Shown piece after piece: positions 1-54,972 of a DNA stretch of 54,972 nt. The stretch spans positions 1 through 54,972 of the forward strand of contig JWZX01003217.1 in assembly GCA_001275005.1 (NCBI GenBank). Reading direction: 5' to 3'. Below the pieces are notes generated by a model. It did no database searches and was not told the origin of the DNA. It saw nothing but the letters and a program-made list of their open reading frames with translations. Origin of the DNA: Chrysochromulina tobinii (lineage: Eukaryota). Numbering within the stretch: position 1 is the stretch's first letter; the number at the start of each line of letters is the position of its first letter. Both the position numbers and the translations under genes were made by a program.

Positions 1-2937
1 CTTCGAACCAGCCCGCCCGGTTCGCGAGCGCCGTCGCGATCGCTGGCGTGCGGTACTCGGCCTCGTTGAGGCCTTGCGCACCCACGAAGGTGCGGAACGT
101 CGTCGAGTTTGCGCTCCACGCTTTCGAGATCTCGTGCAGCTGGGCGGTGGCGCCAGTGGTGGAGGGGGGGGATGGCGGCGGAAGATGCATATGGGGGGTA
201 TGCGTGTGTGGGGCATGGGGGTGATGCGGGTGATGGGGGTGATGCCTATGCAAGAAAAGTCTCCGGTGCTCTCCTGGGACGTGCTTGTGAGCAGCCCGCT
301 CAATGGATGCCGGGTCGGCATCCTGGCTGATGGTCGGGTCGCTTAGGATACCGCTCTTGGGCGAGGCGAATAGCGTTGTAAAGTCGAGGAACGGGGAGAA
401 CAGTTCTCTGCGAGCGCCGGCGCCAGCTGGAGCGCTCCACTCGAGGTCCACGTAGTACCGGAGCGTCGCGCGTTGGATCTGCTCGTGCGGGCGCAGCTGG
501 TTCGGTCCGAGCCCGATGATGTCGGTGAACTGCACGAGCGCCGAGTCATAGTGGCCGACGGAGCTACTTCCGTCCCAAGTTACTACCGAGTCTTGGGCGC
601 CGACGTAGTCGGGGGTGTCCGAGCGGATCCACGTCGACTGGCAGCCGCCCGTGGAGCTCGAGTTCTCGCCGTTGAACACGTACGAAAATGCCGGGGGTGG
701 GGGCGGCGGAAGAGAGGGGCTCGGGGGCGGCGGCGCACGAGGCGGCGGCAGAGAGGGGCTCGGAGGGGGATGAGGCGGGGCGGGCGGAAACGGCGGCGCG
801 GGCGGCGCGTCGAAGTACACCTCGAGCACCGGCTGCTCCGCAACCGTAGCCCAGGCTGCGGTGCGGATGCCGCACCCGTTGCCAAAGTAGGGCACGAAGA
901 TCCAGCCGTGATTGGGCGTGCCCGTGAGCCACCTGTTGACGCTCGGCGTCACGTCGACGGTTTGCGTGGCCACGTTGCCAGCCAGGTCGTTGACGGACGG
1001 GCCCCAGAGCGTCTCGATGACCGCCGCAGAAAAGGGCCAAGGGGGCGTGGGCATCGGCAGGTTGTTGTACGTCACGGTGCTCGCATTCCAGCCGCGGCGG
1101 AACTCGTGCATCTCCGCCTGGTCGCCAACGTTAGACACGGTGTAGCGGAAGAGCGCGCGGGAGATGGGAGCCATGCCAGAGAGCGCGCTCAGGTCGAATC
1201 TCATCAGCACGAAATCGGCATCGGTCCTGCGGGCAAGCAGTGTAGTCAGGGGAGGAGAGGCATGCACACGTGTGAGCACAGGAGCGCATCGACATCGGAT
1301 GAGGCCGTTGGGAGCAGCAGCTCATGCAGCTGAGCCGACCACGTGGGCAGAGAGAAGGGTTTGTGCGCCGGTGGCCGCGCACGCTGAATTTCCGTCCCAG
1401 AAGACCTCGGTGGCGGTGCCGTAGTTGATGTCCGCAGCTATCATGCGCAGCCACGCGTGCTCAGCGTTGCGGATCGTCATGACCGTGAGCGGGGCGCGGG
1501 GCGGCGAGGGCGGCGGCGAGGGCGAGGGCGGCGGCGGCGGCGGCCGCGCGGGCGGCGAGGGCGGCCTGGGCGGCTGCTGCGCCGCGAGCACGACCAGGTT
1601 GACGCGAACGTTTGGCGGCGCGTTGCACGCGCGCATCGAGGAGCCATCGCCAGATCCACCGAGATACTGCGGCGATGGCATCCAGATCCAGCCGTTGTTG
1701 CCGACGCCGTTGACCCAGCTCTGGACGCTCGCCGTCACGTCGATTTCGAACCAGCCCGTCCGATTCGCGAGCGCGGTCGTGATCGCTGGCGTGCGGTACT
1801 CGGCCTCGTTGAGGCCTTGCGCACCCGCAAAGGTGCGGAACGTGGTGGAGTTTGCGCTCCACTCCTTCGAGATCTCGTGCAGCTGGGCGGAGGCGCCCGG
1901 CGCGTTGGCCGAGAATGTTTCGTCCACGTTGTACCGGAGCGTCGCGCGTTGGATGTACTCGTGCGGGCGCAGCTGGTTCGGCCCGGACCCGATGATGTCG
2001 GGGAACTGCACGAGCACCGAGTCGTAGTGGCCGGTGGAGCTGCTCCCGTCCCACCACAGGCCCGTGTCTTGGGCGCCGATGTAGTCGGGGTTGTCGGAGC
2101 GGATCCACGTCGACTGGCAGCCGCCCGTGTAGCTCGAGTTCTCGCCGTTGAACACGTACGAAAATGCCGGGGGGGGGGCGGCTGCGTTGGGGAGGGAGGA
2201 GGAGGCGGCGCCGAAGGCGGCGTCAACGGTTCGAAGTCGAGGTACGGGGTTCGCGAGGCGTCGAGAGAGTTCGTCATCTCAACCCCGACTCCGTTGGTGC
2301 CGCCAGTGGGCAACACGATCCAGCCGTTGTTCACACGGCTACCCGCGAGCCACGCGGCAACCGAGGAGGTCACGTCAAACCTATTCCAGCCAAGGACGCC
2401 TGGGAAGGTTCCGGTGGTTCCACTGGGAACGTTGGTGGGCCTCCACGATGCCGATGCGAATGGGAGGTTGTTCCACGTGACTGTGGACTGTCGAAAGCAG
2501 GGAGGGGCGGAGAGGGACGCGTCAGCGGGAAGGGGTCTCAGCCAGGGTGCCGCACGCGGTTGTGAGGGGAGTGCGCGCGTCTTTGCGGTCGGCGTGCGCA
2601 CCTCACTCCATGGAACGACGAGCTCGCGGAGCGAGGCGTTGTTGCCCGCGTCGGACACAAAGTAGTTGAGCCAGGCGGATTTGCCAGGCACGAGCGTGGC
2701 ACCGACGTAAGAGCGCAAGTCGAACTTGATCAGGAGGGCGGACGTGTCAGTAGTGACGCCTGAGATGACCTGTGTGGCCGAGATCGTCAATGGGCCGTCC
2801 CACCATGCTTGAGTTTCGGTGTTTAAGTTCCAGGTCGGGTAGAGGTTCCTGATGTACGTATCAGAGACGACACTCGGGCCTCTGAGGATCACGCCCGTGG
2901 CCGAGGCCACCAACGCGAGGAAGAGCGTGGCTCTCAT
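1..2937 (-). CDS. Secreted protein with at least 4 tandem DNRLRE (CBM96-like) domains and Pro-rich linkers; 3' end runs off the window
   Basis: Signal-like start MRATLFLALVASATG at 2937. Repeated motifs DTYI..P, LLIKFDL/LMRFDLS, VTWNNLP, DVT.SV..W....N.GW and P.LEV, separated by PPSPPP linkers. Introns 2488-2601 and 1227-1382; apparent 1-nt frameshift in G10 at 2169-2178. The last exon (1226 to 1) is open to the window edge and absent from the ORF track. Confidence 0.75.
1227..1382 (-). other. GT-AG intron (156 nt)
   Basis: TCAGC|GTGCGC...TGCCCGCAG|GACC; removal gives WDGNSA-TDADFVLMRFDL. Confidence 0.8.
2488..2601 (-). other. GT-AG intron (114 nt, in-frame, no stop)
   Basis: GAG|GTGCGC...TTTCGACAG|TCC; removal restores WSE-STVTWNNLP. 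Confidence 0.8.
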
Positions 2938-3329
2938 GAACGCGTGGTGACGTCGTCGATGCGAAAGCGGTGCGGAAAGCCCAAACGCAAACGCCGGTGA
3001 GCCGACGGAGTCTCCGCGAACCTGCGCCGACGGAGATGTCCTTTCGGCAATGGGAGCTTCGAACTCTTCCCATTTGGAAACATCGAGCTCCCCAGTTTTT
3101 TCGACGAACACTGACGGATCCACAGTTTGTACAGTTTGGGATTGTGGCGGCGTGCGAGTGCGTTCGCGAGCCGGTTCGGAGCTGACCGTTTCTCAAAAGC
3201 CCAAAGCCATATTTGCGAAAAGAGCTCAGAATGATACGCGCTGCCGCGCCCGCGCAACGCCTCGACCACGTTTGCGAAAAGGTCGGCTACGTTTGCGAAA
3301 AGGTCAGCTCTGTACGGGCGCGTGCGTCC

Positions 3330-6002
3330 ATGTTCGCAAACGTGCGAGCCGCGGCCGAGAAGGCGGCGGAGAAGATCAAAGAGGAAGCGCAAAGGGCCCA
3401 AGAGAAGCTCAAGGAGGAGTCGCAGAAGGCTGCTGAAAAATGGAAGGAGGAGAGTGGCAAACTGACCGGGAAGCTCAAGGATGGGTCTGAGAAGATGAAG
3501 GCCGGGCTCGCCGAGAAGCTCAAAGAATTGGCGGCTGAAAAGCTTCCCGAGGAGGAGGAGGGAGAGGAGGAGGAGGAGGGAGAGGAGGAGGAAACTGAAG
3601 AGGGCGAGGAGGAGGAGGAGGAGGAAATAGAGGAGGGCTCGAGCACAGCAAGAACTGCACTCCGCCAAATGTACAGCCCGGAGGAGCGTGGAAGTGCAAA
3701 GGAGCTGGCAAAGGAGCTGGCGAAGGAGCTGGCGAAGGAGCAGGATGAGCTGGCGAGCGTGCGTGCACAGCTCGGGCAGGCGCTAGCATCAAAGATGGAC
3801 GCGGAGGCGCAGCTGATGCAAAAGTTGCGCGCTGCACTAAAGGCGAAGGCGGACATGGCGGCGCAACTGATGCAAGTGCGCGTGTCGGCGGTGGTGGCCG
3901 CAAACGCGGCGGCAGCCGCAGACGAGGAGGCGACGATCGAGGCAGCTGTTGCATCCGCGGTGGAGCGGGCGGCGGCGGCGGCGGCGGCAGACAAGGAGGC
4001 GGCGGTGGAGGCGGCGGTGGCGGTGGCGGCAGCGGCAGCTGCGGAAAAGGCATCGTCGGCGGCGGTGGCAGAAAAGGAGGCGGCGGTCCATGAGATGATG
4101 GCCGAGCATGCAAGGGCGCTCGCAGCTGCAGCAGAGGCCTCCGCGGCGGCCGAGGCCAAGGCCAAGGAGTGGGTGGCCGCGGAGTTGAGGACCGCACAGG
4201 AGGCTCACGCGGCGGCGAAGCAAGCGGCCGATGCCACAGGTGAGAAGCTCAGCGAAGCGCTTTCGGCGCTTGGGTCCCTAAAGGAGCTGGCGGAGCAGCA
4301 GAAGGCAGATTTGCAGCGCGCGGCAACGGAGCGAGCCGAGGCGGTGCAGCGGGAGGCGACGCTGCAAGGAGCGCTCGCGGCGCAAGAGGAGGCGATCGAG
4401 ACGGACAGGGCAGCCACGGGCAGCGCGCAGCAGGCGGCAGTGCAGCGTGCGTTGGCGGAGGCGCACGAGAAGGCGGCGGAGCAGCTTCGAGCGTCTGCGG
4501 CGACCCATGAGCAACTGCGCAAGGCCCTAGAAGAGGCGGAGGCGAAGGCAGCGGCCAGCTTGTCGCAGCTCGCCGCAGCAGAGGAGGCGCTCGAGGAGCA
4601 AGCCGCGCAAGAAACGGCGGCTGAAGCGGCGTTGGCCAAGGAGAGGGCGGCGACGGCGGCGGTGCTGGCGGCGGCCGAGGCAAAGGCGCAGGCCTCCATC
4701 GCGCGCGCCTCGCAGCTGGAAGCGAGCCTCGCAGTCGCCCAAGCGGCTGGTGCAAGGCTCGCGGCGGAGGCGAGGCGCGCCAATGAGTCCCTCGAGGTGG
4801 CGACGGCGGACAAGCAGGCTGCGTGGGAGGCGGCGGCGGCGGCGGCGGAGGTAGAGCGCAGCCGGATGGAGGCGGAGCTCGAGGAGCGCAAACAGGCGAT
4901 GCGGACGATGCGGCGGCTCGCGGATGCGCAGATTGCGGAGGCGTCGGAGGCGGTGGCGCAGAAGATGGTGGCGGCGGCGGAGCGTGTACAGGAGCTCGAA
5001 ACGGCATTCAAGGAGGTGGCCAAGGATAAGGCGGCAATGCAGGAGCGTCTAGCGGCGGCCGAGCAGGAAGCGAGCGAGTCCTCGGCGCAGGCGGCACAGC
5101 TTGTGTCCGAGACGGCGCCCTTGCGTGAGCGCGTGGGTGCTCTGCAGGAGGCGGCCGCACAGGTGGCCGCAAGAGCCGCAGCCGAGAAGAGCGCCGCGCT
5201 CGCTGCAGCAGCCGCGCAGAGCGAGGCGGCGCTTGCCGCGGCGGTGGCTGACGCGGTGGCAGCGGAGCGGCAAGCGGCGGCCACCGCCGCCGCTGCAGCG
5301 GCGGCCGCGTACGACCAGCAGAGGGAGGCGGCGGCGGCTGAGGCGGCCCAAGCCCTGGCCTCTGCGGCAGCCGCACACGTGGCGACGCTCGAGGCCGCCC
5401 TAGCGGAGCACAAGGCCGCCACCAGCGCCGCCGCCGAGGCCGCCGTCGAGGCTGCGAAGCAAGACTTCATCGCGAACTCGGCTACGGCTATCGAGGCGGC
5501 TGCCCTGAAGCGGAAGTTGCAAGTGGCTGACGATCGTGAGAGGGCTCTGCGCGAGCGGTTGACAAGCCTCGAGGCGGAGGTAACGGCACGCAGCGCAGCG
5601 ATGGCGACCGCCGAGGCGACTGCGCACGCAGAGAAGAGGGAAAGGGAGCTGCTTCGCGATCGCGTGACCGCGCTCGAGGCCGAGGTGGACCAAGAGCGAA
5701 CGCGCGGAAGGTCGCTGGCCGAGGAGGAGGCCGCCGTCGCGGTCAAGCCGTCTCTGAGCGACTACGTGTCGAGGCTCTTTGCATGCACGCCGTCGCGCGG
5801 CGGCGTGCGCGGCGGGCGCTACTCACGTAGCGGTGTAGCGCTCGCGGATAATGACGGGCTCGATGGGCTTGGCAACCACCCGCTTGCTGCAGCCGGCGCG
5901 AGGGATGGGGCCGAGTCGAGGGCGGAGGGCGAGGCGGAGAGCACTGAAGCTAGGGGCGGCGCCCCACGCCACGTGCCCGTACGTAATGAAACGATGCCGT
6001 GA
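3330..6002 (+). CDS. Ala/Glu-rich long coiled-coil protein, function unknown
   Basis: 929-aa ORF 3213..6002; likely ATG at 3330 (MFANVRAAAEK). Poly-Glu tract followed by heptad-like AAAE/KELA repeats. Confidence 0.65.
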   Translation: MFANVRAAAEKAAEKIKEEAQRAQEKLKEESQKAAEKWKEESGKLTGKLKDGSEKMKAGLAEKLKELAAEKLPEEEEGEEEEEGEEEETEEGEEEEEEEIEEGSSTARTALRQMYSPEERGSAKELAKELAKELAKEQDELASVRAQLGQALASKMDAEAQLMQKLRAALKAKADMAAQLMQVRVSAVVAANAAAAADEEATIEAAVASAVERAAAAAAADKEAAVEAAVAVAAAAAAEKASSAAVAEKEAAVHEMMAEHARALAAAAEASAAAEAKAKEWVAAELRTAQEAHAAAKQAADATGEKLSEALSALGSLKELAEQQKADLQRAATERAEAVQREATLQGALAAQEEAIETDRAATGSAQQAAVQRALAEAHEKAAEQLRASAATHEQLRKALEEAEAKAAASLSQLAAAEEALEEQAAQETAAEAALAKERAATAAVLAAAEAKAQASIARASQLEASLAVAQAAGARLAAEARRANESLEVATADKQAAWEAAAAAAEVERSRMEAELEERKQAMRTMRRLADAQIAEASEAVAQKMVAAAERVQELETAFKEVAKDKAAMQERLAAAEQEASESSAQAAQLVSETAPLRERVGALQEAAAQVAARAAAEKSAALAAAAAQSEAALAAAVADAVAAERQAAATAAAAAAAAYDQQREAAAAEAAQALASAAAAHVATLEAALAEHKAATSAAAEAAVEAAKQDFIANSATAIEAAALKRKLQVADDRERALRERLTSLEAEVTARSAAMATAEATAHAEKRERELLRDRVTALEAEVDQERTRGRSLAEEEAAVAVKPSLSDYVSRLFACTPSRGGVRGGRYSRSGVALADNDGLDGLGNHPLAAAGARDGAESRAEGEAESTEARGGAPRHVPVRNETMP

Positions 6003-6656
6003 GGTGAAACGCAGAGCGTTCCTGTTGCGCGCCATAGGGAATCTGCAGGCTGCTGGACGGTCGCTTTCGGCACAAGGTCAGCGATCATGAGCAGTAGCGA
6101 ATTCTTTGGTGTTCACACGTAACATCTTCGATGTCGACGTGTCCGTAGGCCTTACCGTACAAGAACGGTTGATGGTTGATCCGGTTAGAGTATAGAGCTT
6201 CGAGGATCGAGCGTGTCCCGGTCTTGTCTAGCTGGAGCGGTCGTCGTTACGTACTACTGAGTCGTGAGTCGAGCGTGTACACACCGCCTGTACTGCGGTA
6301 CTCCGCACTGCCATGCGGTGCCTACGCTATACAGTGCAAGTACCGTACTACCGACGAACACAACTAAAGGCGTTCCACGAGCTCGGCTGTAGTACCGAAC
6401 ACGGTCGCTGTTAGTAGGCCGTACACAACTAAAAAACAAGTACGAGTACTAAAAACAAGTATGTACGAGAGCGAGCGAAGGGGGGTTGACGCTGCGCAAC
6501 ACGAGGGGCGGGGAGGTGCCACGAAGGCCGACCGTGAACGGCAGTGGCGTTGCGAGCTGTGTAGCGCGGCGAGCCGGAGAAGCTGGCCGGAAGGCAGCGG
6601 CAGCAGCGCACATAACTCACTAACGTTCATCACGTCGTGCTGGTGCGGCTCGCCGT

Positions 6657-9600
6657 TCACCGACCACGCCCAGGCCACTTAAGCGGCTCGAGCACCGCGG
6701 CCTTGACTAGCTGCTGTGTCTCCTGCTGCTGCCGCTGCTGGTCCGGTGCGGGTGCAGCGCTCACGGGTGCAGCGTTCACCGGTGCGGCGCTCCCCCTCAC
6801 GGGTGCGATGCGCGTGGGATCGAGATCTGCGGGGGATCTGCGGGAGATCTGCGTGGGATCGAGATCTGCGCGCGCCTGCCGGTAGCCCACCTGGGCCGCG
6901 TAGGGGTCGAGGCCGGGCTGGAGGCGAGCAGCAGCAGCGCGACGGTACTCGGCCTCGCGCCGATACTCAGCCTGCTGCCGGACCGCTGCCTGCTCCTGCT
7001 CGAGGCGGAGTATCGCTAGCTGCCTCTCGAAGTGCTCGGCCTCGGCGCGCTCCGCCGCGCTCATGACGCGCGTGGCGCGCTGCACGGCCAGCAGGCTATC
7101 GAGCTGCTCACGCAACCCATCGAGTTGACGCTCCATCACCGGGACACGCGCCGTGTTGAGCGGATCGCGCGCCTCGTCGCCCAACATGGCGCCATGGGTG
7201 GGGCTGTTGAGCGCCGTGATGAGCGCGGATAGCCGCTTGAGCTCCGAGCAGATCTCGTGCAGCGAGATCTCGTGCAGCGTGGCCTGCACGGCGCCCATTG
7301 TCGACTCGAGGGCGCCCACGCGCTCCTCGAGTTCACTGAGCTCCTCGAGCTGCTGCGCATCGTCCGCCGCCGCCGCCGCCGCCGTGCGGCCCATCACGGC
7401 GCCCGGAACAGCGCCCATCACGGCGCCATCACCGTGCGGCGAGGCGGCTGGCCAGCGAGCGCGGGCGAAGACGCCACCTGGCATGCGACGAGTGGCCGCG
7501 GAGCGCGACGCTTCTCGTGCCGCGAGCTTCGACTCCAGTTGGTTAGGGTCGCGAATGCACTTCCGGCCGCAAGACAAGGGGGGAAGTGTCTTGCGGCCGT
7601 TGATGGTCGGAATGGCGCCGTCCCTGGGCACGGGGACGCCCGGGTGAGGAGGAGGTGCAGCCGCAGCGCCCGCGCCGTGCATGCCGCCAAACTCGAGCCG
7701 CGCCTCGAGCATCGCCGAGATCGACTCGAGCTTGTGCGTCACAAGCTGAGCCTCTTCCCGCGACAGCTGGCCGCGCGACGAGAGGCGCCCTGCCTCGCGC
7801 TCCGTGCGCTCCGCGATCGTGCGCTGCATCACGAGGAGCTTTTGGAGCGCGCGCCGCTCGACGGCATTGGCCTCGGGCCGCGTGAAGACGGTGCGCTTGT
7901 CCTGCTCAAAGGGGCGCATGCCGTTGGCCGAGTGCGCGCGGAAGAATCGGCGAGGCGTCTTCGAAATGTCCTCGAGCGACTGCTCACGCACAAGGCGCAG
8001 CCGCGTCTTGAGCTCGGGCGGCCCGGCGGCGGACGTCCCTGTCCTCGGCCCGTCCGCCTTCTCCCCGGAGGCGGCGCGCTGCTGCATCGCCTGTCGAAGG
8101 CGCTGCGCCTCAAGGCTCGCCTGCGCCACGCGCTTCCACGACGCACGGAGACGCGGCCACGTCATCACAAAGTCGATGGGCAGCACGAGCAGGATGAAGG
8201 GCGCGGGGATCGGGTGCTGGAGCAAGAAGACGGCCACCGACAGCGCCTTGTTCATATTCATGTGCTCACGCGACGCGTCGACGACCTCCGAGTAGCGTGC
8301 GTTGAACATGGCGATCAGCAAGTTGACGAAGAGGATGAGGACGAGCAGGCAGTAGAGCCACAGGAAGAAGGGCGCGACCAGGGCGCTGCCCGGGGAGCCG
8401 GCGATCTCGGCCGGGTTGAAGTAGCCAAAGGTAGCCCAAAAGGGGGCGAAGAAGGGCCCCGCGGCTGATACATCGAGCTCCTGGTTGAACCAAGGGTGGA
8501 GCGGACCCGCGCCATGCTCGGACTGGTAGTGGGGCAGCAGCAGGTTGAGCGCGACGCCGAAGCCCGATCCGATCACGATGACGAGCGGCAGCCAGAAGCG
8601 CAGATCGTACGCCATGCGAGAGGCGGCGATGATCAGCGCGCCGAGCGTCTCCGAGACGGAGAAGATCTCGGTCAGGCTGAAGAAGATGGGGAGCGCGGCG
8701 ATCGCGAGCAGCGTGCGCAGCACCTCGGTCGCCACCGTCCAACCGCAGTTGCCCGCTGGCGCGCCGTGCTGCCAGCCGCCGCCGTGCTGCAGGAAGTAGT
8801 GCTCGCTCTGCGACTGGCCGGGCAGGCTGTCATGGCGTGCACGGATCCGCCCGTCGGCGCGCAGGTCGAGGAACGCGATCAGATCGGTCGCCTCGGCTGC
8901 GGTCAGAGATGCAAAAGGGTCGCCACGCCGAAACCAGAGAGCGCAAGCGAAGAATGCGAGGAGCGAGACGATCGTGAGCGCATCAACCCACTTGTACACG
9001 CTGTACTTGCGACCCCATCCTTGGACCGTGGCGACGAAGAGGGCGAGCTGGTATGCCTTGGCGACGACCCAGATGAAGAGCACCAGGTGTGCCGTGTACA
9101 GGGGCTGGCAGAGCGGCAGAAAGGAGACCCACACGAAGAGGCCGGTGAACGCGTAGTGTGAGACCATGTCGAGCACGCGCTTGACGAGAGGGATTTGCAG
9201 CAGCCCAACGAGATGCTCGTACCGGTGCACCCGCATCGTGAGCACGTGCCCTTTTGCGGTAGGGTCGAACCCCTGCCGGGTGTGCCGTGCACCTTCCTCG
9301 GCGATGGGCCGGATGGGCCACCGGTATAGATCGTTGAGCTCCGTCCAGATCCACGGCCAGTGGATGGGGAAGAAGAGGAGCTGCCAGATCAGGCCGAGCA
9401 CGAGCGTGAGGGGCGCGCTATGCTTCGTGCGCAGCATGATGCGCCCGCACGCGGCCGAGCGCCCATTCCACATCTCCTCGACGAGCGCCTGGCAGTACCG
9501 ATGCGAGATGAACTTCTTGTTCTCAAGCTCGACCGCGACCTCGAAGAGGGACGAGCGCCGGTGGCGCGTACCCAGCTCGGCCGAGTCGCCCTCTGAGGTG

Positions 9601-12600
9601 AGGAGCAGCTTGCGTGCGGTCTCCTGGTCGGCCAACGTGTCGAGCAGCGCGACGGCGTTCGTCTCGAACCATTTCTCGAGGCTGACGAGCTCGTCCGACT
9701 CGGCCGAGAGGGAGACGCGCAGCTTGCGACAGACCTCCTGGCCGATCAGCGCCGCACGCAGCGGAGACACAGTGCGCTCCCAGATGACCTTGACGAACCT
9801 GGCCGCGCCGCAGCAGATGCCCCACACCAGCAAGTCGAAGGCTCGGACGGTCCTCTGGCGCGCGGCGTAGTACTCGAAGCCCACAATGTGCTGGCGCAGC
9901 ATGAGCACATGCTCCTCGCGCCACGGCGTCGTGTCGGGCAGGTCAAACGGCAGGCGCGCACCCAGAGCCGAGGCGGACATGCCAAGTTCTCCAAAGAGCG
10001 TGGAGAGGCTCACTTCGGACACCTTCGCGCCATACTGCAGCAGCAGGTCCACGATGCGCACGTCGAACGAAGGGTCGGTCACGCGCAGCAGCGCCTCCTG
10101 CAGCGCCTCCTGCACCATCTCCGCACGCGCGGCCGCCGAAGTTCCATACGAGCTCGTATGCATCAGCAGCTGATGGAGCACATCGTACCGCCCCCAGCGC
10201 GCCACCAGCGCGACGCCGAGCGCGTGCCCGCCCTTGCCGCTCACCATGTTACTCGACGCGCGCATGAAATCATTGCACGCAGCCTGAAGCAAGAGGCGCG
10301 ACACCTCCAGCCTGATGAGCTTGACGTCCTCCTCGCTCAGTGCATTGACGTCCTCCTTCAGGGCGAGCGCACGCAGCTTCTCAATGCACTCGTCGACCGA
10401 GTTGCTCCTCTCGAGGGCCACCCAGCGCCCACGCACGAGCACATCGACCCCGAGCTTGCCTCCGAACGAGCCACTGCGGCTCCTGTCGCGCCTGTCGCGC
10501 CCAGGCTCGTCACGCTGTGGTGAGCACGTGCATGCAAGACAGGCCATCAGTGGCAATCAACGCACCTGTCGCGCCCATGCTCGTCACGCCCGCCCCGCTT
10601 GCTCTCATGCTCCGCCGCGTGGCAGCTCAGCCGCAGCTCGAGCGTCGTGCCGAGCGATCGAATCGACAGCTGGCGCATCGTGTCGATAGGCTGGTGGCGC
10701 AGCAGCCGCTGCTTCACTGCTTCACAGGCCCACTGCTGCTGTGACGCGTACAGCGTCAGATTCTCGTCGACGTCGCGCCAGCACACACGACTCTCCACTT
10801 TAGGGCTCTCCTCTTTAGCCGTCATCCGCTGAAGCACCGAGATGCGCATGGATAAACCGCGCCAGTTGATCGCCGACGCCGGTGTCTCCGTCGAGATCCA
10901 TAGCTCGTCCTCCGGCTCGTCGTCGTCCGGCTCCTCGTCCGAGTTGGTCGGACCGCCTGTGCGAGCGGCAGCCCCCTTTCGAGAGCTCATCGAGCGCAAG
11001 GTCCTGCCCATGAACGATCTGGCGGACCTGATGCCCATGAACGATCTGGCGGACCGTGACTCGCTCCCCGTGTGTGAGTACGACTGCAGGCGAATCTTGG
11101 AGGAGAGCTCTCGCGACATGTGGAAGTGGACTGCGGTCGTCTCGATCCACGCGTGGTCCGTGTTGCGTGGGTCGTCCACGTAGCCGCGGTACACAATCCG
11201 CGCATCCTCGCTCGAGAGCTCATCGGGCAGGTTGAAGAGCTCGTCCAGGAGCAGGCGCGTCCGATCCCGCGGCTGGCCACGGTAGTTCGCTGCGCGCTGC
11301 GCGAGGCCGGCTTGCGGCTCAAAGGCCTGGCGCAGCGCCTGCGCCAGCGTCTCGCCCTCGCGGATCAGCCGCCCTGGGAGCGATCGGCCATGCCGCGCGC
11401 TGTGGTGAGCACTTGCATGCAAGACAGGTCATCAGTGGCAATCAACGCACCTGGCAGCGACCACTCATCGGAGCCATCAGTACGCTTGACGACCACCACC
11501 TGCAGCTGGTTCGTCGTTGGGTGTAGCCGCGTGACGATCGGGTCGGCCGCGTGGTTGGGTCCCCACTTGCCCAGCAGCCCGCGGCCCGCGAGCCCCGTCC
11601 GCCCTCGCGGGTTGAGCGGTCGGCCACGCCCACCGTTGGGCTCGAGACTTGCGTTGCCCTCTTCGAACTGGAGGGGCCCCTCGAAGGTGAGCCGGCGCTC
11701 GATCCGCTTGGACGTGAGAGCAAACGTCTCCGCGGAGCGCGGGTCGAGTAGCCGTTTGGCGCTGCCCCTCGGGCTGACGACGGGGCTGGACACCTCCTGT
11801 ATCAAATTCTCCATAGATACATGTCGCTGTCTCGGGTCTTCCGGGTCGGCCCAGCGCTGCTGACGCGTCCGGCTGCGAAAGTTGTCGGTCACAGTCGGGT
11901 CGGTGTAGTCCGCCGGAGCGTATCCAGGGAAGGGCACGGACCAAGGCACCTTCTCGTCGGGCACTTGGACGCGGGCCGGATACCTATCGGGCGCGGGTCG
12001 TACGCGCGCTCGCTCGTGCGGCGCGATCTTCTCCGCCACTCGATCGACAAGCTGCCGGTGGCTCGCGTACAGGTTCGCATACCGGTCCTCGGACAGCGGG
12101 TTGATGTCGAGCCAGATGGCGCGCGTGGCGTCATCGCCTGCGCCGAGCGCGAGCTTGTCTCCTGCGAGGCGAGATTGGGGGCGAGATTAGACGGAGATTG
12201 CAGGCGAGATTGGAGGCGAGATTGGGCCGAGATTGGAGGCGAGAGGCGCACCGATCTCGGGCGGGCAGTGGAAGTGGAATGCGGTCGTCTCGATCCACGC
12301 GTGGTCCGTCGTCCGCGGGTCGTCCACGTAGCCGCGGTACACCACGGTGCCGCCCGAGGCGAAGAGCCTACCGGTCGCCTCTTCAAAGAGTCTCTGCCCT
12401 TCTGGGTCGGGAATGTTGCCCACCTCCGCCCTGAACTCGCGCTGGACCGTCTCTGACACCGTCTCTCCCTCGTCCACCATACCTCCAGGAAGGGCCCACA
12501 CGCCCGGCTGGTCGGCACGCTCGATCGCAACCATCTGCAGCTGGTTCGTCGTTGGGTGTAGCCGCGTGACGATCGGGTCGGCCGCGTGGTTGGGTCCCCA

Positions 12601-14604
12601 CTTGCCCAGCAGCCCGCGGCCCGCGAGCCCCGTCCGTCCTCGCGGGTTGAGCGGCAGTCGCTTCTCATGATCCCAGAGCAGCACGCCTTTCGTCTCGTAT
12701 GTCTTGCGCGAGAGTACCTCGGCGATGAGATCGCTGCTCAGTGGCGCGGGCGGGTCGGCCCACTTAGCCTTCGCATGCGCACGTCGCTCTTCGCGCGTGG
12801 CCCCGTGGTTGCAGAACTTGGTCAGCACCGGGTGCTCGTACGTGGGCGGGTGGTAGCCTCCCGCCGCTGTCCAGTCGGCCTCCCATGGCACAAGACCCTC
12901 GTCCGCAATGGGCAGCCGGCGCACGCCTTCGGGGCAGTCCGCGCCCACGTAACGGTCGCGATCGCGCGCCTTAAGGTGCACGGGCGGCTTGGCGGGTTGC
13001 TCGAGGGAGCCCACTGGCTGCGGAACCTTGACGGCGCGGCGCGCCAGCTTGCGCCGCTCGATGTCAGCGTCAGTGCGCAGCTTGCAGCTGGCGACGACCG
13101 CGTTGAGGATGGAAGTCTCGAGAGACTCGGCTTTGGCCATTGAGAAGACGATCATCAGGTCACGCAACGTGCGCTTGTCGAGCGTGTGCGGCGCGGGCGT
13201 GTGCGAGAGTGAGGGCAGCAGCAGTCGCACCGCCTCCTCCACCTTCTCCCGTGGCACCTTGAGCACGTCCCACTGCTCAAGCTGCTCGTGTAGCAGAGTC
13301 GCCCAAAGCTCGACCGACCCCGGCTCTCGCTCCGGATGCTCCTGAACCTTGAGGGCGAAGTCCGCGAGGGCGCGTGCACAGCCGCGTGACTCGCGCACGA
13401 GCACGCAAGGCGTGTGGTTGCTCCAGGTCGTCAGGATCGTATTGAACGTGCCGCGCCCGCCCTGGACCATGAGGAGCACCCATCAGAGGTCATCAGGGTC
13501 ATCCGAGGTCATCAGAGGAGCGCTTACCTGGATAACGAGGAGCACTGAGGGCACCATGAGCTTCTCGACGAGCCGCCGCTCCACCTGGCCACGTAGCTCG
13601 ATCTCAGCACCCCATGCTGGAGCGCGTGCCCCCGGGTCGTCGACGAGGATGAAGTGCGAGTGGTTCATGTCCAGCGCCGACGACGCGCTCGAGTTCTTGA
13701 TCCGCTTGATGTACGGCAGCAGTGGCGGCGGCAGGCGCTCCTCGGGCTTCGCCTGCCGCAGGCTCTCCTGGTTCGTCACGCACCCGAGCGGGGCGATGCC
13801 GATGAGCGGGGTGGCCCATGCGTGTCCCTCGGCGCGCACGTTGGTAGTGGTCCGACTGCGCAACGCGCGCCCAACCAGCTCCATCACGCCCGTGTCCATG
13901 CCGCCCGTGATTACCCACGCGCGCGTCGAGGACGCCGCCGAGTCGATGCCGTCGCGCAGCATATTCTCAAGTCGTGGCTCAAGGTCCATCGCCTGCGCTG
14001 AGCCGCTTACAGTGAGGAGCACGGATGGCACCTGGATGCGCCAGTAAGACAGTAACAGCTTGACAATTGCATCCGCATCCGTGCGCGTCGACACGCCTGC
14101 GAAGCGTGCAGGCTCGTCCATCAGCTCGTCATCGAAAGAGAAGAAGAGGCGGCCGATCTGGTGGATGCCCGTCGCGTAGAGGTTCCCTACGTCGGCATTG
14201 CTCTCTTGCCAGCGCTCTTCGCGGCGGTCCTCCACCTGTTGCTCGCACTGGCTCGACCAGCACCAGCTCTGTGCCAGCAGTGGCTTGGATTGGCTTAGCG
14301 AGTTGTGCGATGCTGGCGCTGTTCGCGGTGAGCTGCCGGCTGGTGTCGCGTCGCCGGAGCTATCTATGCCGAGCAACCTGCCCCCTCCAGCGGTCTTCTT
14401 ATATGAGCCGTCGGGCAACGCACCGTCGGCGAATCTAGTGTGCGTGTCCATGCCGGACGTGGCGCCATCTTCTCTATCAACGTCTCCCGAATCCCTGCCG
14501 GCTTTACTGATTTCTTTGGCAGGCAGACTCGACAGGTTGAGCGGCAGCGCCGGCGTGTTGGTGCGAGGGTGCACGCGGGACGAGTCCCCTCGCTGCCAAT
14601 GCAT
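6657..14604 (-). CDS. TRPM-like cation channel: SLOG - NUDT9-like x2 - MHR3/4 - six-TM ion-transport domain - coiled coil
   Basis: SLOG motifs AWVITGGMDTGVMELVG, LIGIAPLG, LDMNHSHFILVD and VIQGG. Two copies of PLNPRGRTGLAGRGLLGKWGPNHAADPIVTR...YRGYVDDPR.TDHAWIET. MHR4-like LLVWGI..IWE..PLRAAL..KFISHRYCQALVEEMWNG. S6 motif LFVNLLIAMF. ORFs join in frame via introns 13462-13527, 12162-12251, 11374-11450 and 10492-10565. Start codon and extreme C-terminus are uncertain. Confidence 0.85.
10492..10565 (-). mobile_element. Introner-like intron, copy B (74 nt)
   Basis: Same core with 2 mismatches, followed by a 23-nt copy (1 mismatch) of the upstream exon end that supplies the AG acceptor; alternative in-frame acceptor at 10483. 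Confidence 0.7.
11374..11450 (-). mobile_element. Introner-like intron, copy A (77 nt)
   Basis: Core GTGCGTTGATTGCCACTGATGACCTGTCTTGCATGCAAGTGCTCACCACAGCG is near-identical to the intron at 10492-10565; removal restores SLPG-RLIREGET. Confidence 0.7.
12162..12251 (-). other. GT-AG intron (90 nt) built of a CAATCTCGCC minisatellite
   Basis: G|GTGCGCC...CTCGCAG|GA; removal restores NUDT9 C-terminal LGAGDDA..IWLDI...LYASH. Confidence 0.85.
13462..13527 (-). other. GT-AG intron (66 nt) with CTGATGACC filler repeats; its 3' end copies the upstream exon
   Basis: GTGCTCCTCGTTATCCAG|GTAAGC...GTGCTCCTCATGGTCCAG|GGC; contains an in-frame TGA. Confidence 0.85.
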
Positions 14605-14923
14605 GTAACGCGGCGCTCCGTGTTCCGACACGCTGGGCGCGCTTGCCTGTGCGACGGTTTTACGCAAACACGGTCGTTTTCACGCGTGTCGTCTGACGTG
14701 TGAACGTTCACAGCGGCGACAAGCGGAAGTGTTCTCGCTCGCCTTTATGACATAAAATTCCCTGGAAGTCGCTCCCGCATTAGACGAGCTGCGCCAATTA
14801 CTCTACAAGTATTCAATTAGTTTGATTCCCTGAAAGACGCTACTCGCAATAGGCGAGCCGCGCCTTCTTTTGTATTTCCTGGATGTCGCTCTCGGCAAAC
14901 CAGCGTGATCTGATACCTCTATG

Positions 14924-17098
14924 TCACGCCTCAAGCTTGCCCATGAGGCGTGTTGACGGCGCGCCTCTTCTTGTTGACGGGCCGCCACTTCTGCATGTTG
15001 TGATCGCGGTGCTTGCATTGGCAGCAGCCAACGTTTGGCTCTCGCGTTGCTGCACCACACGGCGCTGCTTGTCGAGTTCGAGTCGGCCCGCTTCCTTCCT
15101 GATATTCATCGATTCACGCATCATGTAGATGGCCATTTCCTTGAAGAGTGTCCAGGTTTTGACTGCCTTGTACGCGTTCGGATAGGCGTGGATGAGGTTC
15201 ACAAAGTCCCTCTTGCTGACGGAACTTGTGTGCACGTATGTGTTCGTCACCGCGCGCAGCGGCTTGGCTTTTGTCAGCAACAGATCGGGCCAGCCCCACG
15301 TATCTCCCGGACCGAGCAAACTGGATCTCGTGGATGAGATGCGGTAGTGGACGCTGCCCTGTGAGATGAAGTAGAGGCACTTACCCGGGGGCAATTCCTT
15401 GGGCCCGAAGACGACGGGGCGCATGCTCAGCACTATCTGGCACAGGAAGCCCTTGCGCTCGGCCTCCATCACTCTTTGAAAGCACCCGGAGACGAAGCAC
15501 GGGATCCGCAAGAGCCAGTGCTTGTTGAGCTCCCACGTCACCCTCTGCTTGAGCATGGGCGACAGCTGCTCGATCGCGGCCATGCGCGAATCGTACTTCA
15601 AGACGTCGATCGTGTGGAAGTAGTAGCGGCGTAGCTCACGGGAAATTTCCTTGGAGAGCTTGTACTGGTCGCAGAAGCGGTTTAGCGCGTCGAGCCCCTC
15701 GGTGAACCGTTTGCGGTCTGGGTCGGCCTGCGTGAGCGCGACAATCAAATTGCCGAAGATAACCGTCCACGCGAAGACGCCAAAGAGGAGCATGACGAGT
15801 AGCAGAATGTACTCGGTCGGCTTGAACTGCACCTCCCACTCCGGTTGCAGCGCAGCCGCGTCGGTAGGAGAGGTCGGAGACGTCGATGAGGAGGTCGGAG
15901 AGGTCGAGTAGAAGGGCTTGTAGGGGCCCATTGCCGGCGTGATCGAGTAGCCGGTGAGCAGCTGCACAGACCAGAAGAGGCAGTGGAGGTACCGATAGGC
16001 GACGTCCACACACTCGGCGAGCACCCTACCCTGTGAGTCGGTGAGCAGGCTTCCGTCGGCCTCGACGCCCGCGGGCTTGCAATAGCCAAAGGTGCCGAGC
16101 CACGTGTCGAGAGGTGATTCGAAAAATGTGGTCCAGATGGCAACAATGCAAGCGTATGCGTGCGTGAGCATGCACGTCTGGGCGAGAAGGCTGATGAGCG
16201 TGACGGTCACTGAGTTGAGCGAGATGCGCTCGCGAGCGCGCTGGAACACACGCGAGGCGCGCATGAGCCGCAACAGCTTGACCAAGCGCAGCGCGCGCAA
16301 TGTGCGCAGCGCCTTGGCGCCGCCCGCATCGGGCCCTTCATTCGAAATGACCGGCAGAATGTCAAAAATGGACGGAAAGATCGAGATGACGTCGAGGAAG
16401 AACCAGCCGCGCACGTAGTTGCGTGCAAGCGCACGCGGATTCATCTCCCAGGCGCTCTTGCCTACAGGATCGCCCGCCTTCGGAACGATTGGCGTCATGA
16501 TGAAGAATGCGAAGATCACATCTAGGATGAAGATGCAATCGACGATACGGTTGATCACAAAGAGCGGTTCGTCGGCGCGAGTGGGTGGAGGTAGGAAACC
16601 GACCTCGAACGGCGTCAGCGCCGCAGTATACATGAGCGCAAGCCCGCCGATCACATCCCAGGCGGGAAAGATGGTCATGTTACTCAGCACCTTGAGGGCC
16701 ACTTGGTTCAAGACGTTCCTGGCGTTGATTTCTGCCCTGTCAAGCACCCGAGTCCCTTGTGGCCTACGGGAACGGATGTCGAGGCGCTTGCGTGCCACCA
16801 TTCTCCTTCGCTGCTCTCTCACAAAGGTGCCAGTCGGGTCAATTATGTACCAAGGAACCTTCTGAACACCGTCCAGCTCCTTGTTGATCAGCTTTGCTTC
16901 GATGACATCAGACATGCTCCGCTCTTCCTTCGGCACCAACGCTTGAGGCACCTCTTCCTCGTCAAGCTGCGCCTTCGCGTCCGGCTGCGAATCAGGCTCA
17001 GTCACAGGGCCAAACAGTGCCGTACTGTTTGTGCTTCTGTTTTGAGTTCCTGCCGTGCTCGACCCTCTTGCAAGGGATACCTTACAACCTCTCCTCAT
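14924..17098 (-). CDS. Cyclic-nucleotide-binding-domain ion channel (KCNH/CNG/HCN superfamily)
   Basis: S1-S3 WD...Y.A..TPFEVGF, IVDCIFILD, NYVRGWFFLDVIS; S4 LRTLRALRLVKLLRLMR; C-linker LSKEISRELRRYY; CNBD LYFISQGSV..LGPGD. Confidence 0.85.
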   Translation of the reverse strand: MRRGCKVSLARGSSTAGTQNRSTNSTALFGPVTEPDSQPDAKAQLDEEEVPQALVPKEERSMSDVIEAKLINKELDGVQKVPWYIIDPTGTFVREQRRRMVARKRLDIRSRRPQGTRVLDRAEINARNVLNQVALKVLSNMTIFPAWDVIGGLALMYTAALTPFEVGFLPPPTRADEPLFVINRIVDCIFILDVIFAFFIMTPIVPKAGDPVGKSAWEMNPRALARNYVRGWFFLDVISIFPSIFDILPVISNEGPDAGGAKALRTLRALRLVKLLRLMRASRVFQRARERISLNSVTVTLISLLAQTCMLTHAYACIVAIWTTFFESPLDTWLGTFGYCKPAGVEADGSLLTDSQGRVLAECVDVAYRYLHCLFWSVQLLTGYSITPAMGPYKPFYSTSPTSSSTSPTSPTDAAALQPEWEVQFKPTEYILLLVMLLFGVFAWTVIFGNLIVALTQADPDRKRFTEGLDALNRFCDQYKLSKEISRELRRYYFHTIDVLKYDSRMAAIEQLSPMLKQRVTWELNKHWLLRIPCFVSGCFQRVMEAERKGFLCQIVLSMRPVVFGPKELPPGKCLYFISQGSVHYRISSTRSSLLGPGDTWGWPDLLLTKAKPLRAVTNTYVHTSSVSKRDFVNLIHAYPNAYKAVKTWTLFKEMAIYMMRESMNIRKEAGRLELDKQRRVVQQRESQTLAAANASTAITTCRSGGPSTRRGAPSTRLMGKLEA

Positions 17099-17617
17099 TC
17101 GCCGACAGCTAGAAGCTGGTCACTAAAATACCTGATGGTGACCAGGGCTTTTGGCCGGAAGAGCGGAAGACAGGCCTGGACGGTCCGGATGATCGGAGCG
17201 GCCCAAAGGATCGGAGCGGCCCAAAGGAAAAGTGCCAAAACACGACGAAGCGTCTCGAGGCTCAACCTCCGTACCGGTATACCGGTAAAAAGACACCGGG
17301 GTAGCCCACCGGTCTAGACCGGTAAGACCGGTAACGCGACGTGCTGGTATGAAAACGACTAGGTGAGGCTGCTCTACGATGGTGGCGAGACGCGAGGCGC
17401 GCATTTCCATGTTATCGCACACGCGTCCCCCCGAAGCTTCCTCTCACGTACAATACCACGTTTCTAACATCTCCACCGGGTCTCCAACGCCATCCAAGCC
17501 GCCGTAGAATGGTTGCCGGTACCCAGCATGTCGTAACGTTCACAAACTCGTTCACACACCATCCCGTCCGTCGGCCGTGCAGCGCGGCCTCCTGCTGCAG
17601 AGGGCAACTTCCGGGAC

Positions 17618-20186
17618 ATGACGTGTATCGATGAGTACACCCTCGAAAAGCGCCTCGGGCAGGGTGCGATGGGCACCGTCCACCTGGTGACGCGCAAGAG
17701 AGACGGGCGGCAGCTCGCCCTCAAGCGTGTCAACTTTGCGGATCTGTCACACGAGGAGCGCAAGCAGACGCTGCTCGAGGTCGCGCTGCTCTCTCGCCTG
17801 CGCCATCCGAATATCATCGAGTACGTCGAACATTTCCATGACGGCGACGATCTATGCATCGTCATGGAGGTCGCACCCGATGACGTGCTCAAGGTGGTGC
17901 GGCGTGCAAAAGCAGCGGGCACGCCGCTGCCCGAGGAGCAGCTGCTGAGCATCCTGTCGCAAGTGGCATCGGCGCTGCACTACGCGCACAGCTGTCGCGT
18001 GCTTCACCGCGATGTAAAACCGGCCAACGTGCTGCTCACGGCGGACGGCACGCCCAAGCTCTCCGACTTCGGCATCAGCTGTACCGTGATGCAACACGAG
18101 CTGTCCCTCGGGCGCGCGCTGGTGAAGCGTGCGGACGGCGTGCGCGAGACGGAGTTCGAGGCGGCGGCAGACATCCGAGTGGAGCTCAAGGGCACGCCCG
18201 CATACATGGCGCCCGAGCTCTTCAACCACAAGATGGAGATGAACACCACGTACTCGGCCGCATCGGACGTGTGGGCGCTCGGCGTCATGATGTTCGAGCT
18301 CATGCTGTTTCGTCTGCCGTATGAGGGCGCGTCGATGATGTCGATCGTGTACAAGCTCGTCAACAACCCGTCGCAGAACGCCCTCACCGACGCGCGCGGC
18401 GCGCACGGCCGCGGCCACACCCAGTACTCCCAGGCCATGTACGCGTGCGTCGAGGCGATGCTGCATAAGCGGCCGCAGCAGCGCGCGACGCTGCCAGAGC
18501 TACTTTCGCGCCAGGTGCTGCTGCATCATGCGCGCGGCGGCGGAGCGCCCAAGCGCTTCATCGACCTGCTCGAGGAGGGCGCTGCCCAGATGAGCGGCCG
18601 GCTACCCGACGTATACTCGTTTGGACGCGGTGGTACTCGCCCTCGCCTGCGCGACGACTTGATGGGTCTCCAGATTCGGCAAGTAGCCTGCGGCGCGGCG
18701 CACTGCGCGGTGGTCGCCGTCTCGGGTGAGGTGTTCACTTGGGGGAGGAACGAGTGCGGCCAGCTTGGCCACGGCGACAGGAAGCAGCTCAGCCTACGGA
18801 GGCGCGTGCTTTTCGCCGAGGAGGTCGAGGGCGCCGTCGTGGTGCGCGGCGTCGCGTGCGGCTTCGCGCATGCAAGTGCTCACCACGGCGTCCTATTCCC
18901 CACAGGTGCGCGGCGTCGCGTGCGGCTTTGCGCACACGATTGCGATCGCCCAGCACGGGCGGCGCCTGTACGCGTGGGGCAGCGACAAGCACGGGCAGCT
19001 CGGGCTGGGGAGTGGCGCCTTTTGCCGCGCGGACGTGGGTCTGCAGGTCGCGATCCACGAGGGCGAGCTAAGCATTGAAGGCGTGTGGCGGCCGATTCAC
19101 TGGGGCACGCTCCAACCGACCGACGTGGCGCGAGCGCGAGTGATCGCTGTCGAGGAGGGCTTCGGAGGCGCGGTGACCCTGAGCGCGCTATCCGAGGAAG
19201 GCGAGAGCACGGAGATCGAGATCGAGATCGGCAATCCACGGCTGATGGGTTTGCGTGATCCGATGGATTGCGTGCTCACGCCGACGGCGCTGCGGACTGT
19301 CCTCGATGACGTGGCAGAGGCGTGGGCCGTCGTGGCGTGCGGCGATCGGCACTCGGCCGCCATCACCACTGCGGGATCCGCGTACGCATGGGGCAGCGCC
19401 GATGACGGACGGCTCGGGGTGCTCCTTGTCCCAGGGGAGAGCCGCGTGCTGGCCCCTCGGAAGCTGCCACTCTCGCTGCGAGTGCCCGAGACAGCGCGCG
19501 AGCTCGAGGGCCACTTGGAGGGCCACTTGGCGATGGTGGACTGCGGCGACGAGTTCACGTGCTACGTGGACGAGGCGGGCCGGCTGTGGGGTTGCGGCGC
19601 CAACTACGACGGGCAGCTTGGCATCGACGATCCGGACGTGGGGGAGGTTGGCACGCCGATGCGGCTGATTCCCTGGGGTCCCACTGACCCGGACGACGTG
19701 GGGATTGACTTCATTGCGTGCGGCGCGACGCACGTGGCGGCGGCCGATACGTTGGGGAGGCTCTGGCTGTGGGGCGGGCGGTTCGGCATGCCGCCGACGA
19801 AGGTTCGCTTGCCAGGCCGTTACGAGGACCCAGCTGACGAGAACGCCCTGGGCAGCCCTTGCGCGCTGGTCGCGTGCGGCGCGGACCTCGTCTTCACCGT
19901 GACGGACGACGGCGACGCCTTCACCTGGGGCGAGGGCAGCCACGGCCGCCTCGGCCTCGACGACGGCGCCCAATCTCATGAGGCGCCGCAAAGTCTTGCG
20001 TCACTCTCGGCGCCGCCAGTGAGGGTGCTGATGGTCGCGTGCAGCAAATCGGTCGCCAGCGCGGACGAGGGCCCGGCGGTGCTCGTGCTAGGCGAGCCCC
20101 ACGAAAGCGGCGCCCTCCACGATCAGTTCAAGCGCTTCCTACTCGCCGACAATGACCAGCGATGGGACGGGCGTCCCGCCCGTTGA
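17618..20186 (+). CDS. NIMA-related kinase with RCC1 repeats (NEK8/NEK9-like)
   Basis: LGQGAMG, ALK, LRHPNIIEY, HRDVKPANVLL, DFG, GTPAYMAPE, SDVWALG; RCC1 repeats VACG..H, WG.N..GQLG. Two ORFs joined by intron 18842-18905. Confidence 0.9.
18842..18905 (+). mobile_element. Intron (64 nt) sharing the GCATGCAAGTGCTCACCAC core; its 5' half copies the downstream exon
   Basis: GTGCGCGGCGTCGCGTGCGGCTT(C/T)GCGCA occurs at 18842 and again at 18906; ends ...CCCCACAG; removal joins the two ORFs in frame. Confidence 0.7.
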
Positions 20187-20542
20187 GCTTGACAGTATTC
20201 TGTAGTGTTAAGTATGTGACGGGTCCCGCCCTTGACATACTATTCTGTAGTGCTTCTTAAGTGTAGGTGGACTTGTTTAGGACTCGTACAGATCGGTTCC
20301 CTTCCGCGCTAGATGCGATTCCCGCAACTTCCCCGGCCCGCACAGGCGACAGACTGAGCGCGCGGCGGGGCACGGGGCAGCACATACAGAAATACTAGAT
20401 AGGAACGAGCTCGTCAAGGATTTGGGGGCCGATGCGGAATCCGGTAGTGGGGCATTCTGCTTCTCCGGCACAGTACGTCGATCACAGAGTTCACAGAACA
20501 CAGCTCTGAGACTCGCACACGGATGCGCACCATCATCCGCTC

Positions 20543-22516
20543 TCACGCGGCCGCGGGTGCACCGGTTTCGGACGGCGGCTCCTCAAACGCGAGCTTCTCG
20601 ATCATCTCGCAGAGGGCGTGCCAGCCGACCGCGGCCTCGGGGTGCTCCATGATCCGAGCGGCGAGCACGTCGATCGCCTCCGGCATCACGCCCCACTCCT
20701 CGACGCACTTGGGCCATAGGAAGCCGAGCAAGACGTCCTTGTCGCACGAGTCTTGCCCCCCGCTCGCGATATCGAAGGCGAGGTGCAGCGGGATCATGAG
20801 CTCGTCGAGCAGGAACATGAAGGACGCTTTGATGGACGCGATCGACTCGTCTCGCAGCATGCGCTCGATCGACTGCTCGCGCGTCATCTCGAGCATGCAG
20901 TTGAAGAAGAGGTCGGCGAACTCGTTGTAGTCGATGGCGCCGTCGTCGTTCTCGTCAGCCGCGAACATGAGCTTCTGTATCTGATGCTCGTTCAGCCCGA
21001 GCTTCGACTCGAAGAGACACTTTTGGAACTCGGCGCGGTCGAGCTTGCCTGAGCCGTCGGCGTCGTACGCCTGGAAGACGTTGCGCGCCATGTTGGTGAG
21101 CCGCTTCTGCTCCTCGGGCGTGATCGCCTGGAGCGGCGTGATCTTCGCCATCTTTGTCACCATGTGCCGCTTGCGCTCGAGCGCCGGGTCGCTCAGCTTA
21201 ATGATCATGCGCGCCGCCGGCCCGACGAAGTTGGAGATCATCACCTTGCCCTCGGAGTCGACGGGCGCGTCGGCGAGCACGGTCTGCAGCTGGATGGGCG
21301 TGAGCTTGACGAGGTCGGCCTCGATCATTGCGGCCTTGAGCATCTTGGTCGTCAGCCGGCCGTCCTCCTCCGCATCGTAGCTCGCCAGGTGCATCGAGAG
21401 GTACTCGACCAGGTCGTCCGACTCGCTCTGCAAGAAGCCGAGCTTCAGAGCTTCGACCAGGTAGTTGAACATGAGCGGCGCGAACTCGTTGTACTCGATG
21501 GTGCCGCTCTCGTCCTCGTCGATGAAGGACATGATCATCTTGATCTCACGCGGCGTCAGCTTCGTCGCGCCTAGCTGCAGCGACTTGAGGCATTCCACAA
21601 TCTCGCCGCGCTCGAGCCGGCCGCTGTTGTCCTTATCGAAGGAGCGGAAGGCGCTGAGAAGCATCTCGACGATCTCCTCCTCACCGAGCCCGTGGATGAC
21701 CTCGCGTGCCATGAGCTCGGCCTCCTCGTTGCGCACCGCCTCCTCCGCCGCGTTCAGCTGGCGCAGCCGCATCGTCTGGATGATGTCCGCGCCGAGCGGC
21801 GCGAACTCGGCGTACTCGATCTTGCCGTCGCCGTTGGCGTCCGCGAGCATCAGGATCTGGCGCACGCTGCTCTCGTCGAGGCCGAGCTGCGAGGTCTCTA
21901 GAAGCGTGCGGAACTCCTTCGGGTCCAGGTACCTGTTCCCGTCCGCGTCGCCGTCTTTGAAGATCGACACGAGAAGCTGCTCCAGCTCCGCGTCCGACTC
22001 AAACATTTGCTGCAGCGCCGCGGCCTGCGCGTCGGCGAGGTCGTTAGCGGCCTCCATGAGGCGCTCCTGGTTCTCATCGGCGCCGTCAAAGGCCGCGTCC
22101 GCGATCGCCTGCGCCGCCTTGTACTTGCCCGGCACGAAGGCGAGCGGCTGCGGCAGCCTCCCCTTGTCGGCAAACATGGCAGAGCACTCGAGCACGATCG
22201 CCTTGCGGCGGATGGCTGCGTCGAGCCACTGCTTGCGGATCGGCCGCTCACCCGGAAAGCGATTCTTCTGCTTCTCGATAATGTACGACACCCTCGGCGC
22301 CTCACCCTCTCCGCGCGGTTTCACGGTGAACGTGGCCGTCGCCACCAGCTCTGGCACGGGCTTGGTGGGCTGCGGCATCGAGAAGATGACGAGAAATTCA
22401 TGGCCCTGCTCGGCGCGGTCTTTGACGTGCCGCACGTGGTGCACGTACGAACCCAGGGCCCACGACTGACATAAGCCGTCCACCGCCTCGAAGGCTTTCT
22501 TCGGGTCCATGCTCAT
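20543..22516 (-). CDS. Multi-EF-hand Ca2+-binding protein with N-terminal AKAP28(AKAP14)-like domain
   Basis: EF loops DADGNRYLDPKE, DANGDGKIEYAE, DKDNSGRLERGE, DEDESGTIEYNE, DADGSGKLDRAE, DENDDGAIDYNE plus degenerate ones. N-terminal FSMPQPTKPVP..ATATF..SYIIE..FPG....KQWL resembles AKAP28. Confidence 0.85.
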   Translation of the reverse strand: MSMDPKKAFEAVDGLCQSWALGSYVHHVRHVKDRAEQGHEFLVIFSMPQPTKPVPELVATATFTVKPRGEGEAPRVSYIIEKQKNRFPGERPIRKQWLDAAIRRKAIVLECSAMFADKGRLPQPLAFVPGKYKAAQAIADAAFDGADENQERLMEAANDLADAQAAALQQMFESDAELEQLLVSIFKDGDADGNRYLDPKEFRTLLETSQLGLDESSVRQILMLADANGDGKIEYAEFAPLGADIIQTMRLRQLNAAEEAVRNEEAELMAREVIHGLGEEEIVEMLLSAFRSFDKDNSGRLERGEIVECLKSLQLGATKLTPREIKMIMSFIDEDESGTIEYNEFAPLMFNYLVEALKLGFLQSESDDLVEYLSMHLASYDAEEDGRLTTKMLKAAMIEADLVKLTPIQLQTVLADAPVDSEGKVMISNFVGPAARMIIKLSDPALERKRHMVTKMAKITPLQAITPEEQKRLTNMARNVFQAYDADGSGKLDRAEFQKCLFESKLGLNEHQIQKLMFAADENDDGAIDYNEFADLFFNCMLEMTREQSIERMLRDESIASIKASFMFLLDELMIPLHLAFDIASGGQDSCDKDVLLGFLWPKCVEEWGVMPEAIDVLAARIMEHPEAAVGWHALCEMIEKLAFEEPPSETGAPAAA

Positions 22517-22675
22517 GGAACGGCGCCTCCCTGCCGAAACGACACTCTATTTCGCTCGAGCGCACCCCGCAGACATGCGCAGATGGCTTTCCACTACATC
22601 TAAGGGCCGCTGTCATCACTGTCGCTGAGAACCAAAGTCTGATGAAGTTTACATACTATTTGGTTTGCGGCGAGA

Positions 22676-23261
22676 ATGGCGATCGTACAGGTGTTGCATC
22701 TCGCTCTCGACACACCTGCCGCTGCGCCAGCAGCGTTCACCGGCGGCCCGTCTGCTCCTTCGCTGCACCGCTCACGCGCTGCATCGCCCACCGCTCCCCC
22801 CCCTCTCGCCTTCCCCACAGTCATGGCTCGAGTACGGCTGGCTGCGGCTGCGGCGCATGGACTACTGGAACCCCGCCCACATCCCGACGAACTGCTCCAA
22901 CAAGCTCTTCCGCTACAGGGCGCCAGGCGCGATGTCGGCCGGCGTCAACGTGAAGAAGCTCGACGACGCCGTCGGCACCACGCCCTTCACCGTGCGCTAC
23001 TTCCAACGCGACCAGATGCGCCGTGATACAGGCTACTACCCAGACACGCCACTATCACTCACCCACGCGCTCTTTCAGAAGCCGCATATGAGCGGGCTGC
23101 GCCCCTCCGCCGCGGCGCCCGAAAAGATCGTAAGCCCCCCCGCCTTCCCCTTCGCCGCCGGCGAGGGCGTCGGTTATGCCAGTCCCAAGGCCATGGGCCT
23201 CTCGAAGAAGGTGCTCAACCCGCTCGCTCGCGACCATGACATGGGCGTCCCAAACATGTGA
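22676..23261 (+). CDS. Small protein (about 151 aa), probable mitochondrial complex I subunit NDUFA7/B14.5a-like
   Basis: MAIVQ|intron 22691-22820 (GT...CCCCACAG)|SWLEYG. FRYRAPG and VRYFQRDQMRR resemble the YY/F.RD.RR motif of B14.5a. Confidence 0.5.
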
Positions 23262-23689
23262 GTGCGCGCCGCGCGAGACACGGAAGATGAGCAAGGAATA
23301 GCCAGCGGCACGTGACTTATAGTATTACGGCGACGAGGGCGCCGGCTCATTCGTGGGGGCTCGAGGGGGGGGGGGGTTCGAGCCGCCACGGGTCCTGTCG
23401 ACAGGAAAGCTACCACAACCCTCGTCATCACGATGTGCTGGCAAATTTTGCGAGGAGCTAGGGAGAACTCGAGGAGCTCGCGCTGCACAGGGGACCCGAC
23501 TGACCTAGGATTCGTTTTTGAGTGAGTTAGGATTCCTATCGAGACACACCACGTGGTGATTTACGGGGTTCAGGACGAGATACCTACTGTGGCTCACAAG
23601 ATTTACCCTAGCGGCACACGCAGTTCTCCACTCACTCTTCAGGAACCTTCCTCAAACACCCCACGGCTTTCACGTGAACACGTGCACAC

Positions 23690-25984
23690 ATGCAGACACG
23701 TCTCCTCTTCGTTCTCGCGGCTGCGGCCGTTGAGCATTCGGCAGCCCGCTCGGCTCTAGTGAGCCGTCTTCGTGGAGGCTCTTTGGACGTCGTGTCACCA
23801 ACCGGGGCCGGTTCGGAGGACTCAGATGGCGAAGCAGCTGCTGAAGCTCCGCCAGACGTTGGCAGTGTCTGCAAGCGATACCGTGGCGAGCTCGCAGACT
23901 TTTTCGCTACCTTTGAGCAGCTCGTCCATCGCGCATGCACGACGTGCAAACCCAACGCGATCGGCTACCGCTCATCTCGCGATCGCATCAAGCAACGCGC
24001 CGACAGGCAGGCTCTGTGCACAGCGCACGCGCGGCTTTCAGAAATCTATCGCGATGCCGCTGCGCACGTCGAGCGCCCGTCTGGATCCGTGCCACGCTTC
24101 GCCGCCTCGACACTGCGTCTGCACCTTCTGCTGAGCCGTCTGCTCTCGGAGGAGGACACATCCTCCGCTGCCCCGAGCGCCTCCGACAAGAAGCCTTCCT
24201 CGGCTGACACAAGCCCCGCGGCTCCGCGGACGCTGGTGCTCGACGACGAGGCTGCAGCGCTCGACGCGATGCGCGCGGAGCTCTGCCGCAAGCCCACCGG
24301 TACCGTCGCCTCCGTCGTGCGCGAGCTGCGCGTCGCTCTCGCGCCCGCGGCCTCGACGCAGCTCCTCCTCGTGTATCGCACCCTCCTCGCCGCCGCTGCC
24401 AACACAGCTCCCTCGGCAGGCGCTGCGTTGAGCGCTATAGCACCAAGTGGCGGCGAAGCTGGCGGCATGGGCACGTCTGCGGGCGCGGCGGGCGCGGCGA
24501 CCGCGGCGGCCGCGGCGGCGCTGCAAGAGGAGCTTGAGCTCGCTAGGCAGCAAGCAGAGGCGGCGAGCGATTATGCGCGCGAGGCCGAGCGACTGGTGCA
24601 CGAGCAGGCGGGCCTTCGCTCGGAGGCGGAGCATCAGGCGGCGGTGCTCGCCACGCGCGTGGCACAGCTGGAGGCAGCGCCTCAGAGGGCAAGTGATGCG
24701 ACCACAGACGCGCAGGCGACCCACACGGCGGCCGCTCAGGCTGATGCGGCGAGGGAAGCGACGGCGGCGGCGGCGGCGCTCGCCGCGGCACGGGAGGCCG
24801 AGCAAGCGTCGCGCCGTGCCGAGCAAGCGTCGCGCTCCGAACTGAATGCGCTGCGCGAGGAGTTTCGTCAACGCTCCGACCTTCTGCGAGAGCTGCAGGA
24901 GCGGTTGGAGCTCGCCACGGCGCTCGGTACGCAATCGGCCGCGGCGGAGGCAGCCACACGCGAGCACGCCGAGCGGCTGGGCGAGACTGTGGCGACGCTC
25001 GAGCAGCAGTGCGCGAAGCTCGACGCGGGGCACCGCGCCCTTGTGCAGCGTGCCGCCGTGTGCGCGATGCTCGAGCAGCAAGCAGCGCGCCGCGCAATCG
25101 AGCTCGGGCAGCTCGGAGAGATCTCCCAGCAGCTCGGAGAGATGCCTCCCGGAGCCACCGCTGCCGTCCACCATGGCCATCCCGCACCGCAGCATGGGCA
25201 GCCGCCGCCGCTTCAGCACCAGCCAGGCCAGTCACCCATGCAGCCAGGCCAGCAGCAGCCGCAGCCGCAGCAGCCGCAGCAGCCGCAGCAGCCGCAGCAG
25301 CCGCAGCAGCCGCAGCAGCCGCAGCAGCCACAGCAGCAGCAGCTGCAGCCACAGCCCTATGGCAGCTTCGCGGGAGCGCCACAAGCTCCGGCGGTGCCGC
25401 TCGCGAAGCACAGGGAGGTGCAGCTCGAGCTCGCCATGGCGCACGAGCGGCTGGCGCAGCTGCAAGGCATGCACGCGAGCAACATTCAAGAGCTCGAGCA
25501 TGCAAAGCGCGAGCTGCATGCGAGCGCAGCACACAGCCGGGAGCTGGGGCGCAAGTTGTACCTGGCCGAGCAGCAGCTACAGAGGATGCGCCAGCTATCG
25601 CGCCCCGGCTCGGCTGCAAATCCTGTGCCGCAGCTGCCGTTGGGGGAAGCACACGAGCAAGCACACGAGCAAGCACACGAACAGCGCCTGCCGTGGCAGC
25701 AGGGCCCGAGCTCGCACCGAAGCTCGCAGGGCGACGCGGCCGCGTCGAACATCGGCGCCGTCCAGCCGATGCCGAGCACCTCTGCGATCAGCGAGAACCT
25801 GAGCACGATTGCGGGCTCGCTGCTCGCGACGCTCAATAAAAAGGTGAAGCAGGCGACTTCCTCCACGCTCGAGCTGTCCAAGGGGCTCGTGGACGACATC
25901 AAAGGGCTCACGGGCGCGCAGCCGGCGCAGACGCTGGCGGCCGCGGCGCAGCGAGAGGCGCCGACGGGCGGCGGCTTCGCGTAA
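23690..25984 (+). CDS. Signal peptide + RLRGG presequence coiled-coil protein with PQQ repeat
   Basis: 764-aa ATG ORF; hydrophobic N-terminus, RLRGG at aa 26-30, Ala-rich coiled coil, (PQQ)n. Confidence 0.65.
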   Translation: MQTRLLFVLAAAAVEHSAARSALVSRLRGGSLDVVSPTGAGSEDSDGEAAAEAPPDVGSVCKRYRGELADFFATFEQLVHRACTTCKPNAIGYRSSRDRIKQRADRQALCTAHARLSEIYRDAAAHVERPSGSVPRFAASTLRLHLLLSRLLSEEDTSSAAPSASDKKPSSADTSPAAPRTLVLDDEAAALDAMRAELCRKPTGTVASVVRELRVALAPAASTQLLLVYRTLLAAAANTAPSAGAALSAIAPSGGEAGGMGTSAGAAGAATAAAAAALQEELELARQQAEAASDYAREAERLVHEQAGLRSEAEHQAAVLATRVAQLEAAPQRASDATTDAQATHTAAAQADAAREATAAAAALAAAREAEQASRRAEQASRSELNALREEFRQRSDLLRELQERLELATALGTQSAAAEAATREHAERLGETVATLEQQCAKLDAGHRALVQRAAVCAMLEQQAARRAIELGQLGEISQQLGEMPPGATAAVHHGHPAPQHGQPPPLQHQPGQSPMQPGQQQPQPQQPQQPQQPQQPQQPQQPQQPQQQQLQPQPYGSFAGAPQAPAVPLAKHREVQLELAMAHERLAQLQGMHASNIQELEHAKRELHASAAHSRELGRKLYLAEQQLQRMRQLSRPGSAANPVPQLPLGEAHEQAHEQAHEQRLPWQQGPSSHRSSQGDAAASNIGAVQPMPSTSAISENLSTIAGSLLATLNKKVKQATSSTLELSKGLVDDIKGLTGAQPAQTLAAAAQREAPTGGGFA
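25250..25353 (+). repeat. Coding (CCGCAGCAG)n repeat encoding (PQQ)n
   Basis: Directly visible 9-nt tandem repeat. Confidence 0.9.
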
Positions 25985-26235
25985 CGTCATAGTATGCTGA
26001 GCAGCAGCTATGACGATTGCTGGGTCATGCAGGGGGGGCTTCGCGTCCGGGCCCTCCGCCGGTCGCGTGTCTTTTACCGGTGCCGAGTGTTAACAGCCAA
26101 TTCACACAAAGCGACATCGTGGGCGGCAGCGGCAACCGCGACACGCCCGGCGACTCGTCACCGAAGCTTTGTCGCCTCCAACGTGTCGTGGACCGCGAGG
26201 CCCGCGATTGGTAGGTACTGTGCGCCACTCCAGTC

Positions 26236-27741
26236 ATGTACTGGGTGTTGATTCAGAGCGCGGCACTAGCAGCGGCGCTCTTGATCATCATCATCTCGTT
26301 CTGGCCTCACTCCTGCGTCCATGATTCCCGGCCAACCGTCAAAATGCTGCCCCGAACGGCAACGGCAGCGGCGGGCAGGTGCCCGGGGCAGCAATGTGTG
26401 TCGGGAGAGGCTGCTGGGCTACCAATGCCCAGTTCGGATGCTCCAGACGGCCACGAGTGGTTGGGTGGCGCTCTCGGCTTTGCTGAAGCACCGAACGCCA
26501 CAGATGGTTACACAACGGCGAGGGCGCCGGTGAATGCGACGCTGCTCCTGATCGGCGTTGTGAGCGGCTCCAAGAACTTCGATGTGCGCGCGTGGCTTCG
26601 CCGCGCCTTCTGGCGTCAACGGGCATGGAGACATGGTGTTGGCTGGCGCTTCGTCGTGGGCACCACCTTGCCTCGGGGCGACAACGACCGCGTCTCGCTG
26701 AACTATGAAGCACGTCGCCATGGAGACATGGATCTGGTGCGGGGCAGCGAGCTGCCGCCGCGGCAAGCTCGGGTCGCGCTCCGTTGGTGGCTGCACGCTG
26801 CAGTACTCGCCACACAGGCGCATGCACCGGCATACTTTGCGCTCACGTACGACGCCGTACTCTTGAGCTTGCCCCGACTGGCCTCTCGATTGCGCTCCGT
26901 GGGGAGGACGCATCGCATGCGTCAACGGCCGGCCGAGCGGCGCTACCTTTACGGAGGCGACCTGCGCTGGGCCGCTTGGGCCGAGAGCAGCGAGCGGGCG
27001 GGCGCCACATGGCGCTGCGTGAGTGCAGTCACGCCGGTCGAGCTGCTCAGTGCGCGGTTGGCGGGGGACGTCGGTCCTCCCGCCGACACGCTCACACCCA
27101 GCGGCCGGCAGACGGCGACCAAGGCGGCGGAGAGCGGCTCGTTCTCCTCGGCGTGCACGAGGGGCGGCAGAGGCACCAAAGGCGCCAGCGACGGCAACAG
27201 AGCGGGCAACAGAGGGGGCACATCGGGCACATTCCTAGCTGCGAGTCCGGAGCTACAGGTGCTCTCAGCGCCGCTGCTGCGCGCACTGCAAGGCCCGATG
27301 GCCTACCGGCTACGCGCGCACCGATTGGAAGTGGTGCCGCCGTTGTCGCTCTGGGACCGATCGGAGACGTATCACCAGAGCGCCGCAGGGCGCACACCTT
27401 CGCAGCCCGCTCTGCTCGCGGCCACGGTGCTCGCTCGCGCCGTGTACAATGCGAGCCGGACGCGCGGGGGCATCGCCTACGTCGAGTTGCGCAGTGCACC
27501 CGATGCGCCCGCGTTCTCGTGGGAGGTCGAGCCGCTCGTCGTGCCCGGGGCCCGCTCGTTGCTCGTGCGCGGCGTGACGAATGGCATCGCCGCTGAGGCT
27601 GTTGTTGAGCGCTTCGAGCGCCAGCAGCGCTCGCCGTCGAACGTGCCCGTCCGCGTGCGCTGCTCACGCGCACGCTGCGAGCAGTGGGGGCTCGCCGAGG
27701 CCGATGCCGCCACCGCGTGTTGCGAAACCCAGCATCAGTGA
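26236..27741 (+). CDS. Type II membrane GT31 (galactosyltransferase)-like protein, divergent
   Basis: N-terminal TM; LLLIGVVSG..NFDVRAWLRR..W, RFVVG, EARRHGD; the usual KTDDD position reads LTYDA. Confidence 0.6.
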   Translation: MYWVLIQSAALAAALLIIIISFWPHSCVHDSRPTVKMLPRTATAAAGRCPGQQCVSGEAAGLPMPSSDAPDGHEWLGGALGFAEAPNATDGYTTARAPVNATLLLIGVVSGSKNFDVRAWLRRAFWRQRAWRHGVGWRFVVGTTLPRGDNDRVSLNYEARRHGDMDLVRGSELPPRQARVALRWWLHAAVLATQAHAPAYFALTYDAVLLSLPRLASRLRSVGRTHRMRQRPAERRYLYGGDLRWAAWAESSERAGATWRCVSAVTPVELLSARLAGDVGPPADTLTPSGRQTATKAAESGSFSSACTRGGRGTKGASDGNRAGNRGGTSGTFLAASPELQVLSAPLLRALQGPMAYRLRAHRLEVVPPLSLWDRSETYHQSAAGRTPSQPALLAATVLARAVYNASRTRGGIAYVELRSAPDAPAFSWEVEPLVVPGARSLLVRGVTNGIAAEAVVERFERQQRSPSNVPVRVRCSRARCEQWGLAEADAATACCETQHQ

Positions 27742-27882
27742 AATAGTGCGATGGAAGAAACGAAATTTCGATTTCGTTTTCACAGACGCTCTTCACGGAT
27801 CACGCGTTCAGAGGGGGCGCAGTGGGCGTCGGTCGACGCACACACACGCGCGCGCGTGCGTCGAGCCCAACAAGGTGCGGGC

Positions 27883-29121
27883 ATGAGTTCGCTCTATCGT
27901 TCATCAATCAGCGGTTGCTTGCTGTCCGAGGTACGCCAGCCCTGCGGGCATGCTCACGCGTACCGCACACGCTCACGGCTGCACTGTCGATCTCGCGCGC
28001 AGCTTCTCACCGACATGATCGACAACGGGCAGCTCCCTGAGTACGCGTACGATATCGGCTTCGAGCACTTTGACAAAGAATGGTGTGAGCACTGGACGGT
28101 CACCGACTGGTCAGAGACCAAAGCGCCTGAGCTCAAGACCAGCATTAAGGCCTCGGTCGAGTGGTACCGGTCAGTGGACAATGTGTACACCTTCATGCTG
28201 CGCGACGCCATCTGCACCGGGTCCGCATTCACCGGCATTGCTGGCCCGCTGTGGAGCATCAAGGTTGGACGAATGAAGCTAGTCGCCGTCGACAGCAAAA
28301 ATGTAGCACTCGCGACGGCGACGGCAGTGGAGAATCTGGCGGCAGTCATTGCATCTGATGCAGCTGAAGTGGATGAGCACGACGATCTCACTTACGGGCT
28401 TGTCGATCCGCGGCATCCCATCAGGAGAGTTGCAGCGACGACTTTCGCGCCGCTGCCAAACGAATGGGCACGGGCACCGGCTTTAGACCGGCAAGAGGAG
28501 GAGCCGTGGCAAGCTGAGGAGGAGGCGTACGAGCGGCCGGCGGCACAGCGCCGTCGACTCCCACAATACGATGGGCCTGGTGACGGTCAAGAAGGTGGCG
28601 GGGGTGGTAGCGGCGGTGGAAGCCGTGGTGGCGGTAGCGGTGGTCGCAGTGGTGGCGGCAGCGGCGGCGGCGGTGGCGAAGATGCGTTCGACGAAGACGA
28701 TGACTTTGATGACGACGACGTGGTGGTTGCGACAAACGCTGCTCGTGCAGAGGACGACGAGGACGACGAGGACGACGAGGAGGGTCTGGCACCAGAAGCG
28801 GGCGCTGACGATGGCGTTCTTGGGCCCGATCCCAACGAGGTTGAGGACGGCGAGGAGGTGGACGAGGAAGAGCCTCTCAACTCAGATGACGACGAGGACG
28901 ACGAGGACGAGCGAGCGGGCGATGGGGCACTCGCTGATGGCGCCGTTGGGCCGCTGAACGCCGACGTCGTCAATCTCGTCTTGGCGCAATTCGACAAGGT
29001 GCGGCGTACGGGGGAGCTGTGGAAGCTCTCGCTGCGCGCCGGGATGGCCCACCTCGTGATCGAGGGCAAGAACAACCACTACGCGTTCGCCCGTGCCGAT
29101 TGCGAGTTTACGTTTGCGTAG
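27883..29121 (+). CDS. TFIIA gamma-like domain fused to TFIIA beta-like C-terminal domain
   Basis: Gamma-like LYRSSISG.LL...MIDNGQL...FDK, YRSVDNVYTFML, KVGRMKLVAVDSK; linker QYDG; beta-like EEPLNSDDD, NLVLAQFDKVRRT..WK..L..G, YAF..A.CEF. In-frame intron 27931-28002. Confidence 0.75.
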   Translation: MSSLYRSSISGCLLSEVRQPCGHAHAYRTRSRLHCRSRAQLLTDMIDNGQLPEYAYDIGFEHFDKEWCEHWTVTDWSETKAPELKTSIKASVEWYRSVDNVYTFMLRDAICTGSAFTGIAGPLWSIKVGRMKLVAVDSKNVALATATAVENLAAVIASDAAEVDEHDDLTYGLVDPRHPIRRVAATTFAPLPNEWARAPALDRQEEEPWQAEEEAYERPAAQRRRLPQYDGPGDGQEGGGGGSGGGSRGGGSGGRSGGGSGGGGGEDAFDEDDDFDDDDVVVATNAARAEDDEDDEDDEEGLAPEAGADDGVLGPDPNEVEDGEEVDEEEPLNSDDDEDDEDERAGDGALADGAVGPLNADVVNLVLAQFDKVRRTGELWKLSLRAGMAHLVIEGKNNHYAFARADCEFTFA

Positions 29122-29377
29122 TTTTTGGGCGGCGGCGTCGTGCGGCGACCGCGGTTCTCGGGCTGATGGTGTCACCGTCACAAAATGGTTGGACGCTCAG
29201 TGAACTCCACACGGAGGGTCGAGTCTGCCGGCTCGTTTTTCAGTGTGAACGTCATCGCCCGTGCTGTGAACACATGTGAACACTGTTCGCCCTCTCAGAA
29301 TTTTTTGAAGGACACAAGAAAGTGCTTTCGGTCCACGGTTGTCTCTCCGACACGTGCGTCTTCCCAAAGCCGTGCAA

Positions 29378-30604
29378 ATGCTTGATGAGATCCGACACGC
29401 CGCCTTTGTAAGCCACGCGCAGAGAGGTGAGCGCGTCATCAGCCTCGACGGATCGCGGGCACGGCCTCCGCTTGCCTGCGATGGCTGCGGGAAGACACTG
29501 GAGCCACCTGTCGTGTTTTGCCCGCTCGTCGCCTCGGACGATAACTTACTGCCTCCCGGCTCGGACGGTGGCATGACCATGGACGGTGACGTTGGTGCTC
29601 GTGCGGATGACCAGTATTTCTGCTCTGAGTGCCGCTCAGTGCTCCTTGGCCCGCCATGCCGTGGCTGCGGGAAGCCCACGTCTCGAGCCGACGGCGTGTT
29701 GGCGGGCGACGCGCATTGGCACAAGCAGTGCTTGCGCTGCCCGCACGTGGCGTGCCAAGCACTACTTGGCGAGCGGTATTTCGTGCACGAGGACCGCATC
29801 TTTTGCCGCGAGCACTATCTTGCGCGGGCCGCCGAGCACTGCGCCGGATGTGGAGGCGTCGTCGACGGCGGCCTGCGTGCCCTCGGCCGCGCGTGGCACG
29901 AGGGCTGCCTGCGCTGTGCCGTGAGCGACGAGCCGCTCGTCGCGGGCGAGGCCTTCTTGCACGAGGGTCGGCCGGTCGCACCGACGGCGCGCGAGCGCAC
30001 TGCACCGCGGTGCCACGGGTGCGGCGAGCCGGCGACGGCGAATCGCGTGTACGCGCACGGTGTGGTCTACCACCATGACTGTTTCCGGTGCGTCCACTGC
30101 CGTGCAATCGTCGGCGAGCGCCGCTTCGTCATGTTCGACTCTGAGCCATACCTCGACGGCTGCTATCAGAAGCTCTTTGGTGCCTCGGCGGGCGAGGCTA
30201 TGCGCGCGCAGCTGCATGGAGAGATCCGACGATACGCACTCAGTGTGCCCCTGCTCCCATCGCTCGGCGCGCCCGGGCTGCAACGCTTCCTCATCAAGCA
30301 TGAGGAGCTCCTTCCGTCCGTGCGCCGTATGCTCCGCGAGCACGGCATCGTCCAGTTCGGATCCTTCCTATTTGAGCCACCGGCGGTCTCGAAGCCGTTG
30401 CTCATGCTGCACATGCAGATCCCGGTGATGCTCGATGCCGCAGAGGCGCTGCCGCAGCTCCTGCAGACCGACCGTATCGGTCAGGAGTGGGAGCAGCTCG
30501 TTGCCTCTGTGCACGACGCCCCCGGGTCGCGCGGACGAGCCTGGTACGAGAACATGGTCCAGGAATGTGGCTCCAAAGCCGAGCCGAGGGGTGAGGATTT
30601 GTGA
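29378..30604 (+). CDS. LIM-domain protein (3-4 LIM/half-LIM) with C-terminal L-rhamnose-mutarotase-like domain
   Basis: CxxC...WHxxCxxC..C...CxxH/C repeats; C-terminal RRYAL...KHEELLP.V...LREHGI..F..FL...QEW. Confidence 0.8.
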   Translation: MLDEIRHAAFVSHAQRGERVISLDGSRARPPLACDGCGKTLEPPVVFCPLVASDDNLLPPGSDGGMTMDGDVGARADDQYFCSECRSVLLGPPCRGCGKPTSRADGVLAGDAHWHKQCLRCPHVACQALLGERYFVHEDRIFCREHYLARAAEHCAGCGGVVDGGLRALGRAWHEGCLRCAVSDEPLVAGEAFLHEGRPVAPTARERTAPRCHGCGEPATANRVYAHGVVYHHDCFRCVHCRAIVGERRFVMFDSEPYLDGCYQKLFGASAGEAMRAQLHGEIRRYALSVPLLPSLGAPGLQRFLIKHEELLPSVRRMLREHGIVQFGSFLFEPPAVSKPLLMLHMQIPVMLDAAEALPQLLQTDRIGQEWEQLVASVHDAPGSRGRAWYENMVQECGSKAEPRGEDL

Positions 30605-30800
30605 GCTGTTCAATGCGCACGTTAGTTGGCAGAATTCGTCTGAATTTTTAGAGGCGCGCGTGAGTGCGCGTGAGTGCGGAATTGCAAAACTTCCCCTCAA
30701 ACTTCCAGGTTTTGGGTTTTTTGGTTCTCCTGAGAAGTGCCCTGCCGAGACCCACAGGTCGCCCTCAGGCTGGCGTCTTCCACCTGACGTTCTTGTCGAC

Positions 30801-31805
30801 ATGGGTGCGGAGCAGAGCATAGTAGCAGAGCCCGCGGACGATCCTCCAACTGCGCCTCCTGCGCCGATTTCGAAACAAGCGTCATTTGTGTATCCTCCGC
30901 CGCCTCCAGTTTCAAGGGCTGCAAGCGTAGTGGCTCTCGGACCACCCCCACCGCCACCACCACCGCCGCCGCCCGACTTGCCCTCGATGCCGCAAGGCGT
31001 CATGGGCGGTATCATGGGCGAGGCTGCGTTGGCCGAGTATATGAAGGCCAAGAGTAACGGAAGCGCCGCAACAATTCACCTCGCGGGCGCGACGCCTGGC
31101 AACAACAATGCGCACTGCCTTGGCACCTACACGAAGAGTGGCAAAATGAACGCCGGGCGACACGTGTTTCAGCAGAGGAGCGGCTCGAATTCGCTATGGT
31201 TTGCTGAGTCAGGCGTTGAGGACAAGTGGGGGAACCGGCTTCCCGGCTCCTGGTATGTGGGTCCAAGCGCGATGATCGGCAATCGCCAGGGCTTCTTCAA
31301 GGTCACTCAGAACACTGATGTTCCTGAAGAAATCAGCGCTACGTGGCAAGTTTACTACGACGGAGCGTTGCACGACGCACCAAAAGTCAGAGTGCTCACG
31401 CCGACGCAGCACGCGCGTGAACTGCAGGCGTCGCTCTCGGGTGCCGCGCGCCAGGTGGCGATGACGGGGCGCATGCCCCATGGTCTCGACTGCTTCAGCG
31501 CCTTCGGCTTCAGCAAGCTGACGCAAGCTCTGAGCAGCAGCGGCCCGGTGGCTCAAATGGTCAACGACCGCTTCACTTACCTCAGCGACGACGGTGCGAT
31601 CTCTCTGTGGTATGTGGGAGCGCCACCCACGTGGCTCATCGGCAGCACCGCCGACATTGGCGGCCGCGCAGGCTTCATGATTGTCGAGGACAGTGCCCTC
31701 GTGCCGGAGCGAATCACGGCCACCTGGATGGTCTTTGACAATGGCACATGGGGCGCTGTTCCGGGCTTCAAGATTGCCGCGCAAGAGGACGAAATGGCGA
31801 CCTGA
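30801..31805 (+). CDS. Putative N-myristoylated Pro-rich protein with two copies of an unassigned Trp-rich domain
   Basis: MGAEQS start; poly-Pro; twice N.R..(F/Y)....SLW(F/Y)...W.(V/I)G....IG.R.GF..V......PE.I.ATW.V. Confidence 0.65.
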   Translation: MGAEQSIVAEPADDPPTAPPAPISKQASFVYPPPPPVSRAASVVALGPPPPPPPPPPPDLPSMPQGVMGGIMGEAALAEYMKAKSNGSAATIHLAGATPGNNNAHCLGTYTKSGKMNAGRHVFQQRSGSNSLWFAESGVEDKWGNRLPGSWYVGPSAMIGNRQGFFKVTQNTDVPEEISATWQVYYDGALHDAPKVRVLTPTQHARELQASLSGAARQVAMTGRMPHGLDCFSAFGFSKLTQALSSSGPVAQMVNDRFTYLSDDGAISLWYVGAPPTWLIGSTADIGGRAGFMIVEDSALVPERITATWMVFDNGTWGAVPGFKIAAQEDEMAT

Positions 31806-32854
31806 GCGTGTTGCGACCCCCCGTGCCAGGAGCGACCCACGTGCCTGGAGCGTCCCCCCGTGCCTGGAGCGTCCCCGCGTGGCATTGTGCCGACAATTCG
31901 CAGGTCGAATGGCGAAAGGCGGGGATATTGCAGGTGCTTGAGTACATGGATTTGCCATCATCGTAGAGTGATCACTCTCTCGATCTCTCTCTCGCTGTCT
32001 CTTTGCTTACATCGCGTTCGTGTTGAACCGCGTGAAGTCGTGAGACATCCGTGAGCGCGGGTAAGCGCGGCGGGCGCTCGGCCCGACTCCGAGAGAACGC
32101 GGCGCCCCCGCCGCCGGTGTGCTGGACGAGCCGCGGTTACCGGCTTAAGATACCGGCCAACCGCTGCGCCACTCTGTTGCGCTGCGTGGCAGTATACTGG
32201 CGGTCGTGGCTTCTGGCCGGGATAGCGTCGAGGAATAGCGTATCCAAACGCGACCATTTGCTGGTTCCCATGTGCGTGGCGACGTAGTGGGAGGCGGCGT
32301 CGCCGACTCCGTCCACGGGCCCCGGTCGGTCGCGTTGGCCAGTGGCATATCCAAACGAAAGCTCGTGCGAAAGCCGAAACCGGTCCCAATTCTGTACAAT
32401 ATATGCGGTATCGATCGGCGATGTTCGAGTAAAATTCGGTACGGCCTCGAGTTTACAGTTTTATTCCATGTCCGGATTAGTACGTATAACTCTCCGCGCG
32501 GCTAGCGCCTAGCCGAGCCGAGTCGACCCGCTAGCGAATACGTCGTCGATCGCCATCCGACGATTCGCGCGATCCCGCCGGACTGTCGCACGCCGGCCCC
32601 GCCGCTCAGACCGAGACCCGTGCCCGCGGCTCTCGCGTCGCGCGGTATCCACTGTACTCTCTATAGACTATTCATGCACTAAGAAACTTCCATTACGGCC
32701 AGGCGGGCCCCGGTCCCCGCATTGGGCTGCCGGTCACGCGGGTCCCGTCCGGCGGAGGCAGCTGGCACAGACACGTGGACGCTTCGAACTAACAGCCCCG
32801 TTCTCCCGGCCCTCGTCGTGGACTGGCAACACATGGCGCTATAGACGAGAGAGG

Positions 32855-35800
32855 CTACGCCTTGACCACGTTCCGGACTCGGCCCAGTCCGAGCTCTTTC
32901 AGCCTACGGATGGTGCGGGTCTCGAGCTCGCGCGCGGCCGACTTGGACTCGACCTCGACGAGCACACACTCCAAGAGCCGGTCAGCATGGCGCCGGCGGT
33001 GTTGCTGCAGCCGCCGCCCGATACTATCCGACTCGCCCACGTACAGCGCGGGTGCGACGGCGCTGCCGCTCACCTGGGCGCCCTCCTTGGCACCGAGCTG
33101 GAGCACGTACACGCAAGAGCGCCCATTCAACCGTGGCGGCGGTTGCCAGTCGGCGTGAACCTGAACGAGGTGGTCGCTGCCACTGAGCGCGCGTAGTACC
33201 TCACCTGCCGCGCACAGCTGACTCTTTCTCTGCTCGTCTGCCTTTGCGGCCGCTTCGACGTCGAGAATGGTCGCCGCCCACTCCTCCGCTGCTGTGCCAG
33301 TGCTGCCCTCACCCTCCTCCTCCTCCTCCTCCTCGCCGCCTTCCACCTCGCCGCCCTCCTCCTCGGCACGGGCTTTGCTCATGCCTGCCAGCAGAGCCTC
33401 GGCGCGCTCGACCAGGTCGGCGGGCAGCCCAGCGCCGCGCGCAACGTGGAGCGCGAGCGAGTTGCGGCTCATGCCCTCGGAAAGGGTGAAGCTCATGGCG
33501 ATACGGCCATCGGCGGCGGCCTCGGCTACCGGCAGGCACATCCAGCGGAGCGAGGGCAAGGTCGGCAGGCGCGCGAGCAGTGACTCGAGCTCATGCAGAT
33601 GCGTCGCGAAGACGGCGCTCATCTGGTGCCGGTCGAGCCACTCGAGCAGCGCTGCGGAGAGGGCAGTGCCCTCGTTCGTCGAGGTGCCCCGTCCGATCTC
33701 GTCGAGCATGAGAAGGGATCGACGCGTCCCCTCCCTTGTCATCAGCTGCAGGTCATCCATCTCTTGCGCAAACGCCGACTTGCCCTCGGCGGGCGCGTCG
33801 AAGGACGTTGTACGAAGGAAGAAGGCGTCGTAGCGCGGCACCGTCGCTGAACGCACGGGAGCCAGCAGACCGCTGTTGGCGAGGAGCGCCGCGACGAGCA
33901 TCGAGCGCATCAGCGACGACTTGCCCGCCATGTTGGGCGCAGTAAGCAGCCACAGACCGTCCCATGCGAGGGTGTTTGGCGTGGCTGCGTGCTGCGGGAG
34001 CCAGTATGGCCACACCCCCTCGAGCTCGAGCATGCGGTCCGCGTCGGACGCCGTCTTGAGCAAAGGCAGCGCCCATCGCTGCTCGAGGGCATATCCGACG
34101 TGTGCGGCCAGCGTGGTCGAGAGCAGCACCCAGTGTGCGGCTGTCACGAGCGTGGGCATAGCGGGCGCCAGCTCGTCGCACAGCCGCTGCAGATGCTCCT
34201 TGACGGCGCGCTCGGCACAGTCGCAAGCCTCGAGGTAGCGCACCGTGGCCTCGCGCATCCGTACGCTCAAGTACCGGTTGGCAAGCACGCGCTTGTTGCG
34301 ATCGCGGGCGGGCTCGAGGTGCGCTGGCGTGGGTGGTGAGCCTGGGCCCCGGACCCCATCGCCGCCTCCAAGATCGTCGCCTTCGCCATCGCCGCTATCG
34401 CCGTAGGCGGCCGCCGCGGCCGCGCTCCTGCGCACGTAGAGCTTGCCTGTGCCTCTGCGCAGGTAGATTGCGTTGTTGATGGTGTCGTGCACGACGATCT
34501 GCCCTGTGGCACGCACATCTTCGGCGACGCCGTCACAAAGCTCGCGTGCAGCGGCCTCGAGGGCCGCGTACTCGCCGGCCACCCTCTCCCGCCGAATGAG
34601 CTTACGGAAAGTACCCTCATTACGCTTGAAGAAGCCCTCCGGGATGAGGCCGTGCGCGTCCGTGCACGGCTCGTCGGCGGAGGTGGCCGCGCTGTCGGCC
34701 ACAAGACCCGTGATGTTCTCGTGCGCGCGGTGCGCGCTCTCGGCGAGGTGCGATGGGGAGAGTCGCAGGCCCGACTCCTCGGCGACGAGCGCGAGGAGCG
34801 CCTTGTTCAAACGCGCGAGCTCCGGCGAGCGTAGCGCCGCGTGCACTGCCGCGAGCACCTGCCGCAGCTCGAGGAAGAGCGGCGCGTTCGCTTGTCGCGC
34901 GAGGAGCAGCGAGACGAGCTTGCCTATCGGCACGGGGCGCGCCCTCGGCAGGGCGGTCGATAGCGCCACGAGTTCCGCGCACGCGTCGTGCATCGCGTCC
35001 GCCACCGACGGTCGCGGCGGGAGCAGCAGCCAGCGCCGGAGCAGATGCACGCACGCCGCAGGAGCGTCCGGCGGCAGCACGGAGCGCATCAGGTCGGGTA
35101 CGCCCGGCGCGGGCAGCAGCCCAATCTGCGTGGCGGTCGACATGAATAACGGTGTGGGCGGCGCGTCAAGACCCTCGCCCCGGGAGGGCAGTTGCCGAAA
35201 GGAGCGACCGTCCACCTGCGCTTCCTCCGCGACGAAGTCGATCATCGCCTGTGGGAAAGCGCCAGGGCTTGGCACGTTGAGCGCACGCTTCTCCAGGTGC
35301 GCGAGCGCGCGCGGGAGTGAGATGTCCCCGAGGTCGTTGATGAGGAGCGGCGGCGCGTGTGGACGTGCCGACAGCAGCGCGTGCAGCGCCGCGGGCGAGA
35401 GCCGCTGGTACAGCCGCCACGCACGCGAGTCGAGATGCACGAGCACGACCATGTAGCCGCTCGCGGTGGCGCTGACGCCCGCAAAGGGCGGCGGTTCGGC
35501 GTAGTCGATCTGGTAGGGCGAGAGGCACGCCTCGTAGTGATACACGGGCGAGGCGGGCGAGACTACTTGTGCAAGTACGCGCTGCTTCAGCTTGCGGAAG
35601 CGCCCCTCGCCTGTGCCGGCAGGCGCGACCTCCTCGTAGACCGCGACTGTGAGGCCCGCGGAAGTGAGCGCATCGAGCGTCGCCTGCACGTTCTGGACGG
35701 GACATCCGGCACGGCATTTGCTGCCCATAGGGTTGAGCCCCGCCCACTGCACAAGCATGAGCGCATCGAACCCGAACGCCTCGTAGAACTCACCCACACG

Positions 35801-36091
35801 AATGAGGAGCAGCTGATCAGGCCGCTTTTCCTTCTCGAGAACGGCGAACTCAACGAGCGTACCGCTCGTCCGCGCGACTTTGTTCTCGAAGCACAGGGCG
35901 TTTTCCGTCGAAAGGTATGGCACGAGCGCTATCGCTGCTGGCTTTGTCAGCTCGGCAAGCCGCTGCCGCCAAAAGGGAGTCAGCTGCAAGCTGCTCTCGC
36001 CGGCAGAGGAGGTGCACGCGATAGCCATGCGAAGCAGCGAGCGCTGCGGCAGCAGCGAGAGCGACGAAACGCCGAGGCAGGAGAACAACAT
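32855..36091 (-). CDS. MSH1: Plant-type organellar MutS homolog 1 (MutS + C-terminal GIY-YIG nuclease)
   Basis: RVGEFYEAFGFDA.MLV..AGLNP..AGCP (MSH1-type mismatch-binding domain); Walker A LLTAPNMAGKSS; KSAFAQEM; LDEIGRGTS; FATHLHEL; GIY-YIG SCVYVL...YVGESDSI..RL..HR. Start at ATG 36091 or 36187. Confidence 0.9.
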   Translation of the reverse strand: MLFSCLGVSSLSLLPQRSLLRMAIACTSSAGESSLQLTPFWRQRLAELTKPAAIALVPYLSTENALCFENKVARTSGTLVEFAVLEKEKRPDQLLLIRVGEFYEAFGFDALMLVQWAGLNPMGSKCRAGCPVQNVQATLDALTSAGLTVAVYEEVAPAGTGEGRFRKLKQRVLAQVVSPASPVYHYEACLSPYQIDYAEPPPFAGVSATASGYMVVLVHLDSRAWRLYQRLSPAALHALLSARPHAPPLLINDLGDISLPRALAHLEKRALNVPSPGAFPQAMIDFVAEEAQVDGRSFRQLPSRGEGLDAPPTPLFMSTATQIGLLPAPGVPDLMRSVLPPDAPAACVHLLRRWLLLPPRPSVADAMHDACAELVALSTALPRARPVPIGKLVSLLLARQANAPLFLELRQVLAAVHAALRSPELARLNKALLALVAEESGLRLSPSHLAESAHRAHENITGLVADSAATSADEPCTDAHGLIPEGFFKRNEGTFRKLIRRERVAGEYAALEAAARELCDGVAEDVRATGQIVVHDTINNAIYLRRGTGKLYVRRSAAAAAAYGDSGDGEGDDLGGGDGVRGPGSPPTPAHLEPARDRNKRVLANRYLSVRMREATVRYLEACDCAERAVKEHLQRLCDELAPAMPTLVTAAHWVLLSTTLAAHVGYALEQRWALPLLKTASDADRMLELEGVWPYWLPQHAATPNTLAWDGLWLLTAPNMAGKSSLMRSMLVAALLANSGLLAPVRSATVPRYDAFFLRTTSFDAPAEGKSAFAQEMDDLQLMTREGTRRSLLMLDEIGRGTSTNEGTALSAALLEWLDRHQMSAVFATHLHELESLLARLPTLPSLRWMCLPVAEAAADGRIAMSFTLSEGMSRNSLALHVARGAGLPADLVERAEALLAGMSKARAEEEGGEVEGGEEEEEEEGEGSTGTAAEEWAATILDVEAAAKADEQRKSQLCAAGEVLRALSGSDHLVQVHADWQPPPRLNGRSCVYVLQLGAKEGAQVSGSAVAPALYVGESDSIGRRLQQHRRRHADRLLECVLVEVESKSAARELETRTIRRLKELGLGRVRNVVKA

Positions 36092-36317
36092 GATGAGGAT
36101 CGCCGATACATGTACTTCGCCGATATGGATTGGTGACCTCAAATTCCCCACTACAACCTGTTTGGCGTAGGGCAATGCAGTGTCCATTGCACTTGTGAAG
36201 GAGAGCGTGAGTGGTGTGTCTCGTTGAACACGTGGCGCTCCCTGGCGTTCTGCGGGACCGATTTCATGTCGACGGCTTCGACTGCTTGGTTTGAGGAGCT
36301 AAGCAAACTTTCCGCCA

Positions 36318-39300
36318 ATGTCGCTTGTCACGGGGAGCATCAAGTTCTTCAGCGCCGACAAGGGCTATGGGTTTATCCTGCCTGACGACAGCTCTGGTGA
36401 CGTCTTCTTTCACCGCCACTCGCTTGCTGATCCAGGTTTGACATGATGCTCATTCCCCTTGGCCCTTTCCCGGACCTCGCTTCACCTTACGGACGGCTGG
36501 GTTCAGCGTTAGGCGACGGCCCGTGCGGGCTGTTTAACTTCGACTTTGCTTCGTTCTTGCCTTCTCAGGGGACTTCCAACTCTGTGTAGCTGGCGCTCGG
36601 GTGGAGTTTGAGTTCGAGTTTACAGACAACAAGCGGAAGGCGCCACGCGTCTTTCTCACCGATAAACCAGCGGGATATGGTTCTGTCACCGCCGTCGAAT
36701 CGTCAACTTTGCGCCCACGCGACTCACGAGGTGGCCCTTTGCTCTTCACTTTCCTTCCTCGTGTCCCCTTGCTCCACGCTCTGCAACTCGCTATGCCTCC
36801 TTAGCTTGCGCTTCCCTCTCCTCTCTCGTTACCACTACAGGAGGCAGCTCCGGCAGCTCTGCTCTCGATGGCGGCCGCGGCACTCGTGAGCGCGACCCTT
36901 CGTACGACTGGCCACCTCCCAGCTACTACGATCGGCCACCGACTGGCGACCGCCGCGCAGACCGCGAGCTCGATGCTCCCAGCTACTACGATCGGCCACC
37001 CCCAAGCGATCGACACCGCGAGCTCGGTCCGTCCAGCTACTACGATCGGCCACCGCCAAGCGATCGACACCGCGAGCTCGATGCTCCCAGCTACTACGAT
37101 CGGCCACCGCCATGCGATCGACACCGCGAGCTCGATGCTCCCAGCTACTATGATCGGCCACCGCCAAGCGATCGACACCGCGAGCTCGATCTGGGTCCGC
37201 CGTCCAGGGGCGGTGGAAGCTTCGGCTACCGGCGGGCCGAGCGCCCGATAGAGCGCCATGCCGAGCGCCCGATGGAGCGCCCGATAGAGCGCTATGCCGA
37301 GCGCCCAATAGAGCGCTATGCAGCGGGAGTCGAGGCAGGCATCAACAGCAGTCTTGCCTGCATGCTTGCAGGGGAATCGCGCCCCCATGACGGTCTTGCC
37401 GGTCTTGCCGTCCGTGCAAGCAATGCAGGGGAGTCGCGCCCCCATGACGGCGCGATGCTGGCCGACGCAGCCGCCAGCGTGGGCGTAGACAGTGGTGTCG
37501 ATCGTGAGAGCGGCGCACTTCTTGGCCTCGGTGGGGATTTTCGGCGCGAGGACGAGGAGGGCCAGATGCAATCGGATGCAATCAGATGCAATCAGACGAG
37601 GAGGGTCAGATGGCAATCAGACGAGGAGGGCCAGATGCAATCTGATGCAATCAGATGCAATCAGATGCAATCAGACGAGGAGGGCCAGGTGCAATCAGAT
37701 TCGATCAGATGCAATCAGATGCAATCAGACGAGGAGGGCCAGATTCGTGAAAGCGGTGCCAGTGGCGAGGGCCCGGCCGGCCAGGCAGTGGGCTCACTTG
37801 TGCCTGCCTCCCCCGTCGAGCACGTTGAGCCGTTCGATGAAGACGACGAGGGCGAGCAAGAGCGCAACCCGCGCAAGCGTTGGCGTGAGTCTGAGAGGCC
37901 TCTCTACGAGGACGACTCGGCTCGTGTGAATGTGAATGTGAATGAGAGGCCTCTCTACGAGGACGACTCGGCTCGTGTGCACGCGAGTGCCGCGGTGCCG
38001 ACGGGAGCGTTGCCCGCAGCGGCCGCCGAGAGGTGGGCATCGGGCGAGGCGTCGTCCTGGGCATCGGGCGAGGCCGCGCAGGCGCCGACGCCAGCGGCGC
38101 CCGAGATCAAGGTGCGAGTCTACCTGCCCGGCTGCGACACGCGCATCGACGTGCGTCTGTCGCTCACGGTGCAGCAAGTCCTCCGATGGGAGCAAACCAA
38201 GCGGCGCACGGAGGCGGAGGCCAAGAAGGTCAAGTACAATCCGAGCGAGGTGGCGGCCGCCTTCGTTGAGCATGTGCCGATGCCCCTCTCGCGTACCTTT
38301 GCTGAGCTCACCGAGGGCTCCTCCACAGGGTCCTCCACAGGGCCAGTCAAGGCCTTATGGGAGCTCAGGATCGAGCCCATCCCAATTGCCTCGCCTTGGG
38401 GCATCGAGGTGTGCCGTCGCACCCTGCTGCTTGCCCTCGCTGTGGCGGCCGCAAAGGTGCGGGGCGCGAGCGCGCCCACGGCGGCGCCCAACCGGCTTGG
38501 CGTGCTCGCGCTCAAAGCGGTGACCGCCAATGGCTTCTACCTCTCGCTCTGGCCGCCGCCCCAGCGCGAGAGTGAGCTGCGCAATCTCGCGACCGAGCTG
38601 CGCACCGCGCTCGGCGAGGTGATCAGCACTGAGATCCACACACGCACGCGCGTCCTGCTCGGCCCCGAGGCGCAGGCAAGTTTCCACAGGGCGGGGCTGC
38701 AGCTGGCTGAGCATATGGGCTCGCACGTCGGCGGCGCCTGCGCTTGTGTGCGACGTAGCGGAGGATCAGCTGCTGCTTGCGCATGGCTCGTACACCGCCT
38801 TCGCTCTCCCGTATACTTCTGACCTGCGTGGCTCGCACCTCGACGTGCACCCGGTCGCCTCGAGAGGTCTCTTCATCCACTTTGCGCCCCCTTCGCTCAC
38901 GCTGCTCCCCTTCGGTGCCCTCGAGCAGCGCGCGCTGCTCATCGCCATTGGGGAGATCGACGACCAGTCGCGCCTGTTGCAGGCGACGAGCGCTGCCAAG
39001 CTCAACGAGCTCGTCGACGCGGGCGAGCGCGCATGCAAGCGTCACATTGAGCTTGCCGAGGCGCATCTGGCGCGCCGGCTGAGTGGCTTCGCCGAACGCG
39101 TCTTTTCCCATCGGCCGCGGCTGCTGCTCATCTCGGTGCCTCCGTACGGCGGCCTCGAGTGGCTCGCCCATGCGCTTGAGCTGCAGCTGCGCGTGCGCGA
39201 GCTGCGTGGCGTGTGCATCGACGCCGCGCACTGGGCCAAGCCCGCGGGCGGCCTACGCGTCGCCGACCTGCGCACCGACCTCGCTACACTCTTCGGGAGC

Positions 39301-39975
39301 GGGCGCGTGGTGCTGCCGCGCGCTCGGCAGCACGAGGAGGGCGGCGCATCGGGCGGCGGCAGCCTGGGCGGCGGCAGCCTGGGCGAGGATGCGACCACGA
39401 TCGAGCTGCCCGCAGGTGGGTACGTGATGCTGTACGGCGAGCGGTTGCAGGAGGAGCTCGCGCAGGCCGCGACCCCCGAGGGGACGGGCGTGCCGGGGGC
39501 GGGTGTGCTCGATGATCTGCCCAAGCCGCACTTCCGTGTGCAGGCGCTCCCGCTCTGCTCCGTCGTCCTCGACGAGCATGCTTGTGTCGGTGGCGGCGGC
39601 TTCCTACTCCTGCGCATGCTCGCTATGGCGCGCGCCTCGGGCGGGAGCGCCGTGGGTGCGCTGCGCGCGTGGGGGCGCCTCCGGCCCGTCGAGCGCGAGC
39701 GTGCCTCGGAGCATATCGACTTGACCGCCGTGGGCGCCGCCGTGCTCAACGAGTGGAAGCCGCTCAACTTTTCGTTCGCGTACGAACTCAACCTCTACGC
39801 GCACCTGCTCACGCCGCTGCTGCGTGCGGTGCCGGTAGGCGATGAGATCTACGCCGAGGCGCGCCGGTTGCTTGACCTGCTCAGCGAGCTGCACGCGATG
39901 CCGCTCGAATACGTGCCCGCCCACTCGCCTGTCCGAGGCTTCTGCGGAGGCTCGTGGATGCCACCACGTCTCTGA
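36318..39975 (+). CDS. Cold-shock domain + repeats + ThrRS-N-like + degenerate uridine/nucleoside-kinase fusion (one apparent frameshift)
   Basis: CSD GSIKFFSADKGYGFILPDD..DVFFH, split by introns 36436-36568 and 36731-36840 and missed by the ORF track; frame continuous to about 38745. C-terminal FAYELN....PLLRAV....YAEARRLLDLL....VP.HSPVRGFCGGS matches bacterial ThrRS-N/uridine-kinase fusions. Confidence 0.65.
36917..37190 (+). repeat. Coding 54-nt tandem repeat (about 5 copies; RELDAPSYYDRPPPSDRH)
   Basis: Repeated ccgcgagctcgatgctcccagctactacgatcggccacc; no unique spacers. Confidence 0.9.
37551..37742 (+). repeat. Five copies of GACGAGGAGGG(C/T)CAG interleaved with GATGCAATCA filler; probably intronic
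   Basis: Copies at 37551, 37595, 37620, 37674 and 37728; one is followed by a GT donor at 37689. Confidence 0.8.
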
Positions 39976-40376
39976 CACACCGGCATGCATGGGGATTGGG
40001 GTCGATGTCACTCGAATTCGGGAGCACCACGTACGATTAGGATCTGGTACCATCTACATAGATGTTTGGCTTAACGAGAGACGAGCGTGTTATTTGGTAT
40101 TTTTGTTATAATGAATAATCATCCAAAGCGTGCGGGGCCGCGTGGGCGGTGGAGGCCTTCTCGCTCACGCGCGTTCGAATGCCGTACAATGTATGCCGGT
40201 TATTGAAATGCGGGGGATACCGCTTACCAGGATCGATCATATTACAGTACAATTAACAGCCAGGCCATGTCAGTTCACAGCCAATGTTTATAATTCGTTC
40301 ACACTGCTCGGAAGGCCTGTGCAACCCTGGGGGCTTCGCGGTGATCTCGAGATACAAGTAACGCGCCGCGGTTTTC

Positions 40377-41079
40377 ATGATCGCGACGATGGCGGCGATC
40401 GTGGCTGCGCTGCTGCCGCAACCACCCGCACTGTGCACTCGGCGTGTTTGGCTCACGTTAGGAGGTATGGCTGCTATTGCGCTGCCAAATCCCACGAGCG
40501 CTGCATCCGGCCCCATCAGCGAGGGCGTGCGTACACGGAGTGGCCTATTGTACATGGACTTCAAGGAGGGCAGTGGGTCCACGCCGCGGTTCGGCCAATT
40601 GCTGCGGTTTCACTACGTTGGATACGCGCCGAACACGCAGAAGAGGACGCTCGTCAGCTTCGACTCGTCGTACGATCGCCGCTCTGCATATCTCGTGAAG
40701 CATGGAAATGGGTTCACGTGCCAGGGCATTGAGGAGGCGCTGCACACCATGCGCGTCGGCGGCCGCCGACGAGTGGTATTGCCTCCAGCGTTAGGGTACA
40801 CAGCCGATAAGGGCCCGATGCCGCCCGGTGCCGGAGCGCGCAGCAAGCTCTTCGATGCGGTGACCGCAGGCGAGCCACTGATCTTCGACCTCGAGCTGGT
40901 GTCGATCATGGATGATTTGCTCGACCGAGGCGATTACGACGACTTGGTGCGCTTGCGGAGTCTCGCAACGTTTGCTCTGCCGCAGGTCTCATGTGACGGT
41001 TGCGAGTCTCGTGTGGGAGCGCTCGCAGGATGTGGACGATCTCCAGGCGCGCTTTAAGGAGGACCGGATCCAAAGTTGA
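40377..41079 (+). CDS. FKBP-type peptidyl-prolyl isomerase, probably thylakoid lumen
   Basis: SGLLYMDFKEGSG..P, HYVGY, FDSSYDR, GIEEAL.TMRVGGRRRVVLPPALGY, LIFDLELV; signal peptide then TRR + hydrophobic stretch (Tat-like); intron 40947-41028. Confidence 0.85.
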
Positions 41080-41587
41080 GCCCTGAGCGGACCAGCGGAC
41101 CAGCGGACCCGGCGGCGGGCTGTGTACTCGCGAGGCGAATGGGTCTGCAAGTGTTTCGTCTCACAGCCGAGAGCGAGGCGACTCGCAGAGCCCCAGTGAA
41201 GGAGCAGTCGCGCGCGGCGCGCGCGCGCGCGCGCTTGGACACAGCCTGACCGCGCGCAGACCGGCGCGCGCGGGGAGAGTGCGCAGTGCACCGCGGTCGC
41301 GGGGTGGGCGCGGGTGACGGATTGGAGTCGCCCCCCCAGGCGCGAAAGTGTCTCTGATGCGTTACTAACACCGTAGCTACGACAAGATTTCGTTTTCCTA
41401 TGAATCAAGGGATCCTGGCGATTAATCCCGGTGCCATGTTCCTCCTAGGAAGGCTTTCGTGCGGCCCCCGAAGTATTCATTTTTAAGAGGGACCGCTCGC
41501 TTTTTCGTTCACGTAAAAAAGAGTCAGCGCCATGGAGAAAGGGTCCCTCTCGACCCCTCGACCCGCTCGCGAGCGTGGGTTCTCCTC

Positions 41588-43489
41588 ATGCACGTGCCGC
41601 TTTTATCGATCGCTTGGTCGCTTCCAGCCGCTCGGCATCCGCCACTTCGTCTCACTCTGCCCAAAGAGATCGTAGTCATTGGCGGCGGCTGGGCTGGGTA
41701 TTCAGCTGCGGATGCACTGTCCGCAGACACCAGCTGCCACGTGACCTTGCTAGATGCATCATCGGCTGTGGGTGGGCTAGCTGGTGGTTGGAGGACGCCT
41801 GGTGGGCGACCCATTGAAGCTGGAATCCACGGCTTCTGGCGCGAGTACAAGAATACGTTTCGCGTCCTTGAGTCGCTCGGCATCCAAGCTGATGAAGTGT
41901 TGACGCCCTTCACGCCTTCGGCGCTCGTGAGCAAGGCGGGCAAGGTGGCCACCGCGCCTGTTCTGGCGACCGACGATGACGCCGGCACCGCGGGCGCGGT
42001 GCCTTCGCCGAAGGCTCTGCTCGAGCTGCTTCGCTTCTCGCCACTCGCCGGCTTTCAGCAGCTCGTAGCTGCGGCGGCTCCTCCTGCACGGCTGCTCGAC
42101 CTGCTGCCTCCGCCTCTCGACACGGCGCTACTCGCCAACTTTGCGTCCACGCGGCTGACACCACTGGACCGCGCATCCGCGGTCGGACTGGCCGCCGCGT
42201 GGGCAGACTTTGATCAGTCCGATGCTGCCTCATGGGCACGCTACGATCAGCTGAGCGCGGAGACGCTCTTCAAGAAGTATGGCGGCGTCACCAACGCGCT
42301 GTACGAGGAGCTCGTCGCGCCGCTGCTGCACGTGCTGCCTATGGGCCCCGGGTATGATCTCTCGGCGGCGGCGGCGCTCTCGTGCTTCCATGTGTTTGCA
42401 TTACAGTCACGCGGTGCCTTTGATGTGCGCTGGTGTCGTGGCAGCATCGCGGAGAAGATCTTTGCGCCGTGGCGAAAGAAGCTACTTGCACGGGGCGTCA
42501 CCGTGCAGAACAGCGCCCGCGTAAGCACGATCACTCGCGATGGCGAGGAGGCCGCCGCCACCCCTTACGCCACCCCTTACGCCACTCCTCCATCGGGGCG
42601 CCTGGTCGTGCGCGTGGAGGGCAGCTCCGAGCTTCTCCTCGCCGACGCGGTGGTGCTTGCTGTGGGGGCCGTGTCCGCCGGCCGCCTCGCCGACGTGTCG
42701 CCCGTCTTGGGCTCGTTGCCGGCGGCGCGCAAGTTTAGAGGTCTGCGCGGCGTCACATGCGTGGCGGTTCGCCTCTTCTTGCAGCCCGCTGCGGAGCGGA
42801 CGCGTCAGCTCTCGGGCGGCATCTGTGACTCCACCTTGCTGCCACCGGCGGTCGCGCGCGCCATGGCCGACAGCCCGGTGCTCGTCGTCGGTCCACACGT
42901 TGGCGGCATGAGCGAGCTCGTGGAGACGGGGTTCTGCGTGTACGACCTGCAGCGGCTGCACAACGAGCATGCGGACGGCGAGCTGGCGGTGATGGAGGTT
43001 GACTTTTACCGTGCGGATGCGCTCGCCGCGATCGAGTCAGACGAGGCCCTCGGCGCCCTCGCACTGAGGGCGGCGGCCGCCGCGATGCAGCTCGATCCAT
43101 CGGTGCTCGACCCGTCACTCCTCGTCGATGTCGCGGTCGTGCGAGCCCGGAACGCCGTGTCGCACTTTGCGGTGGGCTCAGCCGCGCTTTCGCCAGGGGT
43201 GAGGCTGGGCTCTGGCGTGTACTGCTGCGGCGATTGGGTCGACCGGAGCGGCCACGCGTCGTGGTCGACCGAGAAGAGCGTCGTGACGGGCCGCCAAGTG
43301 GCGGCGGCCGTCGGGCGCGACCTCGGGCTTCGCGCCGTTGATGGGGCTGTCATTGATCCCGCGCCGGATGCCCCACCCTTGCAGGCCTTGAGGCAGATCG
43401 CCAGGGCTGCCCGCGCCTCGGGAACGCCCTTGTTCCTCTCCGAGGGCGAGCAGCTGCCGCGGCCTGCGCCGTGGGCGTCGCTACTGTGA
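41588..43489 (+). CDS. FAD-dependent oxidoreductase (amine oxidase / carotenoid desaturase-like superfamily), likely plastid
   Basis: IVVIGGGWAG, GGLAGGWRT, EAGIHGFWREY.N, ADAVVLAVG, CGDWV..WSTEKSVVTG. Confidence 0.8.
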   Translation: MHVPLLSIAWSLPAARHPPLRLTLPKEIVVIGGGWAGYSAADALSADTSCHVTLLDASSAVGGLAGGWRTPGGRPIEAGIHGFWREYKNTFRVLESLGIQADEVLTPFTPSALVSKAGKVATAPVLATDDDAGTAGAVPSPKALLELLRFSPLAGFQQLVAAAAPPARLLDLLPPPLDTALLANFASTRLTPLDRASAVGLAAAWADFDQSDAASWARYDQLSAETLFKKYGGVTNALYEELVAPLLHVLPMGPGYDLSAAAALSCFHVFALQSRGAFDVRWCRGSIAEKIFAPWRKKLLARGVTVQNSARVSTITRDGEEAAATPYATPYATPPSGRLVVRVEGSSELLLADAVVLAVGAVSAGRLADVSPVLGSLPAARKFRGLRGVTCVAVRLFLQPAAERTRQLSGGICDSTLLPPAVARAMADSPVLVVGPHVGGMSELVETGFCVYDLQRLHNEHADGELAVMEVDFYRADALAAIESDEALGALALRAAAAAMQLDPSVLDPSLLVDVAVVRARNAVSHFAVGSAALSPGVRLGSGVYCCGDWVDRSGHASWSTEKSVVTGRQVAAAVGRDLGLRAVDGAVIDPAPDAPPLQALRQIARAARASGTPLFLSEGEQLPRPAPWASLL

Positions 43490-43949
43490 GAGGGGAGAGA
43501 GAAGGGAGAGAGAGAGAGAGAGGGCCGCGTGGCCAATATTGCACGGCACATTTGACATCGTACGTTTCTACCCGACCCTTGACGTGAGTTCTGAGTGTGT
43601 CATACGTCGAGACGCTAGTACCAACGAAGTACGACTTCTCGCTGCGGGTGTGGTGCCGTGTGCGGTGTCCAGCCACCCGGGCGCCCACACCGGACCGGAC
43701 CCCGCGGCCCCCTCCCGACCGTCACCGCGTGGTAAGTAGCGTAGAGCGTGCCGGCCGAGGGGGGCTCTGGGCCAAGGCTGGGCGTAGTACACGCCGGTAA
43801 ACGCGGCTACGCGGGCGCCATGCCTTGCACAGCCCGGAAACGTCTCAACAGCGTCTCGATATTAATAAAGTAACCCCACCGATCTCATGCCTCCCCCCAG
43901 CCTCCCCCACCTGCCACCTCCTCGCCGCCGTTCCCGCGAAGCGAATCTC

Positions 43950-45167
43950 TCAGACCTCCTGTGGCACGGCGGCGCCGACCGTGGCACCGACTGCCGCCAA
44001 AGGCAATGCCTCCTGATGAGCATCCTCAGCCACATCGTCCACCGAAAGCTCTCGGATAGACGCCACGTCGGTGGTCAGGCATGCCGGGTTGACGCCCGCT
44101 TTGTGCGCAGCGAGGAGGCCGAGCGCTTCCATGTAGTTATTAACGACTACCACGCCAGAGGCGCGGAGCGCGGCCGCCGAGACATCGAGCGCGCACGTAT
44201 TTTCCTCGACAGCGACGACCAGCGAGCGCGTACCGAGCCGCGCCATCACCGCGGCCCCTCCGCACGCGCCAGCAGGCACGACGATGGCATCGATGTCGTC
44301 GCTCCACAGGTCGCCTGGCAACGGCCGCTCGGACCCATCGAGCAGCGCGGGCGCGCGAGCAAGGTTCACGAGCACGCACGGGAGGAACGTGTGCCCCAGC
44401 TCCTCGGCGCACGTGCGCGGCGAGAGCTCCGGCTCCAGATCGATCGGCCCGAGGGCCGGTGCATGCGCACATGGCAGCTGCAGCTCCTTTGTGATCAGGT
44501 GCGAGATGACGGCCTCGACGCCGCCCACAGAGTCGACACCGCTGCCAGCACGGTACTCGGCCAGCATCTCCTCGTCCTCATCGTCGGGCATGCGCGTGAC
44601 CACCGCAATCGCCGTGCAGCCTGCATCCCGAAGACGCCGTGCGGCCTCGAGGAGCAAATCGGGGCGGCCGAGCGTGCCCCAGCTTGCGCCCGCCGCAGAG
44701 AGTCGAAGCTCCACCTCAAGGGGCGCCGCTGTTGTCGCGTACGCTGCAACGTTGACGCCGAGGGTCGCGCGCGTAGCATCAGCGGCCTGCAAGTGGCGCA
44801 AGCGCAACTCGGGCTCGATGGCAGCGTCAAGCAGGAGCCCCACGCGCTGGGAAGTCACAGGCCTCAGCCCCCACCGACCGGCGGCGAACTCGTCGAGGGC
44901 ATATCCCTCGACATACTGCAGCGCAGGGTGGGGCCAGTAGAGCATCGCGCCGTTCATCACATTGGGATGGGTGATTACCCGGTCTGCCACGCCTGTAAAA
45001 GCACGTGCCACAGGCAGTGCGTCGCCCGCGAATCCGCCTATGGCGGCACCGATGCCTGTAGGTACAACCAGAACTGCCGTATATGGCGACGACGTTAGGC
45101 GTGGTGGCGCTCGCTCAAGTGGAGCGCGCAAGGCCACTGTCATCAGAAAGCAAAGCCCCGCAGCCAT
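43950..45167 (-). CDS. DUF3326 family protein (cyanobacterial/plastid type)
   Basis: VLVVPTGIGAAIGGFAGDALPVAR, ITHPNVMNGA.LYW, YVEGYALDEF, GGVEAVISHL, AEELGHTFLPCVL. Confidence 0.8.
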   Translation of the reverse strand: MAAGLCFLMTVALRAPLERAPPRLTSSPYTAVLVVPTGIGAAIGGFAGDALPVARAFTGVADRVITHPNVMNGAMLYWPHPALQYVEGYALDEFAAGRWGLRPVTSQRVGLLLDAAIEPELRLRHLQAADATRATLGVNVAAYATTAAPLEVELRLSAAGASWGTLGRPDLLLEAARRLRDAGCTAIAVVTRMPDDEDEEMLAEYRAGSGVDSVGGVEAVISHLITKELQLPCAHAPALGPIDLEPELSPRTCAEELGHTFLPCVLVNLARAPALLDGSERPLPGDLWSDDIDAIVVPAGACGGAAVMARLGTRSLVVAVEENTCALDVSAAALRASGVVVVNNYMEALGLLAAHKAGVNPACLTTDVASIRELSVDDVAEDAHQEALPLAAVGATVGAAVPQEV

Positions 45168-45399
45168 GTTAGGTTGGAGCTCTGATGAAACTTCATCATC
45201 ACCTCTCCCCCCCCCCCCGTCACGCATTCAACTGAGCATTCAACATACGGATAACACAATAAGCATGGTTCAACCTTTCACCTACGGATGGCGGACGCGC
45301 ATACAGACCCGTAGACAGGATCACATAACATTACAGAGCGAGAGACTTCTACGAGTACGATCGCCGGAACTTACATGTACTTGTAAGCTTCTAAGCTTC

Positions 45400-46470
45400 C
45401 TAAGGTGAGGACGGCGGCCGTGGCGGTGGCGACGGACTGAGGCCTTCGAAGCCCTTTTGCGTCCAATCGTACAGCAGATAGAGCCCGACGCCGGCGAGCA
45501 GGATTGGGCTAAAGAAGCACAGGCTCCTGAGTGCGATCATCGCCTTGGACGTCCTGATCTTCTCCAAGGCGGACGCGTCGGCTGGCAATGGGTCGTTGCG
45601 GGGCAGCGTGTCCAAGCAAGGCGCGAAGATGAACAGTGAGGTGGCTATGACGCGTGGCCCATACCGGTTGCGGTGGAGAAAGCGGTTCACGCAGTAGCAG
45701 CAGCAGCACAGGCAGATCAGAGCCAGCCCGAGGACAACGAGAAGGACCACCAATCCGACCTTCAGGCAGCCGCCCTCCTCGTCTTCAGCAGCGGTCCTGT
45801 TGCCGCCGCTGTACACGAGGCATCGGTCAGTGGCCGTGGCTTCGCGCGGAGACGCCGGCGCTGGTGGAAATCGCGGACTTGGCAGCGGTGGCGGCAGACG
45901 CGGCGGCGGCCGGTTCGGCGGCGGCGGACTCGGCGGCGGCGGCCCCTCGCTCCAGACAATCACAGCGGACGTCGTCACCAGCACGTAGTCGTTGTTTGTG
46001 ATAAGAGAGGAGTTGCACGCGAGCGCCGCACAGATCTGGTACTGGCCAGTTGGCAGCACGCTCTGGCTGCTGGTGCGCAAGTCCACGAATGCGGGATAGG
46101 AAGAGTGTTGAATGGGGCCACCGAACGACGTTGGTGCTCCAGACCCGAAGATGGTGCAACTTCCGTCGTTTGTCACGGCCATGACGCGAACGGCGTTGGC
46201 CGTGGAGGTCAAGACGTTCTGCGCGTCCGCTGCTGAGGCCCACGAAGATCTGTTGATGGTGAGGCGATTCGCCGCAGCCTGATATAAGTTTATCTGTCCG
46301 GTCCTTGAAGCTGCGGTGTTGAAGCCGTTGTTGCTGGCACCGAATGTATAGCTGGATAGGTCCCTGGCGCATGCCGCTTCTGCGGTCCACGTGCGTAGCA
46401 GAAGCAGAAAGAGCGCGAGCCCATTGCCGATGTCGGAGCGGTGTGGGGCGCTTGTACGCGGGGGAAGCAT
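45400..46470 (-). CDS. Membrane protein with signal-like N-terminus, PPSPP linker and C-terminal TM segments; function unknown
   Basis: 356-aa ATG ORF; hydrophobic segments, Cys-rich juxtamembrane CCCC. Confidence 0.6.
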   Translation of the reverse strand: MLPPRTSAPHRSDIGNGLALFLLLLRTWTAEAACARDLSSYTFGASNNGFNTAASRTGQINLYQAAANRLTINRSSWASAADAQNVLTSTANAVRVMAVTNDGSCTIFGSGAPTSFGGPIQHSSYPAFVDLRTSSQSVLPTGQYQICAALACNSSLITNNDYVLVTTSAVIVWSEGPPPPSPPPPNRPPPRLPPPLPSPRFPPAPASPREATATDRCLVYSGGNRTAAEDEEGGCLKVGLVVLLVVLGLALICLCCCCYCVNRFLHRNRYGPRVIATSLFIFAPCLDTLPRNDPLPADASALEKIRTSKAMIALRSLCFFSPILLAGVGLYLLYDWTQKGFEGLSPSPPPRPPSSP

Positions 46471-46483
46471 CTCTCTCGCACAC

Positions 46484-46635
46484 CTCGCCCTGGCGCCTTG
46501 GCTCCTAATCCTGTTTTGGGTTGTGTTTCATGGTCCGCAACGCGCGGAAAAACATATTGCAACTCTCTCGCCCTGGCGCCTGGTTCCCAATCCTGTTTTG
46601 GGTTGTGTTTCATGGCGCGCGTCGCGCGGAAAAAC
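46484..46635. repeat. Two imperfect ~70-nt direct repeats in a divergent promoter region
   Basis: ctcgccctggcgcc...aatcctgttttgggttgtgtttcatgg...cgcgcggaaaaac at 46484 and 46567. Confidence 0.85.
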
Positions 46636-46842
46636 TTTCATAAAAACTCGTCACAAATGATGATGTCGGGGGGAAGAGATTGCTGAAAAGGGCTCAAAAA
46701 GGGCACAGCGAGAGTTTCTGTCAGGGGCCCTGGAGGGTGTGTGAGGGTGTGAGGGGTGGTTTTTTTCGTGCTGAACGAGGGAAAAAGTATGAATTTTGTG
46801 TTTCCATGAAGAGCACAGAGGCGGCCGCGGAAGAGCGTACAG

Positions 46843-48801
46843 ATGATGAGTGCAAGTAGCAGCGTGCAGGGAGGGAGCGCTCCACGACGCAACAGCGACC
46901 CCGACAGTGGCCCATACGTCAAGTCTCAGGAGCACTTGCTCACTGCGACTGACTACAATCCACAGCCTACAGCGGTGCCGCCACCCATTGCTGCCAATGC
47001 CGGCACACTTGGTGTTCGCCACGTCCTGTGCATCATCGGCCTACCCGAGCGCGGTAAGCCATATATAGCTCGACGCCTTCAATTGTATTTATCTTTCTTT
47101 CACGGTGCGGACGTGCGAGTCTTCAACATCGCCGACTATGCCGTTGGTCCGAGCGGCTGCGACGAGAATGCCGAGACGCTGCTGGATGATGTGCGCAAGT
47201 TCATGGAGAAGCGTAACGAAGCAGCCTCGAACAACATGGATGTGCCCAGCCGCATCGGGTCTGCCAGCGTATCCGAAGACCCCACCGAGACTCCCCTGTC
47301 TCACCAGTACCTCATCGATGAGGCAGACCGCCGCCGCAAGAATGTCGACTCGGGCAAGGTCGCCATCATGATGTCCACGGACGCGAACGCGACATTCAAG
47401 GAGAAGTGGTCCGGTACATCCAAGGAGCGGCGCCAGTGGCTCGCGACCACACTCGCGCAGGATCGGGTGATGGGCGCCAAACTCATCTTCATCGAGGTCA
47501 TCGTCAACCAGCCGCATCTGATCGAGGCCAACATCCGGGCCAAGCGGCGCGCCCAGGGCCTGGGTGAGACCTCGGCAGCGGCCATGCGCGAACACCACAT
47601 CAAGGTGAAGCACTACGCGCGCATGTACGTGACGTTGCAGGACGACGGCTCGGAAGACGACCTTTCGTACATCAAGCTGTACAACTACGGCGGCAAGGTT
47701 ATTACCAACCGCATGCACGGCTACCTGCGCATGCGCATCGCGCAGTTCCTCACGACGGTGCACACGACGCCGCACGTCATCTACCTGTCGCGCCACGGCC
47801 AATCCGAGTACAATGTGATGGGCAAGATTGGCGGGAACCCGCCGCTCTCCACAGCCGGCGAGGAGTACGCTCGTCGGCTGGGCAAGTGGGTGCCCGACAA
47901 CATCTGCAGGACGCCCGATGGCCGGCCTATCAAGTCACGGTTGTGGACGTCGTCGCTGCAGCGCACCATTCTGACGGCAGAGCACATCCCGCACCCGCTC
48001 ATCCCGTGCCGCGAGCTTTTCGATGCCTACGGCAACGAGATACACTCCAGTTCTAGCCTAGTTCTCGCCGACGGATGGCGGGGCCACCCATCCTCGCCCA
48101 CAGCGGACGGAGTTGTCAGCTTCGGGATCATGCCCACGCACCCGGCCACGCTCGCAGCGACGCTCGCAGCGGACGCTTCTCGTGGCTTGGGCAAGATGCC
48201 CACGCCTCCATCGCCGCTGCCGTCCAGGATGCCGTCCGAGGCAACTCTGGCCGATCCGCCGGCCCTCAAGCTCGAGCACAGCGAGAGTGGGCCTGCTTCT
48301 TCCGAGCCCCCTACAGAGCCTTCCGAGCTGGACGGCGTCTTGCACAGTGAGGAGCTTTGGGAGCAGATGTCGCCGCGCGTCTACCGTAATCTCGACGAGA
48401 TCTTCGCGGGCGAGTACGAGGGGATGAGCTACGAGGATATCGAGCGGCTCATGCCGGAGGAGGCCTCTCTGCGCTCCATGGATAAGATTGGGTACAGGTA
48501 CCCTCGAGGGGAGTCGTACTTTGACATCCTCGCCCGCCTGGACCCGCTCGTGCACGAGATGGAGTCCTATCGGGAGCCTGTGCTCATCGTCTCACACCAG
48601 GCCGTGCTGCGTGTGCTGTACGCCTACCTGATGGCCAAGCCACGCAGCTCGGCCCCCAAGATCGAGATCCCGCTGCATACAATCATGAAGATCACTTACG
48701 ACGGCTGGAACCCTCCGTATGAAGAGCGCGTCTACCTAGGGCCGGAGCCACTGTCCGAGTCACCAGACAAGCCCGCGAACGACGGCCAGAAGAAGCTGTG
48801 A
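46843..48801 (+). CDS. 6-phosphofructo-2-kinase/fructose-2,6-bisphosphatase family protein
   Basis: IGLPERGKPYIA, LSYIK, IYLSRHGQS, WTSSLQRT, LDEI.AG, RYPRGESY, VSHQAVLR. Confidence 0.9.
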   Translation: MMSASSSVQGGSAPRRNSDPDSGPYVKSQEHLLTATDYNPQPTAVPPPIAANAGTLGVRHVLCIIGLPERGKPYIARRLQLYLSFFHGADVRVFNIADYAVGPSGCDENAETLLDDVRKFMEKRNEAASNNMDVPSRIGSASVSEDPTETPLSHQYLIDEADRRRKNVDSGKVAIMMSTDANATFKEKWSGTSKERRQWLATTLAQDRVMGAKLIFIEVIVNQPHLIEANIRAKRRAQGLGETSAAAMREHHIKVKHYARMYVTLQDDGSEDDLSYIKLYNYGGKVITNRMHGYLRMRIAQFLTTVHTTPHVIYLSRHGQSEYNVMGKIGGNPPLSTAGEEYARRLGKWVPDNICRTPDGRPIKSRLWTSSLQRTILTAEHIPHPLIPCRELFDAYGNEIHSSSSLVLADGWRGHPSSPTADGVVSFGIMPTHPATLAATLAADASRGLGKMPTPPSPLPSRMPSEATLADPPALKLEHSESGPASSEPPTEPSELDGVLHSEELWEQMSPRVYRNLDEIFAGEYEGMSYEDIERLMPEEASLRSMDKIGYRYPRGESYFDILARLDPLVHEMESYREPVLIVSHQAVLRVLYAYLMAKPRSSAPKIEIPLHTIMKITYDGWNPPYEERVYLGPEPLSESPDKPANDGQKKL

Positions 48802-48992
48802 CGAGAGGCGGATCGCTCGCGTGCAGGGGCAGAAGTGCACCACTGTCGTGCTAACCGAGCCCTTTGCGAGGGTCCACCGTCCACAGCGCAGTCAACGTAG
48901 AGCAGTCTGCTCAGCCCGCGTGTTGTACACTTTGTTCGATTGTGGGCCCCTAAACTTTCCACGTTCATTCACATTCATAGGGTGACAGCACA

Positions 48993-50159
48993 ATGGCCTC
49001 ATCGCCTGCGCAGCATGCAGCCGCTCTTTACCTGCAGCGTGCTCCCTTGGACGATGTGCTAGCGGCGACCATGGCCATTCCAGACTGGATGTCCCTCGAG
49101 GCCCAGGGTGAGCTGATTCGTGCAGGGCTGGCAGCGCCCGCGGTGGGTGGCCGCTACAGACGCCGAGTTCTCAAGATGCTGATGCATGCATTGGGCAAGC
49201 ACACCGAGGTGCACGAGGATCTATTGGCCGCCTATATCGATAGTCTTGCCGAAAGTGAAAGCGAGGCGTCAACTGCAGATCTCTCGTTCAAACTTCCAGG
49301 CCTTGAGGAACTCCTCACCGTTTCCGTCGTCAACCACATTGGCGGCGGTAGCGAAACGGGCGGCATGGTGTGGCCTGCCTCACTGCTCCTGGCATCGTGG
49401 CTGCTGCGACCGGCCGCCGCGGTCGAGCTCGATGGGGTGCACATTCTTGAGCTGGGCTCCGGCGTTGGCATGCTCGGTCTAGCACTCGCGAGATGCACAC
49501 CCATTGCCGGTATCACTATGACGGATTTTGTGATAGAGACTCTGGACAACTTGCAACGGAACGTCTCGCGGCAGAATGATGGAGTCGCGCATAAAGTTCG
49601 AGTGCGGCAATTGGATTGGAACGAGGCAGAGTGCATGCGCCGTGCCTCTTATGGTGCTGCCTTCAGAGGTGGCGGAAGAGACAGCGACGGCAGCAGCGAT
49701 GCCCTCGACGGCATCGGCCATGAGGGTTGGCGTGGGGCCGCCTCACCAAGTGTATCGGGCTTTGACCTTGTGCTGGCGGCTGATGTCGTGTACGACCCAT
49801 CGGCGCTGCCTGCCCTCGTGGCAACCATCGCCGCAGCAATGGCACCTAGCAATGTGTCCCCAGGTGCACGTCGATGCAGGGCCCTCGTAGCTTCTGAGCG
49901 CCGATCAGAGGAGACGTGGACTACATTTGATACGCTGCTGCAGCGCCATCGTCTGCAGATTCGGGATCTCTCAGTCGAAGCCCGCGCTGCCTGTGCGGCC
50001 CAGTCGAACTTTTATTGCCCAAGCAGCACTCTCGAGAGGATGGTACTCATCGAGCTCATTGATGATTCTCTCGGCATGAGCTCGTCCGAGGACTCCGAGA
50101 CCTGGGAATCGAGGCTTTGCCCGTTGGTGACAGATCTCAAGTGCAAGTCTCAGTACTGA
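48993..50159 (+). CDS. Family-16 protein lysine methyltransferase (EEF2KMT/FAM86-like)
   Basis: TGGMVWPAS, ILELGSGVG, TDF, LDW, FDLVLAADVVYDP; FAM86-like N-terminal Y.RRVLK..EVHEDL. Confidence 0.8.
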   Translation: MASSPAQHAAALYLQRAPLDDVLAATMAIPDWMSLEAQGELIRAGLAAPAVGGRYRRRVLKMLMHALGKHTEVHEDLLAAYIDSLAESESEASTADLSFKLPGLEELLTVSVVNHIGGGSETGGMVWPASLLLASWLLRPAAAVELDGVHILELGSGVGMLGLALARCTPIAGITMTDFVIETLDNLQRNVSRQNDGVAHKVRVRQLDWNEAECMRRASYGAAFRGGGRDSDGSSDALDGIGHEGWRGAASPSVSGFDLVLAADVVYDPSALPALVATIAAAMAPSNVSPGARRCRALVASERRSEETWTTFDTLLQRHRLQIRDLSVEARAACAAQSNFYCPSSTLERMVLIELIDDSLGMSSSEDSETWESRLCPLVTDLKCKSQY

Positions 50160-50437
50160 CTTCCGCAGTATCCGGATACAAGTGCTGGTGTTCATGTTTG
50201 TTTGTAGTCATAGTCAAGTTTACATAATACAGAAAAACCGAACCGACGCCGGAACAACAAACAACCCGCCCTATACCCGCGGCGTACATCCGGCAATCAG
50301 TGCTCCGCGTCCCTGAAGTTGTGACCGGAACTTTCAAGTTCTTCTATTCATAATGAATGCATGCTGAAACAGACTGAAATCATGGTCATTTTGCGACCCT
50401 GGAGCGGGCGACGGCGACGACGGGCACGTCCAATAAA

Positions 50438-52797
50438 ATGCAGCGAGTACGGCAGTCGGTCTGCTTGTTGTCGGTCCTGCTCCTTGGCTTGCAGATAGCT
50501 CTGCTGGGATCGAGGGGACGCGTCGTTCAAATCGGTGCATCGATGCATGCCGAACCTGAGACCGTCGTCGGAGCCTCTCCAGCAACGCAGTCCATGATTG
50601 AGGCGCTGTTGCGGAACATGCGCGGTGTCAGCGTCGATGATGGCGGCAGCAGCATTGATTCCAGTGGTAACGCGTCCACGAACAAGCAGTGCGCAGAGGA
50701 GCAGGGTGAGCTGCCGCGAAACCGCATTCTGATCGTCCACGAGCAGCACCTTCAGTCAATGGGTTGTGACGTGCGTCTGCTAAGGTTTGTCAAGGATCTG
50801 CTCTACCTCAATCAGGAAGTGTCGATGCTCTTCCGCTGCTCGACGCCCGCGAAGATGCGTCAACCCAAGTCGAAGATGCTCGCCAGCATCCTGCGCATTG
50901 ACAACTATGAGGAGGCACAGCTGCGCAAGGGCCTGCGCCATCCGCCCGGCATCTACGAATGGACGTCCGCCGAACGCTTCGCGCAGCTGATAAGCATGGG
51001 CTACTTCAACGTCGTCATCATCTTCCTTTGGTTTTGGTACGACCCACAGCCATCCGCGGCGGAGCTCATGCTGCCGCTGCTGCGTGCGCACGCGCCGCCG
51101 GACAAGCAGCCCTTCGTTGCGCTGCTCTCGGACGACGCGCACTCGATTCGGTGCGCGAGCCTCTCGCGAGCCCGACGCCCGTGCCATCTTTGCTCCCGCT
51201 CGCTCACGCGTCACCCACCGCACGTTCGTGTCTGTGCGTGCGTAGCTCGACGCGTCTAGGCGAGGTCGAGATTCATTTGTCCACGCGCAGCGGGTACAAC
51301 GAGCGCGCGCGCAACTACTGGTATCGACAGAAGCACATGTACCGGCTGGCGGATATGGTGATGCACATTTCGCCCATGGACCAGGTGGCCGAGAAGGAAT
51401 CGTACCCGTTCGTCAAGTACTATAAGCTGCTGCGCATGCCCATTCGGACCTTCCGCATCCTCGGCAAAGGCCAGGTGGTTGGCCTGGACCGCTCTTTCCT
51501 GCGCACCGCCAACATCGGCTTCATTGGTAACGGTATGACGCCAACCAACCACCTGGGGATTCAGTGGTTCCTTGAGCACTGCTGGGAGGATGTGCAGCGC
51601 CAGCTGCCCGGCGTACGCATGCGACTGATCGGCCGGCCGCCAGGCGAACGTGTCGTGCGCGGCAAGCCCGTGCAGTGCGTGCAGACCGAGGACGCGCACT
51701 GCGGCTGGGCATGGGGAACGCCGTACGCGGGCGCCGAGAAGGAGAACGGCATCGACGAGCTCGGCTACCTAAGCGCCGAGGAGCTGCTCGTCGAGGTGCT
51801 TTCGTGGCGGCTGATGATCGTACCCGTTCTCCGCACGACCGGTGTGAACACCAAGATCCTTGTGGCGCTCGAGCTGGGCGTGCCGCTCGTGATCACGCCC
51901 GTGGCTGCCTCACCCTTCGACCTACCCGACAACGAGACCATCGTCGCCTTCGCGGATCAGGCGCTGAACTTCGTGCAACAGACAGTCTCCGTGTATACCG
52001 TCTCGTGGCTGTGGACGCAGCTCTCGCGGGGCTCTCGCCAGCACTGGGAGTCGCTCGCCACGCACGACCCCGCGCGAAATGACGTGCGCATGATGCTTTC
52101 GACGATCTGCCTGGATACGACGGAGCACCACTACTTGAGGCGCTGGACGCCGCCCACGATCCCGCTCGAGCCGCCTGAGCCAATGGCCCAGCTGCCCTCG
52201 GCGAGCACGCCGCGTCGCAAGCTCAGCCCTTGCTTCAATGGCGGTAACTGGAGCACCTCGAGCGCGTCGCCCTTGCTCCTCGTGGGCTCCCACGCGATGA
52301 GTGAGGTGTTCCCACGCTTCGACGAGCTTGTGCGGCTTGTGTGGGAGGGCATCGCGTTGCACTGCGACCTGAGGCTCGTTGTGCGCCAACCCGCCGAGCC
52401 GTACTTGCTCGATGGCGTCGATGTGTTTCTCGATGGGCACTGGGCCCTACCCCTCTCGACACTCGACGGGCTGCCGCATCGGCTCGTCTTCTACCACTGG
52501 GATCTGGGCAAGATGGGGACCAACTTCCATTCGAATGAGAACATGCTCGAGGTCGTCGGCGCGGCAGAAATTTTTGTGGCGCAGGCGGCGCGGCGTCCGT
52601 GGGCGGCGCTTAAGGTGCTCGTCAACCAGGAGATGCGCTCAAGCGGGGGCTTCTTGTTCAACTGGCGCAAAGCGCTGACGCATCTCGGCTTCTCCAAGCC
52701 GGCGATGAATAAGATCATCCCGAACATAGTCAGCAGATTCGAGACGAACTTCACGCAGTCCCTGCTGGCGCATATGCTCGCGTCGCACTCGGGCTGA
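50438..52797 (+). CDS. Membrane-anchored GT-B (GT4-like) glycosyltransferase
   Basis: IGFIG...PTN..GIQWF...W..V...LPG, IVPV..TTGVNTKILVALELGVPLVITP; intron 51151-51245 joins the two ORFs in frame. Confidence 0.75.
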
Positions 52798-53249
52798 CGT
52801 CGGTGCAGCACGGATGAGACGCGCCCTGGCCCATGGCCCATGCCACCTTGCCACCGGGCACCGCCCACCGCATGGCGGGGCGTGGGGGGGCGAGAGTGCG
52901 AGAGAGCACCCCGCCACCGGCCAGACAATAACCCGCGCGACCGGCCGACGGCGGCGCGAGCGCCCCGGTGGCCGGTGCCCGGATCTAGAGGCCTCTCTAT
53001 TCGTATATATGAATCTCTCCCCTCTCCTCAATGTCCACAGTCACACGACGGTGTCTAACGGTGTTGGTGTGGAACGTCGACGGTGTGCGTACGGTATCTG
53101 CCCAACGGGAACACACAAAGTACCGATCACTGTTCCGAGATCGTCACACGAGTCATACTGGCACCGGCCACAAGAAGCCTCCTGCTTCCGCTTCCTGTCG
53201 CCACTCCCTCCAGGCACATCCCGTGGGCGGCTGCACGCGCGCACGCTTC

Positions 53250-54972
53250 CTAACCTTTGACGAGGAGTTCCGACACTGAGCTCGCCGAGTGCGCAGCTGC
53301 CGCATCGAAGGCAGATTGCGCCTTTTCTGCCAGCATGAAGCCCTTGCCTTTCTTGGCGTTCAGCCTCTCGAGGTTCTCAGGTGAGCGGTCGAGGACTTCG
53401 AGCAGCTCCTCGTCGGTGATGACCTTACCCTTGCCGAGTGCCGACTTGCTCGGATCGAATGCGAGTAGGTCCTTAAGCTCATTCTCGACGAGCTTGGCAT
53501 CCTTGTCGGTCTTTTCGCCGATGTCCTTGAACTTGCCCTTGGAGACGACGAGCTGCTCGAGCTTGAGCTTCTGCTTGGCGGCCTGCAGCACCTTCTCTTC
53601 GACAGTCGCCGCCGTCGCGAGCCGGTAAACCATCACCGTCTTCTTCTGGCCGATGCGGTGGCAGCGGTCCTGCGCCTGCAGGTCCATGTGCGGATTCCAG
53701 TCGGAGTCGAAGATGATGACCGTATCGGCGCGTGTGAGGTTGACATCCAGGCCGCCAGCCCGTGTCGAGAGCAGAAACACGTCAGTACCCTCCTCCGACT
53801 CTTGGAAGGTCTTCATGCTCTGCATGCGGTCCTCCGCGGAGACGGTGCCGTCGAGCCGGCAGTAACTGTATTTGCGCCACTCGAGGTAGTCTTGCAGAAT
53901 GTCGAGCATGCGCGTCATCTGCGAAAAGATGAACACCCTGTGGTCGCCCTGCTTGCGAATGAGCTCAGTCAGGATTCGGTCAAGCAGTTGCATCTTGCCG
54001 GACGCTTCCACGAGGATGTCGTCCACAGCCTCGTTGCCCGCGGCGTCCACCGGCCACTCGAAAAGGTATGGGTGATTGCAGCACTTGCGCAGCTGCATTA
54101 GGATATTCTGCAGGCGCTGCGGCTTGCCTGCGCTGTCGGCGATCTGCCGCTTGAGCAGCTCAGCATACATCTCGCTCTGCCATTCGGTCATCCACGCGAA
54201 CAGGATGAACTCGTACTTCTTGGGCACCTCGAGCTCGACGTCAGCCTTGAGGCGGCGCAGCAGGAAGGGGCGCAGGATCTGGTGCAGCTTGGAGACGACG
54301 CCCGCCTGCATCTCACCCTTGAAGACTCTCTCGTCGTTGTCCTCGCGCGAAAAGTCGAAGTCGAACCACGCCTGAAACGAGTCAAGGTCGATGTTGGGCA
54401 GCAGGAAGTTGAGCAGCGACCACAGCTCGATCAGATTGTTTTGCAGCGGCGTGCCCGTGAGGAGCAGTCGATTGCACCCCGCACCACAGATCGACTTGAG
54501 CTCGCGGATCAGCCTGCAGTTCATGTTCTTCAGACGGTGGCCTTCGTCAATGATCGCAAACTTCCAATGGATCTTCTTGAGCTCCTTCACGTCGCGGATG
54601 ACGATCTCGTACGACGTGATCATCACGGGAAAATGCTTTTCCGCCTTGCCGCAGAAGTACGAGCCCAGTATCTCCTTGCGCGTCTCCTTGCTCCCATGGT
54701 AGATGATCGACTCGAAGCCTGGCGCCCACTTTTTGAACTCGTTGTGCCAGTTATGCACCGTCGAGAGCGGCCCGACGACCATGAAGGGCCCGTTCACGCC
54801 TTGCTGGTTGAGGTGAGCGAGCATCGCAATGGACTGCACGGTCTTGCCCAGTCCCATTTCGTCACCAAGGATGCCGTTAAGGCCATTCTCGTAGAGGCCA
54901 ACGAGCCAGTGCACGCCCACCAGCTGGTAGGGACGCATGGTGCCCTTGATCATCTTGGGCTGCTTGAGGCTT
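53250..54972 (-). CDS. SNF2-family chromatin remodeler, DDM1/LSH(HELLS)-like; 5' end beyond the window
   Basis: QPK..GTMRPYQ, LYENGLNGILGDEMGLGKT, DEGHRLKNMNCRLIRELK, LLLTGTPLQNN, QLRKCCNHPYL, FDSDWNPHMDLQAQDRCHRIGQ. Confidence 0.85.
   Translation of the reverse strand, partial: SLKQPKMIKGTMRPYQLVGVHWLVGLYENGLNGILGDEMGLGKTVQSIAMLAHLNQQGVNGPFMVVGPLSTVHNWHNEFKKWAPGFESIIYHGSKETRKEILGSYFCGKAEKHFPVMITSYEIVIRDVKELKKIHWKFAIIDEGHRLKNMNCRLIRELKSICGAGCNRLLLTGTPLQNNLIELWSLLNFLLPNIDLDSFQAWFDFDFSREDNDERVFKGEMQAGVVSKLHQILRPFLLRRLKADVELEVPKKYEFILFAWMTEWQSEMYAELLKRQIADSAGKPQRLQNILMQLRKCCNHPYLFEWPVDAAGNEAVDDILVEASGKMQLLDRILTELIRKQGDHRVFIFSQMTRMLDILQDYLEWRKYSYCRLDGTVSAEDRMQSMKTFQESEEGTDVFLLSTRAGGLDVNLTRADTVIIFDSDWNPHMDLQAQDRCHRIGQKKTVMVYRLATAATVEEKVLQAAKQKLKLEQLVVSKGKFKDIGEKTDKDAKLVENELKDLLAFDPSKSALGKGKVITDEELLEVLDRSPENLERLNAKKGKGFMLAEKAQSAFDAAAAHSASSVSELLVKG

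Follow-up and report, generated by a model that had tools for sequence, protein, structure and literature searches.

In the choanoflagellate chanzyme srTRPM2 (PDB 8sr7) and in nvTRPM2 of Nematostella (6co7), a SLOG/MHR1-4 region and a six-helix channel are followed by a coiled coil and a single C-terminal NUDT9-H domain. Vertebrate TRPM2 (human, 6mix/6puo; zebrafish, 6drj) has a catalytically dead NUDT9 domain beside an ADP-ribose-binding SLOG cleft; the animal family TRPS (soromelastatin) also combines SLOG and Nudix with a TRP channel, its Nudix domain being reported as C-terminal (PMC7306681); and human NUDT9 ADP-ribose pyrophosphatase (1q33) is a soluble single-domain enzyme. The coupling of NUDT9-H to the TRPM2 gate and the change from enzyme to sensor have been studied only with C-terminal domains. 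Within the window, i.e., the 54,972-nucleotide contig JWZX01003217.1 of the haptophyte Chrysochromulina tobinii, a TRPM2-like channel is encoded by a single expressed gene in which the NUDT9-type domain is doubled inside the N-terminal part. The gene shares with srTRPM2 and nvTRPM2 the SLOG/MHR1-4 region, the six-helix channel, the SLOG residues for ADP-ribose and, in copy 1, the NUDT9-type catalytic residues; however, both of its NUDT9 domains lie between MHR2 and MHR3, none is found in the tail, and little of the calcium site is left. The internal pair likewise sets it apart from TRPS, whereas its dead second copy resembles that of vertebrate TRPM2 but differs in its separate origin by duplication, its substitutions, its position, and a twin that is probably active.

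The coding span (6657-14604, minus strand) consists of five exons (14604-13528, 13461-12252, 12161-11451, 11373-10566, and 10491-6657), which join into 7,641 nt encoding 2,546 amino acids, with the only stop codon at the end; all four introns have GT-AG borders. Exon 1 (13528-14604) covers the N-terminus, which is of low complexity, and the greater part of SLOG (MHR1/2), and RNA contigs extend at this side to 14641-14647 in 4 of 6 runs. Spliced joins were found in RNA contigs for intron 1 (13462-13527; 66 nt, repeat-derived, with very high DNA depth) in five of the six runs, for intron 2 (12162-12251; 90 nt) in all six, for intron 3 (11374-11450; 77 nt) in two, and for intron 4 (10492-10565; 74 nt) in all six, these runs possibly stemming from one campaign; contigs of two DNA runs contain none of the joins (0/2). 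The first 53 nt of intron 3 are 96% identical to intron 4, the 3' end of which is a 24-nt copy of the end of the upstream exon. Intron 4 is missing in three relatives of 88-89% identity (P0154, P0157, and P0163), where the second NUDT9 copy continues into the channel in one frame. Thus, the joins in RNA contigs and the uninterrupted frame bear out the first-pass annotation, which had proposed one reading frame after the splicing of four introns.

This gene model was weighed against an artefact, namely, separate SLOG/Nudix and channel genes fused either through misassembly at repeated blocks or in an erroneous gene model. Contigs of both DNA and RNA end at the repeat-derived introns and at a 72-nt block (12565-12636) that is identical to positions 11530-11601 in the other NUDT9 copy, and no RNA contig among the six runs covers the entire gene; part of the block recurs in a paralogous NUDT9 gene (L051-L054), and prokaryote-style gene calls return the pieces as separate proteins. 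However, it is intron 4, connecting the second NUDT9 copy to the channel, that is spliced in every RNA run; the block has about twice the DNA depth of its flanks, while between the two blocks the depth is single; another assembly (L001) is collinear and 99.94% identical over 19.5 kb; and intron-free homologs contain the whole domain order in one frame. On these grounds misassembly was rejected, and we regard any such artefact as highly improbable. The 72-nt block is likely a patch of gene conversion between the NUDT9 copies.

Profiles derived from 28 canonical channels gave the domain limits, which agree with those of the first-pass annotation to about 20 nt. On the minus strand, the SLOG/MHR1-2 ADP-ribose cleft (13335-14106; 191 bits) is followed by the last strand and helix of MHR2 (approximately 13081-13164; hhalign probability 93%), NUDT9 copy 1 (12027-12981; amino acids 520-808, spanning intron 2; 250 bits), and NUDT9 copy 2 (10711-12021; amino acids 810-1221, spanning intron 3; 202+11 bits), which carries two long inserted loops. 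A lineage-specific spacer of about 140 amino acids leads to the start of MHR3 (9981-10223; hhalign probability 96%), and then come MHR4 (9368-9836; profile and sequence matches), S1-S4 (8591-9233; profile), and S5, pore, S6, and TRP helix (8165-8576; profile and sequence matches). The 501-amino-acid C-terminal tail (6657-8164) gave no NUDT9 domain in the profile search and likely contains a coiled coil near 7197-7367. The flanks of the insert match both sides of the canonical loop, and the NUDT9 pair therefore sits in the loop joining the last MHR2 helix to the first MHR3 helix; the pair had previously been placed between SLOG and MHR4, which is correct as to an internal, N-terminal location and is now narrowed to the MHR2/MHR3 loop.

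Other searches agree with this order. Pfam on separate exon frames reports LSDAT_euk (4e-38) and, for copy 1 only, NUDIX (4e-11), with both Ion_trans and the TRPM2-like family falling under their cut-offs. The six-helix TRP transmembrane domain with its pore and TRP helix is matched by nvTRPM2, TRPC3, and TRPM3 in phmmer and agrees with hydropathy, and an N-terminal SLOG and MHR3/4 of the TRPM/TRPS type are found by Pfam, PDB matches, profiles, and structure. Among PDB sequences, exons 2 and 3 each match human NUDT9 best, and human NUDT9 has the same full cap-plus-core fold as the C. tobinii copies; its phmmer match to exon 3 (6.5e-25) backs copy 2, although exon 3 also holds the end of copy 1. 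The internal NUDT9 repeat escaped a blastp self-comparison, whereas the profiles detected both copies, as the earlier reading had claimed. All or part of the same order is present in 17 other sequence clusters; it is complete inside the single protein records P0128/P0002, P0147, and P0126 (the SLOG of P0126 being partial) and on the loci L019, L020, L033, L041, and L042. The permuted, duplicated architecture is thus confirmed but is not unique to this gene. Tails of 11 family members gave no NUDT9 signal (0/11), with 5 of 5 canonical tails positive as a control, which also upholds the earlier description of a tail devoid of Nudix. Among 3,075 candidates no homolog exceeds 2,235 amino acids, which is weak evidence.

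The AF2 model of residues 49-1006 of the homolog P0002 (pLDDT 71.6, pTM 0.61) predicts that the MHR1-3 core closes and folds normally around the NUDT9 insert: 369 residues, spread across model positions 1-952, superpose on nvTRPM2 residues 94-482 (Z 38.3, rmsd 3.2 Å), and 291 residues align with an MHR1/2-only crystal structure. AF2 knows TRPM folds, and this closure may be partly learned. The linkers toward the NUDT9 domains have low pLDDT, and single-sequence AF2 of exon 2 (pLDDT 37) gave no usable fold.

The two copies were compared at srTRPM2 positions, with residue roles as assigned in 10.1101/2023.03.16.533055. Copy 1 retains all eight equivalents (W1264, D1330, R1360, E1386, E1390, D1426, R1428, and D1460) and has Met at the F1372 position, as in human NUDT9. 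Its second Nudix-box glutamate (E1389 position), retained in canonical enzymes, is Ala, leaving the full canonical REUXEE box incomplete; double mutants of nvTRPM2 at Nudix-box glutamates are reported as nearly inactive (PMC6461439), and the metal ligands named for srTRPM2 are E1386 and E1390 only (10.1101/2023.03.16.533055). Copy 2 retains the equivalents of W1264, D1330, R1360, D1426, and R1428, but has Ala for E1386, Gln for E1390, and no match to D1460, i.e., it lacks the metal ligands and the catalytic base. Of the family's copy-1 units, 10 of 13 have both glutamates (one of them by weak alignment), a glutamate being missing in P0006, P0048, and P0093. Of the copy-2 protein units that could be scored, 10 of 11 have lost E1386; both glutamates are retained in copy 2 of L033 and perhaps also of P0007. 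Judged by these residues, the copies are not equivalent: copy 1 is likely to cleave ADP-ribose, which copy 2 likely binds but leaves intact. An origin of the pair by very recent tandem duplication was rejected, as the copies have diverged beyond the identical patches (overall identity, 127 of 259 aligned residues) and each groups with the corresponding copy of P0001.

The SLOG cleft has Trp at the srTRPM2 F268 position and Arg at the R275 position, and the aromatic residue and Arg are kept in most family rows as well. At the S2-S3 calcium site (nvTRPM2 E893, Q896, N918, and D921), the C. tobinii gene has Leu, Phe, Lys, and Asp, i.e., one of four ligands, whereas all four are kept in P0128, P0005, and P0126. 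The TRP-box Trp and the filter glutamate are also altered, and these changes together indicate that gating may differ from that of TRPM2; calcium co-activation of the C. tobinii channel appears doubtful.

As a whole, the data are best explained, with somewhat better than even confidence, by a channel that would open when ADP-ribose binds in the SLOG cleft, with copy 1 presumably hydrolyzing the ligand close by and limiting the opening, and copy 2 probably binding it uncleaved and passing a signal to MHR3/4. By analogy, the product would be a tetrameric cation channel with ADP-ribose as ligand, Mg-dependent hydrolysis at copy 1, and an allosteric copy 2, and in the sub-lineage of C. tobinii it would have little or no calcium co-dependence. 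Rotation of MHR3/4 is reported to carry the signal to the gate in srTRPM2, and copy 2 abuts MHR3 in P0002, at a distance of about 6 amino acids; in C. tobinii, the long spacer weakens the case for direct coupling.

That spacer and the long loops of copy 2 would equally suit a loose appendage, where ADP-ribose gates through SLOG, copy 1 does no more than clear the ligand, and copy 2 takes no part in gating and acts as a structural spacer. The poorly predicted NUDT9 linkers of the AF2 model point the same way, as do the occurrence of NUDT9 on unrelated proteins (among them a MATE transporter, OSCA-like channels, and an ART), the uncoupling of catalysis from gating described for nvTRPM2 (PMC6461439), and the semi-independence described for srNUDT9-H (10.1101/2023.03.16.533055). 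However, the adenine, ribose, and phosphate contacts of copy 2 are kept in deeply diverged members while the metal ligands are lost, which suggests selection for binding, and this argument, along with the adjoining position in P0002, makes a mere appendage unlikely. A little less likely still is a gate opened by another stimulus, such as another nucleotide, temperature, force, or lipid, with the nucleotide modules modulating the channel or serving metabolism. To our knowledge, SLOG is present in all TRPMs, most of which are not gated by ADP-ribose, and the altered calcium site, TRP box, and filter indicate divergence from TRPM2; against this reading stand the retained SLOG aromatic and Arg and the two ADP-ribose-type domains flanking the SLOG cleft. 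In the family, the module occupies another place in the chain, an intact copy adjoins a disabled one, and some members have the calcium site while others lack it. It thus provides a natural experiment on the control of channel opening by NUDT9 domains, in which position, catalysis, and calcium dependence are separable.

In a tree built without an outgroup and without NUDT9-less protist channels, the channel parts form a clade of their own (12 rows, SH-aLRT 98), distinct from both the holozoan group and the haptophyte-type one. Proteins of the latter have a single C-terminal NUDT9, an acidic filter and, in most rows, a full calcium site; they include the hypothetical proteins AB1Y20_016041 (P0008) and AB1Y20_022976 (P0086) of Prymnesium parvum, which are the best named matches of exon 2 (50% over 55% of the exon). 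Haptophyte sequences thus comprise TRPM2-like channels of two architectures, with internal or C-terminal NUDT9. The NUDT9 domains of P0008 and P0086 and the C. tobinii copies share one non-holozoan group (SH-aLRT 99); otherwise the NUDT9 tree, from which 26 of 85 rows, mostly long-branch, short, or near-duplicate ones, had been dropped, lacks backbone resolution, neither supports nor rejects monophyly of the internal copies (p-AU 0.67), and does not tell whether a C-terminal domain was relocated or a free NUDT9 captured. The independent assembly suggested in the first-pass annotation is therefore no more than a hypothesis. We found no published description of the internal-NUDT9 TRPM architecture, and the papers on TRPM evolution that we consulted, which deal with metazoans or holozoans, are silent on haptophyte TRPM2-like ADP-ribose channels of two architectures. 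Tentatively, and at less than even confidence, we propose that a protist clade moved NUDT9 into the MHR2/MHR3 hinge, with one copy serving as enzyme and the other as pseudoenzyme sensor, which would be a second, independent enzyme-to-sensor switch yielding a calcium-independent ADP-ribose chanzyme; if so, the switch of vertebrate TRPM2 was invented twice, and a culturable alga would have three nucleotide sites per subunit. In the SLOG tree (3 of 24 rows left out), P0021 groups weakly with the canonical channels.

The TRPM2-like channel gene of Chrysochromulina tobinii (6657-14604, minus strand) comprises five exons, and splicing of its four GT-AG introns yields a 7,641-nt coding sequence for 2,546 aa with a single terminal stop. 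Between 86 and 91% of the window's words are present in six metatranscriptome runs, which may represent one campaign. RNA contigs skip intron 1 in five of these runs, introns 2 and 4 in all six, and intron 3 in two, this evidence being assembled contigs and not reads; no skipping of any intron was found in either of two DNA runs. The proposal of the first-pass annotation that four introns are spliced to give one frame is thus upheld by the frame itself and by the joins in RNA contigs, and the gene is real and expressed. One RNA contig (X18) enters intron 3 (11374-11423); retention of this intron would introduce a stop inside the second NUDT9 domain and yield a soluble SLOG-NUDT9 product, or the contig could alternatively represent pre-mRNA or DNA.

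Domain boundaries were obtained from profiles built on 28 canonical channels, which carry NUDT9 at the C-terminus. These profiles locate SLOG, the ADP-ribose cleft of MHR1/2, at aa 167-402, two NUDT9-type domains (NUDT9-1 and NUDT9-2, hereafter copies 1 and 2) at aa 520-808 and 810-1221, MHR4 at aa 1488-1644, and the transmembrane part at aa 1689-2045, in agreement with the suggested position of both NUDT9-like domains between SLOG and MHR4; the MHR and TRP-box labels follow the general layout of TRPM structures. The final strand and helix of MHR2 are recognized in the segment preceding copy 1 (hhalign 93%) and the first MHR3 helices in the segment after copy 2 (hhalign 96%). Since a short loop joins these elements in canonical channels, the NUDT9 pair is inserted in an MHR1-4 region that is complete in other respects. 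For the compact homologue P0002, AF2 modelling of residues 49-1006 (21-row alignment, pLDDT 71.6, pTM 0.61) gave a structure in which 369 residues from both sides of the insert superpose on residues 94-482 of Nematostella nvTRPM2 (Z 38.3, rmsd 3.2), versus 291 residues on an MHR1/2-only crystal structure. None of the 11 tested channels sharing the internal-NUDT9 order (the family) has a NUDT9 domain in the tail following the channel, whereas all five canonical controls were positive; the first-pass annotation had likewise recognized no C-terminal Nudix domain in the C. tobinii protein.

No contig spans the channel gene, because contigs stop at a 72-nt block identical in both NUDT9 copies (12565-12636 and 11530-11601). 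A misassembly across 10.5-13.5 kb, raised in the first-pass annotation, is rejected on several observations. DNA depth is approximately doubled at the block (148 vs 72-83 in run X1); between the two blocks, the depth is single and splicing is seen in RNA. The separate assembly L001 is collinear with the gene region at 99.94% identity over 19.5 kb, and in relatives with 88-89% identity copy 2 runs into the channel without intron 4. RNA contigs cover the gene in three spans: one joins SLOG to the front half of copy 1, one joins the rest of copy 1 to the front half of copy 2, and one joins copy 2 to the channel. The two copies are unevenly similar, with runs of identical codons amid diverged blocks carrying synonymous changes, a pattern that fits an old duplication followed by gene conversion. 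A further NUDT9 gene (L051-L054; match at about 10000-10560 in L054) shares the 72-nt block in part and also matches a loose end in the RNA contigs, and is thus expressed in the same runs.

In 12 of the 120 proteins listed for exon 2 (P0001-P0007, P0030, P0037, P0048, P0054, and P0093), NUDT9 immediately follows MHR2 or immediately precedes MHR3, and NUDT9 sequence lies upstream of MHR3/4 in five of the seven matches to the channel part; many of the records are fragments. The full domain order is found in protein records P0002/P0128, P0147, and P0126 (with a partial SLOG) and at L019, L020, L033, L041, and L042 among 80 loci. A quick tree groups the family channel parts (12 rows) in a single clade (SH-aLRT 98), apart from 10 haptophyte-type channels with C-terminal NUDT9 (100) and from 14 holozoan ones. 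The NUDT9 copies fall within a non-holozoan group (99) alongside haptophyte-type C-terminal domains and NUDT9 fusions to other proteins, with no resolution of the branching inside this group; relocation and independent capture are both possible origins of the internal domains. One more of the 120 proteins, P0021 (1,943 aa), belongs to the same channel clade and has a single catalytic-type NUDT9 within MHR2, before its last helix. At the usual insertion site it has a low-complexity linker alone, so its NUDT9 occupies another internal position, one represented by this sequence alone.

Copy 1 retains equivalents of W1264, D1330, R1360, E1386, E1390, D1426, R1428, and D1460 (numbering of choanoflagellate srTRPM2; 10.1101/2023.03.16.533055), with Ala at the E1389 position. 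Copy 2 retains W1264, D1330, R1360, D1426, and R1428, but the metal glutamates E1386 and E1390 are replaced by Ala and Gln, and D1460 has no match. Across the family, 10 of 13 units of copy 1 (one weakly aligned) retain both glutamates. Of the 11 protein units of copy 2 that could be scored, 10 lack E1386; at two additional loci, copy 2 lacks E1386 (L041) or keeps both glutamates (L033). SLOG has Trp at the F268 position and keeps Arg at R275. We consider it most likely that the gene encodes a cation channel gated by ADP-ribose, with three nucleotide sites in each subunit: SLOG would be the agonist site, copy 1 a local hydrolase limiting opening, and copy 2 a non-catalytic binder sited where MHR3/4 begins. 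Rotation of the MHR3/4 layer is described as opening srTRPM2 (10.1101/2023.03.16.533055). The main rival explanation regards the NUDT9 pair as a tethered appendage, and is favored by the reported uncoupling of catalysis from gating in nvTRPM2 (PMC6461439).

The S2-S3 calcium site is described as fully conserved across 89 TRPM2 sequences (10.1101/2024.03.18.584035, section 3.3); the C. tobinii channel keeps one of its four ligands. P0163, P0122, and P0123 show a similar loss, but the site is complete in family members P0128, P0005, and P0126, and the canonical filter glutamate is replaced in all 11 family rows with a pore. Although the channel probably works like TRPM2, it lacks two defining features of TRPM2, the C-terminal NUDT9-H and the calcium site, and the gene should therefore not be filed as TRPM2; it is a new architectural variant among TRPM2-like chanzymes, common to a small clade. 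The architecture is apparently undescribed, and the first-pass annotation likewise knew of no description: a full-text search of openly available literature returned no paper on the internal order, and nothing that combines TRPM2 and NUDT9 with haptophytes or Chrysochromulina with TRP channels, although an entry in some domain-architecture table is conceivable. The main text of the C. tobinii genome paper contains neither 'transient receptor' nor 'ADP-ribose'. Where the covered text of other sources states the Nudix position, it is C-terminal (PMC6461439; 10.1101/2023.03.16.533055; 10.64898/2026.06.15.732245; PMC4580454; PMC13143021; PMC7306681; 10.1101/2024.03.18.584035); SLOG and Nudix also occur together in one choanoflagellate TRPW protein, whose domain order the covered text does not state.

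Other fusions were observed among the homologues. NUDT9 is joined to OSCA/TMEM63-like channels, in which the Nudix boxes are degenerate, and also to a MATE transporter, an ART domain, and an S9 peptidase (P0010, P0027, P0024, P0023, and P0028); among these protists the domain behaves as a mobile module. Family members P0005, P0126, and L019 have a C-terminal calpain domain III, and in P0127 a calpain catalytic domain (Peptidase_C2) follows the channel, which suggests channel-protease fusions. The canonical channel P0008 of Prymnesium parvum has an N-terminal PH domain, and L039 (5563-8507) holds two closely spaced NUDT9-type frames, free of channel domains, next to a RING-finger gene.

Introns 3 (11374-11450) and 4 (10492-10565) have a common 53-nt element (96% identity), whose DNA depth near intron 3 is >100-fold above background and which has a 90% copy in the homologous gene of L041-L043 (L041 9997-10040); the pattern resembles a family of mobile introns of the introner type. 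Intron 4, which close relatives lack, finishes with a 24-nt copy of the end of the upstream exon, and intron 1 is likewise repeat-derived. Upstream of the channel gene on the same strand, a gene for an Ion_trans and cyclic-nucleotide-binding channel (14924-17119, minus strand) ends about 320 nt before the channel-gene start. The window also encodes a DUF3326 protein (43950-45227, minus strand), a 6-phosphofructo-2-kinase/phosphatase (46810-48801, plus strand), and ordinary neighbors, namely kinase-RCC1, EF-hand, TFIIA, LIM, and MutS genes.

What the first reader, a model, noticed from the sequence alone, without database searches (positions are those of the whole stretch)
11320..12490. The two Nudix boxes differ: one near-catalytic, one degenerate
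Seen: domain 1 reads GGMVDEGETVSETVQREFRAEV; domain 2 reads GRLIREGETLAQALRQAFEPQ and has a low-complexity insert before its last strands. Established: active NUDT9 has GGMVDPGE...REFGEE, and catalytically dead human TRPM2 has RIL in place of REF. Inference: domain 1 may hydrolyse ADP-ribose (one of the two Glu is replaced by Ala) while domain 2 only binds it, which would put both states seen in TRPM2 evolution into one chain.
Basis: partly seen in the sequence, partly recalled or inferred. Interest (0 to 1): 0.75.

Follow-up and report, generated by a model that had tools for sequence, protein, structure and literature searches.

The report
TRPM channel with twin Nudix domains
This expressed gene encodes a TRPM-type ion-channel protein whose ADP-ribose-cutting domain sits in the front half instead of at the tail and is doubled; one copy likely still cuts ADP-ribose and the other likely only holds it, a layout shared by a whole group of unnamed, probably algal, relatives.

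Summary
RNA contigs confirm all four introns, including 11374-11450, so domain 2's box is degenerate as read. Domain 1 keeps every residue the choanoflagellate TRPM2 structure names for catalysis (two Mg-binding Glu, Asp base). The Ala replaces the middle Glu, which is not a named ligand but is rarely lost (195 of 200 boxes keep it). Domain 2 lost both Glu, the box Gly and the base loop, and keeps the pocket residues.

The larger finding is the architecture. Both NUDT9-H domains sit inside the N-terminus, between MHR1/2 and MHR3, and none is found at the C-terminus. Nineteen such channels form one side of a 100/99 branch. Among 24 tandem relatives, domain 1 has the full catalytic set in 13 and domain 2 in none; the other 11 deviate in domain 1 too. 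Domain 2 is not the human state: it keeps pocket residues that human TRPM2 lost.

Likely mechanism: ADPR opens the channel at MHR1/2, domain 1 degrades it, and domain 2 is a non-catalytic binder or scaffold. No activity was tested. I found no description in nine literature searches. New variant of a known kind; interest 0.7.

The parts
6657..14604 (-). TRPM-like gene, five exons (to 13528; 13461-12252; 12161-11451; 11373-10566; 10491-6657), about 2546 aa from the first ATG at 14604. Residue numbers in this report count from the open frame at 14679.
   Evidence: Open spliced frame. Junctions in RNA contigs. RNA contigs of 5 of 6 runs end at 14644-14651, a weak hint of the 5' end.
13096..14130 (-). 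SLOG / MHR1/2 domain; W356 (13614-13612) and R363 (13593-13591) match srTRPM2 F268 and R275 of the agonist ADPR site
   Evidence: PF18139 E 4e-38; own HMM; motif comparison; PMID-less preprint 10.1101/2023.03.16.533055 section 5
12025..12927 (-). NUDT9-H domain 1, predicted active ADPR pyrophosphatase
   Evidence: 1q33 E 5e-39, nvTRPM2 E 3e-32, srTRPM2 E 2e-29; residue map
12424..12483 (-). Nudix box 1: G711, R725, E726, F727, A729 (middle Glu replaced), E730
12130..12132 (-). D798, equivalent of the srTRPM2 catalytic base D1460 (in exon 3, after the 90-nt intron)
10697..11976 (-). NUDT9-H domain 2, predicted pseudo-enzyme; keeps W891, D994, R1014, D1092, R1094
   Evidence: orthologue P0215 folds like NUDT9 (1qvj TM 0.69)
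11312..11371 (-). Degenerate box 2: Gly to R1026, Glu to A1041, Glu to Q1045
   Evidence: near-identical box in orthologue P0233
11374..11450 (-). 77-nt intron just before box 2; holds a high-copy repeat
10793..11083 (-). Exonic low-complexity insert (about 95 aa) in place of the catalytic-base loop of domain 2
   Evidence: shorter inserts at the same place in P0215 and P0342
12535..12654 (-). Tract of domain 1 nearly identical to 11500-11619 of domain 2 (likely gene conversion), ending before the box
   Evidence: 40 of 40 aa and 38 of 39 degenerate codons identical, 17.6 expected
11500..11619 (-). Matching tract in domain 2
9462..10226 (-). MHR3-like start and MHR4 region, resuming after the insertion
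   Evidence: PF25508 E 4e-4, below its cut-off
8235..9200 (-). Transmembrane channel domain with pore, S6 and TRP-like helix; S2-S3 calcium site looks degenerate
   Evidence: Ion_trans E 0.003, below its cut-off
6657..8234 (-). C-terminal tail (coiled-coil-like, low complexity), no NUDT9-H
   Evidence: no hit at E up to 10 with the NUDT9-H HMM

Best explanation
This is an expressed TRPM-family channel gene with two NUDT9-H domains inserted between MHR1/2 and MHR3 and none at the C-terminus; ADP-ribose likely opens it at MHR1/2, domain 1 likely hydrolyses ADP-ribose with Mg2+ to end the signal, and domain 2 is a predicted pseudo-enzyme that likely binds ADP-ribose without cutting it and so would tune gating. 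Shown: gene structure, splicing, architecture, residue states, family-wide direction of the asymmetry, and one channel clade. Inferred: channel activity, agonist site, activity of domain 1 (about 0.7), inactivity of domain 2 (about 0.93), ligand binding by domain 2 (about 0.55). Likely history: one catalytic domain moved into the MHR2-MHR3 linker, was then duplicated in tandem, and the second copy lost catalysis.
For: Splicing: introns skipped in 4, 6, 3 and 3 of 6 RNA runs and 0 of 2 DNA runs. Domain 1 has W, D, R, E, E, D, R, D at srTRPM2 1264, 1330, 1360, 1386, 1390, 1426, 1428, 1460, and Met at 1372 as in NUDT9 and nvTRPM2. Domain 2 has A and Q at the two Mg Glu, R at the box Gly, and no base loop. 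Box mutations cut nvNUDT9-H kcat to about 1% or 0.1% with KM within twofold (PMC6461439), and NUDT9 E230I/F231L keeps nanomolar ADPR binding (PMC7612441). Relatives: first Glu kept in 16 of 23 domain 1s and 1 of 23 domain 2s, while domain 2 keeps acid-1330 in 21 of 24, R1360 in 22 of 24, D1426 in 21 of 23 and R1428 in 22 of 24. In most relatives domain 2 is no closer to its own domain 1 than to others, so that retention is not just copying. The insertion point is exact against nvTRPM2 and srTRPM2. The channel-only tree splits 19 N-type from 21 C-type rows at 100/99, with the single-domain P0021 outside the 18 tandem rows at 97/92. MHR1/2 keeps the aromatic and Arg essential in srTRPM2.
Against: No biochemical or electrical data. 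The middle Glu is kept in 195 of 200 matched boxes and the closest orthologue P0208 has it, so the Ala could slow or stop domain 1 in this gene; no single mutant of that Glu was found in the passages read. In 11 of 24 relatives domain 1 also lacks the full set (3 by one residue, 8 by more), so 'one live, one dead' is not universal. P0143 domain 2 keeps both Glu, though it has Asp at the box Gly and Glu at the base. P0210 has two identical non-canonical boxes. D994, D1092 and R1094 of this gene lie in tracts that look converted. Across the family domain 2 mostly lacks the adenine-stacking Trp (7 of 23 keep it), and the kept residues may partly be structural. The S2-S3 calcium site looks degenerate here (ligand positions recalled), so gating may differ from TRPM2. 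The order of events rests on long-branched P0021 and an unrooted tree; test_one_clade was not run.
Confidence: 0.5

Rival explanations
1. Domain 2 binds no ligand. It is a structural spacer that holds active domain 1 in place and carries the return path to MHR3.
For: The linker between domain 1 and domain 2 is short and of near-fixed length in most relatives. The orthologue fragment folds with pTM 0.75. Many kept residues are fold residues. The adenine-side Trp is lost in 16 of 23 domain 2s. Conversion could explain the kept pocket in this gene.
Against: R1360, D1426, R1428 and acid-1330 are named ligand contacts and are kept at about 90% in domain 2s that show no sign of conversion. This gene's domain 2 keeps W891 and R1014 outside the converted tracts.
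Confidence: 0.22
2. In this gene domain 1 is also dead or very slow because of the Glu-to-Ala change, so both domains only bind and the channel resembles the both-degenerate relatives.
For: The middle Glu is kept in 195 of 200 boxes and 16 of 16 canonical C-terminal domains. 11 of 24 relatives deviate in domain 1. The double mutant of the last two Glu cuts kcat to about 0.1%.
Against: The two Glu named as Mg ligands and the Asp base are all present. PMC6461439 names only the first and third Glu as structural or metal-binding. The same Ala box stands in the 4 full-length exon-2 members listed from the gene's own cluster, so it is not a sequencing error.
Confidence: 0.18
3. Domain 2 is a sensor for a different ligand, such as the product ribose-5-phosphate, and feeds back on domain 1 or on the gate.
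For: Family-wide, domain 2 keeps the ribose and beta-phosphate contacts (1330, 1360, 1426, 1428) but mostly loses adenine-side W1264 and nearby positions. In srTRPM2, product binding to NUDT9-H reshapes the channel.
Against: This gene's domain 2 keeps the Trp and a hydrophobic residue at 1372. There are no binding data.
Confidence: 0.1
4. The second domain or its degenerate box is an artefact of assembly or of a wrong splice.
For: The two domains share a 120-nt tract with one mismatch, and contigs break there.
Against: Junctions are confirmed in RNA, there are no variant letters, and the shared core has double depth. 0 of 101 alternative splices restore a box. 24 divergent relatives have the same tandem.
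Confidence: 0.01

Closest known systems
Invertebrate and choanoflagellate TRPM2 chanzymes (srTRPM2 8SR7, nvTRPM2 6CO7)
   Same: SLOG/MHR1/2 with the ADPR-site aromatic and Arg, MHR3/4, TM domain, and a NUDT9-H domain with two Mg Glu and the Asp base.
   Different: Their single NUDT9-H is C-terminal. Here there are two, inside the MHR2-MHR3 linker, and the tail has none. The predicted SLOG plus domain 1 pose of an orthologue does not superpose on theirs (rmsd 16-17 A over about 570 residues). The calcium site looks degenerate. Separate branch on the channel tree.
Vertebrate TRPM2 NUDT9-H (catalytically dead ADPR sensor)
   Same: Domain 2 has lost the first Mg Glu and the catalytic base, and keeps the Asp-x-Arg pair.
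   Different: Human NUDT9-H lost W1264, F1372 and D1330 and binds ADPR in a reversed pose; domain 2 keeps W, L and D. Different substitutions and an independent loss. Pose of orthologue SLOG plus domain 1 versus human: rmsd 13-14 A.
NUDT9 (mitochondrial ADPR pyrophosphatase, 1Q33/1QVJ)
   Same: Best sequence match to domain 1 (E 5e-39). Orthologue models match its fold (TM 0.77 and 0.69).
   Different: A soluble single domain with box REFGEE; domain 1 has REFRAE and is embedded in a channel.
C-terminal-Nudix TRPM-like proteins of Prymnesium parvum and unnamed relatives (P0008, P0086 group)
   Same: One of the two C-type groups on the channel tree; their NUDT9-H domains fall among the domain 1s on the quick domain tree.
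   Different: Ordinary order, with one C-terminal NUDT9-H.

Membership tests
TRPM/TRPS clade | N-terminal SLOG (MHR1/2) domain | tested here: met
   PF18139 E 4e-38; orthologue model vs 7AOV Z 35, rmsd 2.7, 311 aligned
TRPM/TRPS clade | MHR3/4 followed by a TRP-type membrane domain and TRP helix | tested here: met
   Own HMMs from 33 TRPMs: MHR4 58 bits, TM 104 bits; S6 and TRP helix align. Pfam hits are below cut-off.
TRPM/TRPS clade | Forms a tetrameric cation channel | not testable with these tools
   Needs expression and recording
TRPM2 / TRPM-beta chanzyme | NUDT9-H domain at the C-terminus | tested here: not met
   No hit in aa 2047-2571 at E up to 10; both copies precede MHR3
TRPM2 / TRPM-beta chanzyme | ADPR-site residues in MHR1/2 (srTRPM2 F268, R275) | tested here: met
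   W356 and R363
TRPM2 / TRPM-beta chanzyme | S2-S3 calcium site (Glu, Gln, Asn, Asp; positions recalled, not found in the text searched) | tested here: not met
   Only the Asp is kept; Leu, Phe and Lys stand at the others, in a gappy alignment. Many N-type relatives keep the site.
TRPM2 / TRPM-beta chanzyme | Placement inside the holozoan TRPM2-like clade | tested here: not met
   11 holozoan rows form their own 100/100 branch; the window lies in the 19-row N-type group
NUDT9-type ADPR pyrophosphatase (domain 1) | Two Mg-binding Glu and the Asp base | tested here: met
   E726, E730, D798
NUDT9-type ADPR pyrophosphatase (domain 1) | Full box consensus REUXEE | tested here: not met
   Middle Glu is A729; 1 of 200 matched boxes has Ala, the gene's own
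NUDT9-type ADPR pyrophosphatase (domain 1) | Substrate-pocket residues (W1264, D1330, R1360, F/M1372, D1426, R1428) | tested here: met
NUDT9-type ADPR pyrophosphatase (domain 1) | Measured ADPR hydrolysis | not testable with these tools
   Needs an assay
Vertebrate-type dead NUDT9-H (domain 2) | Loss of the first Mg Glu and of the base | tested here: met
   A1041; base loop replaced by the insert
Vertebrate-type dead NUDT9-H (domain 2) | Loss of W1264 and D1330, giving the reversed ADPR pose | tested here: not met
   W891 and D994 are kept
Vertebrate-type dead NUDT9-H (domain 2) | ADPR binding required for gating | not testable with these tools
   Needs ITC and patch clamp

The most novel reading that the evidence does not exclude
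A clade of TRPM channels rebuilt its ligand layer: it moved the Nudix enzyme into the MHR2-MHR3 hinge, duplicated it and split the work, so that one chain carries an agonist site, an eraser and a dedicated dead sensor wired in series with the gating path. Domain 2 would be an independently evolved gating sensor for ADPR or its product ribose-5-phosphate, a second natural run of the enzyme-to-sensor switch seen in vertebrate TRPM2, while the freed C-terminus took on EF-hand or calpain-III modules.
Probability: 0.3. Interest if true: 0.85.

Novelty: new variant of a known kind. Interest (0 to 1): 0.7.

Why it matters
In the papers read, TRPM and TRPS channels carry NUDT9-H at the C-terminus, and enzyme versus dead sensor is a difference between species. 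Here a whole clade has the domain in the hinge that links the ADPR clamshell to the gate, in two copies with opposite catalytic states. That gives a within-chain comparison for an open question: why TRPM2 kept a dead Nudix domain and how such a domain becomes a gating part. Each domain can be expressed alone, and natural single, asymmetric and doubly degenerate members exist as controls. It also points to ADP-ribose signalling through ion channels in a probably algal lineage, where none of the papers found describe it.

Tried and rejected
Alternative splice restoring a box: 0 of 101 in-frame pairs, and none seen in RNA. Assembly artefact: rejected. Insert as a hidden intron: rejected, spliced RNA contigs run through it. 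Idea that relocated domain 1 takes the usual NUDT9-H place on MHR1/2: not supported; the P0001 fragment model superposes domain by domain but not jointly (rmsd 13-17 A; TM 0.40 to 8E6V). That model is a monomer fragment of a stand-in, so this is weak either way. One origin of all domain 2s: unresolved; the careful domain tree did not finish and the quick tree needs 3 changes for domain 2 with an open backbone, although domain 1 and domain 2 subtrees mirror each other (6 rows left out as truncated or very divergent). Naming the organism: no genome is held, and no N-type relative carried a species name; 'algal or haptophyte-like' is inferred from the small-intron, GC-rich gene and the Prymnesium-containing C-type group (support 77), not shown. 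ESM Atlas gave no answer. The 2015 SLOG survey by Burroughs and colleagues could not be read and may mention such architectures. Three look-ups of earlier findings were empty. Complex prediction was not used: halves of one chain tend to pass by likeness and ligands are not scored. Three DNA runs with no shared words were not used.

Full report
Gene. The region belongs to one minus-strand gene of five exons. Joining them at GT-AG introns of 66, 90, 77 and 74 nt gives an open frame of 2571 codons, about 2546 aa from the first ATG at 14604. Residue numbers below count from the open frame at 14679. Six RNA runs and two DNA runs were laid, of 18 holders listed. The four introns are skipped by contigs of 4, 6, 3 and 3 of the 6 RNA runs and of neither DNA run. 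These are contigs, possibly from one campaign, and none spans the whole gene, so they show the junctions but not a full transcript or its level.

Observation. The intron 11450-11374 is real, and none of 101 in-frame alternative donor-acceptor pairs gives a canonical box. The insert in domain 2 is exonic.

Residue map. I used srTRPM2 (P0203) numbering and the residues named in bioRxiv 10.1101/2023.03.16.533055 (passages and sections 5, 7, 9 read): W1264 and F1372 stack the adenine, D1330, D1426 and R1428 hold the terminal ribose, R1360 and R1428 the beta-phosphate, E1386 and E1390 bind Mg, and D1460 is the base. Domain 1 has all of them, with Met at 1372 as in NUDT9 and nvTRPM2. Its Ala stands at 1389. 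PMC6461439 (passages) names the first and third Glu as the structural or metal-binding ones. Domain 2 has Arg at the box Gly, Ala and Gln at the two Mg Glu, and an insert of about 95 residues where the base loop should be. It keeps W891, L1027, D994, R1014, D1092 and R1094. Box mutants of nvTRPM2 lose catalysis but not KM, and NUDT9 E230I/F231L keeps 16 nM binding (PMC7612441, passages), so a dead box with a live pocket is plausible. Human NUDT9-H lost W1264, F1372 and D1330 and binds in a reversed pose; domain 2 is therefore not the human state.

Architecture. Pfam and my own HMMs give SLOG (aa 184-506), NUDT9-H (563-833), NUDT9-H (850 to about 1250), MHR3/4, TM (1725-2046), and no NUDT9-H in the tail. 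In nvTRPM2 the last helix of MHR2 is followed within about ten residues by the first MHR3 helix; here about 875 residues lie between the matching motifs. Of 123 proteins with a NUDT9-H hit plus SLOG or channel parts (near-duplicates and fragments included), 43 have it before the channel, 80 after, and none both. Fragments cannot show a C-terminal copy, but the 19 N-type proteins with a full TM region also lack it.

Family asymmetry. I scored 24 tandem relatives, one per 90% cluster (P0143 and P0147 in place of P0007 and P0048). Left out were two single-domain proteins (P0021, P0054), three truncated after domain 1 (P0004, P0037, P0093), cluster duplicates, and the hits, which were read by hand. 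The set Gly-1371, Glu-1386, Glu-1390, Asp-1460 is complete in domain 1 of 13 of 24 and in domain 2 of 0 of 24 (one domain 2 is cut off before the box). In 11 relatives domain 1 deviates too: P0150, P0156 and P0160 by one residue, eight by more. The nearest exception in domain 2 is P0143, which keeps both Glu. P0210 has two identical non-canonical boxes. Domain 2 keeps acid-1330 in 21 of 24, R1360 in 22 of 24, D1426 in 21 of 23, R1428 in 22 of 24, but W1264 in only 7 of 23. Within the window's subgroup the altered box is itself conserved: P0233 is nearly identical, and P0001, P0209 and P0215 have Lys at the box Gly. P0215 and P0342 have inserts at the same loop. The search began from this gene's domain 1, so distant or differently built members may be missed.

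Gene conversion. Domain 1 aa 654-693 and its partner in domain 2 are identical at 40 of 40 residues and 38 of 39 degenerate codons (17.6 expected from codon usage); aa 758-782 match at 20 of 22 codons (11.7 expected). Between them, across the box (aa 694-735), only 5 of 12 match (6.0 expected). Copying thus appears to homogenise the flanks and stop at the box. P0002 shows the same in the first tract; most relatives do not. Pocket residues inside the tracts are not independent evidence for this gene, but their retention in unconverted relatives is.

Trees. On MHR4 plus TM alone, 19 N-type rows are split from 21 C-type rows at 100/99 (careful, LG+G4, two long rows left out; the quick tree with them gave 99). 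Single-domain P0021, which has a canonical box, lies outside the 18 tandem rows at 97/92. This suggests relocation first and duplication second, but the tree is unrooted and P0021 is long. The quick domain tree shows mirrored domain 1 and domain 2 subgroups with an open backbone.

Structure. The spliced protein could not be folded, so orthologues stood in. P0001 (47% identical over exon 2; SLOG, domain 1, most of domain 2) gave pLDDT 82 and pTM 0.75. Its parts match MHR1/2 (7AOV Z 35, rmsd 2.7) and NUDT9 (TM 0.77), but SLOG plus domain 1 together superpose on choanoflagellate or human TRPM2 only at 13-17 A. P0215 (domain 2 with insert) matches 1QVJ at TM 0.69, the insert forming a helix and a low-confidence loop.

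Other sites. MHR1/2 keeps W356 and R363, matching F268 and R275, which are essential for ADPR activation in srTRPM2. The S2-S3 calcium site looks degenerate in this gene and in P0342 and P0343 (ligand positions recalled; one search found no mention of them), though many N-type relatives keep it.

Mechanism. ADPR likely binds MHR1/2 and opens the pore. Domain 1 likely clears ADPR, as in invertebrate chanzymes. Domain 2 likely binds without cutting; since it connects directly to MHR3, it is placed where it could affect gating. All three steps are inferred. Joint confidence 0.5. Rivals: scaffold only 0.22, both dead 0.18, product sensor 0.1.

Novelty. Nine full-text searches (listings seen) found no account of an internal or tandem NUDT9-H in TRPM. 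Passages of PMC13143021, PMC7306681 and 10.64898/2026.06.15.732245 describe it as C-terminal; passages of 10.1101/2024.03.18.584035 and PMC4974056 add nothing on it. No supplement was read, those of bioRxiv are closed, the 2015 SLOG survey was not held, and subscription papers are not covered, so a mention may exist. Verdict: a real feature, a new variant of a known kind, interest 0.7.

Noticed in passing
window 10513-10568 and 11398-11453: Two introns of the gene share a 56-nt element at 96%. DNA depth in that bin is about 11,000-13,000 against 40-80 beside it, so it is a high-copy repeat, Introner-like (label recalled). The 3' ends of three introns repeat the end of the upstream exon (23, 16 and 13 of 24 nt; the fourth 7 of 24).
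   Followed up: partly
window 12535-12654 / 11500-11619 and 12268-12342 / partner in exon 4: Likely gene-conversion tracts between the two domains that stop at the Nudix box.
   Followed up: yes
window about 9000-9100 (S2-S3): Calcium-site residues look lost in this gene and in P0342 and P0343, but kept in many N-type relatives.
   Followed up: partly
P0149, P0150, P0152, P0156, P0158, P0160; P0154, P0005; P0206: N-type relatives carry other modules: EF-hands (C-terminal in P0149), calpain domain III (C-terminal in P0154), and a cNMP-binding domain inside the first Nudix domain of P0206.
   Followed up: partly
P0021, P0054, P0310, P0214: Channels or fragments with a single N-terminal NUDT9-H: canonical in P0021 and P0214, degenerate in P0054, altered in P0310. 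P0214 and P0310 may be N-terminally cut tandem forms.
   Followed up: partly
window 11580 and 12615 (loose ends): RNA contigs match the shared tract and then diverge, in all six RNA runs, which suggests another expressed NUDT9-H gene in the same culture.
   Followed up: no
window 14924-17119 (-): A second ion-channel gene (Ion_trans E 8e-21) lies directly upstream on the same strand.
   Followed up: no
window 17537-19078 (+); 20543-22546 (-); 32855-36298 (-); 46810-48801 (+): Kinase with RCC1 repeats; EF-hand protein with an AKAP28 domain; MutS-family protein; 6-phosphofructo-2-kinase/phosphatase.
   Followed up: no
P0010, P0013, P0019, P0027, P0038; P0164-P0167; P0224: NUDT9-H also occurs fused to PF02714 membrane proteins, inside about 2900-aa multi-enzyme proteins with NAD-synthase and phosphoribosyltransferase domains, and as a channel-free tandem pair.
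   Followed up: no

Follow-up and report, generated by a model that had tools for sequence, protein, structure and literature searches.

Near-identical introns between long exon duplications: an introner-like family in Chrysochromulina tobinii

Introners are defined as at least four similar introns in non-paralogous genes (Gozashti 2022, PMC9860276), and a published introner rule has the similarity start no more than 10 intronic bases from both intron ends. The introners of Chrysochromulina sp. marine MAGs carry a 4-bp duplication (Gozashti et al. 2022, PMC9860276, Fig. 2C). In the 15 haptophyte rows of a 2025 survey, the duplications that have been measured are 2–5 nt long, and 10-bp terminal direct repeats are noted once. 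In Daphnia pulex, neointrons connected with staggered double-strand breaks have exon repeats of 4–12 bp (Li et al. 2014, PMC4202315). Replitron-1 and Replitron-N1 of Chlamydomonas reinhardtii are 0.9–4 kb long and have a fixed left end as well as direct terminal repeats (Craig 2023, PMC10288648), and both the near-identical intron pairs within one gene of Oikopleura dioica and the introner elements of Micromonas are ascribed to reverse splicing (PMC3879977, as far as its accessible text goes). In the literature searched, in which subscription journals were thinly covered, we found no repeated intron family with long variable exon duplications and no Replitron-derived intron.

The DNA analysed here (the window) is a stretch of 54,972 nt from C. 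tobinii, in which one predicted gene carries two near-identical introns. The host protein matches SLOG-in-TRPM and NUDIX, with a weak TRPM2-like match under the cut-off. Two full-length homologs share about 30% identity with it, and for a neighbouring gene the best named relative comes from Prymnesium parvum (54%), which makes a prymnesiophyte haptophyte the likely host. We also observed that the two NUDT9/NUDIX-like repeats stand between the SLOG domain and the membrane region, a layout common to two distant homologs. The features of the gene are as follows.

6657..14619, minus strand: predicted TRPM-like channel (the host gene) that carries a SLOG domain, a pair of NUDT9/NUDIX-like repeats and a membrane region; putative start
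10492..10565, minus strand: intron 1, 74 nt, GT..AG; RNA contig skip and frame kept
10513..10565, minus strand: shared core of intron 1, 53 nt, with donor, palindrome region, putative branch motif and unused proximal AG
10492..10515, minus strand: exon-end copy within intron 1, providing the used AG; 3-nt microhomology overlap with the core end
10566..10589, minus strand: duplicated exon end, source of the copy in intron 1
11374..11450, minus strand: intron 2, 77 nt, GT..AG, within the second NUDIX-like box; contig arithmetic, frame and homolog collinearity
11398..11450, minus strand: shared core of intron 2, 53 nt
11374..11397, minus strand: tail of intron 2, 24 nt; its last 10 nt resemble exon end 11451–11460 with 1 mismatch
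11412..11423, no strand: perfect 12-nt palindrome of the core, disrupted by one change in intron 1
12162..12251, minus strand: fourth intron (90 nt) with 12-nt units in tandem; joined in all 3 RNA runs, joint absent from the DNA run
12485..12654, minus strand: first NUDIX-like repeat, 87% identity over 170 nt to 11450–11619; no intron at the position of intron 2
13462..13527, minus strand: third intron, with another, satellite-like core; RNA skip in X19 record 25

The positions of introns 1 and 2 and their common 5' core of about 53 nt with 2 mismatches are exactly as an earlier note, made from the sequence alone, had claimed: the first 51 nt contain the 2 mismatches and are followed by a CG common to both, and the last 21–24 nt show no relation between the two introns on sequence comparison. 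A 19-mer core probe found 3 matches in the window at up to 3 mismatches, compared with 0.02 expected. The last 23–24 nt of intron 1 repeat the upstream exon end but for 1 mismatch, and the direct repeat crosses the junction (29 nt, 2 mismatches). The same was claimed of intron 2, whose match of 10 nt with 1 mismatch (score 7, cross-pair median 6) is, taken alone, within chance; a source for the remaining tail of intron 2 was not found in 298,551 nt of family loci plus the window. As also claimed, neither intron has terminal inverted repeats; folding gave no hairpin better than shuffles (z +1.0 to +2.5) and no stable hairpin from the 12-nt palindrome, and inspection of the aligned core by eye showed no short direct terminal repeats at either end. 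Rfam gave no match at E up to 1 in window 10300–11700, and the core's putative branch motif is presumed from a CTRAC-type consensus.

Splicing of intron 1 is seen directly, in an RNA contig (X19 record 23) that joins 10490 to 10565, a 74-nt skip matching the intron with a 1-nt ambiguity. The junction of intron 2 is deduced from contig arithmetic and protein alignment: contig X14 record 11 breaks off at 11372, and its 80 leftover letters equal 11450–11529 in length, which implies a 77-nt skip, and the homologs P0001 and P0002 align across the junction, gap-free there. The RNA check that had been proposed thus came out as predicted for intron 1, and for intron 2 by way of arithmetic, frame and protein alignment, the RNA evidence consisting of contigs, where rare forms drop out. 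Runs X20 and X21, which contain almost none of the window's sequence words, were left out. Among the acceptor pairs tried, the distal AGs alone (77 nt with 74 or 83 nt) yield a long frame of 2,571 or 2,568 aa, while any combination with the core's own CACAG gives at most 1,560 aa. CACAG was ruled out as acceptor by frame and RNA contig, and the 83-nt acceptor of intron 1, although in frame, by the RNA contig with its 74 nt. A spacing of about 5 nt to the putative branch point is the likely reason why the proximal AG of the core is passed over. Elsewhere in the gene, the end of the third intron looks by eye like a diverged duplicate of the exon end upstream of it, and no exon copy was seen at the fourth.

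The core is not confined to this gene. When metagenome contigs were scanned for the core by means of a 34-nt pattern, at least 123 loci and at least 135 matches came up, and among the matches listed the core occurs as 81 units in at least 60 unrelated neighbourhoods. Over the 34 nt, 70 of these units lie within one change of the consensus, a count subject to bias from the search pattern. The hosts include unrelated reading frames, and the splicing of the other members was judged from frame alone in eight of them. The exon-duplicate-flanked introns are therefore an intron family at about 60 unrelated sites, as the earlier note had supposed in calling them introner-like, and the pair in the host gene belongs to this polymorphic and probably young family. 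One locus (L048) is identical to window 9902–12935, and Chao1, which is an estimate, puts about 56 exact-pattern sites in the window's strain on the basis of 80 listed loci from its assemblies; in the matches listed, 19 of 60 neighbourhoods occur in both window-strain and other assemblies and 14 of 60 in other assemblies only. Viral contigs contained 0 matches to the core. The summed depth of DNA-run contigs at 11424 (58,806, compared with about 40) was rejected as a measure of copy number: where short contigs overlap, one copy is counted repeatedly. As a side observation, L024:585–1060 is a tandem array of some ten diverged core units with a period of 45–48 nt.

With at least four similar introns in non-paralogous genes and spliced copies (intron 1 seen in an RNA contig, intron 2 inferred), the family agrees with the definition of introners. 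It falls outside the 10-base rule on end similarity, which the tail subgroups alone would pass. We consider it introner-like in its working and a variant of known intron-gain routes, in which the enzyme and the template are putative. As in the MAG introners, whose host group is likely related to the present host, the introns are short and repeated, have no terminal inverted repeats, bring their own 5' site and take the 3' site from a duplication; in contrast to their published description, the last 20–30 nt are peculiar to each locus or have been taken over from another site, and the repeats are mostly 10–32 nt instead of 4 bp, with mirror layouts alongside (PMC9860276).

A direct repeat between the left flank and the post-core sequence with a score of at least 10 was found at 50 of the 62 listed sites (61 from the metagenome scan plus intron 1 of the window), compared with 5.2% of 600 cross-pairs, and also at 34 of the 41 listed sites that have no second core-like sequence nearby. 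The repeat lengths are continuous, mostly 10–32 nt, a single 33-nt match (L011) being a misalignment; the long and variable duplications that had been suspected are thus confirmed on measured lengths. Like the Daphnia neointrons, these introns are inserts between direct repeats of the adjacent exon end and show presence/absence polymorphism, so the family has the features of neointrons of the break-repair type; unlike them, they have longer repeats, with a recurring intron core as the filler, whereas the source of the Daphnia inserts is mostly unknown (PMC4202315, accessible text).

Our preferred reading, to which we would give a probability of roughly one half, is that the family spreads by microhomology-guided repair of staggered breaks, templated by existing introns and filtered by splicing. 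After a staggered DNA break, the broken end would anneal to a donor intron through 2–20 matching bases, the donor often being an intron close by or an intron with a tail that looks like the target. The repair strand would then switch template at short homology, copy part of the intron and return between both ends, leaving a target duplication of 10–40 nt and a copy that retains a variable piece of the donor tail. A copy in an exon would survive only where GT and AG hold equivalent places in the two repeat copies, and because of this, the duplicated exon would provide whichever splice site the copy lacks. Such copying would explain the variable ends, both layouts, the microhomology, the local and inverted copies, and the involvement of unrelated cores. 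The donor annealing, the retention of tails and the survival filter are steps that we infer, and the break, the enzyme and the intermediate are putative, which counts against this reading.

The ends of the copies bear on two other explanations. Among the 40 listed repeats that abut the core, 28 belong to copies with a full GT head after AG and 12 to copies with a shortened head, in which the repeat often covers the AG-GT or AG-GC of the target, and all 28 abutting full-head copies begin exactly at the GT following AG. L012 and L061 follow AA instead of AG, and four or five complete GT..AG units, including L012, L041, L061 and L066, have little or no repeat. Break repair is less at ease with these few complete units, which fit RNA-defined ends or older introns better, and the exact GT starts would also be expected of an element with precise ends. 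One such element would be a non-autonomous HUH element of the Replitron type, which we regard as distinctly unlikely. Insertion after RG (28 of 28 after AG, which splicing selection predicts likewise), a variable right end that stems from sequence lying downstream of the parent, and a variable duplication are all found in class A copies and match Replitron-1 closely, as does the 12-nt palindrome near the right end of the core (PMC10288648, accessible parts). Against this, the left end is often truncated (12 of 40), the core has no short direct terminal repeat, and it is without a stable hairpin. Replitrons are not described as introns in those parts of Craig 2023, where such signatures are termed possibly non-canonical, and they differ from the present units of 50–90 nt, which vary at both ends and lack a terminal repeat (PMC10288648).

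The same ends may also point to RNA. We consider it unlikely, though less so than a Replitron, that the template is the excised intron RNA (linear, lariat or circle), whose 3' part would pair with a nicked target and be copied on the spot, in the manner of non-LTR retroposition, by a borrowed reverse transcriptase, with the captured exon tail guiding the priming. Target-primed reverse transcription typically leaves long duplications of variable length, 5' truncation and microhomology. Class A copies begin at the natural GT and mirror-class copies finish at the natural AG, a few seamless GT..AG units occur, a circular template accords with the head-to-tail AG-GT dimers, of which L001 is one, and local clustering could arise from repair in cis. 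On the other side, splicing selection would leave equally exact ends, the tandem units vary among alleles, as repeat slippage predicts, and neither poly(A) nor a fixed 3' end was seen. SINE-like non-LTR retroposons have a fixed 3' end with a poly(A) or simple-repeat tail and an origin from tRNA, 7SL or 5S RNA; the variable 3' ends, the missing A-tail and the missing Rfam match of the present family speak against that class. An RNA template would explain the repeat-free units, the exact ends and the distant matched targets, and it is not separable here from break repair.

In the mirror class, the 3' half of the core is kept with its own acceptor, and the GT donor comes from the duplicated downstream exon. 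Direct repeats of 10–39 nt were found at 16 of the 18 listed non-tandem units, compared with 4.3% of 300 null comparisons, 28 of 46 units having been set aside because another core lies within 110 nt. The window contains one example, supported by frame, since taking it out gives an 834-aa kinase/RCC1 frame.

18842..18905, plus strand: mirror-class intron, 64 nt; the start of the downstream exon, copied over 24 nt, supplies the GT donor

The acceptor taken from a duplicated exon, which the earlier note had put forward for the family, is thus present as one of at least three layouts, and copies are variably truncated at both ends. The polarity of the mirror class is opposite to that expected of a Replitron-type element, and the continuous duplication lengths of about 10–32 and 10–39 nt, together with the lack of terminal inverted repeats, speak against introners of the TIR DNA transposon or MITE type.

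Long duplications also occur at unrelated cores. A local-repeat search in 200 kb gave 49 cases around the family core, 41 around an intron core of satellite-like type and a further 41; in the latter two groups, plain tandem arrays are frequent, and about 20 satellite cases resemble the family layout by eye. The satellite-core introns are a second family with a like layout. That unrelated cores act alike is at odds with a Replitron-type element, and the long duplications at satellite-type cores point to a general host process. At L028:450, L028:1761, L042:2070, L047:893, L072:2880 and L074:1046, exon duplications of 25–40 nt enclose introns with a 10-nt satellite core. In the window, we also noted 27-nt and 37-nt direct repeats around short filler at 37367–37450 and 37892–37979 (plus strand), satellite units with a 24-nt repeat at 37551–37744, and, in the start region, direct repeats 446–702 / 1922–2178 (257 nt, 90%) and 2–154 / 1745–1897 (153 nt, 93%).

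Among 22 aligned allele pairs, the presence/absence comparison that had been suggested gave empty alleles with a single repeat copy: 79 nt are absent from L023 relative to L022 and 66 nt from L021 relative to L086, one repeat copy being left in each, and a third empty/filled pair (L040 and L031, 82 nt) has a satellite core. The empty and filled alleles diverge by about 1–4%. The difference between L022 and L023 could be a gain or a loss, and it counts against break repair that empty alleles could be losses by recombination between repeats. At L086, around 300–366 (L021 around 2086), a 66-nt core stands antisense and in frame within a coding exon of a 986-aa frame, about 590 nt from another core copy; the insertion has a 24–27-nt duplication, is cut short at both ends, has no splice sites and reads as 22 stop-free codons. 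Because it is antisense, in the coding frame and without splice sites, it is a gain, and splice sites are not required for insertion. This antisense copy and the long duplications also distinguish the family from the Micromonas elements, described as sense-only in the accessible text (PMC3879977).

The alleles also bear on the possibility that the intron positions are old, that the core spread among them by gene conversion, and that the exon copies grew later by slippage. Repeat length differs between alleles of one site (L063, L103 and L116), the number of tandem units differs in 7 of the 22 pairs, some units have no repeat, and neighbouring introns share variants, all as this explanation would have it. 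We nevertheless hold it to be very unlikely as a whole, given the empty alleles at so little divergence, the insertion at L086 into coding DNA, where there is no intron to convert, and the sister NUDIX repeat of the host gene, which lacks intron 2. Since repeat length varies among alleles of one site, some growth or loss of repeats postdates insertion, and remodelling of old introns likely contributes to the repeat-length differences.

Further traces point to copying from one site to another. The post-core sequence shares at least 10 nt with an unrelated site at 25 of the 62 listed sites, whereas 200 shuffles gave a mean of 0.6 and a maximum of 6; the tails of L001, L010 and L063, for instance, are the exon end of the gene at L069, which we take from a motif to be ABC-transporter-like. 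Left flanks match the tails of other members of the same tail group in 46% of 128 pairs, compared with 5.6% of 1,397, these pairs not being independent. Because flanks resemble the tails of other members, many apparent duplications are in part an inherited tail that matches the new target; the earlier reading of the repeats as target-site duplications accordingly keeps the long repeats and loses part of many of them. Under break repair, the tail-matched targets on different contigs would need an efficient long-range search by short homology. Right-junction microhomology averages 2.0 nt, compared with 0.53 by chance, at nine sites with the repeat directly after the core (13 rows minus L005 and L018, with the core cut short, and L014 and L118, with tandem units). 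In a tail subgroup (L008, L016, L037, L054, L062, L089 and L109), we observed apparent GC donors, and most targets share the last six bases.

These tails also suggest a more tentative idea, which we think unlikely: a selfish intron that needs no transposase, whose host-exon tail, as intron RNA or DNA circle, pairs with look-alike exons and so chooses and primes the next insertion. If true, intron gain would walk through sequence space, guided by former host exons.

Copying is also local. In the matches listed, a second non-tandem copy occurs in 8 of 56 neighbourhoods (about 145 kb), compared with 0.2–0.7 expected for 80–300 copies in 59 Mb, a size taken from C. tobinii. Five of the eight co-located pairs have a minor variant in common, compared with 11% at random (P about 2e-5, the best pair having been picked among the four units of L018), and a sixth pair has a common 13-nt tail. 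Introns 1 and 2 themselves have two rare variants in common (P about 0.001), a G at position 3, found in 8 of 51, and, at position 27, a T found in 4 of 81, and it is likely that intron 1 was copied from intron 2 or the reverse, or both from one close parent. The Oikopleura dioica pairs are likewise near-identical introns in one gene, read as local copying (PMC3879977, accessible text). Local gene conversion, which the earlier note had named as what would overturn its reading if the core were found only at these loci, does not account for a core that extends well beyond them; local copying, with two rare variants shared, is nonetheless part of the process.

How new spliceosomal introns originate has long been debated, and no mechanism has been assigned to about 72% of introner families (PMC12130899). 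C. tobinii is entered with 0 families in the accessible part of a published introner listing; because the published filter drops introns whose similarity ends more than 10 bases from a splice site, introns of this class would be under-counted. The host is apparently in culture, RNA and DNA runs exist and alleles differ, so the mechanism is directly testable. The family unites two routes that are usually kept apart, introners and staggered-break repair, and its tails keep traces that lead from parent to daughter.

What the first reader, a model, noticed from the sequence alone, without database searches (positions are those of the whole stretch)
27883..29121. Single-chain TFIIA: gamma subunit fused through a QYDG linker to the beta domain
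Seen: a TFIIA-gamma-like N-terminus, PQYDG at 28561-28575, a Gly/acidic linker, then a TFIIA-beta-like C-terminus, all in one ORF. No clear alpha helical domain. Established: TFIIA is normally encoded by two genes (alpha/beta and gamma), and metazoan alpha/beta is cut by taspase 1 at QVD|G; gamma and beta together form the TBP-binding barrel. Inference: a rearranged general transcription factor in which gamma takes the place of alpha, with a retained taspase-like site.
Basis: partly seen in the sequence, partly recalled or inferred. Interest (0 to 1): 0.8.

Follow-up and report, generated by a model that had tools for sequence, protein, structure and literature searches.

The report
Algal TFIIA gamma-beta fusion lacking alpha
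In this haptophyte alga and its relatives, one spliced gene joins the small subunit of the core transcription factor TFIIA to the tail half of the large subunit and leaves out the large subunit's helical front half, which likely comes from a separate gene: a new way of dividing up a normally two-gene machine.

Summary
The fusion is real. The gene (27883-29121, +) encodes TFIIA gamma, a disordered linker holding PQYDG, then TFIIA beta. One correction: a 72-nt in-frame intron (27931-28002) is spliced out in RNA, giving 388 aa. The same architecture occurs in 14 proteins examined. Named members are a Chrysochromulina parva gene model and a Calcidiscus leptoporus transcriptome peptide; Phaeocystis has a partial one. 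An alpha profile (72 sequences), profile-profile comparison and AlphaFold find no alpha domain in the chain, and the profile finds none in the window. The model matches solved TFIIA gamma and beta chains. The gamma-beta barrel is therefore likely built within one chain. The taspase idea is weak: QxDG is missing from 6 of 14 fusions, is in 61 of 72 ordinary large subunits, and Tyr is outside the published consensus. Where alpha went is open, because no whole genome was held and my searches were insensitive. A separate small alpha gene is most likely (about 0.5). Outright loss (about 0.28) would be more surprising. Ten literature searches and the scan's own notes showed no description of this fusion.

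The parts
27883..27930 (+). Exon 1 coding part: start and first half of gamma helix 1 (MSSLYRSS...)
   Evidence: RNA contigs start at 27827 and 27837; the upstream in-frame ATG at 27751 is not joined to the gene by any contig; relatives start at the same Met
27931..28002 (+). 72-nt in-frame GT..AG intron without a stop codon
   Evidence: Skipped in RNA contigs of runs X1 and X3; ends read; absent from P0004 and P0005
28003..29121 (+). Exon 2 coding part to the stop codon
28003..28098 (+). Rest of the TFIIA-gamma helical hairpin (aromatic-rich second helix)
   Evidence: A profile of family N-termini including this exon hits human gamma at E 2e-18; PF02268 in relatives
28147..28302 (+). TFIIA-gamma three-strand half of the barrel (WYRSVDNVYTF ... 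MKLVAVDSKN)
   Evidence: PF02751 E 7e-5; aligns to human gamma
28303..28560 (+). Unconserved linker where an alpha domain would have to lie; none detected
   Evidence: No Pfam hit at E<=10; alpha HMMs negative; hhalign probability <=0.3%; no secondary structure here in models of two relatives
28561..28575 (+). PQYDG, the inherited QxDG motif of the TFIIA large-subunit linker; cleavage untested and doubtful
28597..28875 (+). Gly/Ser tract followed by acidic tracts (predicted disordered)
   Evidence: Sequence; low pLDDT in relatives
28876..28893 (+). LNSDDD motif that precedes the beta strands in large subunits
   Evidence: Aligns to human beta EEPLNSEDD; present in 13 of 14 fusions
28972..29118 (+). 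TFIIA-beta three-strand half of the barrel (NLVLAQFDKVRR...CEFTFA)
   Evidence: PF03153 above cut-off; aligns to human and yeast beta; rmsd 0.7 A to solved beta chains for the Calcidiscus model

Best explanation
This spliced gene joins TFIIA gamma to the QxDG-acidic-beta half of the large subunit in one chain with no alpha domain, and the chain is predicted to fold its own six-stranded barrel that likely binds TBP and promoter DNA, while the alpha helices likely come from a separate, not yet found gene. Shown: the gene, its splicing, the domain order, the absence of alpha in the chain, and the same order in three prymnesiophyte orders (complete in two, partial in Phaeocystis). Inferred: a single origin before these orders split, by a break in the ancestral alpha/beta gene inside its unconserved linker; this chain is the working TFIIA and not a spare copy; the gamma hairpin pairs with a free alpha hairpin to restore the four-helix bundle. 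In effect the separation of alpha from beta that taspase 1 makes in animals would be fixed in the genome, and QxDG would be a leftover. Confidence in the fusion and its barrel role alone is about 0.9; the figure given covers the whole statement including the separate alpha gene.
For: Gene and splicing. Gamma-to-QYDG is bridged by single RNA contigs in X2 (28032-28644) and X13 (28120-28576). Two X2 contigs overlap by about 28 nt in the acidic repeat when placed collinearly. One Calcidiscus transcriptome peptide carries PF02268, PF02751 and PF03153, all above cut-off. Family: of the best 150 of 1264 profile hits, 10 are gamma+beta, 74 alpha+beta, 51 beta only, 15 gamma only and 0 gamma+alpha. 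In a 45-column beta tree all 14 fusions and 6 fragments lie on one side of a branch (local support 94) from all 72 alpha+beta proteins. Structure: the Calcidiscus model has pLDDT 85-96 over the core gamma helices and most strands, and TM 0.79-0.87 to solved gamma chains; the top hit is the engineered single-chain TFIIA 5M4S. That gamma-alpha-beta chain is active in a TBP/TATA band shift (PMC5690282, passages). DNA-contact residues: yeast Toa1 K250, V251, R253, K255, R257 and K259 are essential (PMC10716077, passages); the window keeps 4 of 6 and Calcidiscus 5 of 6 as the same or another basic residue. For an alpha partner: the gamma hairpin still scores above the Pfam cut-off in several fusions (39-46 bits in P0052, P0056, P0218), and an alpha-helix mutant (L38A K39A) is lethal in yeast.
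Against: No alpha-only gene was found. The window's six frames are negative. A metagenome scan returned 11 loci: 9 ordinary alpha+beta genes, 1 cut by the contig end, 1 false hit, none haptophyte-like. No whole genome was held, so a canonical alpha/beta gene elsewhere is not excluded; only 150 of 1264 hits were seen. No single RNA contig of this organism spans the whole gene. The window protein has lost the K255 and R257 equivalents, and its hairpin is more diverged and aromatic than in coccolithophore-type members. The beta tree has few columns and long branches. The window's own spliced protein was not folded; the models are of relatives P0004 (mean pLDDT 42) and P0218 (mean 69).
Confidence: 0.52

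Rival explanations
1. Alpha has been lost outright. The gamma-beta chain is the whole TFIIA: a barrel that stabilises TBP, with the gamma hairpin unpaired, paired with a second copy of itself, or covered by another factor.
For: No alpha in any of 14 fusions, in the 55-kb window, or as an alpha-only locus. The bundle lies away from TBP and DNA (PMC10716077, passages). A human beta+gamma 'mini-TFIIA' that binds TBP but lacks coactivator function is recalled from Ma et al. 1996 (not retrievable). The Chrysochromulina-type second helix has gained aromatic residues, which could cover an exposed face.
Against: The searches for alpha were insensitive (exact-word or pattern based). The hairpin keeps a canonical pattern in coccolithophore- and Phaeocystis-type members. 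Alpha-helix residues are essential in yeast.
Confidence: 0.28
2. A normal alpha/beta gene persists elsewhere. This gene is the organism's gamma subunit, or a specialised paralogue, carrying an extra beta tail that competes or swaps with the canonical beta.
For: Not excluded: no genome was available, and a conserved canonical large subunit from a haptophyte would look like any unnamed alpha+beta hit. Duplicated TFIIA subunit genes are known, for example two small-subunit candidates in Plasmodium (PMC1199594, passages).
Against: The beta half keeps its strands and LNSDDD in 13-14 of 14 diverged fusions, which a redundant tail would be unlikely to do. No alpha+beta protein falls among the fused betas.
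Confidence: 0.16
3. One reading: the chain is a precursor that a taspase-like protease cuts at QYD/G, releasing separate gamma and beta. This can hold together with any answer about alpha.
For: QYDGPGD resembles human QVDGTGD, including P3' Gly and P4' Asp. QxDG is in 8 of 14 fusions, twice or more in 4.
Against: Y at P2 is outside Q[FILV]D/GxDD. Only 4 of 14 fusions have Q[FILV]DG and 1 of 14 the strict consensus; 6 of 14 have no QxDG. Uncleaved human TFIIA supports transcription. A haptophyte taspase 1 was not looked for.
Confidence: 0.12
4. Artefact: two neighbouring genes or a mis-assembly that happen to be in frame.
For: No RNA contig of this organism spans 28645-28786 as one listed piece.
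Against: The same protein is on 12 contigs, in a 47-member cluster that includes a cultured-strain gene model. The architecture recurs in diverged lineages and in a transcriptome peptide.
Confidence: 0.02

Closest known systems
Canonical TFIIA: large subunit (human GTF2A1 alpha/beta, yeast Toa1; PF03153) plus small subunit (GTF2A2 gamma, Toa2; PF02268 + PF02751)
   Same: Gamma hairpin, gamma strands, QxDG, acidic tract, LNSDDD and beta strands are all recognisable; the predicted fold matches 1NVP and 1NH2 chains.
   Different: The chain boundary is moved: gamma+beta are one polypeptide and alpha is not on it. The beta C-terminal Trp is mostly Phe or Tyr.
Engineered single-chain TFIIA, PDB 5M4S (Gupta et al. 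2017, PMC5690282)
   Same: Gamma first, beta last, on one chain; best hit by sequence and by fold.
   Different: 5M4S is artificial and contains alpha between gamma and beta; the natural chain has a long disordered linker there instead.
Taspase-1-cleaved metazoan TFIIA (alpha, beta, gamma)
   Same: Alpha is not covalently joined to beta.
   Different: Here the separation is in the gene, beta is tied to gamma, and the motif deviates from the taspase consensus or is missing.
Human 'mini-TFIIA' of beta+gamma (Ma et al. 1996; recalled, not retrievable)
   Same: Same two components.
   Different: As recalled, a non-covalent subcomplex from cells that also make alpha; here it is one conserved gene.

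Membership tests
TFIIA small subunit (gamma/Toa2) | N-terminal two-helix hairpin (PF02268) | tested here: met
   No hit on the intron-containing frame. Relatives hit, several above cut-off. The family profile including the window exon hits human gamma at E 2e-18.
TFIIA small subunit (gamma/Toa2) | C-terminal three strands with the YR..DNV.TF motif (PF02751) | tested here: met
   E 7e-5, 23 bits, below cut-off in the window; above cut-off in P0005, P0052, P0056, P0218. The Tyr is kept in 14 of 14; its TBP-contact role is recalled.
TFIIA small subunit (gamma/Toa2) | Stand-alone polypeptide of about 110-125 aa | tested here: not met
   Continues in frame into linker and beta; RNA contigs run through the gamma end.
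TFIIA large subunit (alpha/beta, Toa1) | N-terminal alpha helical hairpin | tested here: not met
   72-sequence alpha HMM: best E 1.1 among gamma-bearing proteins, and that on gamma's own helix; hhalign <=0.3%; no linker helices in models.
TFIIA large subunit (alpha/beta, Toa1) | Acidic region, LNS.DD motif and C-terminal three beta strands | tested here: met
   PF03153 positions 306-413 above cut-off; alignments.
TFIIA large subunit (alpha/beta, Toa1) | Basic DNA-contact cluster (yeast K250, V251, R253, K255, R257, K259) | tested here: inconclusive
   4 of 6 kept in the window, 5 of 6 in Calcidiscus.
Taspase 1 substrate | Q[FILV]D/GxDD site | tested here: not met
   Window QYDGPGD; strict consensus in 1 of 14 fusions. 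Human TFIIA itself departs at P3' (QVDGTGD).
Taspase 1 substrate | Protease present and cleavage in vivo | not testable with these tools
   No genome held; no proteomics.
Functional TFIIA complex | Four-helix bundle of alpha and gamma hairpins | tested here: inconclusive
   Alpha is absent from the chain and the window; a separate gene was neither found nor excluded.
Functional TFIIA complex | Stabilises TBP on promoter DNA | not testable with these tools
   Needs a binding assay; inferred from fold and residues only.

The most novel reading that the evidence does not exclude
Prymnesiophyte haptophytes, including coccolithophores and Phaeocystis, have discarded the TFIIA alpha domain and initiate transcription with a one-gene gamma-beta TFIIA. 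The four-helix bundle that TFIID, SNAPc and activators contact in animals and yeast is then absent or rebuilt from two gamma hairpins.
Probability: 0.28. Interest if true: 0.88.

Novelty: new variant of a known kind. Interest (0 to 1): 0.7.

Why it matters
TFIIA is described as alpha/beta plus gamma in animals and yeast, and is predicted in that form even in Plasmodium. A major phytoplankton class appears to divide the same parts differently, and to have kept that division across three orders. This is a natural experiment on two open questions: whether the alpha hairpin and four-helix bundle, which contact TFIID lobe B, SNAPc and activators, can be uncoupled from or dropped by the TBP-binding barrel, and what the QxDG motif does outside animals, since several fusions live without it. 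It also warns annotators: the in-frame intron hides the gamma hairpin, and a beta-only Pfam hit can be mistaken for a normal large subunit.

Tried and rejected
Hidden alpha in the linker: rejected. Upstream ATG 27751 as start: not favoured. Complex prediction of two copies of P0048: no answer, score 0.00, alignment not used; it is no evidence for or against homodimers. Word-based protein searches were crowded out by the low-complexity linker: 4 hits, 7 hits, and 1 hit in the 'longer' search, which missed even known members, so they say nothing about range. A metagenome scan with the fused alignment found 0 of 595 candidate stretches. The alpha scan found no haptophyte-like locus among 11. ESM Atlas: whole protein best 0.87 to fungal TFIIA-L clusters; alpha query best 0.85 to short clusters that may be fragments; leads only. 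Two paralogous fused subtypes forming a heterodimer: considered because the gamma domains fall into a WYR type and a coccolithophore/Phaeocystis type (support 89/79); the three named members fit a split by lineage equally well, so it is not argued. Literature: 10 searches gave no description of a natural gamma-beta fusion; the library lacks most subscription papers, and no supplements were read. Passages read: PMC5690282, PMC1199594, PMC5668323, PMC9758055, PMC10716077, PMC4580454, PMC11453091, PMC5294985; others were seen as search listings only. Ma 1996, Hoiby 2004, Zhou 2006 and Kang 1995 were not held. VIA-align was busy and gave no result.

Full report
1. Observation. The frame 27883-29121 (+) is open for 412 codons. 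It carries a gamma-like start, WYRSVDNVYTF and MKLVAVDSKN (gamma strands), PQYDG at 28561-28575, Gly/Ser and acidic tracts, LNSDDD and the beta strands. Pfam finds PF03153 above cut-off but only over profile positions 306-413, and PF02751 at E 7e-5, below cut-off. The best PDB sequence hit is the engineered single-chain TFIIA 5M4S, matched in its gamma and beta parts. The mRNA product is 388 aa. Removing the intron rejoins helix 1 of gamma, as in relatives.

2. One transcript. Single RNA contigs run from the gamma strands through QYDG in X2 (28032-28644) and X13 (28120-28576), and nearly to it in X3 (28001-28537). No listed piece spans 28645-28786, which the tool skipped as repeat. Placed collinearly, one X2 contig ends at 28776 and the next starts at 28749, so they overlap in the GACGACGAG repeat; this is an inference from coordinates. 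All four runs have zero depth at 29200-29327, as expected of RNA. The independent support is a Calcidiscus leptoporus transcriptome peptide (P0218, 334 aa) with PF02268, PF02751 and PF03153 all above cut-off in one chain.

3. Family and range. The window protein's 90% cluster (47 members; this exact protein on 12 contigs) includes a Chrysochromulina parva gene model. A profile search of 1.84 billion representatives gave 1264 hits at E<=0.001, of which the best 150 were returned. With my own alpha, gamma and beta HMMs these sort as 10 gamma+beta, 74 alpha+beta, 51 beta only, 15 gamma only and 0 gamma+alpha. Several gamma-only hits are visibly cut: P0060 is the front of the fused P0203, and P0049, P0067 and P0140 run on into QxDG. 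Others, such as P0170 on a 584-base contig, cannot be judged, and P0098 looks like an ordinary free gamma. Adding cluster members gives 14 gamma+beta proteins analysed; two are 85% identical, three lack their N-terminal part, and P0203's beta is weak (E 0.0055). Named members belong to Prymnesiales, Coccolithales and, as a partial protein with gamma and QLDG, Phaeocystales. That the unnamed ones are haptophytes is inferred. In a beta-domain tree (45 columns, FastTree) all 14 fusions and 6 fragments are separated from all 72 alpha+beta proteins by one branch with local support 94. This fits one origin, but the alignment is short.

4. No alpha in the chain. The linker has no Pfam hit at E<=10. 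An alpha HMM of 72 sequences scores no gamma-bearing protein better than E 1.1 and finds nothing in six frames of the window. Profile-profile comparison gives <=0.3%. The linkers do not align between lineages. AlphaFold2 of P0218 with 29 sequences gives two long helices, three gamma strands and a beta half at pLDDT mostly 85-96, and no secondary structure from about residue 130 to 288. Foldseek ranks 5M4S first, then solved gamma chains (TM 0.79-0.87) and beta chains (rmsd 0.7 A for 1ytf_C, 1nh2_C and 1nvp_C). A shallower model of P0004 was poor (mean pLDDT 42) but also hit TFIIA first. The window's own spliced protein was not folded.

5. How it likely works. In yeast and human TFIIA, three strands of gamma and three of beta form the barrel that contacts TBP and DNA, and two helices each of alpha and gamma form a bundle that points away from DNA (PMC10716077 and PMC1199594, passages). 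The fusion puts both barrel halves on one chain. A gamma-first, beta-last chain is known to fold and to shift TBP/TATA DNA (PMC5690282, passages). Of six Toa1 residues essential for promoter contact, the window keeps four and Calcidiscus five. The gamma Tyr recalled as a TBP contact is kept in 14 of 14. So barrel function is likely, but untested. The gamma hairpin needs a partner. It still scores above the Pfam cut-off in several fusions, and an alpha-helix mutant is lethal in yeast, so I favour a free alpha gene (about 0.5). I did not find one: no genome was held, and a pattern scan returned 9 ordinary alpha+beta loci, 1 cut locus and 1 false hit of 11. Loss of alpha (about 0.28) and a persisting canonical alpha/beta gene (about 0.16) remain open.

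6. The QYDG motif. The taspase 1 consensus is Q[FILV]D/GxDD and human TFIIA has QVDGTGD (PMC5668323, passages). The window has QYDGPGD. QxDG occurs in 8 of 14 fusions, Q[FILV]DG in 4, and the strict consensus in 1; Calcidiscus has none. It occurs in 61 of 72 ordinary large subunits, more than once in 34. It therefore marks the piece of large subunit that was carried over, and is not evidence of cleavage.

7. Known or new. Ten full-text searches found no report of a natural gamma-beta TFIIA. The only paper holding both 'TFIIA' and 'Emiliania' is a virus review that does not link them, and the C. tobin genome paper has no mention of TBP or taspase in its main text. Subscription papers and supplements were not seen, and domain databases may list the architecture without comment. 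The scan's notes hold no look-alike. Verdict: a real, expressed, lineage-wide re-division of TFIIA, a new variant of a known factor; interest 0.7, rising to about 0.9 if alpha proves lost.

Noticed in passing
window 12187-17098 (-): Three consecutive ORFs with Ion_trans, SLOG-of-TRPM and NUDIX hits, in that order along the minus strand. TRPM2-like parts, but the recalled TRPM2 order is SLOG, channel, NUDIX; may be two genes or a rearranged channel-enzyme.
   Followed up: no
window 32855-36187 (-): 1110-aa MutS protein (MutS_I, MutS_V) ending in a stretch that resembles a GIY-YIG nuclease (motif recalled), as in plant MSH1.
   Followed up: no
window 29378-30604 (+): Three-LIM-domain protein with a weak C-terminal L-rhamnose mutarotase-like hit (E 0.02), directly downstream of the TFIIA gene.
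   Followed up: no
window 17618-20186 (+): Protein kinase followed by RCC1 repeats across two ORFs, a NEK8/9-like layout (name recalled).
   Followed up: no
window 43950-45227 (-): Strong DUF3326 match (E 3e-147).
   Followed up: no
proteins P0033, P0066, P0187 versus window 27931-28002: Relatives translated from genomic DNA begin with intron-like text just before the same point in gamma helix 1, suggesting a shared intron position.
   Followed up: partly
proteins P0001-P0005, P0046-P0051 versus P0052, P0053, P0056, P0061, P0067, P0140, P0218: The fused gamma domains fall into two types (WYR..D.VYTF with aromatic helix 2, versus a more canonical type with a one-residue insert before the first Tyr strand); tree support is weak. 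Lineage split or paralogues is unresolved.
   Followed up: partly
window 26236-27741 (+): 501-aa ORF with an N-terminal membrane anchor and no Pfam hit at E<=10, ending 141 bases upstream of the TFIIA start; RNA contigs cover its 3' end.
   Followed up: no
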